The translations under genes were made by a program, and so were the position numbers. A stretch of DNA of 64,000 nucleotides from Asterias rubens (Eukaryota). The notes under the pieces are model-generated. The model saw only the letters and a program-made list of their open reading frames with translations. It searched no databases and was not told the origin of the DNA. The stretch spans positions 3,596,001 through 3,660,000 of the forward strand of contig NC_047066.1 of assembly GCF_902459465.1 (NCBI RefSeq), written 5' to 3'. Positions 1 through 64,000 of this stretch are shown here, piece after piece. The stretch's first letter is position 1, and every line of letters starts with the position of its first letter.

Positions 1-264
1 ACAGGGGGATGCTCTATCAGTAAATCTTATAATAGCTCACATTCCAATCCGTGATCTGACAGACAGTCCTTTGATAAATGACTCTTCACATGTTTTGGGG
101 TTCAGGGTTGATAAAAGTACACAGCAGGCATGATTTTAAAATAATGCAAATACTAAGCATGTTCAGTGCAAAATATGTTATGTTATAACACAGATTAGGA
201 ATCAATAGTGAGGCTAATGCTGAAAGAAAAAAAAATACATTATTTATTACTCATAGAACATCTT

Positions 265-652
265 TTAAAGACACTGGACACTATTGGTAATTGTCAAAGA
301 CCAGTCTTCTCGCTTGGTGTATCTCAACATAATATGCACAAAATAACAAACCTTTCAGAATTTGAGCTCAATTGGTCGTCGAAGATGCGAGATAATAATG
401 AAAGAAAACAAACGTTGTCACTCGAAGTTGTGTGCTTTCAGATGCTTTATTTCGAGACCTCCAATTCTAAATCTCAGGTCTCGAAGTCAAATTCGTGGAA
501 AATTACTTCTTTCTCGAAAAGTACTCCACTTCAGATGGAGCCGTTTCTCACAATGTTTTTTACTACCAACCTCTCCTCATTACTTGTTACTAAGTAAGGT
601 TTTATGCTAATAATTATTTTGAGTAATTACCAATAGCGTCCACTGCCTTTAA
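265..652. mobile_element. TTAA-flanked ~390-bp MITE, family 1 (Kolobok-like)
   Basis: TIRs AGACACTGGACACTATTGGTAATT / AATTACCAATAGCGTCCACTGCCT with TTAA at both ends; about 14 related copies in the window. RR...YY termini plus TTAA fit Kolobok rather than piggyBac (recalled rule). Confidence 0.8.
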
Positions 653-1810
653 GCTTTAGTCAAAAAATGGTATAAAAGAGTCAGAATGTGCATACACATT
701 TCCAAATCAACAACCAACATGGATATTTATGCATCAGAGCAAGTAAATTTGTACAGGCCAGACACTGTAATTCAACCCAAAAATGTGAAAACACTTCAAT
801 TTTATGTGCAAAGAGGCTAAACAATGGGTGGCCATGTGTTTTGATGGTTCTTATTTGTACTGCAACCTTAAGTTAATGCAGTTCCTTTTCATGTAGCTCT
901 AGGGTTTGGTTTACTACAATGTATGACGGTGTACAATAATTTAGGGAAGTTGCAATTACTTAGTAGTACAAAACATTGTTGTACAGTGCAACGTTATACT
1001 TTTTGGTGGGGGCCTGCACAATGTACATTGTGGATTTTCAGGTGGTTCAGGCGATGCGGCAGAAAAACAACAGTGAGTACCGAGCAGAAAATTGTATTTT
1101 TTTGACGATGTTTTTAATTTCACTCAACAAACAGGAAATACAAGCGTTATGGATGTATATTGAGAATGTAGGGAAAGTTTTGGTAGTGTAGTACAAAAGA
1201 AACTTCAGTTATTGCTGACTAACGGGCGTAAAACTTTCACCTATCAACGCTGATTTGAAAAACGTATAGCGTTAAAGAGGCCCAAAATACTAGTCCCCTA
1301 TAAGGCTCACAGGGGAGCCTTATAGTTTCTAGAAGTAGGATCAAGTCCACCCCGTCAGCCTATTCCATAATATTCTTGGATCAATTTCACTCAAACCCAA
1401 GCCAAACAATAAATAATAATTTCAACTGCTTCATTTCAATGTTATGTTAATGTTAGTCTCGCTCTTCTTAGCATTAAATAATCAAATAATTAAATTTTGT
1501 TTTTCAAATTCAACCTTTTCTCTATGAATGATTGGAAAAGTTTCCGTATGACGCCACCACTTTTTCTTTCGATATGAAATAATATAGTATAATTTACCTC
1601 AATGAGGTATCCCTTTTTGTAAAAATTAGTGAAAAAGTGGTAGCAACTACGGAAACTTATCCGAATGAATCAACAGAACATGTTCATCATGTTTTTTATT
1701 ATATCAGATTCAAATGATATATTGATTATTGATAAACAACTCATTAAGAATCGTTGTTTGTACTGAGCATGGGTAACTACCTCCATGGATAACTCATAGA
1801 TGGAGGTAAA

Positions 1811-2146
1811 AATAAATAATAATAATAATATCGAAGTCTTATATAGCGCACGTATCTACCAAACAAGGTACTCAAGGCGCTGAGTATATACAAACTTTCA
1901 GAAATATAGGTTATTGCAGTGATGGATTCTGAGACCCAATTATGTAGCACTTATAAGGGTTTACAAGGTGCTACGGCGCATGAAGCAGCCACAACCAGGA
2001 ACACCGGGGCGAACCCCTTCTCTTTTCGATAGTGCACTGGGTTCTTTTACATGCGTTACACAACACATGGGACCAATGGCTTTAAGTCCCATCCGAAGGA
2101 CGAAGCAATGGTAAAGTGTCTTGCTTAAGGACACAAGTGTCACGAC
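1811..2146 (-). mobile_element. 5'-truncated copy of the same SINE
   Basis: Reverse complement of 54440-54774, including the TAA tail. Confidence 0.82.
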
Positions 2147-4403
2147 TACCGCTGTTTCATAGCTGGAGGGGTGTTGTGTTCAAAGAACTCACTGAACAAT
2201 TATAATTTTTGCATTTATCTTACTTTTTGACCCAAAGTGTTGATGTTTTTTTACCGAAAAGGTATTTATGAATGGGAATCAAAGTGTGTTGAATCGGTTT
2301 TTAACTAGTGGTTTAAACCCGCCGAGGCCTTGTTTTTATAACAGGCATGCAACTGCCTGTTGAAAAAAAAAGAGGACAATTTTCAAAGGCACATCGCAAG
2401 TGCGGAGCGAGGCAGCCGAAGTGCCACGGGACATGATACCCACAATGGTACCCTAGAAAATGTTGAGGTTTATTATGCTCTTAGGTGCATTGTAATGTTA
2501 GCATGTACTAGGCTTATTTTACATGATGGTAGTTGTACACTGTTGTTGCCAGATAGGCCTAGTATTAGGCTAACATTTTTAACAAACAAAAATCTGGGAA
2601 AAAAAACATGACCTTTGCACTTGTTACAGTTACACAAAGAGCATACTGAGCTTTTCCCCCAAAAGATCAAACAGCCTAACTAAACACTACAGTATCCTGG
2701 TGTCATGTGTTTTCAGTAGGATACCAGGAAAATTGTTCACAATCAAAAACTAAATTTTTTTTTTTCATATCATCTATCCAATTTTTTAACAATAACCATT
2801 TCACTTCATGGTGTGTTGAAATTTTGAAAGTTTTGGTTTTACGTTGCGAGAGACAGTCCGCCATCAACAGTGCTTATGCATGCACGACATTGGAGCAATG
2901 TCATATGTTTTCAAAATGTCATATGTTTTCACACCTGTCATTGGTTGGTATTTTATTGAATATTCAGAAGCTAGTATGGCGTGCAAAATAAATCAAAAAT
3001 ATTATTCAATTACTACTTAACAAATTTAATTACATTTTTGTCCTAGGGCATTATGGCTACTATATTAAAATCCAGAGATATCATAAGGCATGAAAGTAAA
3101 ACACCCCACCCCTCCTTGATGCACTCACACTTCATAACAATCCTTTTCCCCTCATTTCAGACCAGTAATGTTTGGTTTCAGGAGATAAGAAACCAATCTA
3201 TGATATTTTCTCTTTAATGTAGACTTAATATTTATTACGCTTATCGGAATTTATTACAGTATGCAGTAAATCAACAACAAATTTTTTTTGTTATTTTCAC
3301 TTCAAATATTTTAATATTTTCCCCACATTTGCACACCATAGAATCCCAAATAGTAACCACCTCACGTGATCCATCTAGTGACTAAAGCAGAATGAAACTC
3401 AATCTAGCAGATAGTAATTTTGTTTTGAACTTTCGAGGTTGGATGATGTTTCTTTGACTCATTTGAATGTTGGCATGCACCTAGTTAGTGATTAGTACCA
3501 AAAATCAATCATTTTATAAATGTTTGAGCATAAGCAACGACAGGAAACTTTATTCTCAGCATGATTAAGCCTGATGAAAATACAGACCGTGAGTAAACTG
3601 CATAGCTTCTGTCACCGGTGCAGCTTGCACAATTTCGCGGTAAACGGGAATCAAAGTTGGGGACCGAAAACATATGAGGGTCGATAACGTATGACGCTAC
3701 GATAGGTCAATTTAATAGGACGACTTGTCTTTAAAATGAAAATGAAAATACTCCACACGTCAAGTTGTCAACCAGTCAAAGGTTGAGTTGTCCTTATGTG
3801 ATTGTGAATGAGTCACAACAATACAAAACAAGATAAAATTACTAAACATATAGGCCGACATGACTACATGGTAAATCATTAAATGAGGCGTCATGAAAAA
3901 AATAATTACCTGGAAAACTTGCTGAACAAGAACGAGTGGACCCTCTTCTCTCTCGGCCATTTTTCCACAGCTTCTCACCTGGCTTATGTTATCATTATGC
4001 AGGTAGTAGTGACTCGAAGAAAAACATGAGTAAAGGGAGGATGTCCCCAATTAAAGCTGGAAAATTTCTCAGAACCATACGCAAGCACACGATGCACGAT
4101 ACATAATTGACGATACACGGCGGACGGACGTACTGACAAAAATTTTGCTCTGCATGTTTTGGCTGGTGACCTCTGCTGTTATTTTTCCAGTGGGTAACAA
4201 AACAATTTCCACGGATAAAATCGAATGAAATAAAATAAAATAAAGATGACAGAAATAAGGGTTAAAATGACACACATAGGTCTTTGATCTTGATAATTAA
4301 ACTTTAAAATTTTAAATAAAGAGACTTTTCCACCTTACTTTATCGATATTAATAAATTAGATCCACTGGAAAATAAACTGCATAATGGATGTGCAAACAT
4401 AAC

Positions 4404-4417
4404 CCGGAAGTGATTGG
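4404..4417 (+). promoter_or_regulatory. ETS/GABP-type site (CCGGAAGTG) abutting a reverse CCAAT box (ATTGG), ~150 bp upstream of the SBDS ATG
   Basis: Motifs read directly at 4404-4412 and 4413-4417, in a position typical of housekeeping promoters. Function is inferred. Confidence 0.45.
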
Positions 4418-4559
4418 TTGTTTTGCCGGGGCCGGGGTCGATGTCACAATTTGACCCAGAAAGTACACATGCGTATAAGAATTTCATCAAATTGGTTGTC
4501 TATCTATTTGCGTTGCAAAAATATTTACTGATTTTCACGAATTGCGTTCACCGATCAAG

Positions 4560-7328
4560 ATGGCAGGAATTTTCACGCCGACAAATCAGATCCGACTTAC
4601 AAATGTGGCGATTGTGAGGATGAAAAAGGGCGGTAAAAGGTTTGAGATAGCCTGCTACAAAAACAAAGTGATGTCGTGGAGAAATAAAGTGTAAGTTTAC
4701 ATACGCACGTACACAAACAACTTACAAGTGATTGCGCAATCGAATCACCCAAAGCAAATTGTACCTCCATGGTACAACTGAACGGATTACAACAATTTAT
4801 AGAAATTATGACCTTTGTTATCGATCATAATCTTAACACCTGTGTCCGGCATGTCCAGCTTTATTATATTTTTTTTAATGATATTTTATTGTTCAATCTT
4901 TTATTTAAAATTAAATCAAACTAAAAAAAAATAAAAAAATGTGGAATTTTAAATTAAATGTACATGGATGTATCATTTACTCTACCTCTACTCTACTGTC
5001 CTTACTTCATGCATGGAGGCCATGCTTCATGGTACTACTGTACGTCTTGAATATATATTTTTTTATGGACATTTTTGTTTAATTCAATTTGACGTGATGG
5101 TAGATTGATTACTGTTAAACCTCTAAGACAAAATTAATGTAATTTTAATGAAAATTTAGGTGGCATACATACAAAATAATGGCATGTGATTGCGATAATA
5201 TATAGTTGCAGTTATTTTTCTGTTATTATAAGTAAGTGACCGTTACTCACCTTAGTGCTGTTCGGGGGTGGGGGGGGGGAGCTTGATGGGCTGGTGATGA
5301 TGATGAGGCGCTAAGGCTGGTGGTTTTTAGACACCTTGAAGTCACTTTAAGTGACCTTGATTGAGCGAGGTGCACAACAATTTCTGATGTTTGTTTTTTT
5401 CTTTTTCTTTTTAATTAAACGTTGGGTTGGCTTAATGAATAACTAATACTATCCTATTAGACCTGAGTATAATTCTAATAATGATTTTATCCTTTCTCGA
5501 CACTGACAGAGAGAAAGATATTGATGAGGTTCTGCAGACCCACACCGTATTCACCAATGTATCAAAAGGACAGGGCGCTAAACGAGAAGACCTCGTCAAA
5601 GCATTCAGCACTGAAGACCAGACGGAAATATGCAGACAGGTAACAAAATGATTATTTCCTTGTCCCCCCAGGCCCTAGACAAAGGTGGCAGCCTACCCCT
5701 TGAGGAAGGGAAATACACTCAATGATAATCATGATTCACCCATCTCACAATATGCAAGAGTTGGAGGGTAGGCCATCTCCATGGGTGATGAATAATAATA
5801 ATAATAACCCATTTTTATATAGCGCTTTTCACACCCGTAGGGCGTCCCACAGCGCTTCACATTATTACCCCCTGGTCACTGGGCCTTAATTCACTCCTTA
5901 AACCATCTCAGCTCCCTGGTGGGGAGTATACAGCCTTGTGCAACATTAATATGCGCTACTCGGCTAAATCGATCACAAGAACCATCTCTGCCCTCACAGG
6001 TACCCATTTACCCCTGGGTGGAGAGAAGCAATTAAAGTTAAGTATATTGCTCAGGGACACAAGTGTCAGGACCGGGATTCAAACCCACACTCTGCTGAAC
6101 AGAAGCACCAGAGCTTGAGTTCGGTGCTCTTATCCACTCGGCGATGACACCAACATGTTGGTAATGCAAAAGTTCTCAATCAGTACAGAGTTAGGTTTCT
6201 GATCTAGTACACTAGCCAACAACTGCTGTGTTGTAACAATAGTACGATATGTTTTTCATTGTAAGATTTGAGGCATTGCATGGCGAGGTCAAAAATTTGG
6301 TTTGTGGTAACACCATGTGATCTACTTGCCAGGTAGATTTTGTTCTTTTGATAACTTGTCTTGTTTTTCATTGTTGTAAAACCTTATATTGGATGGTTAT
6401 TTTTCTTCTTTTATTTATGCTGCAGATCTTGGCCAAGGGTGAGCTGCAAGTCTCTGAGAAGGAGAGACAACAGCAGCTAGAGTCAATGTTTCGTGATATT
6501 GCCACCATCGTGGCAGAGAAGTGCGTTAACCCGGAGACCAAGAGGCCATACACGGTTGGGATGATCGAGCGAGCTATGAAGGATATTCACATATCTGTCA
6601 AGCCTAATAGAGGAACAAAGCAGCAGGTTTGTTTGTTTGTTTGTTTGTTTGTTTGTTTAGATTGTTTTCATTTGCACAACTTGAAAATACATTAAATAAT
6701 AACAGTTAAAATAGTAATGAAAAATGTAATAATTAAGGTACAAACAGAAGTAACATCAACAGGAGGTGTAACCCTCATGCAGTGGAGTACCCAGACTGCT
6801 ATAGGTTCAAAAATATATCAATTGCATCTGAAAATGCATACAAAAACCAAAAATAAAATATAGCAGGTGTTCCTTTTCTGGCCTAGAAGCAGTTCACATC
6901 AACTCTGAGTCATGCCATTAATGGCACCATTCAAAAACCTGCAATCTGCTAGGTTCTGAAGGGTTGTGTAATTGACTCTCTGTACATATTCCACTGAAAG
7001 ATATACACTTGACCAATGGTGTTTTATACATGTGTAACATGTACAATATGTGTAGTCACCATCGAAGTGAACTAACCAAACATCGGATGAGAGAAAAATC
7101 AAATGGTCCTCCATTGGGATTTGAACCCAAGACCCCTGACACTCCAGGCAGATGCTCTTACCAACAGTGATGTGCTCGGAAAGGACTTGTGCGTTATGAC
7201 AACGTGCTACATCTTGCAGGCTTATTTGTTCAAATGATTCTTGTATGACCTTATGACCTTAGTCTTGTTTTCAAGTGTTCTGCGCCTCTGATCATTTTGT
7301 ATGTAAGGGGTGCAATATAAATTTTAAA

Positions 7329-7371
<43 letters not shown>

Positions 7372-7526
7372 TTTTGGTTTTTACCCATATACACCGATGT
7401 GTGTAGCACTGTATACTCAGTACTTTCCCCGAGTCCTGTGAAAAAAATCACAGGCATTTTACTCCGGTGGGATTCGAACCCACGACCCTTGCAATTCTAG
7501 AGCAATGTCATACCAACTAGACTAAA

Positions 7527-7559
<33 letters not shown>

Positions 7560-8625
7560 AGACGCTCCGTTTGAATAGTCACAAAAACATGCAGTCAAGA
7601 AAAAAAACTACAACACAAACCACTTGCTGACAGAGGGCATTATAACTCCTGTAACCAAAATCACAGTGATATTGGTTTGTTGATTCTTGTATGACCTTAT
7701 GACCTTAGTCTTGTTTTCAAGTGTTCTGCGCCTCTGATCATTTTGTATGATAGTGATATTGGTTTGTGGGGTGATAGTGGTTACACACCGACCTTTTGGA
7801 AACGAAGACCGGGAAGGCAACACATGCTCAACGTCTGTTTGGAGATAATGAAGGCATGCTGCGACCAAGCCAAATCTCAACACTTGCCCAAGATCAGTGT
7901 AGTTGACATATACAGTAGACAGAAACTTGTAGTCGCCTGCTCCGCAGCTGAAGGATGATGATTGGTTAATTTTTTGTTGTGACCAAGACTAGTAATATGA
8001 CCTTTGCCCTTTTTTCTGCAGGCACTTGATGTCATCAAGAAGTTCAAGGAGACGGAAACTATGCCTATTGATCGCGCCCAGATGAGACTGAAGATCTTGC
8101 TTCCCATCAAAGAGGGCAAAAAAATCAAGACCAAATTGAAAACGATGATAAAAACGATGGAACGAGAAGAGTTTGGAGAGCAGCTTGAGATGGTAGGTCA
8201 TTCTATGGGTGGTTGTTGTTCCTTGCTATCAACAGCAACTTGTGGAATTTAAAGACACTGGACACTATGGGTAATAGTAAAATTTTCACAGGTTTGTTAT
8301 TTTATGCATATGTTGAGATACGCCAAGTAAGAAGACTAGTCTTTGACAATTACCAAAGGTTTCCAGTGTCTTTAACAGCTTTATGAAATTGTATTGACCT
8401 ATGTATTGACCTATCTGGTTTAAAAAATTATTGTGGGCCATTTCAACTGGAAGTTATGTCAGCCAACGAGTTTAAGACTCTTCCATTTGTTTGCAGGTGT
8501 GTCTTGTGGATCCTGGCTGTTACAGAGAGATGGAGGATCTGATTCGCTCATCCACCAAGGGCCAGGGCGTCATCGAAGTCCTTGATCTTAAAGATGTCGA
8601 GGAAGGAGACGAAAAATTAGAATGA
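4560..8625 (+). CDS. SBDS: Ribosome maturation factor SBDS, 5 coding exons: 4560-4690, 5510-5639, 6426-6626, 8022-8192, 8497-8625 (762 nt, 253 aa)
   Basis: Spliced translation [37 protein letters not shown]...[11 protein letters not shown]...[11 protein letters not shown]...[10 protein letters not shown] matches the SBDS family end to end. All introns are GT-AG with consistent phases. Exon sizes 131/130/201/171/129 mirror the human layout as recalled (128/130/201/165/129). Confidence 0.97.
5791..6151 (-). mobile_element. Related tRNA-Leu-headed SINE subfamily in SBDS intron 2
   Basis: Minus-strand head GTGTCATCGCCGAGTGGATAAGAGCACCGAACTCAAGCTCTGG...GGGTTTGAATCC with a different body and a TAA tail. 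Confidence 0.75.
7331..7557. repeat. (TTA)n microsatellites (7331-7368 and ~7527-7557); a (GTTT)n run also lies at 6627-6658
   Basis: Read directly from the sequence. Confidence 0.9.
7376..7523 (-). mobile_element. Short tRNA-derived SINE family 2; further copies at ~22455-22620, ~30790-30948, ~35105-35275 (+) and ~42013-42165
   Basis: B-box GTGGGATTCGAACCC on the plus strand, with shared TACACCGATGTGTGT and CTAGAGCAG blocks. Confidence 0.65.
8249..8375. mobile_element. Internally deleted copy of MITE family 1 in SBDS intron 4
   Basis: Both TIRs and TTAA flanks are retained; only ~120 bp long. Confidence 0.7.
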
Positions 8626-11189
8626 AGAGGGGAACAAATCTCGGCATAAAGTCTCTCTTGCCGAAATTATAATCACATGAGGATGTTTCTTAATACTCCT
8701 TTACAAATGAGGCCGCTGCGGGAATTGGTCTCTGGGACCAGACTATTTCATGATGTTGGAATTTGATGGGAGCAGTGAGCTATCTATTTTGAAATGATAG
8801 TGTCTTGTAAGTCTTGTCCCCTGACCTTAAGTAAAACTAAAGGTTACTACAGCGGGTACAGTTTTAACAATGAACTGCACAAACCTGAGATGTTGTTTGG
8901 AATCTAGGCTTTGGTATTATTTAGTTCAAGAAATCAACTGCATGAAAAGTATTGCGTAAAAGCTCAAATTGCATGCATCGCAAGTTTTATCAGAATTGGC
9001 ACATTGTGAGGCCTGTATGCTTCGTTTTGGAAAGGGCAAGGGCACCAAGGCTTGTTCTCCTTGGTAAAAGGCATCCTATGAGGAAATTGTAAGTTTATAC
9101 TGGATCATTTTAAGGGCAACAAGGCAAGGACCAGGAGGCATGGAGGCAATCGCCTCTGTGGCCTCCATGAAGTATCGGGCCTGAATGTAGAATCAAATTG
9201 GTGACAAGGTACACCTTTATCTATACTTAATTTAAAGTCTGAGGCTGCGGTTATTTCTCTGCATCAGCCATGCAGAACTCCCCGGCAGATTTGTTATCAC
9301 ACGCTCTAACTTACAATTTCATGATTGTAGGCTAATGACGGAGGTTTATCCACAAGAGGGCGCTGTTTCAGCCAATAATACATCGGCTATCAGGATGACA
9401 AAACCGCACGATCACAGACTTGGAACCAAGTTTAACCCTTATCCTATGTTGTATTCAATGCATTCATAAGGGATGAAAAACTGGGACTGAATCAAGTGAC
9501 TTCAGCTATCAGCCATAGCCACTGTCAAAGCCATTAATTTGGACACAGCCTCAGATCCCAAAATAAACCAAACCATAACCTTGCTTTAATTTGATGGATC
9601 TACAAATGACATGTTTTCACAGATTTGTAATTTTTGGCATACACCAAGAGTGTTCGGAATACTGCGGTGCATTTTGGCGGTCTGGCGGTCGTAACCAATA
9701 ACTGTTTTCGGTCAACCGCCAGTGATCAACCAATGGCAAGTTCAACTTAAACAATACCAAAATTGTACAATTACCTTTAAGCCATTGTATAGTAGTCTGT
9801 TGGTGATGGCTTTCTTAAATTTTATTTAAAAGTCTGTGGAAGAGGAACATTTGAAGGTTTCAACCTGATATTGAAGCAATACATCAGCTGCAATACATTC
9901 TGAAATCTGATCTGAAGTTCTTCATGGATTTTACATTTTGTTCAAATTTACTTGATAGGTAGAATAAAGAGATTTTATTGTATTATTTATCATTTTTGTC
10001 AAGCACTGGTCACTTAGTGAGATTATTCATACTGTAAAAATCGCAGTGTAATGACGTTTGGTCTGAAAGACAAAGGTTAGAGGACAAAAAATGCAATCCT
10101 TTACAATAATTTGATTTGATAGTATGGGTGCTGGAAAATGCAAGAAATATGTGGTTACAAATTTTGCTGCAGGAGGTTAATTATTTTTCGCTGGACTTGG
10201 GGATTTATTTAGTTTTGGTTCAAGATGCACCTGTTGTTTATCTTCATCGTTGATAGAGGGCGCTGTTGACTACGAACGGTTTATCATCCCGAGTGAACCA
10301 CGCATTGAACCAAGACTATAATTTAACCTGCTTCTTAATAATAATAATAATAATAATAAGACTTTTAATTCTTCAAAGTAAAGTGTTCTTTAAAAATATT
10401 ATAAAAAATAAAAAAACGTAAGAGAAGACAAATTTAGCATAACGTTTTAATGGTATTTTTACAGGTCTGGTTGGTGGGTGTTTTCTGTGATACTCAGTTT
10501 TTTATGATTTGAATATTATCACTCATAAACTATTACTATGTAGCATAATAATTTGTCAAAATATTTTGTCACACTGATTTTTTAAACAAATTAATGAGTT
10601 ATTAAAAAAATGTTTAAGAATTAAATTCTTATGATTATACAAATACAATGTATTGACAGTTTTGTAACCAGTTTGTAGCCTACCTCTGGTTGTACCCTAG
10701 CTGACGTCACACTTCGAGGTTCGAGAATAACCCCAGACCAGCACTGAGCGCCTGGCGGGATGCATTTTTTATGCACAACGAAATTGCCACTGTCGTAGTG
10801 CTTTTCAAACGGAACTTTGTTTCTAAATCGATTTAAAAAAGGGAATCCTTAAAAATAAAAAAAAACATGTTGAGGACGGCAATTATAATGTGCAGAAAAA
10901 ACCCTGACCGTCAGATAAACCTTTGACCTAGCGTCAATTCACACGGCGGAGATTCATAGTATTCTCACACGTGTACACACATTACACTGAATAAAACATT
11001 ACAAAGTACACGCGCACAGCAGCAGACGATCAAAAAGTTCCTGCTGATGACGTTTATTCGGAGCAGACCAATCATAATACAGATATATGGAAAGCTTACA
11101 ATACGTCACTACACGTTTAGTGAGTGTACACCACTCTCCTTTTATGTGTGCCCTCCCGATCCCTTTAGTGTGTTTTAAACAAGGTATCT

Positions 11190-11520
11190 CTCAACGAATC
11201 ATCTTCAAGCTGATGCTCATTGTCCACAAAGGCAAGGCTCCCCTCTATATTTCTGAACTTCTCCAAGTTTACACTCCATCAAGAAATCTTCGATCAAGTT
11301 CCATGCTTCTTCTCATTGAACCCAAGTCTCAACACTCATGGGGAGACAGGTATATTTCTTCAGCTGCGCCACGCATCTGGAACTCTCTACCACTTAATCT
11401 TAGAACTTGTCTTTGTACCACAACATTCAAATCTCTTCTCAAAACTCATCTTATGTCACAGGTTTTCAAGGACTAATTTTGGTTGTGTCTGTTTTTTTCT
11501 TTGTTTTGTTTTTGTTTTGT
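11190..11520 (+). mobile_element. 3' fragment of an L2/CR1-group LINE (end of ORF2)
   Basis: Translation ...APLYISELLQVYTPSRNLRSS...SAAPRIWNSLPLNLR...FKSLLKTHL is typical of the L2-clade ORF2 C-terminus; a T-rich tail follows. Confidence 0.75.
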
Positions 11521-11958
11521 TTTGTTTGTTGTTGAAAACTGAAAAAACGCCCAGAATGGATTGACGGCCCAGCCAGGCGCGTAAGACACGACGTGCGTCT
11601 GAAGCACCCTTTGAAACGCGCACATTGAGACATTCATGCGCGCACGCATTAATCATCGAAACAAATGAAACGTCATAATATCTGGATAAAGAAACAAAAA
11701 GGCGGCGTCAAAACTACAATTATGACGTAACGTCATTAGAGACGAGGTAAATAAAAACGAGTGTTGGGAAGATGGAATAAAAACAAAAGGGAACACCCAT
11801 GCACTTCTAAAATGAATCAAGTATAAAACTTTGTGGTGGCAGTCGAAAGTGTTAGCTTTGGTACGTCACTCCGTTTTTGGAAACAATATTATCATTATTC
11901 GTTTTACGATGGTAAAATTAAACCAACTGTTAGCCTGAAAAGGGAGGCACTGGTACGA

Positions 11959-14900
11959 ATGGTAACTATGACTTACAAGAATGATCAGAAATACAGAGCT
12001 AGCAGCAGTAGCGGCAAGAAGGCCAGAGAGGCCGCCCAGGAGAGCGCAGAATGCCGGCGGCACGGCTACACCATGACGGATAAAACTCTCGGTACCGGGG
12101 CCTATGCTAAGGTCCGACTGGCTAGGGTTGGGGAGAAGAAACTGGAGAAGTGCGCCAAGCTCAAGCAGGATCTCAATGAGAAGGGCCATGACATGGTGAG
12201 GAACTTAGGCTGTGTCCGAAACGACGACTTCGCCTACAGAAGAATAGGCAGACGCGCGCGCCCTAGTCGTAGCTGTAGCCGAAGTCGCCGTTTCGGACAC
12301 GGCCTAACACACACATTTTTTTTGGTCAGAGTTCTTTTGGTGAACAAAAGAAAGCAAAAGACAGTATAGGCTTACTTGAACAGAATTGTCAACAAAACAT
12401 AATCACTTTAATTTGTAGGAAAGCTATAGAACTATACAATCCCGGCCGCCAAAATGCCCGAGCCACGTGATAATGGGATGAGCAGTCCGCGCATTGAGAG
12501 CAACTTTTAAACAGGGGCCCAAATTGCCGGGATCTTTTTTAGGGCGGCAAAATCAATACCAATCCCCCATTCAACAAGTTTTAAACACTGGTCTCAAATT
12601 GCACATATTATTTTCGCTCGCAAACGATAAGTCTGTAAGGCCTTACATGGGGGTCTCATTCATCCACACAGCGGTGCAATATAATATATCTTTACGGTCG
12701 TGGGGCATCCATATTGTATTTATGCAATTTAATTCAGTGCAACCAAAGTGAGGCTGGAAGGTCAACTGGTCCATTTCTGGTATAAATTTGCTCCATCGGC
12801 ATTGCACTCGGCGGACTTGACAAACAGTGTGCCAGCATGATCACACATGGGCCACCTTTTCGAAACCACGGCTTGGACTTTCAAACTCCGCCAGTTCAAA
12901 ATGTGCACTGAGGCCAAGCCCAAGAGGGAGCTCTGGTTTCGAAAAGGGCTTAAAGGCAGTGGACACTATTGGTAATTACTCAAAATAAATATCATCATAA
13001 AACCTCACTTGGTAATGAGTAATAGGGAGAGGTTGAAAGTATAAAACAATGTGAGAAACGGCTCCCTCTGAAGTGACGTAGTTTTCGAGAAAGAAGTAAT
13101 TTTCCCACGAATTTGATTTCGAGACCTCAAGTTTAGAATTTGAGGTCTCGAAATCAAGCATCAGAAAGCACACAACTTTGTGTGACAAGGGTGTTTTTTT
13201 CTTTCATTAATATCTCGCAACTTCGACGACCGATTGAGCTCACATGATTTTCACAGGTTTGTTATTTTATGCATATGTTGAGATACACCAACTGTGAAGA
13301 CTAGTCTTTGACAATAACCAATAGTGTCCACTGTCTTTAAATATGAAACTATTTTTACTCTACCTACAGGTGGCCATCAAGATTATCTCTAAGAAGCATG
13401 CACCCAGTGAGTACATCCACAAGTTCATGCCTCGTGAGATTGATGCTTTAAAGGTTACATACAAGCATCCACATCTGGTACGTAATAGCCACACCTCCAT
13501 GGATTTACAATGTGTAATATAATGGGTATTGTACTGTTGGGATTTCGCCAAAGCCCTTCTTAAAAAAAGTCAAATTGGATTAAAGAAAAATGGGGGAAAA
13601 ACCGGCAAACAATATTGTGACCCGCTCTGTGAAAATGAGTCACATGTAGCGATTTCAGGAATTGAGTTATATGCATGGCTGGAAAGAACACATCAGCAGC
13701 AGTAATTTGGTATGTGTCTAAGCTTTGGGGTGTATCGCGTTGCTGAGTTACTCCCGTTTGAAATTAGCCACCTTCACCATTTTGTTTTTGAAAAACGAAT
13801 TACAAGTAAAATGATATTTTAAACTACCATTGTGTGCAAAAGGATACTAATTAGACATAAGTATGATCACAAAATTGTTGTATTCATAGCTTTATTGCCT
13901 AAAAGTAAGTGTTCTAAAGATTAACCATGCAACTAAAGATCTTTAAAGGAAAGAAAAAAGTTTTTTGACCAACAGTTTTTTTTTTTAATGAACATGTGAC
14001 CTCACCTTGGGACGGAAGGTTCACAAAGCCACAGGTTTAAGATTAGGTTTTCACCCAGACTCTTACAAAATAATATCACTCTAAAAATTCCCGGGGCAGA
14101 ATTGATCCGGTTTCTGGCGGCTCGGGGCCTGACCCAATTTCCCAAGTTTCGGATCAGACTAATCCGGAAACTTAACTCAATAAAGATGGGATTCTCAATT
14201 CAGATACTGCGTAAGTTTGACTCCATTCCGGAACATTTCGACACTTGACCCTCGGGTCATACAGAGCCCAGCTAGCAGCCGGTTTCACGAAACGCTCGAG
14301 TTAAGACGAGTAATAGTCATAACTTAGGATTAAACTTAAGGTTTACATCAGTGCAAGGCTGGGACTCGTCCCAAGTCTTAAGATTAATCCTAGATTAGGA
14401 AGAGTTTAGTGAAATCGATTGCTGAGGAACCGGGATCAGTTTCATAAAGAGTTACGACAGAATGATGAGCAAAAGTGTGATGTCGCAATACAAATCACTC
14501 TGGCAATACTGACACCTCATCTTAACGGCAGTGGACACTATTGGTAATTACTCAAAATAATTATTCGCATAAAACCTTACTTGGTGACGAGTAATGGGGA
14601 GAGGTTGATGATATAAAACATCGTGAGAAACGGCTCCCTCTGAAGTGCCATAGTTTTCGAGAAAGAAGTAATTTTCCAAGAACTTGTTTTTCGAGACCTC
14701 AGATTTTAGAATTTGAGGTCTCGAAATCGACCATCTATTAAACGCACACAACTTCGTGTTCTTCCTCCATGGTGTGACAGGGGTGTTTTTTCTTTCATTA
14801 TTATCTCGCAACTTCGATGACCAATTGAGCTCAAATTTTCACAGGTTTGTTATTTAATGCATATGTTGAGATACACCATGAGAAGACCGGTCTTTGACAA

Positions 14901-17900
14901 TAATTACCAAAGGTGTCCAGTGTCTTTAAAAATGAATCTTAGTGCTTTGTGAAATCGAGCTCTTGAGTAATTCTGACTCGTGAGTTTTGAGTGTGTAAAT
15001 GAAAGTCCCAGTCCTATTTTGATTGTTTGTGATTTCACTTTACTGACAACAGATTCAACTTTACGAAGTATTTCGTTCCGAGACGCGCATCTTCCTCGTG
15101 ATGGACTACGCCCCCAACGGCGACATTCTCTCCTACATCAACGAATGTGTGCTGGAGACGGGATGTGCCGTCAAGGAGGAGACGGCCCGACGGCTGTTTA
15201 AGCACATCATAAGCGGCGTGGCGCATTGCCACCAACTCAACGTTGTGCACAGGTGACATACATTCACTTTTTGTTAATAAACGACGGCAATTTTCCAAAG
15301 TAACCTTTTCGAACCAACCTGGCGGATTTTTCGAGGGGGACAAAAGTAGTTGACAGATGTTCCATACAATATATTGCCTCAATATGGACCAACAAACAAA
15401 TGAAAGACGTCACAAACAACTTCAAAGTTTTGAAGAAAATCAGACGCAAAACATACCGAAGCATTCAACTATTATGACCTCATAATATATGAATACAGTT
15501 CTCTTCTCCAACAGAGATCTGAAATGTGAAAACATATTGCTGGATGAAAACGACAATGTAAAAATCTCAGGTAAGTTGGAAATAATTAAATATTGTTTGC
15601 TATAATACCTAAAATATCAGTCATCACTCAAAGCCTCTTTGTTACACTCTTGTCAACCTACAAGCTTACTGCTCCATGGTTCAAGTAGGACAAGTAGTCC
15701 ATCGGCTTTACGTCCTGTCTTATGGACCCTACCATACAAGTAGAAGTAGAAGTAGAAGTTCACCCATAAGTTATATATCCCTCGAGGAGTTTGTTTCAGT
15801 ATCGACAGATCATATTTATACTTATAACCAACGCCAAAGCGAGCACTTTTTCTCTCGCGAAACAATGATATTTTCAAACCCGCCGTTAGCTTTGTACATT
15901 TTCATTCACATCATTAAAGACTCTGGACACTATTGGTAATTGTCAAAGACTAGCCTTCACAGTTGGTGTATCTCAACACATGCATAAAATAACAAACCTG
16001 TGAAAGTTTGAGCTCAATCGGTCATCGAAGTTGCGAGATAATAATGAAAGAAAAAAAACATTCTCACACACGAAGTTGTGTGCGTTTAGATAATTGATTT
16101 CGATACCTCAAGTTCTAAACCTGAGGTCTCGAAATCAAATTCGTGGAAAATTACTTCTTTCTCGAAAACTATGGCACTTCAGAGGAAACCGTTTCTCACA
16201 ATGTTTTACACCATCAACCTCTCCCCGTTACTCGTCACCAAGAAAGGTTTTATGCCAATAATTATTTTGAGTAATTACCAATAGTGTCCACTGCCTTTAA
16301 GTACTCATAAACGCACACCTTTGGTAATTGCCAAAAACTCTCATCGGGTGAATTTCAACAAATGCAAAACAAATCTGTGAAAATTTGGACTCAATTGGTC
16401 ATCATATCGATCGCAAGATGAAAAAAAAAACTCACCCTGTTGCACAAAATGTGTGTGCTTACAGATGCCTGGAAAAGGCTTCAGGTCTGAATTTTTTTCA
16501 AATTCCAATATTTGAGTGAGAACTTACCTCATTCTAGAAAACTATACGTTACTTCAGAGGGAGCCGTTTCTCACAATGTTTTCAAAACTCTCCGTTGCTC
16601 GTTACTTAGTAGGCCTATGTGCTATAGTATTCTGAGTAATTACCAACAGTGTCCAGTGCCTTTATGCTTGATATTTCCTTGTTTATTCTCTATACCCGCG
16701 TTCAGATTTCGGATTTGCTTGTCGTTTCCCAACCAATCGATGCAACATGTTGTCCACATTCTGCGGGTCGTATGCATACGCGGCACCAGAGATCCTGTCA
16801 GCTAGAAACTACGACGGGAAACTCGCAGATATTTGGAGTTTGTAAGTAACCTGATTTTGTTTTTAAATACGCAGGCTAGGCTTACATAAGCAATGGCAAT
16901 TATTTCAAAATTATAATGATAATTACTTTATCTTTTGAGTCATTTAACTTGAGTGCCAAAGCTGAGTGCCATTTTTTATAGTTCGATAGTTTTTATTAGC
17001 AATTTTTCTGGACAGTTGGTCAAAGTGCTGAAATTTGTTTGCTAAGATACATTTTCCCTATCAAAATGTGTCTGTAATTTTTTTTTTTTTTTTTTATTTT
17101 TTTTTTAAACCTATAGCTCTCCTTTAAGGCTTCGTTATACTGTTGACTGAGTGGCTGTTCAAAAACAATACATTTTGAGCAGTACTGTGTCACCCAGTTA
17201 TTTTCAAGCGATAAGTGATTCCTTTCACCATCATGACCTATGTTGGTGATTATATTGTTCTTACAGAGGTGTTGTTCTATACGCAATGGTGAATGGACGT
17301 CTGCCATTCAATGATCAGAACCTCAACACACTTCTGGAACAAACCCGTCGAAAACTGAACTTCCAACCTTGGGTATCTTCCGGTAAGACAGAGTATCAGA
17401 TTTATCCCCATTAAAGCTGCATAAGATTACATGATCCAAGTCAAATAAAAAATCATACAACCAAAGAAACTGTCTTAAAGGCACTGGACACGTTTGGTAA
17501 TTGTCAAAGACTAGTATTACCACTTGGTGTCCTGTGCATAAAACAACTAATCTGTACAAATTTGGACCCAATTGGTCATCGAAGTTGCAATAAAATAATG
17601 AAAGAAAAACAGCCTTTTTGCACAAAATGTGTGTGCTTTCAGGATCAGATACTTAATAACAGACTTGAGACCTGAAGTCTGTTATTATTTAAGTGAGATA
17701 TTACCTCTTTCTCAATAACTATGTGTGAGAGGGAGCCGTTGATCACAATATTTTATACTATCAATATAGCTCTCTATTGCTCGTTACCAAGTAAGTTTTG
17801 ATCCTGACATTTATTTTGAATAATTACCAATAGTGTCCAGCTCTTCTAATTATAACTGCTTTCTTGTTCTGATGTTGTTCCTCAGACTGTGCCGATCTGA

Positions 17901-20050
17901 TCCGTAGATTACTAAGGACGCGTCCACTGACGAGACTCCGTATGCACGAGATCATCGCACATCCATGGGTTCGCAAAAACCTCAACACTAAGAATCTAAC
18001 AGCTTTTCCCTCCAGCCAGGTGAGCCATCAGAAAAAATGACAACATCGATTTCAGACAAGGAGATGAAACTATCATTCTGTTTTTGAGCTTCCTAAAACT
18101 TCAATATGCTTCAAACAAGAGAGCTTATTTAAAAAAAAAAATTAAAAAAAAGGAATAGCATTAATTCTTTAAACTGCCTGACATTGTGTTGTGGCATATT
18201 GGGGTTATGTCTATGATGACCACAGCACAATCTTCTGTATAATAGCCGAGGAGTGATTTTCGAAGAGGATTGACAAAGCGACTTGATACAACTGTACTAT
18301 AATTATTTTGGCAAGACAAAGCACGAAAGGTCAAAATTGTGTTGCTTCAATTCCCGCCAATGTACAAAAATACACACGTCCTTGCGCGCGTAATACAGTT
18401 ACTTTTATGTAACTTTCATCCATATAAAATCAGAACGGAAATCAGCAGTAGGCCTTCAACAATCTGACACAGACCCAACACTATTCCCCTCTTTGCTGTT
18501 ACAGGCCTTCCTAAAAGTCATACAGGAAAGTTCTGATGAGAATTTGACCGGTAAAGCAGACAAGTACGCCAGTCTCAAAGAACCAACGCTTGTCCTGAAA
18601 CCTAACGGCAAAACAGTTCGACTGGACCCCAAAGCCGGTAAGTCCATTGCCAGTAGTCAGGCCAGGCCCAAGACCCGCCACCAACCATGTAATAATTCTC
18701 TTTTGAGCGAGTGTTGGCTCTGAAAAGAGCCTGTTTGGTCTCAACGTTTTGAACTGTGCAGTATACTCTGCTCATCTTCAGGAGACACACAAATTATTAC
18801 ACTGTTGTACCCGCAATTAAGTATTTCTTTCTAGTTTATTCTTATTCTTCACACCATGCAAAAGCTTGATACATCACTTATGATCTAAATACAATGATGA
18901 TGCAGAGAAATGTCTGCAGTTTGGGCTGACGAAAATCTAATTGGTTCTGAAGTGGAATCGATAAGAATTAGAATAATGTGATTGTTGCTGCGATCTAGAA
19001 CACAGTCAAAACGATAATTTCGTACACATTTTCCTCCCAACAGACACAAAGACTATAACGAAAGATAAAGAGGAACAAGCCAGTAAGCCAGCGGCTCGAC
19101 ACCACCAGAGTGTACACTTTGTGCCTTCACCCGAGTGCCCACATCAGAAGAGTCCAAAGCCAGACACACCCCCAAGTTGCACTTCAACCAAGAAAGCAAC
19201 CCCAACAAATAAGACGGCTGACAGCACCCGCATCAAAAACTTATATCGTCGCATCCTCAAGCCGTCCTTGGGCACTGAGTACGTCTTTGAAGTTGTCGAG
19301 AATGAGCAGGAGCAGGAGCGACTGATTGAGAAGAGGCTACGGATGAATGCGTGGGGCAAAAGCCCTCCTCCCAAGACCCCTCGCCGGATCTTGGACACCA
19401 GGAAGCAGATCCGGAAAGCAGTCCAACCAGGAGCTTCATCACCTCAAGCATCCTCACCCTCACCCAGGGTGACCAAGGCATACGCCCCGACCCAGACTAT
19501 GTCTGATACAACGAATGATAGCCTGGCTGGTTATACAACCACCTTGGTACCTGTGGATATCAGGGAGAAAATCTACATGCGACCAAGCAGAGATGGGTCT
19601 CCTGGAGAGCGGGAATCTATCACCCGTATACGGTACCGTCTGGGGTTGTCTCCAACACCAACTCCAACTGGACAGGCAGATCGGAAGAAGTACTCAGCGA
19701 GTGAGCCTGCTAGTTTGACGACTGGGAAGAAGCCAGGGGTGTCCAATTTCATTCACGTCCACGGGAAGACGGAGCTGTGGAAGAGGGCACTCCGCGGGAC
19801 GCTCCAGAAGGAAGCCAGCAAGAAGAACGACCTGCGGTTAGAGTCTCCGAGCCCGAGGGCCAGCCCGGTCACGGCGTCTGGTTCGGCAAATGGTGGCAGT
19901 AGTAAGTTCAAGGCAAAGATGCGTGTTCTGGCAAGAAGGAACTTACTGAACCGCATCATGCTGAAGCCAGAGCCGGAGGTGCGAACAAGTGAGCTCCTTA
20001 ATCAGCTACAGAAGAATCTTCCACTACTTAGTGAGACAGTTGCTGTCTAA
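11959..20050 (+). CDS. TSSK5: Testis-specific Ser/Thr kinase, TSSK5-like, 9 exons: 11959-12195, 13370-13477, 15053-15252, 15515-15570, 16706-16841, 17267-17382, 17886-18019, 18505-18637, 19044-20050 (708 aa; alternative ATG at 11968)
   Basis: Kinase motifs [49 protein letters not shown] and HPWV are all in frame across GT-AG junctions. HRDLKCEN is the TSSK signature. The insert between beta2 and beta3 ([13 protein letters not shown]) and [14 protein letters not shown]...TYKH resemble mouse TSSK5 as recalled. The subfamily call is less certain than the kinase call. Confidence 0.88.
12208..12304. mobile_element. 97-bp hairpin MITE just inside TSSK intron 1
   Basis: Near-perfect inverted arms GGCTGTGTCCGAAACGACGACTTCG / CGAAGTCGCCGTTTCGGACACGGCC, with TA on both sides. 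Confidence 0.7.
12950..13340. mobile_element. MITE family 1 copy (TSSK intron 1)
   Basis: TTAA-AGGCAGTGGACAC...GTGTCCACTGTCT-TTAA. Confidence 0.8.
14522..14929. mobile_element. MITE family 1 copy (TSSK intron 2), apparently nested in an older MITE
   Basis: TTAA flanks and TIRs. The flanking sequence carries split ends GTTTCATAAAG / CTTTGTGAAAT of another element. Confidence 0.78.
15914..16300. mobile_element. MITE family 1 copy (TSSK intron 4), opposite orientation to 14522-14929; a degenerate second copy follows at ~16315-16662
   Basis: TTAA-AGACTCTGGACAC...GTGTCCACTGCCT-TTAA. Confidence 0.8.
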
Positions 20051-21361
20051 GAGGAAGCTTAGGGTGGGGTTTACTGTCTAGAGTACAGAGAAGCATCGGA
20101 CTGGGGGGGGGGGGAGGGTGGGTTAAGTATTACACTTGGGAGATGTGGGTTGTTGGGTTTGCATCTGGTCTAAACCATGGAGAGAGGAATACATGTTTAA
20201 TGAACTGCTTCTTACTTCCTCTGAGAAGTATTCTAATGCAGACCGAGAAATGAGAGATGGTCGATTGCTGGAATAAATTACAAAAATGAGGGTGCAATAT
20301 GAACGCAATAGTGATAGATGTCAGAGTGTGTCTGCGTTCGGGGTTAAATAGTTATCACGGTGCGGCCATCTTGATTTATTATCACATTCAAGTCAATGAA
20401 ACCAAACCGAGGCTGCGGGGGAAAATAAACGTCTGGCACAGAGTTGCTGTAATTCAGTTTTCATTTGTTTTCACTAAAAGATGTCATGTGTAATAAAAAG
20501 CGAATGGATTGCTATTCTCTCATTGGCCCGAGGTCAAGACATGTCAGCTGGGGTGCAAATTACTTAATCACGTCATACGAGAGAAAAGGTAAACCAAAAA
20601 AGCAAGTAGACAAATCCTTTTATCGTTCGATTCAAGACAGAGAACATAATGTTCTAGTACTTAAAAAAAAGGGTTAATTCCATTCAACTTCTATTCCTTA
20701 ATTCATTCCTCACGAAAATGAAAGTATCTTTCCACATAATTATTTGAAATGTAGACAAGAGTGTAACAAATGATGCAGTTATTTAAATGCATTTAAAATT
20801 TTGTCATTTTGACGACATAACTGTTTGTTAATATGAATTGTAAAAGTAAACTTTACAAACCGTTTTCTAATTAAAGAATAAATAACGCATAGACAGAACT
20901 TCAAAAACTAATAATCTGTTTTAATACTGAACACCTTGACCTTGTTATACAGTCAAGGATTGTTTTAAGCGGGTATGTGTTAAAAGGAAACGTTAATAAA
21001 ATACTTATAGTCAACAAAGATTATAATAATTGTACGACTTTTATCACAGATTAAACTGTCTTTATAAAGAGTAAGAGATTTTCAAACTGTTTAAACTTTA
21101 CGATCAAGGTGAAAACCTTATTTTTTATAAGTCAGTGTTTTCAATGATGAATCAATACCCACAATTAGGTTGGGTATTTTGCACTTGATCCGGTTACCTC
21201 CCACATTGTCCCCAATTATCAACAGTATAGCAAATTTCTTTAACCCTTGTTTACAAATAGAGGAACCTTGCATAGCTTGAGGTTTAATGGTTAACTTTTA
21301 AATACAAAATGCTGGTATTTCTGCATAGTCACAGTCCACTGAAAATGTCTTAATGGTGTCC

Positions 21362-21464
21362 CACCAGAGCACTCAAAAGCATTTCTTTCTCAAGATAATA
21401 ACCTAAGCCTAGGGCTTCTTGAGTCACCATCTGTCATTAGCGCTTATTGTGGTCCTCTGCTGGT
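21362..21464 (-). promoter_or_regulatory. SECIS element (type II) in the SELENOH 3'UTR exon
   Basis: Minus strand reads AUGAC-AGAUGGUGAC-UC-AA-G-AAGCC CUA GGCUU-AG-GUUAUUAUCU-UGAG. This gives a UGAC/UGAG core, a 10-bp helix II, an unpaired AA, an apical mini-stem, a lower helix AAGCG/UGCUU and an extended basal stem. It lies below a strong acceptor at 21500-21501. Confidence 0.87.
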
Positions 21465-22739
21465 ACGCCAAACTTTTAACTCTCTAGTGGCTGAGATGAC
21501 TGTGTTGGGGGACACAAGAAGGAAAGCAAGACTTTAGAGAGGGGCAACTTGGTAGACATCTATGAGCAAGTTCGAGTGCGAACATTTAGCTGACCTGTGG
21601 CTCTTAAAGGAACACGGATAGGCCGTTTTATGGAGTCAAAATTTTGACACCACAAAATGGCTGACCGTATTTCTTCGCGACGTAAAAGGAAAACCGTGCA
21701 ATTTTAAGGCATGTTTGTGTGGATCATTATATTCTACTTTTAAGTTTTCGAGCTAACCATTTGCATTTCATAACAAAAAAGTTTCAAACGCTTTTCAAAG
21801 ATCAACTCGACCGATCCAAAGCTCTGTGTAAAAGAGTGGAAAATTTCACTCGCTAGTCCAAGTGGCGTCAATTTTACTCTTTTGAGAGTGAATGTCAATC
21901 TGTGTCTCTCTTTTTGATTGAATTTGGAACAAACTTCAATCAAAATCTAGTTGAAAGTACCTGCCATAAAAATGGCTCTTTGCAAGAGTGGTATGGCGGA
22001 CAAAATGGTTTTTCACTCTTTTGTAACATAAAGTACTGACCAGCAACATACACGCGAAGTGACGTATTCACTCGAACGACTCGTTTGAAAACCTAGTCAA
22101 CCATCGACACCAAGGTATTCAATCCTCTATAGCCTTCGGCATTTGAGCTATAGTGTCACTGGTTACCCATGTAAGCAAGGAACGGGCTATCGGGACTACG
22201 GAAGAAACCATGGTCTAGAGGCTGGTTCCGAATGATCAATAACACTAGTCAACCAATAGTCGACCAGCCTGGGTTTGAGCCAAAGTAGTCAACCTTTAGA
22301 TAACCCTGGTGCACACTTGAACTTGCTCCGTGTCAGTAAGCCCGAGATAAGTCAAAGGTACAGTTTCATATTACTGCTTAGGCACAAAAAGTAGCTAAGC
22401 ACAACAAAATGATTAACATTCAGTTGTTGCCTTTTGCACTGATGTGTATCAAGCAGGATTGGATTGAACCCATGACCTTTGCCATTCTAAAAGAAACTTT
22501 ATCACTATACCACTGAGCTTACATTGCCTAGAGGAAGTTCAACTCACAGGGATTTGAACCCATGACCTTTGACGTTCTAGAGCAGATGTCCCTACCACTA
22601 GACCACCGAGCCTCTCCAGTGCCTTAGAGGAAGTGCAAATCCCATAGTCTTATTTATGACATCTATTAAAATTCATTTTGTTAAATTTTTAACATCTATC
22701 AAAATTATCATTTTCTTACCTGTTTAGTGTAATCAAAGT

Positions 22740-24335
22740 CTACAAGGCTTTCTTGAACACTTCAATCACAACAGAAGACTCTGGAAACTTCAACTTACGT
22801 GGAGGTCCCTTCTTGACACCAGTCCAGAGAAGAACTTCTGTGGATCAAAAATACAATCACAGTTATCATTGAACCAGTAAAAAAAATTATTGTTCTGGTG
22901 AAGAAATTATAAATATAGTGAAAATGATTGTAATGGTGACAGTTATTGTTACGATGAAAACTTATCCTAATGGTGAATATCGCTCTGTGGTTTTTCAATT
23001 TTTCCTCTCAAAAACTTGACAACTTTAGTGACACGAAAACTTCTACAGGTAAATTATTTTACATACATCTTCATTCACAGTGTAGGGATTCATGTCATGA
23101 TCAAAACCCTTTAGCGTCTAAACATTGTACTATCTACTTACCAGACCCATCCTCTTTAAAGAGAGATATCTCAAAGCTCTTGGAGCGAGGCTTCGTTGGG
23201 TTCTTCTCTGCACCGATATCGGGGAACTCCGACTGCAATGCCTCAATAATCTGATCGGCATTGCGGCCGTACACGCGTCAGGAACGACTGTAAAATAAAT
23301 GCAAATAATATATGGCAATTAGTGAAATGAGTACTGGGCAATTCAAGTGTTCAAAGATACATGTTAAAAAAACAGATCAGGTTCTGCAGTGGCAGTGGAC
23401 AGCATTTTTTAGTAGGTTGAGGAGAACTTTCGTCTTTTGACTTTTATAATATTAATAGTATGGAAACCACCCCCAGCAAAGTCGCACACTACAAAGTCGC
23501 CTCCTAGCAAAGTCACCCCCTCACTTAAATTACAAAGTCGCCCCCTCTCAAGTTAAAGTCGTCCATGTCAAAATACTATATCGGTAGACATATATTCTGG
23601 AGTAATGTAATGATTTATTATTGACGTGACTGATTCATACAAGATACAAGATTACTGTTTACTGGGAGAGTACCTGGATCGACCTAGTGACGTATTGAGG
23701 TCATGGTATATTACTGCGCTGTGTGTATATAAAGTAGTACCTTCACAGTCCACTGACAGAGTTGCCCCCACGACTTTGTAGTGGCTAGTGGGCGACTTTG
23801 CAGTGAGTGGGTAACTTTACTGGGGGCGAGTTGACTGACATTCAATTATAGAGTCTCACTTTTTATGTCTGACCTGATCAAATGCAAGACGAATTTCCAC
23901 TAATTACACAATTGATTATGAATTAAAAAAGTATCTGATTAATCCCTCAATTGAGAAATTCCTGTTGTTAAAAAATTAGTGAAAAAGTGGCGGCAGGATA
24001 CGGAAAGTTTTCCCAAGCCCAGCAGTCAGCAGATGAGACTACACGAGTCTCACGACCAGGCAGTCGACCACCTCACACAAGGAGTGCACAGCGTGTCATC
24101 AAAATGCATGCACAACTTGATTGGGCGTCTATGGTGTTGCTATAGAAATTGACGGTATGACTTACCAGTGCTCAATCACAACTCGCATTTTACCAGAAGG
24201 CAATTTCTCCGACTCCGCTTTTCCCTTCTTCAACTTCTTGACGGTTGGCACTTCAGTTTTAGTTGATTGCCCTCCGTCATTCTCAGAGTTTCCCGCGGGC
24301 TCGCTCGAACGTTTTTTCCCACGTGGAGGAGCCAT
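22740..24335 (-). CDS. SELENOH: Selenoprotein H; coding exons 24335-24166, 23287-23142, 22837-22740 (137 aa, Sec60 encoded by TGA at 23280-23278)
   Basis: Translation MAPPRGKKR...VVIEHCRSURVYGRNA...KNPTKPRSKSFEI...LWTGVKKGPPRKLKFPE...KKAL* matches SelH (human VVIEHCTSURVYGRNA and LWTGIKKGPPRKLKFPE). Splice phases fit and a SECIS is found downstream. Confidence 0.94.
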
Positions 24336-24660
24336 GTTGTTTATGTACTAGCCCAACGCTATAACGCTAGAGGTCGCACTTCAAAAAAATAACAGCAACA
24401 AATATTGCGATTTGAGCCTTTTCGAAACGATAAGTTTCAGTGTTAGGCTTAATAAGCAGAACTACATGTACGGTAGAACAAATGGCAAAGCCGAAGTGGA
24501 AAATAGTTTCGAAAAGGCTTTTTTTACTTGAAACTACCAATAGAGGTCGCCCTTTCAAAAATGGAAATCACCAAAAATTTTGCTCGGCTATGAAGAAAAG
24601 TTTGTTTTACAAACTGAAGATTTAGCGAATTCTTTTGTCAACGCAAGGGCTCTTTTAAAG
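24336..24660. promoter_or_regulatory. Putative bidirectional promoter between the SELENOH and MRPL57 start codons (325 bp)
   Basis: Divergent ATGs at 24335 (-) and 24661 (+). There is no room for two independent long promoters. Confidence 0.7.
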
Positions 24661-27270
24661 ATGTGGCTGACTCTAGCTGTGATGGCTTTGCGCCGTAACT
24701 CTAGATACACCCCTGGTCGCCAATTTAGTGGGTAGGTATATGCTGTTGAATTACGTACAAAAAGTATCGTTGCGACGTATATTTCCGACACTTCATACTT
24801 GTGCTGCATGCCAAACGTGCACAGCACATATCGTAAATAGTAAAAATAATAAGCTGCAAACCAAAGTTATTACAATATTCTATACCTATTGATAACAATA
24901 GCGGATAGCTGCCATATATATACATCTAGGTCGTTTTGGAAAGATTTCCGTACCTATTTCAAATTATAGCCTAGTAATTGCATGGAGGAATATATGAAAT
25001 ACATAGTATTAATGGGATGATGGTATTTGTATCACAACACTACACAGACTCAGAGTTAGACAAGAGTTTAGACAGTTTAGTAAGAGTTACACACAGTACA
25101 GCAGTGACATTACACCAATAGACCCAGTAACTAGGGCGCTGTACTCCTTTTGAATTTTGTTTTTTCATTATCGGTCATAGTATGACCGACAATGACAACA
25201 TGGATAACTTTCCGTATGGTGCCACCACTTTTACCCTCATTTTTACAAAAAGGGATATCTCTTTGAGGTAAATTAGATACTATATTATTTCATATCGAAT
25301 GAAAAAGTGGTGGCGCCATACGGAAACGTTTCCGACAACATTTCGGAAAAAAGGAGTACATAAACATACCCAATGATTTGCACCACTTTTTCACTCATTT
25401 TTACCAAAAAATTAAACAAAAGGAGTAGCTCTGTTTTTTTTTGAGTAATTTAATTAAGTAAATTGTTATAAAGTCTAATTTTATATACTTATAATTTGAT
25501 AATTTATTATGTTATAATGAATGCAAAAGTGATGGCAGGATACAGAAATTTCACCAACATTTTATTTAGACAAGCTATGTTTATTATATAACCTTGTTTG
25601 ATCATTATGTAACTTTATTATACGAGTAAGACAGCACTTTCTTTTGACATTAAAACCTATACAAACCAAGTTACAACTTTTCAAAGTGCACCAAGTATTA
25701 CTCCTAGTCCTAGAACGTCTCCACACGATAGCGGAACGAACCTCATAGTTCTAGGAGTACCCGGGTATTAGATTTAGTATTATTAGATTTAGACTAGACA
25801 AACTGACAATTTGACAAACTAGACAAACTGACAAAGTCCAAAAGAAAATATGGGCGCTTGAGACTGAACACACACAACTTTATTTTATTGCTTCTGCCAA
25901 ATGTGTTTATCATTATCAGGAAACATCGGAAGTATCGTCCTGTGACTTCAAACATGGTCTACAACATGGTGAAAAGACTGGATGTTGAGAAAGAAAATGA
26001 GTCATATCTCTGCAAACCGTACCTGACAATGGTAGGTCAAACAAATTTAGTCATTCCTAAAAAGATATAATTGTTAAAAAGTCCTAATGGATGCAGTAGC
26101 CTCTATACAACTAACACAAAACATAAAAAACAATGAAATAAAACTGTGCAAGTCTCAAGCGCATTCAAACATTGGAATCCAATAACGAGCCCAAGTTTGT
26201 TTCCTTCAGGCCCTGAAGCACGTACCGGGACCAATCCCTCAAATGTTTGAATTTGCGCGAGACTTGCACGGTCTTTATGGAGCAAAAAAAGTAAAAGTCC
26301 CTTGAAATTTCTTGTGTGCCCCTTGGCTTGAGAAAGCCAATGTTCATGCCGGCCTTGAATATTGCTGTTGATAGGGCTCAACAATTTCCCTTTGGTAAGG
26401 GACTACGACTTCTTTAAGGAAAGTGTACATTTGTGTTGGAACTTTGCAGAGGGCACCACAGTAATACACCGATCCATTAAGCCGCGCCCATTTCTCATTG
26501 ACCAATCACAGCCGCGAAATCTGATCACCATTTGAGCCGTTTGGTGATTTTTGCTCTAATGGTGATCAGGTTTCTTGGCTGTGATTGGTCAACTTGTAAG
26601 GAGGCAGGGCTTAATGGATTGGTCTATTGCTGTGGGGGCCGTGGGTTACATGAACAAACCTCGAAATAACCCTCTGCACCCACAGTGATTGCAGTGGTGT
26701 CCTGTGCTTTCGCTGTGGTGCCCTTTGCAAAGTTCCAGTACAAATTGACACTTTCCTTATAGAAGTCGTAGTCCCTTACCAAAGGGAAATTGTTGAGCCC
26801 GTTCAAGAGCAATATTAAAGGCCTGCATGAACAATAGCTTTCTCTCTTATAAACGAAAGAGAGGTTGGTGGTAATACCATGTGAGTATCTCTTTTGAGTA
26901 GTGTTGGTTTTGAAAAGAACCGGTGGGTGACAACTCAACATTTCGGGAGAATGCTGGACTATGTTTCTGGATGCTTCATAAGGACTTGGCTCAGTGGAGC
27001 GAGATATCCACATTGTGTAACCGCAAACCTTTCTTAGATACTTCCAGCATGCAAAGTTTTGAAACCTACTAACTTCTTCAAAGTTGAATGTTAATACACA
27101 ATGATTGTCTTAATGATTTTATTCAACAGTCGGAAGAAGACGGCCATGCTAAGGAGCAGAATGCTCTCGAGTTCAAGGAGCTGCAGGACTTCAGACGTCA
27201 CAAAAACATGAAACCACATCGCTACCTAGCGGACCATTTCAGCCATCTTGAATCTTCCAAACATTGGTAG
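24661..27270 (+). CDS. MRPL57: Mitochondrial ribosomal protein mL63 (MRPL57/MRP63); exons 24661-24731, 25920-26031, 27130-27270 (107 aa)
   Basis: MWLT...PGRQFSGKHRKYR...NMVKRLDVEKENESYLCKPYLTMSEEDGHA...PHRYLADHFSHLESSKHW* parallels human MFLT...PGRQWIGKHRRPR...[22 protein letters not shown]...GHA...PHRFIADQLDHLNVTKKWS as recalled. GT-AG junctions are in phase 2 and phase 0. Confidence 0.87.
26330..26844. repeat. Nested inverted repeats in MRPL57 intron 2 (~130-bp outer arms plus an inner palindromic MITE at 26463-26628)
   Basis: 26330-26461 is the reverse complement of 26713-26844 with scattered mismatches. The inner arms are AATACACCGATCCATTAAGCC / GGCTTAATGGATTGGTCTATT. Confidence 0.8.
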
Positions 27271-30063
27271 CATTCGATCTGAAGCCTCTGTTTACGAACT
27301 GTAGCTTAGCAGCCTGAGAAACCAACTAAGCATAGAACCACGCGTCTGGCCTGGAATTATACGCAGGCCACGGAGGCCAGGGCCTCTGTTGCCCAGGGCC
27401 TCTGTTGCCCAGGGCCTCTGTTGCCCCTGGTCATGGTCTTGGTGCCCTTTCAAAAGCTCCCAATGGGAGACTTTCTGGGACGATAGAGGGCAGCAGACTT
27501 ACCGGGTAAATCCATTGTTCTCAGAATTATGCGCATGTTCAGAACTACGTAAACAATGGAAATTTACCCGGTATGTCTGCTGCCGCCTAGCGTTGGAAAG
27601 TCTCCTATTGACTTTAAGGTTTTCCAGTGGAAGCGCCCTTTGCAAAATTAACATGGCCTTGCCGTTTTTAAAGATGAAATTCCAGGCCTAACATTGCAAA
27701 CTTCGGAGTGATCACATCTTCCAAGGAAGGTCGCCAGGTTTCTTTAACGTGCACATTTCTTATCCTTGAAAGTGGGACCTGTACAGCTCCATGGAGGAAA
27801 ACAACCCGAGCCATTTTAACAGTCTGGTTTAAAGGCAATAAGCCAGGAATCCGAGGCCGTCAATGAATCGGTGGCTACAGCTATAGCTGCGGCTAGATTT
27901 CTGCGTCATCATGCATTAGTAACACCCTTAGCAACTGTTGAAGCCGTAGCTTTAGCCTCTAATTCAGACCCAGCATGTACTGCATGACTTTATTGACAGA
28001 CGACACAGATATTTAGGAGGCAACAATTGCTGTTGGTCATTTTGAGTGGACATGAAGTGCAAGGGGCAGGGACAGGGACAATGGTCGGGGACTAAAAGAT
28101 CCACTAAAAATACTATTTTCACAAATAAAAATTTTGGCCGTTTAATTCTGTGACAAAATTACACAAAAAATGTATGATGCAAAATCTATTTGTACTGATG
28201 AGAGCACCAACTGTTATGTGAAGCTTTAACCATCATTACTTTGCCACAAGTAAAGACTAGTGCTAGCGGAAGACATTACAACACTGGTATTGCTTAACAT
28301 ACTGTTACATCTAAGATAGACACATTCAGGCACGATGTTCTATTCTTCCTACTTAAATCTGACTTCCATTTAATTTTCCTTTGGAAAAATTTACAACATA
28401 GCCTGGAAAATCTATTAATCTATGTATTCCACGAGCACGCGTGTTATAACAAATTTATCTTCCAGTCTCACATTAACATTATTTCGCAAACACTGAACAG
28501 CATGCACGCGCAATGTTTAGAATGTAATTTTTGCACTGTCTGTATGCGGGTGTAGGTATAGCTTTTTATACTTCCCTCCAGTTCGAGCATCTGATTGGTG
28601 GATTAGTGCGTACTGAAAGATAAAGTGCTAATGTATGTGTACAAAAGGAAGACAATATGCAAACAAATTATTTTAAATTGGTTCCTAATATTTTGTAGTT
28701 TAATCCATTGAATGCACTAAAAAAAATTCAAAATTAATTTTAATTTTGAAGAAAAAACACTCGAGTATCCCCAGAATTTTGACGTCACAGGGCTGTTTTA
28801 GCAGCGCAATGATGTCAAAATTTGTATCGCGTTTGCAGAAAGTTTGAACCGGGCTTTAGTCGATTATGAATGAATACATAATACTGTACTCATCTGTTAT
28901 AGTCAATCATTAAATGTGCATCTGTTTTCTGAAATACTTGAGAGTCCTGTGCAGAAAAAAAAGTGCATGGAAGTGCAAAATATAGCTACCTTTTAATGTA
29001 AAATTATAAAAATTATAAAAAAAGAAGTTTTTGAGATAATAAAAAAAGAGAAGTGGTATTGAGTTTGTTGTGGTGGGTAGCTATATAAATGTGTGCTAGT
29101 TGCGTTTTGAAATGACCATAGTATTATCTGAAGGCTGGGTCACACTAAACTAATTCTCAAAACGTCCGAACCCGTCCTAATAAATCGTAAAATGGGTTTG
29201 GTCTGGCTAGAATGTATAGCTTTGGCCGGACAATACAATGTGACCCTAGTTTGTTAAATTCTGGTAATGATTGCATCTGTCTGTGAACCGGATGACCCTC
29301 CTACAAACAGACCCACTCTGTGTGCACACACGTACATCCATATGGCGCCTGACCGCACCACGTCCAGCACGTCTATAGACAATGTGACCTGTGACATGTT
29401 TACAAAAGAGCCACAGAGCCTAGACTTCCTGCAGACACAATTTGTACACAGCTCAATGGAAGAAAACAGAAAAAATCTAATATTTTATGGAGATATCACT
29501 GTCTAATTTTTATCAACTTTTGATATGATGAAAGGGGCCACATCTCAAAACTTGTCCAGCCTTTACTTTCACAACTCTTGGGTTTATGTGGAAATTATGA
29601 CACAAAATGTAAACTTTCCCATAGGACCAGTGCAGTATTTTGCCTGCCAGACTAGCCAAAAAATGTACAGGGTCCCACTTATTGTAAACAAAGTTCACAT
29701 GGTCTATAGTACAACCCAAGTACAGCAATTCCGTTCGTAGTACATCCTGGTTTTAAGTACGTTACCACTTTGTCTAATTGCAGGACGGAGTGATCACCCA
29801 AAATTTTGGAGCAGGCTCAAAGTTCTGGAGCACCACTCCCAATCAAACCTGTCTGGGCCAGTCCATGAAGTTAGTAAACAAAGTTTAAGCCTGTTCGGCC
29901 ACATTTTTGTATTTTAAGAACGTATTGAGAACGAGTTCGGTGTGATAGGCCCTTAAGGAAAAAAACAACAGGGAAGTATTCACCATAATGTTGATGATGC
30001 TTGCATATCTTATGGATACCTGTATATGCTGAATGCTGCAATTTTCATGTGCTTTTCAATTCC

Positions 30064-30437
30064 TTAAAGCCATTGGACCCTTTCGGTAAACAGTGTTGTC
30101 CAAGGCCCACACTTTGTGTACCACAACTTCAATATCAAATAACAAACCTGTGAAAATTTAGGCTCAATCGGTCATCGGAGTCGGGAGAAAATAACGGAAA
30201 AACCCACCCTTTTTTCTGCGCGTTTCGCCGTGTCATGACATGTGGTTAAAATAAATCCGTAATTCTCGTTAACGAGAATTTATATTGTTTTGCTGTTTTC
30301 TCAAAAAGTAAAGCATTTCATGGAATAATATTTCAAGAGAAGTCTTTCACCATTGCCTTCTGTAAACCCTGTAAGTTATTTGTAAATCTGTGAACTTTTT
30401 TTTTTTTTTCTGAACCGAAAGGGCCCAATGGCTTTAA
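30064..30437. mobile_element. TTAA-flanked MITE family 2 (AGCCATTGGAC...CCCAATGGCT); second copy at 58157-58416
   Basis: TIRs and TTAA duplication. The two copies share internal sequence in opposite orientations. Confidence 0.75.
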
Positions 30438-31145
30438 GCTAAACAAACAGCTTTATAAAATTTGATTCTATGCAAATACTTGTGAACCTTTTCTTTGCAG
30501 AGAAAACAAAAAAATTATAAACAAATTTACAGTATAAAATATTAATCACAAATTTGTGTCTGCGTATTATAATAAATTCTATATCTGAGAAAAAAATAAT
30601 TTGAAATGTCTAAAGATTAATAATAACGATATCTAAAATATATAAATATACCCTCTCGTTTTAGATAAATCTTAGTTGAAATAAACCTTGGCATTTTCCA
30701 CAGATTATCAAGAGCGATAAATAAGTTCTTGAGTTGAGAATGGAATGCGTAAATAATTCAGATATAAACTAACAATTAAACTAAAAATTATTTTTGGTTT
30801 TACCCTTACACCAATGTGTTTTCCGAGCTCTGTGAAAACAAAACAAATCACAGGCATGTTACTCGGGTGGGATTCGAACCCAAGACCTTTGCGATTCTAG
30901 AGCAGTGTCATATTAACTAGACCACCGTGATTGCCCAGTGGCTAGAGGCATCAGGGACAAAGAATACTATTTTTGGGTTTACCCTTACACAAAAACATTA
31001 ATAAAAATGTTGTTTTTTATGGCGCTCCAAATAACTTAATTTTTGTCCATTTTGTTTCTTGGTTGTCTGGTGCAAGTGACTCACTATATATAAGTGTCTT
31101 GTACATTGTCCCCTGACACACAATTTTTTGTGTGTGTATCGCACG

Positions 31146-31440
31146 TAAAAGAACCCAGTGCAAAAAGGTAAGGAGTTCGCCCCGGTGTTCCTGGTTTGAT
31201 TGGCTGCGTATTGTGCTACAGCACCTAGTAAACCCCCAGCCGTAACACTTGTGTCCTTAAGCTTAACCATTGCTTCGTCCTTCGGATGGGACGTAAAGCC
31301 GTTGGTCCCATGTGTTGTGTAACGCATGTAAAAGAACCCAGTGCATGCACTTATCGAAAAGAGAAGGGGTTTGCCCCGGTGTTCCTGGCTGTGGCTGCTG
31401 TATGCGCTGTAGCACCATGTTAACCATTACATGGTGTGCT
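31146..31440 (+). mobile_element. Partial SINE copy with an internal duplication of the GTAAAAGAACCCAGTGCA...CCCCGGTGTTCCTGG block
   Basis: Matches 54440-54620; the block occurs twice (~31146 and ~31328). Confidence 0.7.
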
Positions 31441-32087
31441 AAGGATTAGGGCTCATAATTTCAAAATCTTCGTCCTGACTCGCCTTGCAGTAAAAATAAT
31501 TAGCCCTTTGTATCCTTTGGAAAAGGCACGTTATATACGTTCATTATTAAACCATTACATGGTGCTAACGTGGTCCCATATAGACGATGTGACCTCTGAC
31601 GTCACACGAAAACCATAACATGATTCGTGCGCATACTGCCGGACAAAACCTCTGTGTTTTGGCAGCCAGCTAGAAAGTGTATGCAATCTTACCATGACTA
31701 CGTGTCTTTTTGCCCGGCGAAACGTGACGTATACAGTGTTTTTTCAACAGAGGGCGGTTTAAATGTAAACACGGGTCACATCGTCTATACCTTACAGGAA
31801 AACACTGAATGTATGAAGCGCTTTGAGCATCACCGAGTGACAGATATGAGCGTTATAGTAGAAGCCACTATTAAACGTTTTGCATTCTGAGCCAAATACA
31901 GTATGTTTTGTACAGTATTTTAAAACACTTTTGTACTGGGTGGGGGGGGGGGGCCCAAAGTGGTTAGGCTAGACAATGCCAACTTCCATCCTAACCAGGG
32001 AAATGTCTCACCAGTTCCCTGTGATCCTTACCGATGGTTGTACGCCATTATTATGCAGCAGTTAACTCCCTCGTTTTAAATCACTCA

Positions 32088-35000
32088 TCACAATCTTGAC
32101 ATCCAGGCCTCAGGATCTGATCTGTGCCATTCAAAGATGGAAAAGAAAGCAATGTTTAAAGACACTGGACACTATTGGCAACTACTACTCAAAATAAGTG
32201 TTAGTATAAAAAATTACTTGGTAATGACAATGGAGAGCAGTTACTTCTGTTGATAGTTTAAAACATTGTCAGAAGCGACTCCCTCTGAAGTAACATAATT
32301 TTTGAGAGAGAGGTAGTTTCTCTCACTCGAATTTTAAAAGACTTCTGCCCACAGTATTCACTCACAAACAGAGAGCAACCCTCATGCATAAATCATTTCT
32401 CAGATTCAAATGTTCTTGACTGAAAAATTATCCAAACCACTAAGAAGGGTAGTCTTTCAAAAAAAAAATAGTTTAGACTACCAACAGCTGCAGTGCTTCT
32501 AGCCAAGTTTGTATGGTACTATTGCAGTATTTACCGATCTAAGATAATGTCATAGATTGGAAAAAAATACTCAAAAAAATAACGTCCGTAAAAACTTGAA
32601 GGGTTTTGATACCTTTAGTAGATCAAGTTTTTTAGCCATGAGATGAATCACTAGTTACTGTGAATGGAGATGTATGTAAACAAAATTTGCGTGCTTCATT
32701 TGTCATCAAGGTACAAAAACAAACAATGGAAATCACAGAGCTATGTTTTCAGAAGAGTCGCGTAAATCCCTTGTACAAGCTAAAATAATTTTTGTGAAGT
32801 TATTTTACTCATTTGTCAAAAACCACAGGACCCCAGCAAGTAATATTTTAAGGGAAGCTTTCTACCATCATTATCCTTAAACCGTTTAATGTAAATCTGT
32901 GGATGTTCGTGTTTTGTGTCATACAAAAAGTACCCAGACCCTTTAAGCTGAGGAAACTGAAGGAAGTTGTTTTACTTACTGTACTTCAGACTTAGTGAGT
33001 TCTTTCCCGGATGCAATAAACTCTGCGAACCTTGACACAACAGGGTCAGAGTTCATACTGGCCACAGCAACGACCTTATCCCCTCTGAAAAAAAAAGACA
33101 GAAAACAAATCAACTGTGATGCAATCAATGAAATCATTAGGCATTGCAATTCAAAATAATAACTTTCAGTAGCAACATTTGTTCCGTCGACGCCGTTTTG
33201 ATGGATACCTAGAATAAACCTTTCTCCACCGGGTGATGACGCGTACTGCTTTATGGTTCGTGCATGCTTGTTCGTTGTGCAGTGGCTTGGGACCTTGGTT
33301 ATAATGCCGTGCATCGCATCACACAACTGATCTTGGCGATTCCAAACAGGGATGTGATTTTTGGAGAAGGTCTTGATCCGGTTGTTTATAACGCGTGTCC
33401 TCTGCGATTTCATCCAACGGACTCACTTCACACATCGCAAATTTGTGATTTTACTACACCAATGCAATTTTGTTCCCATTGACCATTGTTTAGAGACCTT
33501 GTGAGTAACGGGCTTTGGAGGGAGTTCATTTCTCGTACCACAGCGGGACGGCTGAGGCCCTAATGGACTTAAAGACCTGCTTGAACGAAAATGTCAAGTC
33601 GTGAACTTTGCTGAATTCCATTTAAAATGTTTTCAATGAATAAGGAAATCCAGTCATATGATTATAAATAGATTTTGGTTGTGTAAAAAAACAATCATTT
33701 TGAATACCCTTATCCAGTGCTTTTCTGAGAGATTTGCGAAAAGCCCCGTTACGTAATCACTCTTAAAACGTCATAGTTGGGAGCTCCAATTTGTAAAGCC
33801 GCTTTGTTGCAGCGTGGAGGTATAACAAAGCAAACTCCCACAAATGACGTCAGCGGCATTGTCCTTTGGCGCGCGCTCTCAACGGCAGAAGTGTTTTTAG
33901 TTTTTCAAAACCTTTAGATTGGGGCATGCTTTTTTAATCGATAATTACGAAAAACTCAGAAGTGTAAACATATCAAAATTACATTAAAATGGTCAACAAG
34001 TGCATTATAAACAAGTCTAAATACCATTTCCGTTAAAAACCTTCCGCTCAGGTAGCTGTTTAAGAGAGAGAGAGTGGGTGTTTAGTAGAACCAACACCTA
34101 AATACTAATACTCACTTAATGTAGTAAGCTGCAAACTTCAGCTCGTCTGGATTACCTACGATGACTATATCTTCATAACCAGCATTGTAACCTTTAATGA
34201 AAGATATAAAAGCAGATTCAGTTATTATTCAGGATGAACTGAAATAATCTCAGGACTATCTGCATTGGACAAGATGATTTCATATTTACTACCTTATACG
34301 CCTCTCTTAAAGACAGTGGACACTATTGGTAGCTGTCAACGACTAGCCTTCACAGTTGGTGTATCTCAACATGCATAAAATAACAAACCTGTGAAAAATT
34401 GAGCTCAATTGGTCATCGAAGTTGCAAGATAATAATGAAAGAAAAAAACACCCTTGTCACATGAACTTGTGTGCGTTTTTAGATGGTTGATTTTGAGACC
34501 TCAAGTTCTAAATCTGAGGTCTCCAATTGAAATTCGTGGAAAATTATTTCTTTCTCGAAAACTATGGCACTTCAGAGGGAGCCGTTTCTCACAATGTTTT
34601 ATACCATCAACCTCTCCCCATTAAACGACGCCAAGAAAGGTTTTATGCTAATAATTGTTTTGAGAAATTACCAATAGTGTCCACTGCCTTTAATATTTAT
34701 GCTTGACGTCATAATTCTTAACCAAAATGAGGCTATGGGCGCAAGCCTCCCACCTCTTGCAGTGGCTGCACCCATGGCCTCGTTTTGGATTCATAGCATT
34801 GTGACGTACCTCATGCATAAATATTAAGAGAGGCTTATGGAGACCGAGAACAGAACAGAAAAGAGAACACAAAAGGTTTCCATAGGGGCATTCTAAATAC
34901 TGGGGTGCTACACATGGATTATTGTGTACAAAGTCTATGGGAGGTACTTAACTACAGGGCCAAAGGAAAGAACAAAATTTGTCTCCACAGGGATGCAAAC

Positions 35001-38000
35001 AATAGAATGTGTGTTCAAGAGAATTTGGAAATAAATACATTCGCCATTTTGAGTATAACTCGGTACCCGCTGGTAATAAATAGGAATCAAACTGCCTCTA
35101 ACTACTGTGCCATCTCGGCGGTCTAGTTGGTGAGACACTGCTCTAGAACGGCAAAGGTTGGGTGTTCGAATCCAACCCGATTAATATGCCAGCGGATTTT
35201 TGTCATAGGACTTGGGAAAGTACGGAGTATACAATGCTTCACACACATCGGTGTACGGACAAAGCCAAAAAATATTTGTTATCCCCGATACAAATTTAAG
35301 ATCAATTGAATTGAGTCCAACTCCATTAATGTAAAGGTTAGGCACGCATGCTATCCTGTTGGTGTGTGGGCTGTAATAGACCCTTTCGATGAAATACGTA
35401 AATTCAAACATTTTAGTTGGCAAAATGAGGGAACATCATCCTGTTTTGTACACGGCTAATGGCTGCGTGACACAGACGCGATTGCTCGTCTGCTGAAGGC
35501 ACATCTCTAGGACGTTTGCCAACCAAAAGGGTCTGTACGCATGCGTGAATGTAATTAGAAATCTATTCGAAAAAGCTAATGTTTAGATGTCTGGTACCCT
35601 ACCTGCATATCTGACACTCTTGCCAAACAGCATTGTCCAGAAGTAAGGGACACTGTCGAGCTCCACTTCCTGGTCTAGCATGTTGAGGGCAGCAATGCGA
35701 CCTGAATAAAAAGTTAGAGGCAGAAAATATGCAGAGACAAATTAGATAGTTACAGTGGCTATTTATTTCACAAGGCAGACACTTTATATTCAGAAAACAG
35801 TCTGACGTTTCTCCTCACTACAAAAAGTTTAACTCTCAAATGGTTTATTGCCTCCTCAATGAGGCATCCACTGTCTTTCTGTCAATGTACGCATTCAGTA
35901 CAAAGTCCTGCTCCTCACGGTCAATGCTGTACATGGTCTCTTCCCTCAGTACATTTTCGAACTGGTTACACCATAGACTAAAAAAAAGTCTCCAGATCCT
36001 TGTCGCAGCATCTCCTACAAGTTCCCCCATGCAGAACAAAAACTGATGGTCAAAGATCCATTGCCTTCAGAGCACCCACCCTTTGGAACTCTCTTCCTGC
36101 TACCCTCCCATTCCCAGACGAACCCGGATCTCTTCAAAATTCACCTCAAATCCTACCTGTTTGCTCTTACTTTTTAGTAATCTTTTATTATTAAGTTAAT
36201 TTGTAGATTAAACTTGTATTTTGTTGTTTGTAAAGCGCATTGAGAGTTCTCCCAGAACTGAATTGTGCTCTATAAAAAAAACTTCTTCTTATTATTACTA
36301 TTGTGACCCTCTCAAATGCTTAGAGTCGTTGAAAGGATAGAGGCTCTCTCTAACCTGTGAGAGAGACGAAGACTAATGTGTTGTCAGGTCTTCGATGAAT
36401 ATCAGTATAAGGGTGGCGGAAGCATGCAAAATTGAAATGCTTGCCAAAAGAGGGTGCTTCTCTCGAATAATTAAATAATTCATACAGGTTAAGGAAATTT
36501 TACATAAAAAATAAATGCAATAAAAATAATAGTGGGGGTACAGTTTGTATGACCGTCACACTATTATAACATGGGATGCGTTGTATGAAACACTGAAGCT
36601 TGACTTACCATGTCCTGAGGCTACCTGCCAGTGGCCGATATTAACCTCGAGATCACCCATCATGGCTAGAGGTACCTGAGCAATGTCACCGGCTGCAAAC
36701 ACGTTTGGCTTGTTCGTCCGCAAAAACTAGAAACCATGAATAATAGCAGACAAAAATACTTGTTATACCACGGTAACAGATTATGAACTCTTGTATTTGT
36801 CAAGAGCAAACCTACGATGTGCTACACACACGCTTGTTAATACCTCTGTAACGGATTACAAAGTTTTATTGTTGGAGAACCAATCACGTAATATAGTACA
36901 AAGACGCATGTTAAATGGAAAGTGATGTATTGGGGGATACATCACCTTGATCATTCCCACCAATGGTCGTATCAAGCACCTTGTTAGATACTATAAATAG
37001 GCCCGGGTATGAGCAGAGCAAGGGTATGAGGTTGTAAATACGATGATACTTTGATACTACATAAATTAATACACATTCCTCTGTGTCGTGCCGTCCAGAA
37101 CAGTGGTATAAAAAAACAGTTATTGTACGATGTGACAGCGTCCATTGGTTTAATACAACCCTCACAGCTAGCGAGGCGGGATATAGGTTTGTGGAGTGCG
37201 AGTGCCGAGGGCCGTAGACCAGGCATGCCAGGCCTGACATTACGAATGTGTGTCACGACCCAGATGTAGATTGGAGCGAGTTGATGAAGTGCCTTGAAGG
37301 CAGTGAACACTATTGGTAATTTCTCCAAATAATTATTAGCAAGAAAACTTCCTTGGTAACGAGTAATGGGGAGCTGTTGACAGTATAAAACATTGAGAGA
37401 AACGGCTCCCTCTGAAGTAATGTAGTTTTCGAGAAAGAAATAATTTTCCACGAATTCGAGATCTCAGATTAAGAATTTGATGTCTCGAAATCAAGCATCT
37501 GAAAGCACACAACTTCGTGTGACAAGGGTGTTTTTTTTTTTCATTATTATCTCGCAACTTTGACGACCACTTGAGCTAAAATTTTCACAGGTTTGTTTGT
37601 TTATGCATATGTTGAGATACACCAAGTGAGAAGACTGGTCTTTGACAATTACCAATAGTGTCCACTGCCTTTAAACGTGAGAAGGATGATTGTGAACTGA
37701 ATTGTTACCATACCTTGTCAACGATTACAGCGCCCTTGGTATTCAGTGCGATCTCGCTCTCCTTCAAGAACCCCGTGGAAGGTTTAACGCCCACACCCAT
37801 GATGCATATGTCTGCCGGTAACGTCTCACCATTCTGCAACACAACCTCTGTGATCCGGCCGTCGTCGTTACCGCTCAACCTCTCTGGGTTGCTGCTTAGG
37901 TAAAACTTGATGCCCTTTGCTTCGGCCATCTGCAAACAACCCCAATACAAGTTTTACAAAGTAAAATAAACATATGTGAAAATGTACACTAAATGTTCCG

Positions 38001-41000
38001 GAGCTTAAAGAGAAAAATCAAATGTGATTTTGCTTTAGAAGAACCATTGATTCCATTGCATCAATTATCCCTGGGGTTGCCTTCTGGCTTCTGCTCATGA
38101 TTATTCATTTTTGCCCTCCACTGTAGGGCCACAAGTCAGATGGCCGATGGTCAGAAGGACACTAACTATATGACGTACAAGTTGCATTTCCTTGAAGATT
38201 GCTTTGCAAGCTTTATGACAATATTTGTTACTCTTTAATAAGTCACTTTCATTTTATTCTTTCATCGGGTCACTAGTATAGGTCACTAGGTCAACAATTG
38301 TTAGTCTAATTTCGGCTCTGGGAGCAATTTCCCGCAAAACATGTGCGTGCAATGTCTTTATGTGCGACTAGTTCACAGTGGCGCAAATCTCATGCACTAG
38401 ACTATAGTAGTTAAAAGATTTAGGTACTTTTTGTAACAAAAAACACAATGTCCACAGATTTACATTAAACGTAAAACGTTTGAAGATAATGATAGTAGAA
38501 AGCGTACCTTAAAATATTAGTTGCCGAGGTGCTGTAGTTTTTGAGAAATGAGTAAAACAACGTCATGAAAATACATTTTTACATGGTAAAATAATTTTCA
38601 TCTCATGACAACAGAGACGAAAATTATTTTCATGACAATGTTTTACTCACTTCTCGAAAACTACAGCACCTCTGCAAGTAATACTTTCAGGGAAGCTTTC
38701 TACTATCATTATCTTCAAAGTAAGTTTAGTGTTAATCTGTAGACATTGTGTTTTTTGTCCACGTGACCTTGTTTCAGCCAAACAGAATACAGAACTAGTA
38801 ATAAATAAAACTATAAAGTCACCTTTTGTAGTGCTTTGCCGATGGATTCTCCTAGTGACGCAATATAAGGGGCGGAGCTTCTGCCTACAATTGAGACGCT
38901 CAACGCTTTACCAGCAAAATAAGCAGCCATCTCCATACCTTGTCAACAGAGAGGTACACAAATATAATAATAGTAATAGAACTAGAATCGGGCTACACCT
39001 TGGCCTGTATTTGATTGAGTTATTTCGCAAAATTACAGAGAATTCTCAAAGCACTTTTCAAAAGTCAAGAGAGAAAAACAACGACTGTTGAATACAAAAA
39101 TTATACAAAAATGCATACAATGAAAAATTTAAGTTATTTCACAAAAAGAAATTGTCATCAAAAATAACTTCAACCCTTCACCTAGCTCTTGCACAGTCAG
39201 CGACTTTAAACTGCACTAGAGAGGAGCTTTCATTTTATCATTGGGGAGTGAACTCCAGGGTTCAGGAGATATATACTTTGGTGGTGGCTGGAAAAGGAGT
39301 GAGGAGATTTTGTGAGCCAGAACAAAGATTTCCAGTAGGACATGAGTCATGGATCATTGATGTGATTTTAAACAACTTGGCGCGAATATTAATTGCTTAC
39401 CGATGAACGAGGTACCAATGATGACCACGTTTTTACCCTTGCCTTGCTCAGCGATGTAGTTGGCATCTTCAGGACTCCGTAGTATGCAGACATTCTTCAA
39501 GTCACTGCCTGGAATGTCTAGTACAATCGGGCTGTGGGATAGTCAGCAAGTTTTAAAATCAGACAAAGCGTTTTGGTTTGTTTTTCAGTGAAAAAGGTTG
39601 AATTTCTTGAAACAAGTGAGAATGACTCCAAGAGACCCCCCCCCCCAAAATGGCAATATTTTTCATAAAGTTGAATAAACAGAATGTATTACCTGCAAGT
39701 TGTGCAGGGGTGCATCTACTGTATGTTTGTGTACAAACCTATGTAAAATCCTGAAATTTTGTAAAGCCATGTACAGACCTGTGCAAAAGCTTGAAATGCT
39801 AATATTTGCTTAGTAATCGTTTATGCAGTATTTTCTGCTGAAATCAGGCCAAGATCCCTTGCACGTGACATCGCACTATAAAAAAGGAAGCCCACTTTTC
39901 CGTTGTTTAACGTCAGTACTGGTGGCCTATAAAACAAGAGGGGAAGTAAAGGCTGTATTTGTAGATGAAGTCATCTAAGATTAAAACGTCCTGCTAATGC
40001 AAATGCGATACAAATTTGTACGTCACAGCCTTGCTTTCGCTGTAAATGTTTCGCAGGAGTTCAGCACCTTTCAACTGATGCAAATTATTCGTTGCGATTT
40101 GGTGACGCAAAAATTCGCCAGGCTTCAAACGTTTTCTTACGTTCCCCCAGTAGCAATGAGAAGGGTGTCGAAGTTGACGCTGTTGCCGTTCTTGAAGGTG
40201 ACTGAGTTGAGCAAAGTGTCCACCTCCGTGGCTTCCATACCAGTCTGGACTTCAACATCGTACACATTGTAGAAATCTGGCTTGCGTAGCGCTAACTCCT
40301 CTCCGGATGACGTCAGGGCCTGTTTAAAGGGAAGGTCTACAATTGGTAATCGCCCTTAAAGGCACTGGACACTTTAGGTAATACTCAAAATAATGGTTAG
40401 CAAAAAAAAAAAAAAATTACCTGGTAACAAGCAATGGAGAGCTGTTGATAGTATTGAACATTGCGAGAAACGGCTCCCTCTGAAGTAACATAGGTTTAAT
40501 AAAAGACTCCAGGCCTGATGCCTTTTATTATGCATCTGAAAGCACATAAATTTGTGCAACAAGGGTGTTTTATTTCTTTCAATTATTCTCTTGCAACTTC
40601 GATGACCAATGGAGTCCAAATTTTCCCAGGTTTGTTATTTTATTCATACGTTTGGATACACCAAGTGAGAATACTGGTCTTTGTCAATTACCATTTGTGA
40701 CCAGTGCATTGAAGTCCATGCTTACCTTACTGAGTTTTGTTCTATCATACGGCAGATGTTTCTCTTTTGTTGCTATGACGACTCGACCTTTAAACCCTTC
40801 TTGTCTCAGCGTCTCAACACATGTGGCAGCTGCCCCACCTTGAAAAAACAATAAAAACACCACACAGTCAATAGGGCTCAACCTCATAGAGCTGCTTAAA
40901 GGCAGTGGACACTTTTGGTACTCAAAATAATTATTAGCATAAAACCTTACTTGGTAACGTTTAATGGGGAGAGGTTGATAGTATAAAACATTGTGAGAAA

Positions 41001-44000
41001 TGGCTCCCTCTGAAGTAACATAGTTTTTGAGACAGAAGTAATTTTCCACAAATTAAATTTCGAGACCTCAGATTTAGAATTTGAGGTCTCAAAATCAAGC
41101 ATCTGAAAGCACACAACTTCGTGTGACAAGGGTGTTTTTTCTTTCATTATTATCTCGCAACTTGGATGATCGATTGAGCTCAAATTTTCACAAGTTTGTT
41201 ATTTTATGCAAGTGTTGAGATACACCTAGTGAGAAGACTGGTCTTTTACAATTACTAATAGTGTACAGGGTCTTTAAGCACAGACATTAGATAAGCACAA
41301 CAAAATTATGCTTACCACTGCTTACCAGAATAAGGTTACCAGCTAACACATCAGTTAAGCAGATCTATGAAATTGAGTCCAGGTCTTTTGCCTTGATATA
41401 CATTCCAAACTTGGTGGCAAGCTTGCAATTTGTTTCTGGAAAGCACGCAATACATCCCAAGCTTGCAAGCGTTAGCTTAGCGGCAAGCTCCACCATTAGC
41501 GCATTGGCGAGGTTGCCAGTAAGCATGGACAGCAAGTTTGTCACAAACCATTGCAAGCTTCACCTGCATGTGAGCTTCATATTTGCAACAAGTTGGCATT
41601 TTTGGAACCCAACTTGCCAGAAAGGTTGCTGGCGTACTTCAAGTTACTAGACATGTTTCACTTACATAGCTAGCGCAGAAATTCTGAGCAAAATGGTTAT
41701 CTTAAGCGCAGAATTCTGTGGTAAACAGAGCCAGGTCTCATTTTCAGTCTCGCACCTTCCGCGCTTGGTCTTAAACCTTACCCCCAAAGTATTGGTCTTC
41801 TGTTATCACATACAATACACAAACCTTCAACTTCTGTTTAAATGGTAACACTCTTACCTCCTCCAATGATAAGGATGGTCTTGTCAACTTCAGGGGATTT
41901 GCAGGACATGTTTTTGATTCGTTTGAAGGATTCTAAAGCCTATTACAAAATACAGAATCAAAATAATGTCACAGATTAATCAATACGTTATGTTGCATTG
42001 AGGATAAAGATTGTGTTTTTACCCATTCACCGATGTGTGTAAAGCACTGTACAATCCATACTTTCCAAAGTCTGGTGACAAGAAAAATCCACAGGCATAA
42101 TACTCAGGTGGGATTCGAACCCACAACCTCGAACAGATATCTTACCACCAAACCACTGAGACTGATAGAGATAAATTTGAATCCTATATTTTAGCAATAC
42201 TTTTATGTGCTTAGTAAGTTTTTGTGCTTTCAGGCTTTATGAAATTGGGCCCAGGACGCAAACCCACAATCTGCTGATCAGAAACATCACAGTTTTAGTC
42301 CAGTGTGACTGACCGTTCGACCACAGCAAACTTAGAATCAACAATCTTATAAAAACAACTGACATACCTTCTTTGTGGACGTGACAATGACATCATCACC
42401 ATCAATTCTGACCTGTAGAGCAAGTGAAAAAGAGTCCAGTTTATTTTCTCTCTATATCATTCCTCCTGCCAGTGTGCATGCACTTACAGATTTTAGCTGG
42501 ACGCAGATCCTAACCATACCCCCACCACTACTCCTAACCCTACTTCTTCTCTTAACACCAACCCCAAGTTGTGTTTCCTTTGTCAGGTCATGGTTTGAAT
42601 GTGGCAATTATATTTGCAAACGATAACCCCAGAAGCTAAAAAGTAAAAACAAAAATAGTAGCAACGGTGGGCACGTATTTTCATTTTCTCGGAATACTGA
42701 CCCAAAGTGGTTTATGATAAAAGGAATTTCCAGAGACTAACACCCGTTTCATAAAGGTGCCCCAGAGTCGCGCCAAACCAAATTCAGAATTAAGTACACG
42801 AAAAGTTTGACGCCTGAACAAGAGCTACTGGACAGCTAGGATTTGAAAGATCGACTGTTGCAGTCGTTCGGAACGACTCTGGAGCGCCTTGATTTCAGAC
42901 ATTGATCTTGTCATTAACTAAGCCAATGTAAATATTAAGTTTAGCGTGCCTGTCTGAACCAAAATTTATTTGGGTCGACGTTGAGTCGCTCGTAATCTGT
43001 TTGGTTCGGCACGACTCTGGAGCGCCTGTCTGAAAGGCGTGTAAAGTAACATACATGTAGATCAGTATGGTACGTTTTGGTTGTGTATGTCATGATAGGA
43101 GCAGGACTAACCTCATACTTGGCGACACTATCAAGCCCAGGAAAGTCTTCAATATCACCCGTTGTTGCATTGAAGCAAGCGCCATGCCAAGGGCAACGTA
43201 TCCTTCCATTACACAACACACCTATGAGGAGAGACAACAATACATGTTAAAGGCACTGGACACTATTGGTAAACTCTCAAAATAATTTTTTAGCATAGTA
43301 TAAAACATTGTGACAAACGAGTCTCTCTGAACTACCTTAGTTTTTGAGAAAGATCTGAAAGTGCGCAAATTTGTGCATCAAGGGTGTTTTTCTTTCATTA
43401 ATCTCTTGCAACTTTGATGACCAATCGAGTCAAAATGTGCAGAGATGTGTTCTTTTATGCATATGCTGGGATACACCAAGTAAAAACACTGGTCTTTGGC
43501 AAGTAAGGTGTCTAGTGCCTTTAAAGTAGTTGTGTGTCCTACATGAACTCCAATAGACATGCAGACAAGGGTTAAAAGAAAAGACCTGATTGCACAGCAT
43601 GCAATACATTGTGTACCTTTAACTAGAGGAGCTCCATAATGCGTACATTTGTGACCAATAGCGCTGAATACTCCAAGCTGCTTCACCAGCAGAGCCTTCC
43701 CGCTTCCAACCTCTACCTCTCGCATCCTGAGGGATCACACGGATATAAAACATTACTATTACATACCTACCAAGACATCGATAATTTTTAGCCGAAAATT
43801 CATCTTTTTGGGGGAAATAATCTGATACAATCGTAACCCCACATCAACCAGCAACATCTCATGTGTACCTCATTAGAGTTTGAAGTATACTGAAAGGATT
43901 TTTGATGCATTTTGAAACACTTTTTTGTACACAAATAAATTTCTGCAGTATTTTTCTTTTTCGGGTGGCGATTATGTTATTCGAATAAAAAAAAGGCCTT

Positions 44001-47000
44001 CTTTAAAGATTTTATATTTCTTTTTTTTTGGGGGGTGAGCTTTGAAAAATCTCACGCATAGTTGGCCTCTGAACTTGGCATCTCTGCTACTATTATACAT
44101 TTGGTTTGCGGTAACACCATGTGTGTATCTACTTGACAGGTAGAGTTTGTTCTTAGAGATCTAGCCTGTCTTTCTTTATTCTACTACCGCGGAGAAGATT
44201 TATTAGATTGTTTGGGAGACTTCTCAGTTCTGAAAAGAACTGTCCTGCTTTTTTAACTACTACCGGTACCCGGGTGGAAGGTATAACTGTAGAGATGGCA
44301 AAACTGATACACCTTCCAAGTGTAGAGAGGTGTGTGGATTATCAGTGTTAATTGCCCCCCCCTTTTAATTTTGTAATAGAACTTTGACCCTACCTTTAGA
44401 ATTAATGGATCAGTCCAAGATTGCCACATCAGCAGAGATACTCTGGACAGGATGTTGGTCTGGTCATTCTTATACCAGTGATGACCAGTAACAGACATTA
44501 AAGGAGTTTCTTCTAGATATATATCGTGACAGTGGTTTTTCATTATTCTTTACAGGTATGTTGATTTTATTTTCTTTATTAATTCCATTGTGCTTTTTAA
44601 TAGAACTATCTAGATTATTGAAGTTCATTATTTGATTTGTGTTATGAACTTGATCAAGACAATGTCACTTGAAGACAGTTGGGAGTTTTCACTCCAAGGT
44701 TACAAGATCAAGGAAGGATTTGTTTTAGACTTGGAAGACAGTTGAAATGTAGTTTAGAGTTCCTTTTGTTAAGTCATAATGGACAGTGATAATGATTTGA
44801 TTTAGATGAAGTGAAATTGCTTTCTTTAAATACTGCTTGGACTTTGTTTAGTATTTAAAGGTTACTTTTATTGGCTAAGGTATCACTTTTCTAAGTTTGC
44901 TTTCAAGTGTTAAAGAGTACTTTATTCGTAATATAGACATTCATTACTAGTTTCTGTTTGATGTATTTGTTGGAAAGAACTGTAATGTTCTTTCAGATAT
45001 ATTTTAGTTTGGAAGTATTGTTAACCAGTACTTTGACCGAACTCCACGTATAGAGAATATTGGTAGCCAAAGACCATTGTTTATTGGAGGTTCAAGATCT
45101 TCCTATACTAGACCACACAGTGTGAGCCCAGTGGCTCTGAAGTTGTTTATTGGGTGGTGTTGCAGTAGGGCAGGAAGTGAGATCAGAAGGCAAGAACACA
45201 TACTTTTCTTGTGAATACTTAAGTAGCTGTAGGCAAGAACACCTATTTTCTTGTGAATACTTAAGTAGCTGTAGGTAAGAACACCTATTTTTCTTGTGAA
45301 TATTTAATTAGCTATGCCTTGATCATTTACTGCAGGGACAAGATTGTGATGATTATAGGTTGAACCCCTGTTGAAATGAGTTATTGTGTATGCATTTAAA
45401 GGTGTTTGTTTTATGAAGTTTATTCTTTGAACCATTTTTGAACCGGATTTAGAGATCAGTACATTTAATTTAGTTATTTGTTAGAAGTAAGTTTGAGTTT
45501 TATGCATTACATCTTCAGTAAAGTAAGTACATAGTTTTAAGATTGACAAGTACTTAATGTTTTGATAATGGTTGATGTAACGTGATTCTTATACCAGTGA
45601 TGACCAGTAACAGACATTAAAGGAGTTTCTTCTAGATATATATCGTGACAGTGGTTTTTCATTATTCTTTACAGTGGTCATCAACCCGATTTTAATGTGC
45701 TCCGTTTAGATTGCCAGTTTGGTAATTTGGCGGGTGCAACATTTGGAGGCACGAGAGGGATGAGCGTATTCTTCAACGCACCTGACCTGGCGTAGAAGGA
45801 TGACAACGCTCGTCCAGAGATACGAACCTGATCATCAGTGACTTGCTGACGACTTCCATGACAAGATGAGCAGACAGTAGCGGGAAGGTCAACGTGAGTC
45901 AACTGGACGTGCCATAGTCAGGGTGTACCATCGGCCAGTGGGAGGATCGCCGTACAACGGGATTGCTGCCACACCGAACACGAAGGGCAGTCGCAGACAC
46001 AGAAAGGACCAGCAAGCTATAATAATCATTTAGCATGGAGGACCTCATCAAGACTTTGGAGAGAGTAATCCTTGGACTCAGCAGCCTGTCCATCGACCAA
46101 CTCATCCAAGTATGCACACATCTAGATCTTGAGGCAGAGGACGTGGAGAAAACACCAAAGGGCCGTCTTCGGATACAACGGCGACTACTGGCTCACATTA
46201 ACAGTGAGGAAGTGGAAGACAGTGACGACGGGGGAGTGGAGCTACTCCAGACATTAGACAGCTTCATGAAAGACCTCAAGCAAGAGTCCGAAGATGAACC
46301 AGTCTCCATTGACCCAGCTGAGAAGAAAGACGACCCAAGCAGCCCACCTAAGCTTGAGAGTACAGAGCCCTCAACGACACAGCCGTCTGCAACACCGACC
46401 GATGTGGCCCACTTGCTGAGACGGGAGTTCAGAATATCCGGTCAGATAGGAGAGCCAGGCCAAAAGGATCGTCTTTCCTTTACCAGTCTTGCCAACCAAA
46501 TCGAGGCTGGATTGGAGAAAAGCTACCCAGACAGAGATATCGTTCAAGGAGTGATCCGAGCTATAGCACCAGGATCATCACTCCGAAGCTACCTGGAAGG
46601 ACGAAGTAAGATCTCTCTGCCCAGCCTTCGCCGAATTATAAGAGCACACTACCAGGAGAGAGATGCGACAGATCTCTATAAACAACTCTCCCAGCTGACC
46701 CAAGGAGCCAAGGAGTCGGCCCAGGCTTTCCTGTTAAAGGCATTTGACATTCGTCAAAAGGTCCTTTTTGCTAGCCAGGAAAGTGATTCCAGACTCCGCT
46801 ATGACCCACACCTAGTGCAGGAGATGTTTCGCCATACGATATTGACTGGCTTGAGGAGCGATGCCATCAAGACAGAACTCCGGCCCTACCTGGATGAACC
46901 AAAGACGTCGGACGAATTGCTCTTCGAAAAGATAAATGTGTTCTCCAGCCTAGAAGAAGAAAGACGGCAGAAACGCACCCAAAACAAAGCAACCACAGTG

Positions 47001-50000
47001 AACGAGATCTGTGAAGTAAAGGACAAACAGACCATGCCAGCGAAACCAGGGCTACTGATGACAGAGATTGCAGAGCTGAAAGCAGGGATTGCAGAGCTGA
47101 GTTCATTGAAGGGCCAAGTAGCAGCACTCCAAGAATCTTTCCAGAGGACACCACAACAGCAACCAGCACAATTTGATACATCCTCATCCCGAGTTCGTCG
47201 AGGATGCCACAAGTGTCAAGAAGCGGGAACCGGTTCTGACTGTGACCACTGCTTCAAGTGTGGGTCATCAGAACACTTTGCTCGTGGATGTCGGAGAAGC
47301 AGAGACCGTACACACCAGGGAAACGGTTCAGGGTTACGTCCGCGGGACAGGGAGTAGCCAGGAGAGAAAGACAGTCCCAACCACACCAGCAGGATCGAGA
47401 CCCCCGACCCATAACTTCAATATGCCACATCACACCCAGACAGCATCGGAAGGTGACAAACCTCATCGGACCAAGATGTACCGTAGATTGCTACCTCAAT
47501 AATGCATCTACCACTGTGTTATGGGATACCGGAGCCCAGGTTTCCTTAATCAGTTCACAGTGGCTTCACCAAAACCTACCAAATGAACCAATCCGCCCCC
47601 TTTGTGATCTTCTTCAGTCCGAGAGGAACTTGGATCTCCGAGCTGCTAACGACACACCAATCCCCTTTGAAGGCTGGATTGAACTCGAGTTAAGAATGAA
47701 GACGCCTCGGACGTGCACACCAGTAGTGTTTCCAGCATTGATCACTCAAAATAGGATCCAACAACCGATTATTGGATACAATGTGATCGAGACCCTTGTA
47801 CATCACTCAGGTGAAGACGCCAGCAGTATTCTTGGAGGAGCAATGAAGAACTTGGAACCCACTAGAGCTGTAAAGTTGGTTCACTTGATTCAGGCTAATG
47901 ATCCAGAAGAAGTCTGCAGTGTCATATCAGGGAGGCAGAACATTATGATACCCAAACACAGCAACTTTGGTATTCGATGTTTGGCACGAGCTGGCTTGAC
48001 AAACGGCAAGATAGAAGGACTGTTCGTACCAGACGTTGAACAGCAATGGCCGGAAGGTCTTCAGGTAGAGGAATCAGTGGTGAATCTCAAAACAGGTACG
48101 GCGACCCCAGTCGTAATCCGAGTGACGAACTCCACAGACCGAGACATCATGTTGAAACGACGTAGTCTGTTGGGCCACATACAGCTTGTCAATTCAGTAT
48201 GCCCCATGGAACCCTCTATGCTGAAGACATGGACACCATCACCCAAGCAAGGAGAAACCACTGTTTCCAGTATCTCCACCGAGGAGGAATGGATTCCCCC
48301 TGTTAATCTGAGTCATCTGACAACCTCACAGAGGTCTGCTGCTGAGAAGCTTCTTCGAGAGGAGTCGGCCGCTTTTGCCAAAGATGACTCGGATCTGGGA
48401 CGTGTCCCCAACTTGAAGATGGAGATTCGGCTACGTGATGAGGAACCCGTCAGAAAAACGTACATGTCAATGCCCCGCCCACTGTACCAGGAAGTCCGGA
48501 CGTACCTAGCAGACCTAATCAGCCGTGACTGGATCAGGAAGTCTTCTTCTCCGTACTCATCACCAGTAGTGTGTGTTCGGAAAAAGGATGGAAGTCTCAG
48601 ACTCTGTGTTGACTACCGAGAGTTAAACCAGAAAACCATTCCTGATCGTCAGCCAATCCCTCGAATCAAGGACGTGTTGGACAGCCTAGGCGGCAACCAA
48701 TGGTTTTCAACCCTCGACCAAGGTAAAGCATATCACCAGGGTTTTATGTCAGAGCAAAGTTGTCCACTCACAGCTTTCATCACACCTTGGGGACTTTACG
48801 AATGGGTCAGGATTCCATTTGGGTTGACAAATGCACCAGCAGTTTTCCAGCGATTTATGGAGACTTGCCTTGATGGACTCAATGGTGAAATTGCCATGAC
48901 CTACCTTGACGATGTTTTGGTGTTTAGCGACAACTTTCAAGCCCACCTTGATCATCTTCGGCAGGTCCTGAAGCGTTTACAGAAGCATGGTGTAAAGTTA
49001 AGACCCAACAAGTGCGAGTTCTTTCAAAGTGAAGTACGCTACCTGGGTCGACTGGTATCAGCAGAAGGTCATCGACTTGATCCATCCGACATATCTGCTG
49101 TTCGGTCCCTCAGCGAAAAGCGACCAGAGACTGTTGGAGATGTCAGGAAGTTACTTGGACTACTGGGCTACTACCGCAGTTACATCCAGGACTTTTCTCG
49201 CATCGCACGACCATTATATGACCTACTGAAAGTGACACCGAGTGAGGAGCAAACGACCCAGAAACTCAAAGCCAAGGGAAAAGCAAGCTCGAAGATGAAG
49301 TCTGCGCAGAAGCTTTCGAAACAGAAAGTGGAGTGGAAGGATCCTCATCAAAAGATACTTGAGGAGATTCTTGGGTTTCTTATGGCACCACCAATCATGG
49401 CCTTTCCAGACTACAATGAGCCGTTTGTAGTTCACACTGATGCATCGAATGATGGACTGGGTGCAGTACTTTACCAACGACAGAAGGGGAAGATGAGAGT
49501 CATCGCATATGGGTCCCGTACCCTCAGCCCGGCGGAGAAAAACTATCATTTCCATTCTGGTAAGCTGGAATTTATGGCACTAAAATGGGCAGTGACCGAT
49601 AAATTCAGAGACTACTTGTACTACTCATCCGCTTTCACCGTGTTCACCGACAATAATCCCTTGACATATGTGTTGACTTCTGCCCGGCTGAATGCAACAG
49701 GTCATCGATGGGTGGCGGAGCTAGCAGACTTCAATTTCAACATAAAGTACCGCCCTGGAAAGAGCAATGCAGATGCAGACACCCTCTCGAGATTACCACT
49801 GGACATGGAGAACTACATGAGAACATGTACGACAGAAGTCTCCCAGGCAGAATTGGAGACCACAGTCCATGCCATCGAAGCTCAGAGTCAAGGAACCGTC
49901 ACATGGGCTTCTGCGATCACCACTGATCCTGAGACGTTGCTACCTACCACATTACCAGGTAATCAAATGTTCAGTAAACGTGATGTACAGCGTGCGCAGA

Positions 50001-53000
50001 AAGAGGACCAGTGCCTAGCCAGAGTTATCTTCTTCCTTCAGAGAGGTCAACGTCCAAGCAAGCGAGAGTTAACAAAGGAGCATCCCGATACCATTGCCTT
50101 ACTGCGTGAATGGGTTAACCTGAGGCTGGAAGAGGACATCTTGTTTCGAGTAAAGGGCAATAGACACCAGATGATCATTCCCTTGACGATGCGACAAACC
50201 GTCTACAAGGAGCTCCATGACAACATGGGACACATTGGTGCTGGGCGTGTCTTGGACCTTGCCAGAAACCGGTTCTACTGGCCCCACATGCAACGAGATG
50301 TTGAACATTATTGCTCCAAAGTCTGTCCTTGCCTGAAAGACAGAAAACCCGCACAACACACGAGGGAACCCCTGGGAACAATCATCACGACGGCTCCCTT
50401 TGAACTGATTTCCATTGATTTTCTGCATTTAGAACCGAGCAAGGGTGGATTTGAATACATCTTGGTGATTGTTGACAATTTCACCAGGTTTGCCCAGGCA
50501 TATGCAACCCGAGATAAGTCTGGGAAAACTGTAGCTGATAAAATCTTCAATGATTTTGTTCTTCGCTTCGGGTATCCTCAGCGAATTCATCATGACCAAG
50601 GAGGAGAATTCGAAAACAAGATGTTCAAACGACTCCAACAACTCTCGGGTATTACACCTTCCAGGACGACCCCATACCATCCGCAGGGGAACGGTCAATG
50701 CGAAAGACTGAACAGGACCCTCCTCGGTATGTTGCGGACCCTCACTGAAGCCCAGAAATCTAACTGGAAGGAGTCACTCCAGAAAGTGGTACATGCGTAT
50801 AATTGTACTACTAGCAGTGCAACAGGGTTCTCACCGTTCTTCTTGTTGTATGGACGCTCCCCTCGTCTACCAATTGATGTTGCATTTGGCCTGGACCCAA
50901 AAGCTGGACCGAAAGAAGAGGACCACAACCAATTTGTGAAACGGTGGAAAACACAGATGGAGGAGGCTTACTTGATTGCAGAACGCCAGGCAGCCAAGTC
51001 GACTGAACGAGGAAAGCAGTATCATGACCAGAAGGCCCACAGTACCGTTCTCCAACCGGGAGACCGTGTCCTGATCCGCAATGTTGGACGCCATCTTGGA
51101 CCAGGTAAACTCCGCTCCTACTGGGAGGACAATGTCTACATCGTTGTTGGTAGAAAAGGAGAACACTCTCCAGTCTATGAAGTGAAGCAAGAAACGGGTA
51201 ACATGAAGCACCGTGTAGTTCATCGCAATCTCCTTCTCCCCTGCAACAGCATGAGAACAGATGTTGAACCCAAGAAGACGCTTCCCCAACCACAGAGACG
51301 AATTCCAAAGCCCAACCGTCGACGAATCTCCAATGAATCCAGTCCGGCAACGAGTGACGACAGTTCAGATGAAGAAGTTACCATGGTAATGAACACTCCA
51401 TCTGATCCAAGACCGTTCCGAGCAATGGAGGAAGTGAACCAGCCCACATTGAATCCTGCAGCAGTGCCCTTCCCATGGAATGCACCAGACGTGGAGCACA
51501 CACCTTCTATTGAGCCCCTAGAGCTTATCGATGGCGCTGGGGATAACCAGAACATTGAGGAACCTGATCCTCTGATAACTGCATCCGACACACCTGAGAC
51601 AATTTGTGAGGACACTCCCGCTGAACAGCCCCCACAACCAGCTGTATCCGATGCACCGGAGCCGAGTGATGACACTTCCACAGAACAGTCCCCACAACCA
51701 GAACCGGAACCAGAAGCACCCTCTGAAGGCAGACCAATCAGACAACGACATCCTCCACAACTGTTTGGGTATGCAAGTCTTGGTGAACCTTCGATGCAGA
51801 GCATGGACCCTCGAGTGGCTGCTGTTCAGGGATATCCTGTCCCACCTCAGTGGATGCTGCCTATGCAAATGCCTATGACACCATGGTTGAATCCTTATGT
51901 TCAGCAGGGTTCACCTATGATGCCACCGGCATGGATGTGGCAGCCAGCTCCACCACTAGTACGAGACGCACAGAGTTATTAGACGAGGACGCAACAACAT
52001 GACGAGAATCCAGGCTAGCAACGCAATGAAGTTCCCACAGCAGAGTATGGACGGGACGTAGGAACATCAATCAGTAGCTTCAATGTGAGGACTACCCACC
52101 GGACTGACTTGATGTTCACTAGCGATGTTGCATAGCTTTCATCCAGTTCGAATCTATTTCTTTATCTTCTTCACGAGAAGTTCGGAGATGAGGGGATGTG
52201 GAATTAGCTACTCCATTAAACTTTTCTCCAACTAGTTGCCTTGATGAGGAGGAATTGTCAAGTAATTAGTGTGAGTATTTAACTCTAGAAATGGACACTC
52301 AATGAACTGTTCCTTGGATGATAAGGATTGCCGTTAGAGGTTTTGTTCATAAATTGATCTTAATGTATTATTTGTAATGTTGAGGACAACATTTATTTTG
52401 AGGGGTAGTATGTAGAGATGGCAAAACTGATACACCTTCCAAGTGTAGAGAGGTGTGTGGATTATCAGTGTTAATTGCCCCCCCCTTTTAATTTTGTAAT
52501 AGAACTTTGACCCTACCTTTAGAATTAATGGATCAGTCCAAGATTGCCACATCAGCAGAGATACTCTGGACAGGATGTTGGTCTGGTCATTCTTATACCA
52601 GTGATGACCAGTAACAGACATTAAAGGAGTTTCTTCTAGATATATATCGTGACAGTGGTTTTTCATTATTCTTTACAGGTATGTTGATTTTATTTTCTTT
52701 ATTAATTCCATTGTGCTTTTTAATAGAACTATCTAGATTATTGAAGTTCATTATTTGATTTGTGTTATGAACTTGATCAAGACAATGTCACTTGAAGACA
52801 GTTGGGAGTTTTCACTCCAAGGTTACAAGATCAAGGAAGGATTTGTTTTAGACTTGGAAGACAGTTGAAATGTAGTTTAGAGTTCCTTTTGTTAAGTCAT
52901 AATGGACAGTGATAATGATTTGATTTAGATGAAGTGAAATTGCTTTCTTTAAATACTGCTTGGACTTTGTTTAGTATTTAAAGGTTACTTTTATTGGCTA

Positions 53001-56000
53001 AGGTATCACTTTTCTAAGTTTGCTTTCAAGTGTTAAAGAGTACTTTATTCGTAATATAGACATTCATTACTAGTTTCTGTTTGATGTATTTGTTGGAAAG
53101 AACTGTAATGTTCTTTCAGATATATTTTAGTTTGGAAGTATTGTTAACCAGTACTTTGACCGAACTCCACGTATAGAGAATATTGGTAGCCAAAGACCAT
53201 TGTTTATTGGAGGTTCAAGATCTTCCTATACTAGACCACACAGTGTGAGCCCAGTGGCTCTGAAGTTGTTTATTGGGTGGTGTTGCAGTAGGGCAGGAAG
53301 TGAGATCAGAAGGCAAGAACACATACTTTTCTTGTGAATACTTAAGTAGCTGTAGGCAAGAACACCTATTTTCTTGTGAATACTTAAGTAGCTGTAGGTA
53401 AGAACACCTATTTTTCTTGTGAATATTTAATTAGCTATGCCTTGATCATTTACTGCAGGGACAAGATTGTGATGATTATAGGTTGAACCCCTGTTGAAAT
53501 GAGTTATTGTGTATGCATTTAAAGGTGTTTGTTTTATGAAGTTTATTCTTTGAACCATTTTTGAACCGGATTTAGAGATCAGTACATTTAATTTAGTTAT
53601 TTGTTAGAAGTAAGTTTGAGTTTTATGCATTACATCTTCAGTAAAGTAAGTACATAGTTTTAAGATTGACAAGTACTTAATGTTTTGATAATGGTTGATG
53701 TAACGTGATTCTTATACCAGTGATGACCAGTAACAGACATTAAAGGAGTTTCTTCTAGATATATATCGTGACAGTGGTTTTTCATTATTCTTTACAGTGG
53801 TCATCAACCCGATTTTAATGTGCTCCGTTTAGATTGCCAGTTTGGTAATTTGGCGGGTGCAACATAACAAATTGTCTGGGAACACTACTTTAGTTTATAG
53901 GATCTTAATTAACTGCCCTACCGCGGAGTCAGTCCTTGAATTGGTCTCAACGTTTAAACTAGAGCTTGCTCTAGTCATCGTCAGGAGACCATCTGTGTAT
54001 CTACTTGCTAGGTAGATTAGATACTTTTGAGAACTTGTCTTGCTTTATATTCAACTACCGCAGAGTAGATTTTCAGAGTTCGTGCGACTTCTCAGATCTG
54101 AAAAAGAACTGTCCTGCTTTTTAACTACTACTTTTCAGTCTCCTGATGATGACTAGAGCAAGCTAGTCAAAATGCTGAGACCAACTAACTCAATCCACGG
54201 TAGTGAAGTTAATAACAAGAAGTCCCCTTGATCCACTTAGTGAAAAGTAGTCATCCTGGCCGATTTTCTACCTTCAGCCCAGCTATGTAGAAAAGAACCG
54301 TCCTGCTTTTTAACTAGTAAGAAACCAATATTTGTTTTTTTAATGATGTTCAAGTGTCGTGGCCGAGCGGTTAAGAGCACCGAATTCAAACTCTGGTGTT
54401 TCTGATCAGCAGAGTGTGGGTTCGAATCCCCAGCCGTGACACTTGTGTCCTTAAGCAAGACACTTCACCATTGCTTCGTCCTTCGGATGGGACGTAAAGC
54501 CGTTGGTCCCATGTGTTGTGTAACGCATGTAAAAGAACCCAGTGCACTTATCGAAAAGAGAAGGGGTTTACCCCGGTGTTCCTGGCTGTGGCTGCTGTAT
54601 GCGCCGTAGCACCTTGTAAACCCTTATAAGGTGCTAAATAATTGGGTCTCATAATTCATCACTGCAATAACCTCTCTTTCTGAAAGTTTGTATATACTCA
54701 GCGCCTTGAGTACCTTGTTTGGTAGATGCTTGCGCCATATAAGACTTCAATATTATTCTTCTTATTATTATTATCCAAACTTACTCGCCATCTTTGAGGT
54801 CATCCACCTTACAGACTTTGACCTCGACTACGCTATCTCCATTCTTCGAGGAATGGGCTTTGGATGCTTTAGTACTGGGAGATTTCTTGGACGAAGCCGA
54901 TGTCTTACTGGCTCCCACACTCTTGCCTGTATCTGGTGCATCTACAAGAAAGAAAAACGTTGTTACTTAATCTGCCAATTGAACACTTTAATCATGGGAT
55001 GAGAGAAAAATCAAATTGACCTCATTGGGATTTGAACCCAAGACCCCTGACACTCCGGGCAGATGTTCTACCAACTTAGCTATGAGGCGGAGCGGCATAC
55101 TCCATTAGCTTGAACAATTTCAAACAACTGCTCCAATAAAATCCTGTACCCCCGCACAAGTCTGGCATCATACTCTCATCTGGTCAAGCCAGTACAAGAG
55201 TGAACTAATAATAACAATAATGTGTTTATATAGCGCATTTCCCATATACATGTTCAAATGCACTAAACAGAGATATTGTTAACAGAACAGGTGAGTTTTG
55301 AGCAGTGTTTTGAACACAATGACAGATTGTTGATTACGGAGAGACATTGGTAGTTTATTGCACAGTTTGGGAGCGGCAGCAATGAAGGCTCTATCACCAA
55401 GTATGGGTAGCATCTTGGGAGATGGGGGTACAGCGTGATGCCTTGAGAAGAGCAAAAGGAGAAGCGGGATGGTTGCGTGATAGTTATAAGTTCAGATAGG
55501 TAGGGAGGAGCTGGACCGTGGATGCATTTGAAGAAAGTGAAAGCGGAAGAAGGTTTTCCCCCCAAGATCTCGGTGTTTCATAAGATGCACTACTGTGTAG
55601 GGGTACATGTTGTCGTACCCCTTTCACACACCATTTATTTTAGTGATAAATTGAGCAAGCATATATGGACTTTCGTCTTTCATCTTTGAGAGAGCAAGGC
55701 CATTTTCTATTTTGCAAAGGGCACTTCCATTGGAAAATCTTAAAGTCTATGGGAATATTAAAGGGGCACCAAGGCCAAGACCAGGGCAACAGGGCCAAGA
55801 CGCGGGCAACAGAGGCCATGACTTCCAGGGTCTCTGTGAAATTCCAGGCTTGTCATCTTAAAGTTTTACTTTGTAATCCTGGTCTGGGCCCAATTTCATA
55901 GCGCTGCTTAACGTTAAGCAAATTTGCGTGCTTACTGTAGCAGAAAAATTTGCTTAAGCCTTGTAGCATATTTCACAGGTTAGCAGAAAAATTGGGCGGC

Positions 56001-56232
56001 CATATTGCGTGTTTACCGTGGATTTGCATTGTGATGTCATTTATTTTCGTGCGGTAAGCACCAGAAGGTTAGCATGCCTTTTCGTGTGCTTACGGTTAGC
56101 AGCGCTATGAAATGGAAATCACACAGTAAGCACAAAATCGGCCGCTAGGCAATGCTATGAAATTGGGCCCTGGTTCTTACCGACTGCCGTGCCATCTGAG
56201 TTTGAACGGCTCTTTGACGAACTGCTTCCCAT
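32088..56232 (-). CDS. AIFM3: Apoptosis-inducing factor 3 (Rieske 2Fe-2S plus FAD/NAD oxidoreductase), 16 coding exons: 56232-56181, 54941-54785, 43726-43617, 43221-43112, 42412-42368, 41939-41858, 40838-40726, 40319-40141, 39531-39401, 38938-38823, 37929-37714, 36726-36609, 35701-35603, 34191-34116, 33084-32980, 32121-32088 (580 aa)
   Basis: Contains Rieske motifs KCTHYGAPL and [12 protein letters not shown]-binding [21 protein letters not shown]-binding [40 protein letters not shown] and VAVASMN. All junctions are GT-AG and phase-consistent. The ATG exon has an upstream acceptor (56324-56325), implying a 5'UTR exon further right. Confidence 0.94.
34307..34693. mobile_element. MITE family 1 copy (AIFM3 intron)
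   Basis: TTAA flanks, TIRs and the conserved internal sequence. Confidence 0.8.
36000..36300 (+). mobile_element. Degenerate L2-type LINE 3' end
   Basis: LLQVP...[17 protein letters not shown] followed by a GTAAAGCGCATTGAG...TATAAA...TTATTATT tail. Confidence 0.7.
37295..37674. mobile_element. MITE family 1 copy (AIFM3 intron)
   Basis: TIRs and internal sequence conserved; left flank TGAA, right flank TTAA. Confidence 0.78.
40896..41277. mobile_element. MITE family 1 copy (AIFM3 intron); another degenerate copy at ~40356-40712
   Basis: TTAA flanks and TIRs. Confidence 0.78.
43247..43524. mobile_element. MITE family 1 copy with internal deletions, 24 nt from an AIFM3 acceptor
   Basis: TTAA-AGGCACTGGACAC...GTGTCTAGTGCCT-TTAA. 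Confidence 0.72.
44100..44262. repeat. Dispersed repeat (CCATGTGTGTATCTACTTG...CTACCGCGGAG...GAACTGTCCTGCTTTTTTAACTACTA), probable Penelope-like pLTR fragment
   Basis: The same block recurs at ~53989-54131 between the two hammerhead relics, and partially at ~6293-6348 and ~54290-54316. Confidence 0.5.
44288..45741 (+). repeat. 5' LTR (1,454 bp)
   Basis: Starts TGTAGAGATG and ends GGTGCAACA. No difference from 52411-53864 was found on reading both copies. Confidence 0.96.
45744..45761 (+). other. Primer-binding site TGGAGGCACGAGAGGGAT, tRNA-Thr-like
   Basis: Starts 2 nt after the LTR-terminal CA. Its reverse complement ATCCC-TCTC-GTGCCT-CCA resembles the recalled 3' end of tRNA-Thr(AGT), ATCCC-AGCG-GTGCCT-CCA. 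Confidence 0.7.
46035..47357 (+). CDS. Gypsy Gag (440 aa) with C-terminal CCHC zinc knuckle
   Basis: ORF track entry; capsid-like block [25 protein letters not shown] and knuckle [14 protein letters not shown] (CX2CX4HX4C). Confidence 0.93.
47258..51982 (+). CDS. Gypsy Pol polyprotein (protease, RT, RNase H, integrase) in the -1 frame relative to gag; probably entered by frameshift at 47318-47324
   Basis: Protease [15 protein letters not shown] (48902-48913), RNase H VHTDAS...LEFMAL...TDNNPL, integrase zinc finger and DDE core ([13 protein letters not shown]) and a GPY/F-like block. No internal stops in the 1,574-aa ORF. Confidence 0.96.
52411..53864 (+). repeat. 3' LTR (1,454 bp)
   Basis: Direct repeat of 44288-45741 at an offset of 8,123 bp, followed by TSD TAAC. 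Confidence 0.96.
53943..53990 (-). ncRNA. Degenerate minimal type I hammerhead ribozyme motif (Penelope-like element relic), copy A
   Basis: Minus strand reads GGUCUC-CUGACGA-U-GACUAGAGC AA GCUCUAGUU-UAAA-CG-UU-GAGACC. Helix I, the CUGANGA core and helix II are present, but GAAA is changed to UAAA. Confidence 0.6.
54138..54181 (+). ncRNA. Degenerate minimal type I hammerhead ribozyme motif, copy B (inverted relative to copy A)
   Basis: Reads GUCUC-CUGAUGA-U-GACUAG AGCAAG CUAGUC-AAAA-UG-CU-GAGAC. GAAACG is changed to AAAAUG, consistent with CpG decay. Confidence 0.55.
54354..54774 (+). mobile_element. Near full-length tRNA-derived SINE (tRNA-Leu(CAA)-like head, L2-type TTA tail)
   Basis: A box TGGCCGAGCGG (54360-54370), B box GGTTCGAATCC (54419-54429), central GTGTCCTTAAGCAAGACACTT and a (TTA)n tail. 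Confidence 0.85.
55205..55545 (-). mobile_element. Degenerate L2-type LINE 3' end
   Basis: Minus-strand [12 protein letters not shown] and a frameshifted [12 protein letters not shown]...[10 protein letters not shown], plus a TAA tail. Confidence 0.7.
55887..56169. mobile_element. PIF/Harbinger-like MITE with 3-bp CTG TSD, ending ~10 nt from the AIFM3 exon-1 donor
   Basis: TIR GGCCCAATTTCATAGC / GCTATGAAATTGGGCC, with CTG on both sides (55884-55886 and 56170-56172). Confidence 0.7.
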
Positions 56233-57022
56233 TTTGTATTTGACGGTTGTTCTAGTTCAGCTCAGATTACATTGTCTCCAAAAATTTCATGAATTTGAGA
56301 TGCAGGAATGATGAGAGTAAAATCTGCAGAGAAAAGAAAACTTGTTTATAATATAATTTGCTTATATTCCACACTTTGTCAAGCTGTATATTTAGTACTT
56401 TCTTGAGTTCTGTAAAAACCTACTAGTTTAAAATATTTCTTTATTTTTGAGATGTGATTGTGAATAAAAAAATTGTAAAACGTGTTGATTTATTTTTGAG
56501 TGTGTGAATGTAACTTCATTTGACCATTTAAAAAAACTGGTTGTGACGGCTACTTTACCACCATTAAACCAAGAAAGAGGCTACTAGAATTTCCTTGGGG
56601 CAGTAAAATGCTCAGTTTACTAACCAAATGGGCTACTTTACCAAATGTTTTATGAAGGATTAACAATATTGACGACAAATCCTGGACAATGCAGTTCATG
56701 CAGGTCAGGAATGAGATTAATTAAATTAATTCATTCCCACGTTTTAAGGTCACAAGGCTCCAATGTAAACATCGCAATTTCCAGCTAATTTGATTTCACA
56801 CTTTCCTAGGACAGTTTCATGCACAGTCCTTCATCAGGCCTTTGTGTACATGGGGCTTTTTTGGGGCACTGCTTACATTTCAATAACATATATATAGGAC
56901 TCTCAGGAAAGCGAACTTAATCACTGTACTAGCCAATAATCCAATGGAGAAAAGATATCAGTGAAGGAAGTTTCAGTTTTAGATAGGGGCGGTAAACCCT
57001 GGAGAAATAACCCGCAGTCAGG

Positions 57023-57168
57023 TAGTGACTGAAAACCCAGTCCACATAGTGCCCCCAGTCCACATAGTGACTGAAAACCCAGTCCACATAGTGCCCCCAG
57101 TCCACATAGTGCCCCCAGTCCACATAGTGCCCCCAGTCCACATAGTGCCCCCAGTCCACATAGTGCCC
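57023..57168. repeat. Minisatellite: 7 copies of CAGTCCACATAGTG in 18/24-bp units
   Basis: Cores at 57038, 57056, 57080, 57098, 57116, 57134 and 57152. This explains the repetitive ORFs at 56921-57247. Confidence 0.92.
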
Positions 57169-59113
57169 ACAGCGTTATTTGAACCAGGGTCCTAGAGGTG
57201 GAAGGCGAGGAAAGAAACCACTCTGCCAACCCGACTGCCCTTAACACAGGAATTCTGCTCGAGTATGGCTAAACGAACACGCTTTCCCAGGGTGCTGCAA
57301 GGGCAGTGAATCCACCATAAGCTCCACTGCGATATAAGGCTATGATCAGTGTTGGAGATTATAATCTCTGTCTGTGCTGCAAATTGTAATTCATTTGAAG
57401 AAACACTGATCACAGGCACAGACTAAGAATATTTAGGTTGCACATAAGTATAATATGTACAAAATAATTAGAGTCAGTCAGACTACAATTATTGCAAAAA
57501 TATACAAATTACACGGTTTAACAAAATTATGCTATTAAAGTTCTAAATAATATGATACAGGTAGGTCCCGACGACAAGGTTGATTTTGAATTGATTTACG
57601 ATAAAAAAAACTCACAAAATATCTGAAACTTTGGCTAATTTTCCCAGTCGGCACAAATAAAATGTCTGTATGAAGTCCGCTAGAGGTATCATTTAATTGA
57701 AACCAAATCTATCATTCTAGACCCAAATATTGGAAAATCAACCAGAGCTTTACCCCCCCCCCCCAAAAAAAACCCCCAGAACCATCAATCGCATACATGT
57801 ACCCTGTACTGCCCCTCCCCATCCCTCCCCAATTAACATGTGAAAATAACCCCTACCCCAATAGAGTACGGTACAATAAATCATTATATCAAAATGAAAA
57901 TCTACAAGAGATTGCATTATTTTTTTAAACAAACACAGCTAAGAGTATGTACATAACATACAAAGTAGAAACATTTTATCAAGTACACTAACATGGCTGA
58001 CCTACACATGATGTAAGCTTTAGAAGACTTTCCACTCTATTTAATCACAATTTTACTGTTTTTTCCCCGAAGGCCAAAAAGTCCAATATCTGACTAAATG
58101 AGTCACTAAAGAATGAAGAATATCATGCCTGTAAACGTATTTAAATTTTTACTCTTTTAAAGCCATTGGACACTTTCGGAACAGAAAAAAAAAAAAATTC
58201 ACAGGTTTACAAATAACGTACAGGGTTTACAGAAGGTAATGGTCAAAGATTTAGTCTTGAAATATTATTCCATGAAATGCTTTACTTTTTGAGAAAACAT
58301 TAAAACAATTATCAATTCTCGATATCGAGAATTACGGATTTATTTTAAAGAAGTTGTGACACACAAAGTGTGGGCCTTGGACAATACTGTTTACCGAAAG
58401 TGTCCAATGGCTTTAAATGAGCAAGGTTTGATGACATTAGTCTGACTTTTGCCTTTCCCTGGACGGCTTCTGAATGTTATAATAATTGTATTGAACAAAG
58501 AATTGAAATAAATAAATAAAATAAATGATATAGGCTAAATGTCAACAGAGCAAGCTAAACCAAACAAAGCACTTACTCTATCAATGCCTTTGCACCTAAC
58601 CCTTAGCTTGCTGTTGCAGTACAAGTACTGTATAAAGACTCAGTATAAACTGTCCTGCTTTAAATCCCACCTCACTCCAACCCTAACCAAATCAAATTCA
58701 AGCCCATTCACATGCCATTATCCGTTTAGTGTGGTCTATTTTTTGCTGATTCACCGTTAATAATCAAATAAATACGGGACAAAAGATGTCTTTGTCCTTC
58801 GGTTCTTAAATGAGAAAGCAGTTTTCAGTCCGAGCTGACAGTTGCCCTAGTTACGCTTCATTGAATTTAAATTACATTCGAGTGTTTGGGAGCAATTGAA
58901 TATAATCAACTTTCTGCACAGTCATGACGGTTACATGTATACCTTCATGTATACAAGCACATTGCTGGAAAAAATATGTGCAAGCACTACACACTTGAAT
59001 CTTTTGTGCTATTGTGTGAAGTGTTTTCATTACACTTTTAAATAAGACCAGAATTTTGTTGACAAGACCACACCAAAAAAGAGTTTTTTTTTCAAAATTT
59101 CAACTGTTTTAAT

Positions 59114-59488
59114 TTAAAGGGTGTATGTACTTTTTGTAGGAAAAAAAACCCACAATGTCCACAGATTTACACCAAACTTACAGGGTTTGAAGATAATGAT
59201 AGTAGAGAGCTTCCCTGAAAATATTACGTGCTGAGGTGCTGTAGTTTTTGGGAAATGGGTAAAACAATGTCATGAAAATAATTTTGGTCTCATCTCATGA
59301 CACCAAAATTATTTGAAGCATTTACAAACGTATTTTCATGACATTGTTTTAGGCCTACTCATTTCTCAAAAACTACAGCACCTCAGTAAGTAATATTTGA
59401 AGGGGAGCTTTCCACTATCATTATCTTCAAACCCTGTAAGTTTAATGTAAATCTATGGACATTTTGAAAAAGTACCCAAATCCTTTAA
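59114..59488. mobile_element. TTAA-flanked MITE family 3; related copies at ~32540-32946 and ~38410-38760
   Basis: TTAA-AGGGTGTATGTACTTTTT...AAAAGTACCCAAATCCT-TTAA with a shared internal ACAGCACCTCAGTAAGTAAT block. Confidence 0.68.
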
Positions 59489-59635
59489 AACAAACACTTT
59501 GGGGTTTGACTTGGATTGTGTGAATGACATTCCCATTCCCACACTTTCCTGGGAGTCGTTACCAGAGACAAGCAATGCTTTTTGAGTGCCTCAATACAAT
59601 TTTTTATTTTACTTATTTGTATTGCTATCTAACCT

Positions 59636-60024
59636 TTAAAGGCAGTGGACACTATTCAATTATTAACTCAAAATAATTATTAGCATAAAACCTTACTTGG
59701 TAACGAGTAATGGGGAGAGGTTGATAGTATAACACATTGTGAGAAACGGCTCCCTCTGAAGTGAAGTAGTTTTCGAGAAAGAAGTAATTTTCCACGGATT
59801 TGATTTCGAGACCTCAAGTTTAGAACTTGAGGTCTCGAAATCAAGCATACAAATGCACACAACTTCGTGTGACCAGGGTGTTTTTTTCTTCCGTAGTTAT
59901 CTCGCAACTCCAACGACCAATTGAGCTCAAATTTGCACAGGTTTGTTATTTTACGCATACGCTGAGATACACCAAGTGAGAAGACTGGTCTTTGACAATT
60001 ACTAATAGTGTCCAGTGTCTTTAA
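59636..60024. mobile_element. MITE family 1 copy
   Basis: TTAA flanks and TIRs. Confidence 0.8.
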
Positions 60025-60220
60025 AAGGAGTCCGAACACTTATTTTTACTTTTAGAATTAATTTGCAAAATGTGTGTGAAAAAAAAATATTAAAAGAACT
60101 GAAAGTGTTATGTCTATCAATAATCTTTTTTACATGTAATACATGTAGCATTAACAGAGGTCCAAAACGTTACACACCTATATGCTCAGGGGGAACCTTT
60201 AAACTCAGCATCCACAAACT

Positions 60221-60292
60221 CCGCACCCTGCAAACTCAGCACCTTGCAAACTCAGCACCTTGCAAACTCAGCACCTTGCAAACTCGGCACCC
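60221..60292. repeat. 16-bp tandem repeat AAACTCAGCACCTTGC (~4.5 copies)
   Basis: Read directly from the sequence. Confidence 0.85.
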
Positions 60293-60349
60293 ACTTTTTG
60301 ATTGTATTTATTTATGTTTGTCACAACATCATGTGAATTGTGATTGTAC

Positions 60350-60616
60350 ACCCAGTAACTTGGGCGCTGTACTCCTTTTTTTCGAAATTTTGTAATAAGG
60401 TTTGTTGCGATTCAGAAACGCAATGCATTGTGGGAAGGAATATGGGGCAGTTTCTATGCAGTTTCTACGACTCGCGCACGCAACGCCTATACCTTTGTGT
60501 GGGTTCAACAGCGCCCTCTCTTGATATTTTGCTATTCGCAATAAACCTTATTATCGGTTGTACTGGCGATAATGACATAATTTCGAAAAATTAGTACAGC
60601 GCCCCAGTTACTGGGT
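60350..60616. mobile_element. MITE with TIR CCCAGTAACTTGGGCGCTGTACT; related left end at ~25118-25160
   Basis: Inverted terminal match AGTACAGCGCCCCAGTTACTGGG. Confidence 0.65.
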
Positions 60617-60679
60617 CTAACTGCTTTTAATTTTAAATTCTTTAAAATATTGTAACTGGACTTGCTTGACTCTGACTTG

Positions 60680-61499
60680 TAGACCATGGGATGGGTATTG
60701 AAAAGGGGCCTATTTTTGGGGTTTCGTGGTCCCCATCTCCGGACTGCATTAAATTTGACGCACAAGGGTTTTCAATGGTACTGAATCCGAATTTGGTTGT
60801 TGCTAAGCTCTAAAACTGCACAGTTCGTGAACAGACCAATTTTTGGGTCATTTTAGGTCAAAAACAGTATTTTTTGATAACGTCTGTATACACTGGGACT
60901 ATTTACCAATCGTTCACGGCAGTGATGCAAGAACCTTTTCCAAGTGTTTAATGTGAACGATGTAAATTTTCCCCTTTTCTGTCCGATTAACATGCAAAGG
61001 CCTACAACAAAAACCCATGATTTTTATTGATTGAACATCAAGTACAATGCCATTTGTTTTTCGTTGCTACGACGTGCGTGTGTTACATTTTTATTATCAC
61101 GCGCGCGGCCACGTTATATGTGGGACGCAGACGCACTATTTTGTTCGTAATCCACTCGCGCTTGTGTGATAACTTGTAGTTTTGTCGAACGAGCCTGTGA
61201 ATCGGCATCCTTTTATTCAGGGGTTTGAAGAAATACTCTGTATGTTATAATGGTACAGTGTAGGAACGAAACACGATAATGCTTCGAATGACGTCACCCA
61301 CATCGCAGGCTTCTGAGGATTTGTAGATCACTATTTGTCGCCGTAATTGTTTCTTTTCGGGATTCGGTGCAGGATTTTCGCCAAGAAACAGCAACTAATG
61401 GATTTTCGGTATTTTATTTCATACCTACATACAAAAAGTGCGTGGTCCAAAAGTGGGGACTACGGTTTTGAACAATTCTAGCGATCATCCCATGGTCTA
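60680..61499. mobile_element. ~820-bp non-autonomous DNA transposon with TIR TAGACCATGGGATG
   Basis: Exact 14-bp inverted ends (60680-60693 and 61486-61499) plus an inverted subterminal GTGGTCCCCA / TGGGGACTAC. Confidence 0.6.
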
Positions 61500-62359
61500 T
61501 TGTTGATCGACAAAAAACATTACTTCATACTTGGTTGGTTACTAAAACAGACACTCACAGTCACAGTCTCACTGAGCCGAGTGAATACTGATTAAAAAAT
61601 AGTGTTTTTTATACATACCTCAAACAAAAGAGACGTGTAGGAAAACGTGTTTTAATCCCTCCACTTCAAATGTATCTTGTGATCATTGAATTTACACGAC
61701 ACACCACTCTTGTGTCACTGTCACTGTCATGCTTGTCACGTCCGGCCGGACGTTGTCTACAGTTTGTTGCCTGCCTGGCCTGAACAAAAAATACACACAA
61801 ACATAACAAAATTTACTGAGCAGACGGCCTCTTGAGGGCGTTATCTTATTTCCATCTACGACGCGCACGAAGCCGACAAGCGCCTTCCACCGCCATTATT
61901 TTTTCATTTCAAGACAAGTTATTTTATTTCCATTCCAACATATATTTTATGTTTCTAAATCATTACCGAAAAACGTATTATGTGTCCTGATATAAGAACC
62001 CACAGTGCACTGCAGTGGTTAGTTATTTAGGAAACTAGACAAGCAGGCACCATTCGTAGGAAACGACTGGATGGCTTTGGATTCGGCTCAGGCTAGCTTA
62101 GCCCCGCGACTATTTTGACAGTTGCGTGTGCTTTGCGTATACGCGCCCAAGGTTTCAGACGAGAGGACGGAGCCTGAACCAAGCCGAAGCCGTGGTTCCG
62201 AAAAAGGCCCATGGGTTCGGTCTGCATTAATGGAGAGCACTAAGAGACAAAATTGCATTGATAGAGACAATTATATCTTTATCACGGTGTGGTCATCTTG
62301 ATTTTACTCCATTCCAACTCATTGTAACCAAACTGAGGCTGGATGAAATAATAGTCTGG

Positions 62360-62371
62360 TGCGCATGCGCA
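62360..62371. promoter_or_regulatory. Perfect NRF1-type palindrome TGCGCATGCGCA upstream of the probable AIFM3 5'UTR exon region
   Basis: Motif read directly. Candidate minus-strand donors for a non-coding first exon lie at 61558 and 61618. The link to AIFM3 is inferred. Confidence 0.35.
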
Positions 62372-64000
62372 ATGAATGGTAGCATTCTTTTCTGTTATTG
62401 GAAACAGGGAACATGACCAAGGTGGCGACAGGGTGATAACGGTCTAATGTCTTCATAGTTGAGTTTTGTTCGACCTTGACCATCTGTGGCGAATGATGAC
62501 GAAGAGTTCTGTCTCCATCTCCCATTCCTGTTTTATACACAAAATAAAAAGAACCAATGACGACTGATTAAACAGAAACAGTTCATCTTCTCTGGCGATG
62601 GACAGTGATCGATCCTTCAATCAACCTGCCTTTGAATAAATGCGTTGGTCATGAGTTTCTAATCCCTCGGCCATACATCGTGTTAAAAAATAACACAACA
62701 TAGCAAGAAGAATATGGCTAGGCGGACTACTAGCCTACTGGAGTTGTTCAAAACATAGTTCATATTTTATTCTGGCAATCACTCTTTTAGCCAGATGGGT
62801 TCATCATCAGCCGCCAAGTAAGTTTGCTGCCACATAGCGTTCCCAAGTCTGCCATTGGATTCGTAATGCACGCGGTTTCGTTTGCAACAGGTTCTTGTCC
62901 CAAAAGGTTTCTTCAACTTTAATTCACGCTGTATATATTTGTTTGTGTCATAAGGACAACTTTCAAACTTTTGTTCCTTATTTCAAATCAGTCTTTAAAA
63001 AGTAATCACGTGAACAACAAAGTTTAAATTTCTTCAAAAGTTCTTTCAACTTGGGGAAATAATTATGTGTTTTAAAAAGCACACAAACACAAAAAAGTCA
63101 TAGTACATTGAGGACTAAAATTAGTACCAACCATGAGTCGTTAACCACTGTTACAAATACTACTAAAAGAGATATTCACGTTACCGCAAACCTCTCTTCC
63201 AGCATGCAAAATTTTCAAATAATGATAATTTGCACCAACTTTGCCCGTAACACAAGGCTTTTGTCACACACCTTTTATGTCTTTACGCATGATACAATTC
63301 GTCAGAAGTAATTTGGATATTCTGTCACTTTGATGTCCTCATTGCTTTACGAAAGAAAGTGGTGTCGAGGTGGATCAGTTTGGACAATGACTAAACGCCC
63401 CATGGATCAGGATATTTTCTCGGTCTTTACGGAGATTTAGCGGGTCGATAGCACATCTGTCAGTGGAGGTGCCGAGCCTTTGTTCCCCACTGGGCGGCCA
63501 GCCCATACGTACGGTGTTATCAATAGACGAAATGAATGTTGAGACACGTCTCTCAGTAGATACTACTAATCGTCATGGAAACCCCGCTGCAACTTTGATG
63601 ACCAACTGAGTCATCAATTCCACAGCTTGCTATTGTAAGAAAGAGATACACAAAGTGTAAATACTGCTGGTCCTTACCAATTAGTGTCCAGTGGCTCAAT
63701 TTTGACACGCCCGGGATCCCACCCAATGCTGGCTCACCCATTGTAGATAACAAAAAAATGACATATCATAAACCTAAACTCTCTAAAAAAAGAAAAAAAT
63801 TACATTGCTCGCACAAGTTTATGTTTGGCTGTACGCCTATAGCATCATCCCATTAGTTGAACCCAGCATTAATTTGTTTATTTCTCATTTAAACATAACA
63901 ATTACAATTTATAAAACGCTATTCTATCAAGATCATGCAGCACAGGAAAGCAGATTTCCTAATGAAAGTAGGAAGATTGTTCAAAATAATTGGCACAGCT

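What the first reader, a model, noticed from the sequence alone, without database searches (positions are those of the whole stretch)
23278..23289. Hidden selenoprotein: in-frame UGA decoded as Sec in a CxxU redox motif split by an intron
Seen: exon 1 ends ...GAG CAC TG| and exon 2 starts |T CGT TCC TGA CGC GTG TAC, giving C57-R-S-U60, followed by 77 more codons that match SelH. The Cys codon is built across the splice junction. Established: SelH has a thioredoxin-like CxxU motif. The ORF track misses this gene entirely, and automated annotation may truncate or mis-splice it.
Basis: partly seen in the sequence, partly recalled or inferred. Interest (0 to 1): 0.7.

Follow-up and report, generated by a model that had tools for sequence, protein, structure and literature searches.

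The report
Sea-star selenoprotein H gene, confirmed
This is a real, expressed copy of the well-known antioxidant-type gene selenoprotein H, in which an apparent stop signal (UGA) is read as the rare amino acid selenocysteine; it is ordinary biology, though annotation software often gets such genes wrong.

Summary
On the minus strand, exon 1 (24335-24166) ends ...GAG CAC TG and exon 2 (23287-23142) starts T CGT TCC TGA. This gives C57-R-S-U60, with the TGA at 23280-23278, followed by 77 more codons to a TAG at 22742-22740.

- **Expression:** spliced RNA contigs from three studies join exactly these exons and keep the TGA.
- **3'UTR intron:** the contigs also show a third, 1,220-nt intron starting 20 nt after the stop.
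- **SECIS:** the last exon carries a canonical type II SECIS hairpin (21470-21354), 82 nt after the stop in the mRNA. It is the only such structure on the minus strand of the window. It matches the SECIS of sea-cucumber SelH, with compensatory changes in helix II.
- **Homology:** the protein matches named selenoprotein H at E 8e-30 (Holothuria) and 9e-23 (beaver). Orthologue transcripts have UGA at the same codon, and both coding introns sit at the same places as in Holothuria.
- **Machinery:** the genome has two tRNA-Sec genes and SepSecS.

Points against are minor. Rfam's SECIS model does not score this hairpin, and Sec insertion itself is untested.

Verdict: a single-copy SELENOH orthologue, a new member of a known kind, of low interest. 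The scan has already noted this gene's SECIS (s1-151025) and other selenoprotein genes in this genome.

The parts
24166..24335 (-). Exon 1, coding part. ATG at 24335-24333 (A at -3, G at +4, in-frame TAG 15 nt upstream). Codons 1-56 plus TG of Cys57. Basic N-terminus MAPPRGKKR and a second basic patch, KKLKKGK.
   Evidence: RNA contigs cover 24166-24323 and stop 12 nt short of the ATG. The N-terminus MAP..RGKKR is shared with beaver SELENOH and kept in organism C.
23288..24165 (-). Intron 1, 878 nt, GT..AG, splitting the Cys57 codon after its second base (TG|T).
   Evidence: Joint 23287/24166 in X1, X2 and X10. The Holothuria SelH gene has an intron at the same position and phase.
23142..23287 (-). 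Exon 2: T of Cys57, R58, S59, Sec60, then 45 codons and the first base of codon 106.
   Evidence: The 45-aa post-UGA piece finds SelH proteins in 1.84 billion representatives.
23278..23280 (-). In-frame TGA (codon 60), read as selenocysteine. It is followed by C (UGA-C context).
   Evidence: No variant at these positions in any of four runs that cover them. It aligns with the UGA of orthologue transcripts.
22838..23141 (-). Intron 2, 304 nt, GT..AG, phase 1.
   Evidence: Joint 22837/23142 in three runs. Same position and phase in Holothuria.
22720..22837 (-). Exon 3: codons 106-137, TAG stop at 22742-22740, then 20 nt of 3'UTR.
21500..22719 (-). 3'UTR intron, 1,220 nt, GT..AG, starting 20 nt after the stop. 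It holds a tRNA-Ser-like SINE and highly repeated elements. Absent from the Holothuria gene.
   Evidence: Joint 21499/22720 in X1, X2 and X10. tRNA-like element. Holothuria's 3'UTR is collinear with its genome.
20900..21499 (-). Exon 4, all 3'UTR. ATTAAA signals at 21288-21283 and 20925-20920. RNA contigs end at 20900-20969.
21354..21470 (-). Type II SECIS element. Long helix I; core AUGA at 21437-21434; 11-bp helix II (21432-21422 with 21403-21393); unpaired CAAG with the AA at 21420-21419; 5-bp mini-stem with a 3-nt loop; 3' core UGAG at 21392-21389.
   Evidence: MFE -40.3 kcal/mol, z -3.4. Only hit of a strict SECIS scan on the minus strand of the window (the one + strand hit is weak), and no random hit reaches its helix I energy. 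The scanner recovers 7 of 8 Rfam SECIS hits of this genome. Homologous to the Holothuria SelH SECIS, with compensatory changes.

Best explanation
This is the single-copy selenoprotein H (SELENOH) gene of an echinoderm, probably a sea star. It is transcribed from the minus strand and spliced from four exons into an mRNA of about 1.0 kb. Translation starts at 24335. The UGA at codon 60 is recoded as selenocysteine by the standard eukaryotic route: a type II SECIS hairpin in the 3'UTR, 316 nt downstream of the UGA and 82 nt after the true stop in the mature mRNA, would recruit SBP2, eEFSec and Sec-tRNA(Sec). The product has 137 residues: a basic, fast-evolving N-terminal tail and a thioredoxin-like Rdx-family domain whose C57-x-x-U60 pair is the redox centre. 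By homology it should act as a nuclear or nucleolar oxidoreductase. Shown here: exon structure, expression, retention of the UGA, homology, the SECIS structure and its conservation, and presence of tRNA-Sec and SepSecS. Inferred: actual Sec insertion, the fold, localisation and enzymatic role.
For: (1) The spliced frame has one internal stop, TGA at codon 60 in C-R-S-U. (2) Single contigs of 953-1022 nt in three runs from three studies join 24166|23287, 23142|22837 and 22720|21499, all GT..AG on the minus strand, and keep the TGA. (3) The 45 residues after the UGA find 33 proteins at E<=0.001 among 1.84 billion. The checked hits are named Selenoprotein H: Holothuria, Castor, Portunus, Mauremys and birds. 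(4) The assembled protein, with X at Sec, scores 8e-30 against the Holothuria transcript product and 9e-23 against beaver SELENOH, at the size of the whole library. (5) Three orthologue transcripts have an in-frame TGA at the aligned codon, which a TGA=Trp gene caller read as W. (6) Both coding introns lie at the same codon positions and phases as in Holothuria. (7) The SECIS has AUGA...AA...UGA geometry, an 11-bp helix II, a mini-stem and a long helix I of -22.3 kcal/mol. It is the only minus-strand hit in the window (the single + strand hit is weak: 9 pairs, helix I -10.1), and 0 of 226 random hits in 200 shuffles reach -20. The same scanner finds 7 of 8 Rfam SECIS_1 hits of this genome, with helix I between -14 and -27. 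(8) Against the Holothuria SelH SECIS, 10 of 11 helix II pairs are kept, 2 through changes on both sides and 4 through one-sided changes. The only SECIS difference in organism C turns a G-U pair into A-U. (9) The genome has two tRNA-Sec(TCA) genes at 78 and 76 bits, and SepSecS at 366 bits. (10) Orthologues pass the Pfam Rdx cut-off over the whole aligned domain.
Against: Rfam's SECIS_1 model reports nothing on this hairpin even at E<=10 on a 161-nt stretch. The homologous Holothuria element reaches only 21 bits against a cut-off of 35. The 3' core reads UGAG, whereas the published consensus is KGAW (PMC3753652), and the AA lies 13 rather than 12 nt after the core. Five of the 11 helix II pairs are G-U. 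The window's own exon pieces are too short to score in Pfam. RNA contigs stop 12 nt short of the proposed ATG. No protein-level evidence of Sec insertion exists here.
Confidence: 0.93

Rival explanations
1. The UGA is a true stop. The gene makes only a 59-residue basic peptide, or is a decaying pseudogene, and the downstream similarity to SelH is a relic.
For: UGA is normally a stop. Rfam does not recognise the hairpin. There is no protein-level evidence.
Against: The 77 codons after the UGA are open and 44-56% identical to SelH from other phyla. Exon 2 shows no differences in organism C, while the adjoining intron does. The SECIS is conserved with compensatory changes. The mRNA is present in three studies although the UGA lies 136 nt upstream of an exon junction, which would mark it for decay if it were simply a stop (50-55 nt rule as cited in PMC4911915).
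Confidence: 0.03
2. The UGA is read through, but not as selenocysteine: for example near-cognate Trp, Cys or Arg insertion. The downstream hairpin would then be a chance or unrelated structure.
For: UGA followed by C is a leaky context (general knowledge). The 3' core departs from the consensus at one position.
Against: The hairpin has every defining SECIS part and lies in the right exon and on the right strand. It is homologous to the SECIS of the orthologue. The genome keeps full Sec machinery. The position is Sec in characterised SelH proteins (general knowledge; the family is named).
Confidence: 0.03
3. The contigs come from a different, Cys-containing paralogue, and the window copy is silent.
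For: None found.
Against: The genome has only one match to the exon 2 peptide, the window locus itself. The RNA contigs match the window with 0-3 differences per piece and carry the TGA.
Confidence: 0.01

Closest known systems
Selenoprotein H (SELENOH, formerly C11orf31) of vertebrates, e.g. Castor canadensis A0A8C0WVW6
   Same: Same length class. Same start MAP..RGKKR. Same VVIEHC-x-S-U-RVYGRNA motif and C-terminal NP.KPR..SFE ... W.G.KKGPPRKLKFPE blocks. 52% identity over 114 aligned residues, E 9e-23. Rdx-family domain.
   Different: R instead of T at the first x of CxxU. A longer acidic/basic linker before the domain. An extra intron in the 3'UTR. Whether vertebrate genes share the coding intron positions was not checked here.
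Holothuria leucospilota (sea cucumber) selenoprotein H: transcript L023/P0035 and genome L022
   Same: Closest relative found: 64% identity over the post-UGA exon piece, E 8e-30 overall. UGA at the same codon. Both coding introns at identical positions and phases. A homologous type II SECIS with the same AUGAC core start and UCUUGA 3' side.
   Different: The Holothuria protein has a much longer acidic N-terminal tail (213 aa). Its SECIS lies 154 nt after the stop in the same exon, with no 3'UTR intron. Its public gene model KAJ8042802.1 skips the CxxU-UGA stretch.
Other Rdx-family selenoproteins (SelW, SelT, SelV; Pfam PF10262)
   Same: Thioredoxin-like domain with a CxxU motif near its start. 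UGA recoded through a 3'UTR SECIS.
   Different: The sequence groups with SelH rather than these. The genome's two direct PF10262 hits are elsewhere, on contig C3. The basic N-terminal tail is typical of SelH.

Membership tests
Selenoprotein H (SELENOH) | CxxU motif at the start of the thioredoxin-like domain, in the context VVIEHC-x-x-U-x-VY | tested here: met
   C57-R-S-U60 within RVVIEHCRS-U-RVYGRN. Aligned column by column with Holothuria, L019 and beaver SelH.
Selenoprotein H (SELENOH) | Significant full-length sequence similarity to proteins named SelH | tested here: met
   33 hits at E<=0.001 with the 45-aa piece. The checked hits are named Selenoprotein H. The full protein scores 8e-30 to 1e-16 against them.
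Selenoprotein H (SELENOH) | The in-frame UGA aligns with Sec/UGA (or Cys) of homologues, not with a stop at the protein's end | tested here: met
   TGA at the aligned codon in transcripts L019, L020 and L023. 77 open codons follow it.
Selenoprotein H (SELENOH) | Basic N-terminal tail (nuclear targeting / AT-hook-like), nuclear or nucleolar location | not testable with these tools
   Basic stretches PRGKKR and KKLKKGK are present. The start MAPPRGKKR is conserved in organism C. Location is inferred from the literature only (PMC13134290).
Rdx family (Pfam PF10262), thioredoxin-like fold | Match to the Pfam Rdx profile above its cut-off | tested here: inconclusive
   The window's exon pieces (56, 45 and 31 aa) give no hit, and the six-frame genome search does not pick up the locus. 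The aligned orthologues P0035, P0005 and P0011 pass at 28-34 bits against a cut-off of 22.6. The spliced read-through protein has no reference, so it could not be submitted.
Rdx family (Pfam PF10262), thioredoxin-like fold | Predicted beta-alpha-beta thioredoxin-like fold with CxxU between strand 1 and helix 1 | not tested
   No structure prediction was run, for the same reason: no reference exists for the spliced protein.
Eukaryotic SECIS element (type II) | Core quartet UGAN / KGAW, helix II of about 11-12 bp, unpaired AA, extra mini-helix, helix I; located in the 3'UTR | tested here: met
   AUGAC / UGAG; 11-bp helix II; CAAG; 5-bp mini-stem; long helix I. Lies in the last exon of the spliced mRNA. 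Only minus-strand hit in the window and beyond all random hits. Positive control 7 of 8. One departure: G instead of A/U at the last core position (consensus from PMC3753652).
Eukaryotic SECIS element (type II) | Score above the Rfam SECIS_1 (RF00031) gathering threshold | tested here: not met
   No SECIS hit at E<=10. The orthologous Holothuria element scores 21 bits against 35. Only 4 elements in the whole genome pass, so the model is insensitive here.
Eukaryotic SECIS element (type II) | Structure conserved through compensatory change in an orthologue | tested here: met
   Against Holothuria, 10 of 11 helix II pairs are kept, 2 by double and 4 by single changes. Only two species, so support is modest.
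Selenoprotein (any) | The organism has the Sec-decoding machinery | tested here: met
   Two tRNA-Sec(TCA) genes. SepSecS at 366 bits. Further SECIS elements in the genome.
Selenoprotein (any) | Selenocysteine actually inserted at the UGA | not testable with these tools
   Needs 75Se labelling, mass spectrometry or ribosome profiling.

The most novel reading that the evidence does not exclude
The 1,220-nt intron that begins 20 nt after the stop codon and separates it from the SECIS is absent from the sea-cucumber gene. It could act as a regulatory switch in this lineage. Polyadenylation inside the intron would give SECIS-less mRNAs that terminate at codon 60. Intron retention would move the SECIS from 82 to about 1,300 nt after the stop. 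Either would tune SelH output with selenium supply or tissue. All three RNA contigs seen here are the fully spliced form, so there is no positive evidence for this.
Probability: 0.06. Interest if true: 0.4.

Novelty: new member of a known kind. Interest (0 to 1): 0.18.

Why it matters
It adds a correct, transcript-supported SELENOH gene model, with SECIS and a 3'UTR intron, for an echinoderm genome. It also gives a concrete example of how gene callers mishandle this family: plain ORF lists miss it here, and public SelH models of sea cucumber, crab and turtle splice around or drop the UGA. That is useful for curation and for counts of the echinoderm selenoproteome. It does not change what is known about selenoproteins. 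The identical placement of the intron inside the Cys codon in sea star and sea cucumber is a small point about the age of that gene structure.

Tried and rejected
- **Pfam on the exon pieces:** the three pieces gave nothing. A six-frame PF10262 search of the genome missed the locus. The pieces are too short.
- **Rfam:** tried at three scales and found no SECIS.
- **First SECIS scan:** my loose energy-only scan gave only junk and paired the right AUGA with the wrong 3' partner. Two stricter versions missed the element until helix I was scored by energy and helix II was allowed to stop before the AA. The final version is.
- **Word-index protein searches:** these found only a 46-aa fragment and the Holothuria proteins. 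They say nothing firm about whether this genome's annotation holds a SelH model.
- **Covariance model:** a model built from this genome's own Rfam-positive SECIS elements was abandoned. The MAFFT alignment gave RNAalifold no consensus pairs.
- **More distant transcripts:** SECIS elements of L019 and L020 could not be placed convincingly and were not used.
- **Turtle model:** a look-up of the turtle model's locus found no record, so conservation of intron positions in vertebrates was not tested.
- the spliced, read-through 137-aa protein has no reference. It was analysed only inside scripts, with X at the Sec position.
- both were busy once each and were repeated unchanged.

Full report
**What is in the sequence**

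The feature lies on the minus strand. Exon 1 runs from an ATG at 24335 to 24166 and ends GAG CAC TG, followed by gtaagt. After 878 nt, a ttttacag acceptor is followed by T CGT TCC TGA CGC GTG TAC. Joining the three coding exons (24335-24166, 23287-23142, 22837-22740) gives 137 codons plus TAG. The single internal stop is TGA at codon 60, at 23280-23278. The motif is C57-R-S-U60, the Cys codon is split TG|T by the intron, and exactly 77 codons follow. The plain ORFs over the exons are only 57 and 46 aa long, so a list of ORFs of 60 aa or more would not show the gene.

**Expression and splicing**

Four public runs were laid on 20700-24700. In three of them (X1, X2 and X10; one organism, three studies), a single contig of 953-1022 nt covers four blocks: 20900/20914/20969-21499, 22720-22837, 23142-23287 and 24166-24285/24317/24323.

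- The three joints skip 1220, 304 and 878 nt, and each reads GT..AG on the minus strand.
- The two coding junctions are exactly those predicted.
- The third joint is a 3'UTR intron that starts 20 nt after the stop.
- The TGA is inside the contigs, and no run shows a variant there.
- The only exon 2 difference is 23214 C>T, which changes Gly82 to Ser.
- The contigs stop 12 nt short of the ATG, which I read as coverage running out near a short 5'UTR.

The ATG has an in-frame TAG 15 nt upstream and a good context. Its product starts MAPPRGKKR, like beaver SELENOH. The fourth run (X7, another organism, unspliced) keeps the frame of exon 1 through 21 substitutions and keeps MAPPRGKKR.

**Homology**

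The 45 residues encoded after the UGA in exon 2 were scored against 1.84 billion representative proteins and found 33 hits at E<=0.001. The hits that were looked up are named Selenoprotein H: Holothuria leucospilota, Castor canadensis, Portunus trituberculatus, Mauremys mutica and two birds.

The assembled protein, with X at the Sec position, was handled only inside a script. At the size of the whole library it scores:
- 8e-30 against the Holothuria transcript product,
- 8e-27 against an unnamed invertebrate transcript,
- 9e-23 against beaver SELENOH.

In three transcript-derived homologues the aligned position is an in-frame TGA, which a TGA=Trp gene caller had written as W. These orthologues pass the Pfam Rdx cut-off over the whole aligned domain. 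The window's own exon pieces are too short to score.

Mapping the Holothuria transcript on its genome shows the same two coding introns at the same codon positions and phases...CAC TG|gt ... ag|C AAA TCC TGA, and ...GAA G|gt ... ag|AA. The gene is single copy in this assembly.

**The SECIS**

Rfam found no SECIS. A first-reader note on the same window (s1-151025) pointed to 21362-21464.

Folding 21475-21350 of the minus strand gives an MFE of -40.3 kcal/mol, z -3.4, with all parts of a type II SECIS:
- a long, interrupted helix I;
- AUGA at 21437-21434;
- an 11-bp helix II;
- an unpaired CAAG holding the AA at 21420-21419;
- a 5-bp mini-stem with a 3-nt loop;
- UGAG at 21392-21389.

A strict scan for this geometry finds exactly one hit on the minus strand of the whole window, this one, and one weak hit on the plus strand. 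Random sequences of the same composition give about one core-plus-helix II hit per 64 kb. None of 226 such hits in 200 shuffles reaches its helix I energy of -22.3 kcal/mol. As a positive control, the same scanner recovers 7 of the 8 Rfam SECIS_1 hits of this genome and the Holothuria SelH SECIS, with helix I between -14 and -27.

The element lies in the last exon of the spliced mRNA. It is 82 nt after the stop and 316 nt after the UGA.

It aligns with the Holothuria SelH SECIS without gaps through the core and helix II. Ten of 11 pairs are kept, two through changes on both sides and four through one-sided changes. The one difference in organism C (21427) turns a G-U pair into A-U.

The Holothuria element gets a sub-threshold Rfam SECIS_1 match of 21 bits, E 0.14, aligned in just this way. 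Only four elements in the whole 418-Mb genome pass the Rfam cut-off. I therefore read the Rfam blank as lack of sensitivity.

Real departures are G at the last 3' core position, where the published consensus is KGAW (PMC3753652); one extra base before the AA; and five G-U pairs in helix II.

**Machinery**

The genome has two tRNA-Sec genes with anticodon TCA, at 78 and 76 bits, and SepSecS at 366 bits.

**How it most likely works**

The UGA at codon 60 is recoded as selenocysteine by the SECIS in the 3'UTR. This gives a 137-residue protein with a basic N-terminal tail and an Rdx/thioredoxin-like domain whose CxxU is the redox centre.

The UGA lies 136 nt upstream of the exon 2/3 junction. Failure to insert Sec should therefore expose the mRNA to nonsense-mediated decay, under the 50-55 nt rule as cited in PMC4911915. 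The true stop lies only 20 nt before the last junction and should not trigger decay. These last two points, and the nuclear oxidoreductase role (PMC13134290), are inferences.

**Comparison with what is known**

SelH is listed as a selenoprotein of placozoans, cnidarians, annelids and amphioxus (PMC3473315). It is described as a widespread nucleolar oxidoreductase (PMC13134290). Both that paper and PMC3753652 stress that selenoproteins are routinely misannotated.

That is visible here in other species. The public Holothuria model splices from an upstream exon straight to RVYKRN and loses the CxxU that its own transcript encodes. The crab and turtle models also drop it. I could not see this genome's own annotation.

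The best hit to a sea cucumber, the assembly size of 417.6 Mb and earlier notes of the scan point to an echinoderm, probably a sea star. That is an inference.

**Verdict**

This is a genuine, expressed, single-copy SELENOH orthologue with its SECIS. It is a new member of a known kind, solidly supported but ordinary.

The only slightly unusual feature is the lineage-specific 3'UTR intron, full of repeats, between the stop codon and the SECIS. The scan had already flagged this gene's SECIS (s1-151025) and other selenoprotein genes of the same genome (s1-150238, s1-150208).

Noticed in passing
window 21500-22719 (minus strand): The 3'UTR intron of SelH holds a tRNA-Ser(AGA)-like element (22539-22613; ARAGORN call, but only 17 bits in Rfam) followed by a second tRNA-like half. 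It also holds stretches with read depths in the thousands to hundreds of thousands (21638-22039, 22174-22441), so these are repeated elements, probably SINEs or other transposons. The sea-cucumber gene has no intron here.
   Followed up: partly
window 24336-24700: A second transcript contig starts sharply at 24550 in two runs and runs away from SelH, at a depth like that of SelH, so the two genes may share a roughly 215-nt promoter region. That region holds a 39-nt direct repeat (24368-24406 and 24541-24579, 74% identity) flanking a 17-nt inverted repeat (24415-24431 / 24503-24519).
   Followed up: partly
window 24201-24308: In run X7 (another organism) one contig differs at 21 positions within 108 nt of exon 1. 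Nine residues of the N-terminal tail are replaced and the frame is kept. The next 267 nt upstream show no difference and exon 2 shows none. This local divergence is unexplained: a fast-evolving tail, a divergent allele or gene conversion are all possible.
   Followed up: partly
window 18691-18736 (minus) and 26882-26926 (minus): Histone 3' stem-loop matches. The first scores 32.2 bits, just under Rfam's 34-bit cut-off, which suggests a replication-dependent histone gene next to SelH. The second is weak (19.8 bits).
   Followed up: no
window 26498-26592: A near-perfect hairpin of about 95 nt that matches a plant microRNA family model on both strands (38.8 and 33.9 bits, far below the cut-off). 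It is most likely a palindromic repeat or a small transposon, not a microRNA.
   Followed up: no
L022 (Holothuria leucospilota CM055964.1, locus 5929-15226) and P0002, P0020, P0014: Public SelH gene models of a sea cucumber, a crab and a turtle omit or splice around the CxxU-UGA stretch. The sea-cucumber transcript (L023) shows the true 213-aa product with UGA at codon 136.
   Followed up: yes
G000 C3:15577285-15577368 and C3:15584293-15584376 (L001, L002): Two Rdx-family (PF10262) exon matches lie 7 kb apart on another contig. They are probably a tandem pair of SelW/SelT-like genes.
   Followed up: no
G000 C1:8632164-8632249 and C8:7966654-7966739 (L003, L004): Two tRNA-Sec(TCA) genes on different contigs. 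Many invertebrates have one.
   Followed up: partly
window 19121-20050 (+): A 309-codon open frame in a GC-rich stretch (46% GC) between SelH and the histone stem-loop. It was not identified.
   Followed up: no

What the first reader, a model, noticed from the sequence alone, without database searches (positions are those of the whole stretch)
44466..45674. Gypsy LTR carries a 1,119-nt GT-AG intron bracketed by an exact 90-bp direct repeat (also at 52589-53797)
Seen: each 1,454-bp LTR has a 90-bp sequence twice (44466-44555 and 45585-45674). The repeat ends in TGGTTTTTCATTATTCTTTACAG. Copy 1 is followed by GTATGT (donor) and copy 2 supplies the pyrimidine tract and AG acceptor. Splicing 44556-45674 would leave exactly one repeat and a 335-bp LTR. 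The end of copy 1 is both acceptor and donor (AG|GT, a recursive-splice-like site), and each copy holds an ATTAAA (44497, 45616), the only polyA-like hexamer I saw on the LTR sense strand. Inference: the element may switch between a long-LTR and a short-LTR form by splicing before reverse transcription. It could also splice from the 5' LTR donor to a 3' LTR acceptor to drop gag-pol, or have two alternative R regions. The layout also matches intron birth by local duplication of an AG|GT site. I do not recall this architecture being described, but I have not searched.
Basis: partly seen in the sequence, partly recalled or inferred. Interest (0 to 1): 0.82.

Follow-up and report, generated by a model that had tools for sequence, protein, structure and literature searches.

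The report
Repeat-bracketed intron inside a Gypsy LTR
A young Ty3/Gypsy retrotransposon, along with a whole clade of its marine-animal relatives, carries an intron-like 1-kb module inside each LTR, flanked by two copies of a 64-97-nt segment that stay identical; this suggests the element splices its own LTR and rewrites one copy at each reverse transcription, although no spliced RNA has been seen yet.

Summary
Each 1,454-bp LTR reads A(178)-c(90)-X(1029)-c(90)-B(67), with an exact 90-bp repeat. Copy 1 is followed by GTATGT, and both copies end in a pyrimidine tract plus CAG.

In one element, GT-AG compatibility is not significant: about 0.4 AGGT sites are expected by chance in the repeat. The one 332-bp short solo LTR in the genome fits recombination as well as splicing.

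The comparative evidence is what counts. Six further lineages show the same layout (five deeply diverged; LTRs mostly unalignable; pol 60-79% identical).
- c is 64-97 nt and X is about 0.9-1.0 kb.
- c starts at an initiator-like CAYT motif and ends in (Y)nCAG.
- Copy 1 is always followed by a donor matching the U1-complementary consensus at 8 of 9 positions (GTATGT six times, GTAAGA once). Copy 2 never is.
- The two copies evolve in concert: 16 substitutions plus 5 gap columns are shared by both copies between two sister families, against 1 difference within a family.

My best model is that c1 is a first exon and X+c2 an intron. The spliced leader c-B-PBS then equals c2-B-PBS, and strong-stop DNA made on it rewrites c2 each cycle.

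RNA reads were only available from what may be another species. Depth was low and they showed no junction, so splicing is inferred, not shown. Another reader of this scan noted a similar repeat-bracketed LTR module elsewhere in this genome (s1-180044, not checked here).

The parts
44284..44287 (+). target-site duplication TAAC (second copy at 53865-53868)
44288..45741 (+). 5' LTR, 1,454 bp, TG..CA; layout A-c1-X-c2-B
   Evidence: 100% identical to 52411-53864
44288..44465 (+). A: 178-bp upstream part, presumed ancestral U3 or promoter. It has 0-2 substitutions among family lineages; relatives keep roughly 145-200 bp here
44466..44555 (+). c1: upstream copy of the 90-bp repeat and proposed first exon. 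It starts at the A of an initiator-like TCATTC, has AGACAT at +28..+33, and ends in a pyrimidine tract plus CAG
44556..44561 (+). GTATGT donor directly after c1. The junction CAG|GTATGT matches the U1-complementary consensus at 8 of 9 positions
   Evidence: conserved in 7 of 7 lineages
44556..45584 (+). X: 1,029-bp module and proposed intron body. It carries nearly all substitutions between family members. Only its first ~13-25 nt and an AGGCAAG-type motif are shared with other families
45188..45313 (+). three tandem ~42-bp repeats, each starting AGGCAAGAACAC/AGGTAAGAACAC. They look enhancer-like and sit where relatives carry a conserved 22-25-nt motif that also starts AGGCAAG
45585..45674 (+). 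c2: downstream copy of the repeat. It is the proposed 3' end of the intron (pyrimidine tract plus CAG acceptor at 45674) and at the same time the R-like landing site for strong-stop DNA
45675..45741 (+). B: 67-bp U5-like end of the LTR
45744..45765 (+). primer-binding-site-like TGGAGGCACGAGAGGGAT.., two bases after the LTR. The same 22-mer occurs in L080, L081 and L089-L092
46035..47357 (+). gag-like ORF, 440 aa, no Pfam hit
47258..51982 (+). pol ORF in the -1 frame relative to gag, with domain order RT, RNase H, integrase
52400..52410 (+). polypurine tract GAGGGGTAGTA directly before the 3' LTR, preceded by the conserved palindrome AATGTTGAGGACAACATT (52377-52394)
   Evidence: the same motifs occur in relatives
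52411..53864 (+). 3' LTR, with c1 at 52589-52678 and c2 at 53708-53797

Best explanation
The LTR of this Ty3/Gypsy clade holds a real spliceosomal intron, and the repeat is what lets that intron coexist with reverse transcription.

Proposed steps:
1. Transcription can start at the initiator-like motif at the left edge of c1, so c1 is a 90-nt first exon.
2. The donor CAG|GTATGT pairs with the acceptor at the end of c2, so X+c2 (44556-45674) is removed.
3. The mature 5' end is then c-B-PBS. That is the same sequence as c2-B-PBS, which a start at c2 would give directly.
4. At the 3' LTR the intron stays in the RNA that is copied, so A-c1-X is inherited as a U3-like part.
5. Minus-strand strong-stop DNA made on the spliced leader is the complement of c1+B. 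It lands on c2(+B) at the 3' end and so rewrites c2 from c1 in each cycle.

This would explain why the repeat begins at the transcription start and ends exactly at the exon junction, and why the two copies stay identical while c diverges between families. U1 snRNP bound to the donor next to c1 would also silence any poly(A) signal in c1, as in HIV-1 and foamy viruses. Short LTRs (A-c-B) would be occasional by-products: splicing or polyadenylation at c1 in the 3' LTR, reverse-transcriptase jumps, or DNA recombination.

What is shown: the architecture, the conserved signals, the concerted evolution, the restriction to one clade, and one short solo LTR. What is inferred: the transcription start sites, the splicing itself, the poly(A) site and the rewriting step.
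For: (1) The same layout occurs in 7 lineages: the window, L089, L080, L091, L082, L083 and L087. In these, c is 64-97 nt, X is about 0.9-1.0 kb, and 40-67 nt separate c2 from the LTR end and PBS.
(2) The junction after c1 is CAG|GTATGT six times and CAG|GTAAGA once, each 8 of 9 to the U1-complementary consensus. After c2 the match is 3-6 of 9. The 20 nt before the CAG are 70-90% pyrimidine.
(3) X is otherwise unalignable between families, so these motifs are kept by selection.
(4) Concerted evolution: between L080 and L091, 16 substitutions and 5 gap columns are family-specific and shared by c1 and c2, against 1 within-family difference. Between the window and L089, 7 substitutions and 1 indel are shared, against 0. 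Old copies in this genome on C19 and C22 share a T>C in both repeat copies.
(5) The left edge of c lies from 6 nt upstream of, to exactly at, the A of an initiator-like TCATTC, TCACTT, CCATTC or CATTAC.
(6) All c-X-c families fall in one pol clade (support 100/99). The short-LTR families L084 (249 bp) and L086 (333 bp) lie outside it and lack a (Y)nCAG at the matching place.
(7) Among copies in this genome, 10-17 substitutions fall in X and 0-3 in the 425 bp of A+c1+c2+B.
(8) One short A-c-B solo LTR with a target-site duplication exists.
Against: No RNA evidence exists. In three raw RNA-seq runs of 'organism B', the LTR including X is covered evenly at 1-10x in both orientations, the internal region has zero reads, and no 44555^45675 joint reached the reporting threshold. 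These runs may be from another species and do not sample an active element. No clear yUnAy branch point lies at the usual distance in most families. Transcription start and poly(A) sites are unknown. The enhancer-like motifs in X lie 200-400 nt upstream of c2, which would also suit a conventional start at c2. The pyrimidine- and GU-rich tail of c could equally be a poly(A) downstream element. The homogenisation could come from reverse-transcriptase template switching between direct repeats without any splicing.
Confidence: 0.5

Rival explanations
1. There is no productive splicing. The donor next to c1 only recruits U1 snRNP to silence the poly(A) module carried in c1, so transcripts run on to c2, whose identical module is active. 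The two copies are kept alike by reverse-transcriptase template switching between direct repeats, or by gene conversion.
For: c contains ATTAAA, AATAAA or ACTAAA in most families, followed by a GU/U-rich tail. Suppression of a 5' LTR poly(A) site by a nearby splice donor is established for foamy viruses and HIV-1 (PMC3694450). No spliced reads were seen.
Against: The hexamer is not conserved (ATTCAA in L080; none in L091 or L083). The right edge of the repeat coincides exactly with CAG|GT in every family, and the strict (Y)nCAG end of c is not needed for this role. A strong donor and acceptor 1 kb apart in one transcript would normally be spliced.
Confidence: 0.2
2. This is a plain internal duplication in U3. 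Transcription starts conventionally at c2, with X as promoter or enhancer, and c1 is a passenger or extra promoter copy. The splice-like motifs are incidental, and the short solo LTR arose by DNA recombination between repeats.
For: In a single element GT-AG is expected by chance about 0.4 times. Recombination gives the same short product. Enhancer-like repeats lie upstream of c2. No junction reads were found.
Against: This does not explain the conservation of the donor after c1 in 7 of 7 lineages across unalignable LTRs, the sharp conserved edges of c, or the concerted evolution of c1 and c2. A passenger copy should decay.
Confidence: 0.12
3. The element regularly alternates between long-LTR and short-LTR forms by splicing before reverse transcription, or splices the 5' LTR donor to the 3' LTR acceptor to drop gag-pol.
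For: One 332-bp A-c-B LTR with a target-site duplication exists, and the donor and acceptor are conserved.
Against: Only one short copy was found. It is a solo LTR and has two private changes. No full-length element with short LTRs exists among about 8 full-length copies. No family in the clade was seen in a short form. No gag-pol-less derivative was found.
Confidence: 0.08

Closest known systems
Major splice donor in or near R that suppresses the 5' LTR poly(A) site (foamy viruses, HIV-1; PMC3694450)
   Same: A strong 5' splice site lies next to an LTR poly(A)-type module, which makes identical LTR sequences behave differently at the two ends of the RNA.
   Different: In those viruses the intron runs into the viral body and there is no acceptor inside the LTR. 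No duplicated R-like segment brackets the intron.
Spliced LTR-contained transcripts of maize LTR retrotransposons (bioRxiv 2026, PMC13192763)
   Same: There are introns with canonical junctions lying wholly inside LTRs, and younger elements are spliced more.
   Different: Those are plant elements, described from long reads as lncRNA-like products. A text search of that preprint found no mention of a direct repeat, an R region or strand transfer. Here the situation is reversed: conserved architecture but no RNA data.
Deletion between direct repeats by reverse-transcriptase template switching in retroviral vectors (established knowledge, not searched here)
   Same: Direct repeats of about 100 nt, 1 kb apart, are collapsed during reverse transcription. 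This gives the same short product and could homogenise the copies.
   Different: That is an error process in engineered vectors. It predicts neither conserved splice signals nor repeat edges at a start site and an exon junction.
Internal introns of LTR elements: env splicing in insect errantiviruses (PMC12992720); the Ogre intron in plants (from memory)
   Same: A Ty3/Gypsy element uses the host spliceosome on its own RNA.
   Different: Those introns lie in the internal region and serve to express a downstream ORF. This element has no env, and the intron is non-coding and inside the LTR.
BARE1 LTR with two TATA boxes giving separate RNA pools (from memory)
   Same: Two start sites in one LTR could give RNAs with different fates.
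   Different: BARE1 has no intron and no exact repeat, and the two RNAs differ at their 5' ends. Here the two routes would converge on the same 5' end.

Membership tests
Ty3/Gypsy (Metaviridae) LTR retrotransposon | Paired LTRs ending TG..CA with a short target-site duplication | tested here: met
   The LTRs are 1,454 bp and 100% identical, with target-site duplication TAAC
Ty3/Gypsy (Metaviridae) LTR retrotransposon | pol domain order RT, RNase H, integrase | tested here: met
   Pfam RVT_1 at 440-597, RT_RNaseH at 718-825, Integrase_H2C2 at 974-1027, rve at 1045-1142
Ty3/Gypsy (Metaviridae) LTR retrotransposon | PBS after the 5' LTR and PPT before the 3' LTR | tested here: met
   TGG... begins 2 nt after the LTR and is conserved in relatives; GAGGGGTAGTA lies before the 3' LTR. 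The primer tRNA was not identified.
U2-type GT-AG spliceosomal intron | 5' splice site complementary to U1 | tested here: met
   CAG|GTATGT or CAG|GTAAGA, 8 of 9 positions, in 7 of 7 lineages
U2-type GT-AG spliceosomal intron | Pyrimidine tract plus YAG acceptor | tested here: met
   70-90% pyrimidine in the 20 nt before CAG in all lineages
U2-type GT-AG spliceosomal intron | Branch point 18-40 nt upstream of the acceptor | tested here: inconclusive
   A yTnAy match was found in only 3 of 7 lineages, at 13-40 nt. Animal branch points are degenerate.
U2-type GT-AG spliceosomal intron | Spliced RNA observed | tested here: inconclusive
   No 44555^45675 joint in 3 raw RNA runs. Depth was 1-10x, the organism label differed, and the element body had no reads.
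R region (terminal redundancy) of an LTR | Bounded by the transcription start and the poly(A) site | not testable with these tools
   Only motif evidence exists: an initiator-like left edge, and a poly(A) hexamer in c in some families
Intron gain by tandem duplication of an AGGT-containing segment | Two adjacent (tandem) copies, with intron length equal to unit length | tested here: not met
   The copies are separated by 1,029 nt of unrelated sequence, and the layout is ancient and clade-wide
Recursive splice (ratchet) site | An acceptor directly fused to a donor, used in two steps from an upstream donor | not tested
   The sequence (Y)nCAG|GTATGT fits, but no upstream donor or two-step product was looked for or seen

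The most novel reading that the evidence does not exclude
A clade of marine-animal Ty3/Gypsy retrotransposons replicates through a genomic RNA whose 5' LTR intron has been spliced out. The LTR encodes a first exon, an intron carrying an enhancer module, and a second copy of the first exon. Strand transfer of strong-stop DNA from the spliced leader onto that second copy rebuilds the intron-containing LTR and rewrites the copy every generation. Splicing would then be a built-in step of LTR regeneration, and the element would look 'spliced' to the cell without losing gag-pol.
Probability: 0.42. Interest if true: 0.88.

Novelty: new variant of a known kind. Interest (0 to 1): 0.78.

Why it matters
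LTR elements are usually thought to avoid splicing of their genomic RNA, and LTRs are read as U3-R-U5 with no processing inside. An LTR-internal intron that survives reverse transcription because its upstream exon is duplicated at its 3' end would have three consequences. It would be a new solution to the problem of carrying an intron through a retroelement life cycle. It would give the RNA a gene-like spliced mark, which could matter for export, translation and escape from surveillance of unspliced RNA. It would also supply a built-in mechanism for concerted evolution inside an LTR. A practical point follows: LTR annotation and dating tools would misread such LTRs, and short solo LTRs may be RNA-derived products. 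The claim is directly testable with long-read cDNA.

Tried and rejected
- RNA test. Only raw RNA runs of 'organism B' were on offer. They gave low, even, two-strand coverage of the LTR, none of gag, and no junction, so there is no verdict. The metatranscriptome contigs (X7) cannot bridge a 90-nt repeat.
- Short forms in the genome. One solo LTR was found. I rejected it as diagnostic because recombination between the repeats gives the identical sequence.
- X as an independent element. It occurs only inside this LTR family or as fragments, so a nested insertion with a 90-bp target duplication is rejected.
- ATTAAA as a conserved poly(A) signal: not conserved in relatives.
- Coding or RNA gene in X: tblastx between families gave only one marginal 20-aa match (E 0.004), and Rfam gave nothing near its thresholds.
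- Sister families in this genome (pol 61-66% identical; C4:12183034, C17:6823928, C15:10174282, C14:8767050, C5:15754604, C11:8874835, C15:419317).
- Uninformative loci: L085 and the fish locus L088 showed no LTRs, L090 is 5'-truncated, and L081 and L092 stop inside or before c1.
- Scans that found nothing: the metagenome scan with the conserved X motif and the viral-contig scan.
- Bacterial-type promoter and terminator scan: irrelevant and at chance level.

Full report
**The observation**

The element lies on the + strand.
- LTRs: 44288-45741 and 52411-53864. They are 1,454 bp, 100% identical and TG..CA.
- Target-site duplication: 4 bp, TAAC.
- Primer binding site: a TGG... sequence two bases after the 5' LTR.
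- Polypurine tract: GAGGGGTAGTA before the 3' LTR.
- ORFs: gag (46035-47357), and pol in the -1 frame (47258-51982) with domain order RT, RNase H, integrase. This makes it Ty3/Gypsy.

Each LTR reads A(178)-c1(90)-X(1029)-c2(90)-B(67). The 90-bp repeat is exact, or 93 nt with one mismatch. c1 is followed by GTATGT, both copies end in a pyrimidine tract plus CAG, and ATTAAA occurs only inside the two copies.

**Why one element is not enough**

Any cut inside a direct repeat gives the same product. GT-AG compatibility therefore only needs an AGGT somewhere in or at the edge of the repeat, and about 0.4 are expected by chance.

The genome (417.6 Mb) holds about eight full-length or nearly full-length copies with long LTRs. 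It also holds older copies at about 88% identity that still carry both repeat copies, and exactly one short A-c-B LTR. The short one is a 332-bp solo LTR with target-site duplication ACTA at C1:10787122-10787453. Unequal recombination between c copies gives the identical sequence, so this copy does not discriminate between splicing and recombination.

X is found only inside this LTR family, so it is not a nested transposon.

**RNA**

Only raw RNA runs labelled 'organism B' were available. They covered the LTR, X included, at 1-10x in both orientations. They gave no reads on the leader or gag, and no 44555^45675 joint. This may be another species with only LTR remnants expressed, so I take it as no verdict.

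**Relatives**

Homologues of pol led to contigs from marine metagenome assemblies, and a PBS pattern scan led to contigs of a WGS record. Blastn finds almost no LTR similarity to most of them. Six further lineages nevertheless have the same layout.

| Lineage | c (nt) | X (nt) |
|---|---|---|
| L089 (88% nt to the window LTR) | 91 | not measured |
| L080 | 73 | about 951 |
| L091 | 69 | 1013 |
| L082 | 97 | 887 |
| L083 | 87 | 906 |
| L087 | 64 | not measured |

In each lineage, 40-67 nt separate c2 from the LTR end and PBS. L081 begins inside c2 and ends inside c1, which fits the same layout.

Features shared by every lineage where the junction is visible:
- c ends in (Y)nCAG, with 70-90% pyrimidine in the 20 nt before it.
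- c1 is followed by GTATGT (six lineages) or GTAAGA (L087). Each junction matches the U1-complementary consensus at 8 of 9 positions.
- c2 is followed by unrelated sequence matching that consensus at only 3-6 of 9.
- The left edge of c falls between 6 nt upstream of, and exactly at, the A of an initiator-like TCATTC, TCACTT, CCATTC or CATTAC.

X cannot be aligned between families except for two features. The first is its opening 13-25 nt. The second is a 22-25-nt motif starting AGGCAAG that lies 207-302 nt before c2. The window carries related AGGCAAGAACAC/AGGTAAGAACAC repeats at a similar distance.

**Concerted evolution**

c differs strongly between families, yet the two copies within a family are identical or nearly so.
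- L080 versus L091: 16 substitutions and 5 gap columns are family-specific and shared by c1 and c2. One column differs within a family.
- Window versus L089 (over the 42 nt visible in both copies): 7 substitutions and 1 indel are shared, and none differs within a family.
- In this genome, the old copies on C19 and C22 share a T>C in both repeat copies.
- Among the younger lineages, 10-17 substitutions fall in X but only 0-3 in the 425 bp of A+c1+c2+B.

A one-off duplication would have let the copies drift apart, so something keeps re-copying one from the other. The homogenised tract has sharp edges that are conserved across families.

**Distribution**

In a pol tree, all c-X-c families sit in one clade (support 100/99). 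Two families with ordinary short LTRs lie outside it: L084 at 249 bp and L086 at 333 bp. Neither has a (Y)nCAG at the matching place. The short LTRs are about the size of A-c-B, so X plus the second c is probably a single old acquisition.

**Mechanism (inferred)**

One model explains both edges of the repeat and the homogenisation.
1. c1 is the first exon, running from the start site to the donor.
2. X+c2 is the intron.
3. The spliced leader c-B-PBS is identical to c2-B-PBS.
4. Strong-stop DNA copied from that leader ends at the transcription start. It pairs with c2 at the RNA 3' end, where the intron is retained.
5. The progeny c2 is therefore a copy of c1, bounded on the left by the start site and on the right by the exon junction. 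A-c1-X is inherited from the 3' end.

The donor beside c1 would also silence any poly(A) module in c1, as shown for foamy viruses and HIV-1 (PMC3694450). Starts at c2 may coexist with starts at c1 and would converge on the same leader.

Short LTRs would be by-products of three possible events: 3' splicing, polyadenylation at c1, or jumps between the repeats.

The main rival keeps the donor only as a U1 binding site and homogenises the copies by reverse-transcriptase template switching. It does not explain why the repeat ends exactly at CAG|GT with an acceptor-grade tail in every family.

**Known work**

- A 2026 maize preprint reports canonical introns inside LTRs from long reads. A text search of it found no mention of a direct repeat, an R region or strand transfer.
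- Errantivirus env splicing is internal to the element body.
- My searches found no description of a repeat-bracketed LTR intron. The library lacks most subscription journals, so this is not proof of novelty.
- Another first-reader note in this genome describes a different Gypsy LTR with a 698-bp module bounded by a 59-bp repeat (s1-180044). I could not check it.

**Verdict**

The structure is real, old, clade-wide and under selection. The splice signals are the best-conserved part of the LTR. Splicing itself is still inferred. I put 0.5 on the spliced-leader model as stated. About 0.6 goes to the intron being spliced in at least some transcripts, wherever transcription starts.

Noticed in passing
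window 44209-44264: A short segment just upstream of the 5' LTR is covered about 700x in all three RNA runs, against 1-10x on the LTR. Reads run on into unlike sequence on both sides. It is probably the core of a very abundant, transcribed short interspersed repeat.
   Followed up: no
window 52377-52394, and the same place in L080, L082, L083, L087: A conserved palindrome AATGTTGAGGACAACATT lies just before the polypurine tract. Its CAACATTT half also occurs at the LTR end/PBS junction (GCAACA|TTTGG). It may be a structure for priming or strand transfer.
   Followed up: no
L080:476-500, L082:7063-7087, L083:3042-3064; window 45188-45313: A 22-25-nt motif AGGCAAGTGCCAGGCTAGGAAAGAT is identical in L080 and L082 and differs at 3 positions in L083, within otherwise unalignable X modules. 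It is partly repeated in tandem in L082. The window has three AGGCAAGAACAC/AGGTAAGAACAC repeats at a similar distance from c2. It is likely a transcription-factor site.
   Followed up: partly
L083:1-13513: Two elements lie head to tail and share one LTR (internal-LTR-internal-LTR-internal), forming a tandem array of the retrotransposon.
   Followed up: no
window 258-653, 12950-13341, 14521-14936, 15914-16300, 34307-34693, 37293-37675, 40896-41277, 59636-60025: There are at least eight copies of a ~390-410-bp dispersed repeat at 83-89% identity, all in the same orientation.
   Followed up: no
window 7235-7303 and 7681-7749: An exact 69-bp direct repeat with 446-bp spacing, unrelated to the Gypsy element.
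   Followed up: no
L024:1500-1640 (G000:C4:4346362-4346499): An 87%-identical c-B fragment of this LTR lies next to a tRNA-like GGGATTCAAACCCACAACC stretch, apparently inside an intron of a gene on the other strand.
   Followed up: no
L017 (G000:C22:6361727-6362529): This LTR copy has an internal deletion of LTR positions 569-1218, inside X, and keeps both c copies.
   Followed up: no
L016 (G000:C33): This old, truncated copy (88%) has GCATGT instead of GTATGT after c1. It is the only copy in this genome without GT there.
   Followed up: partly
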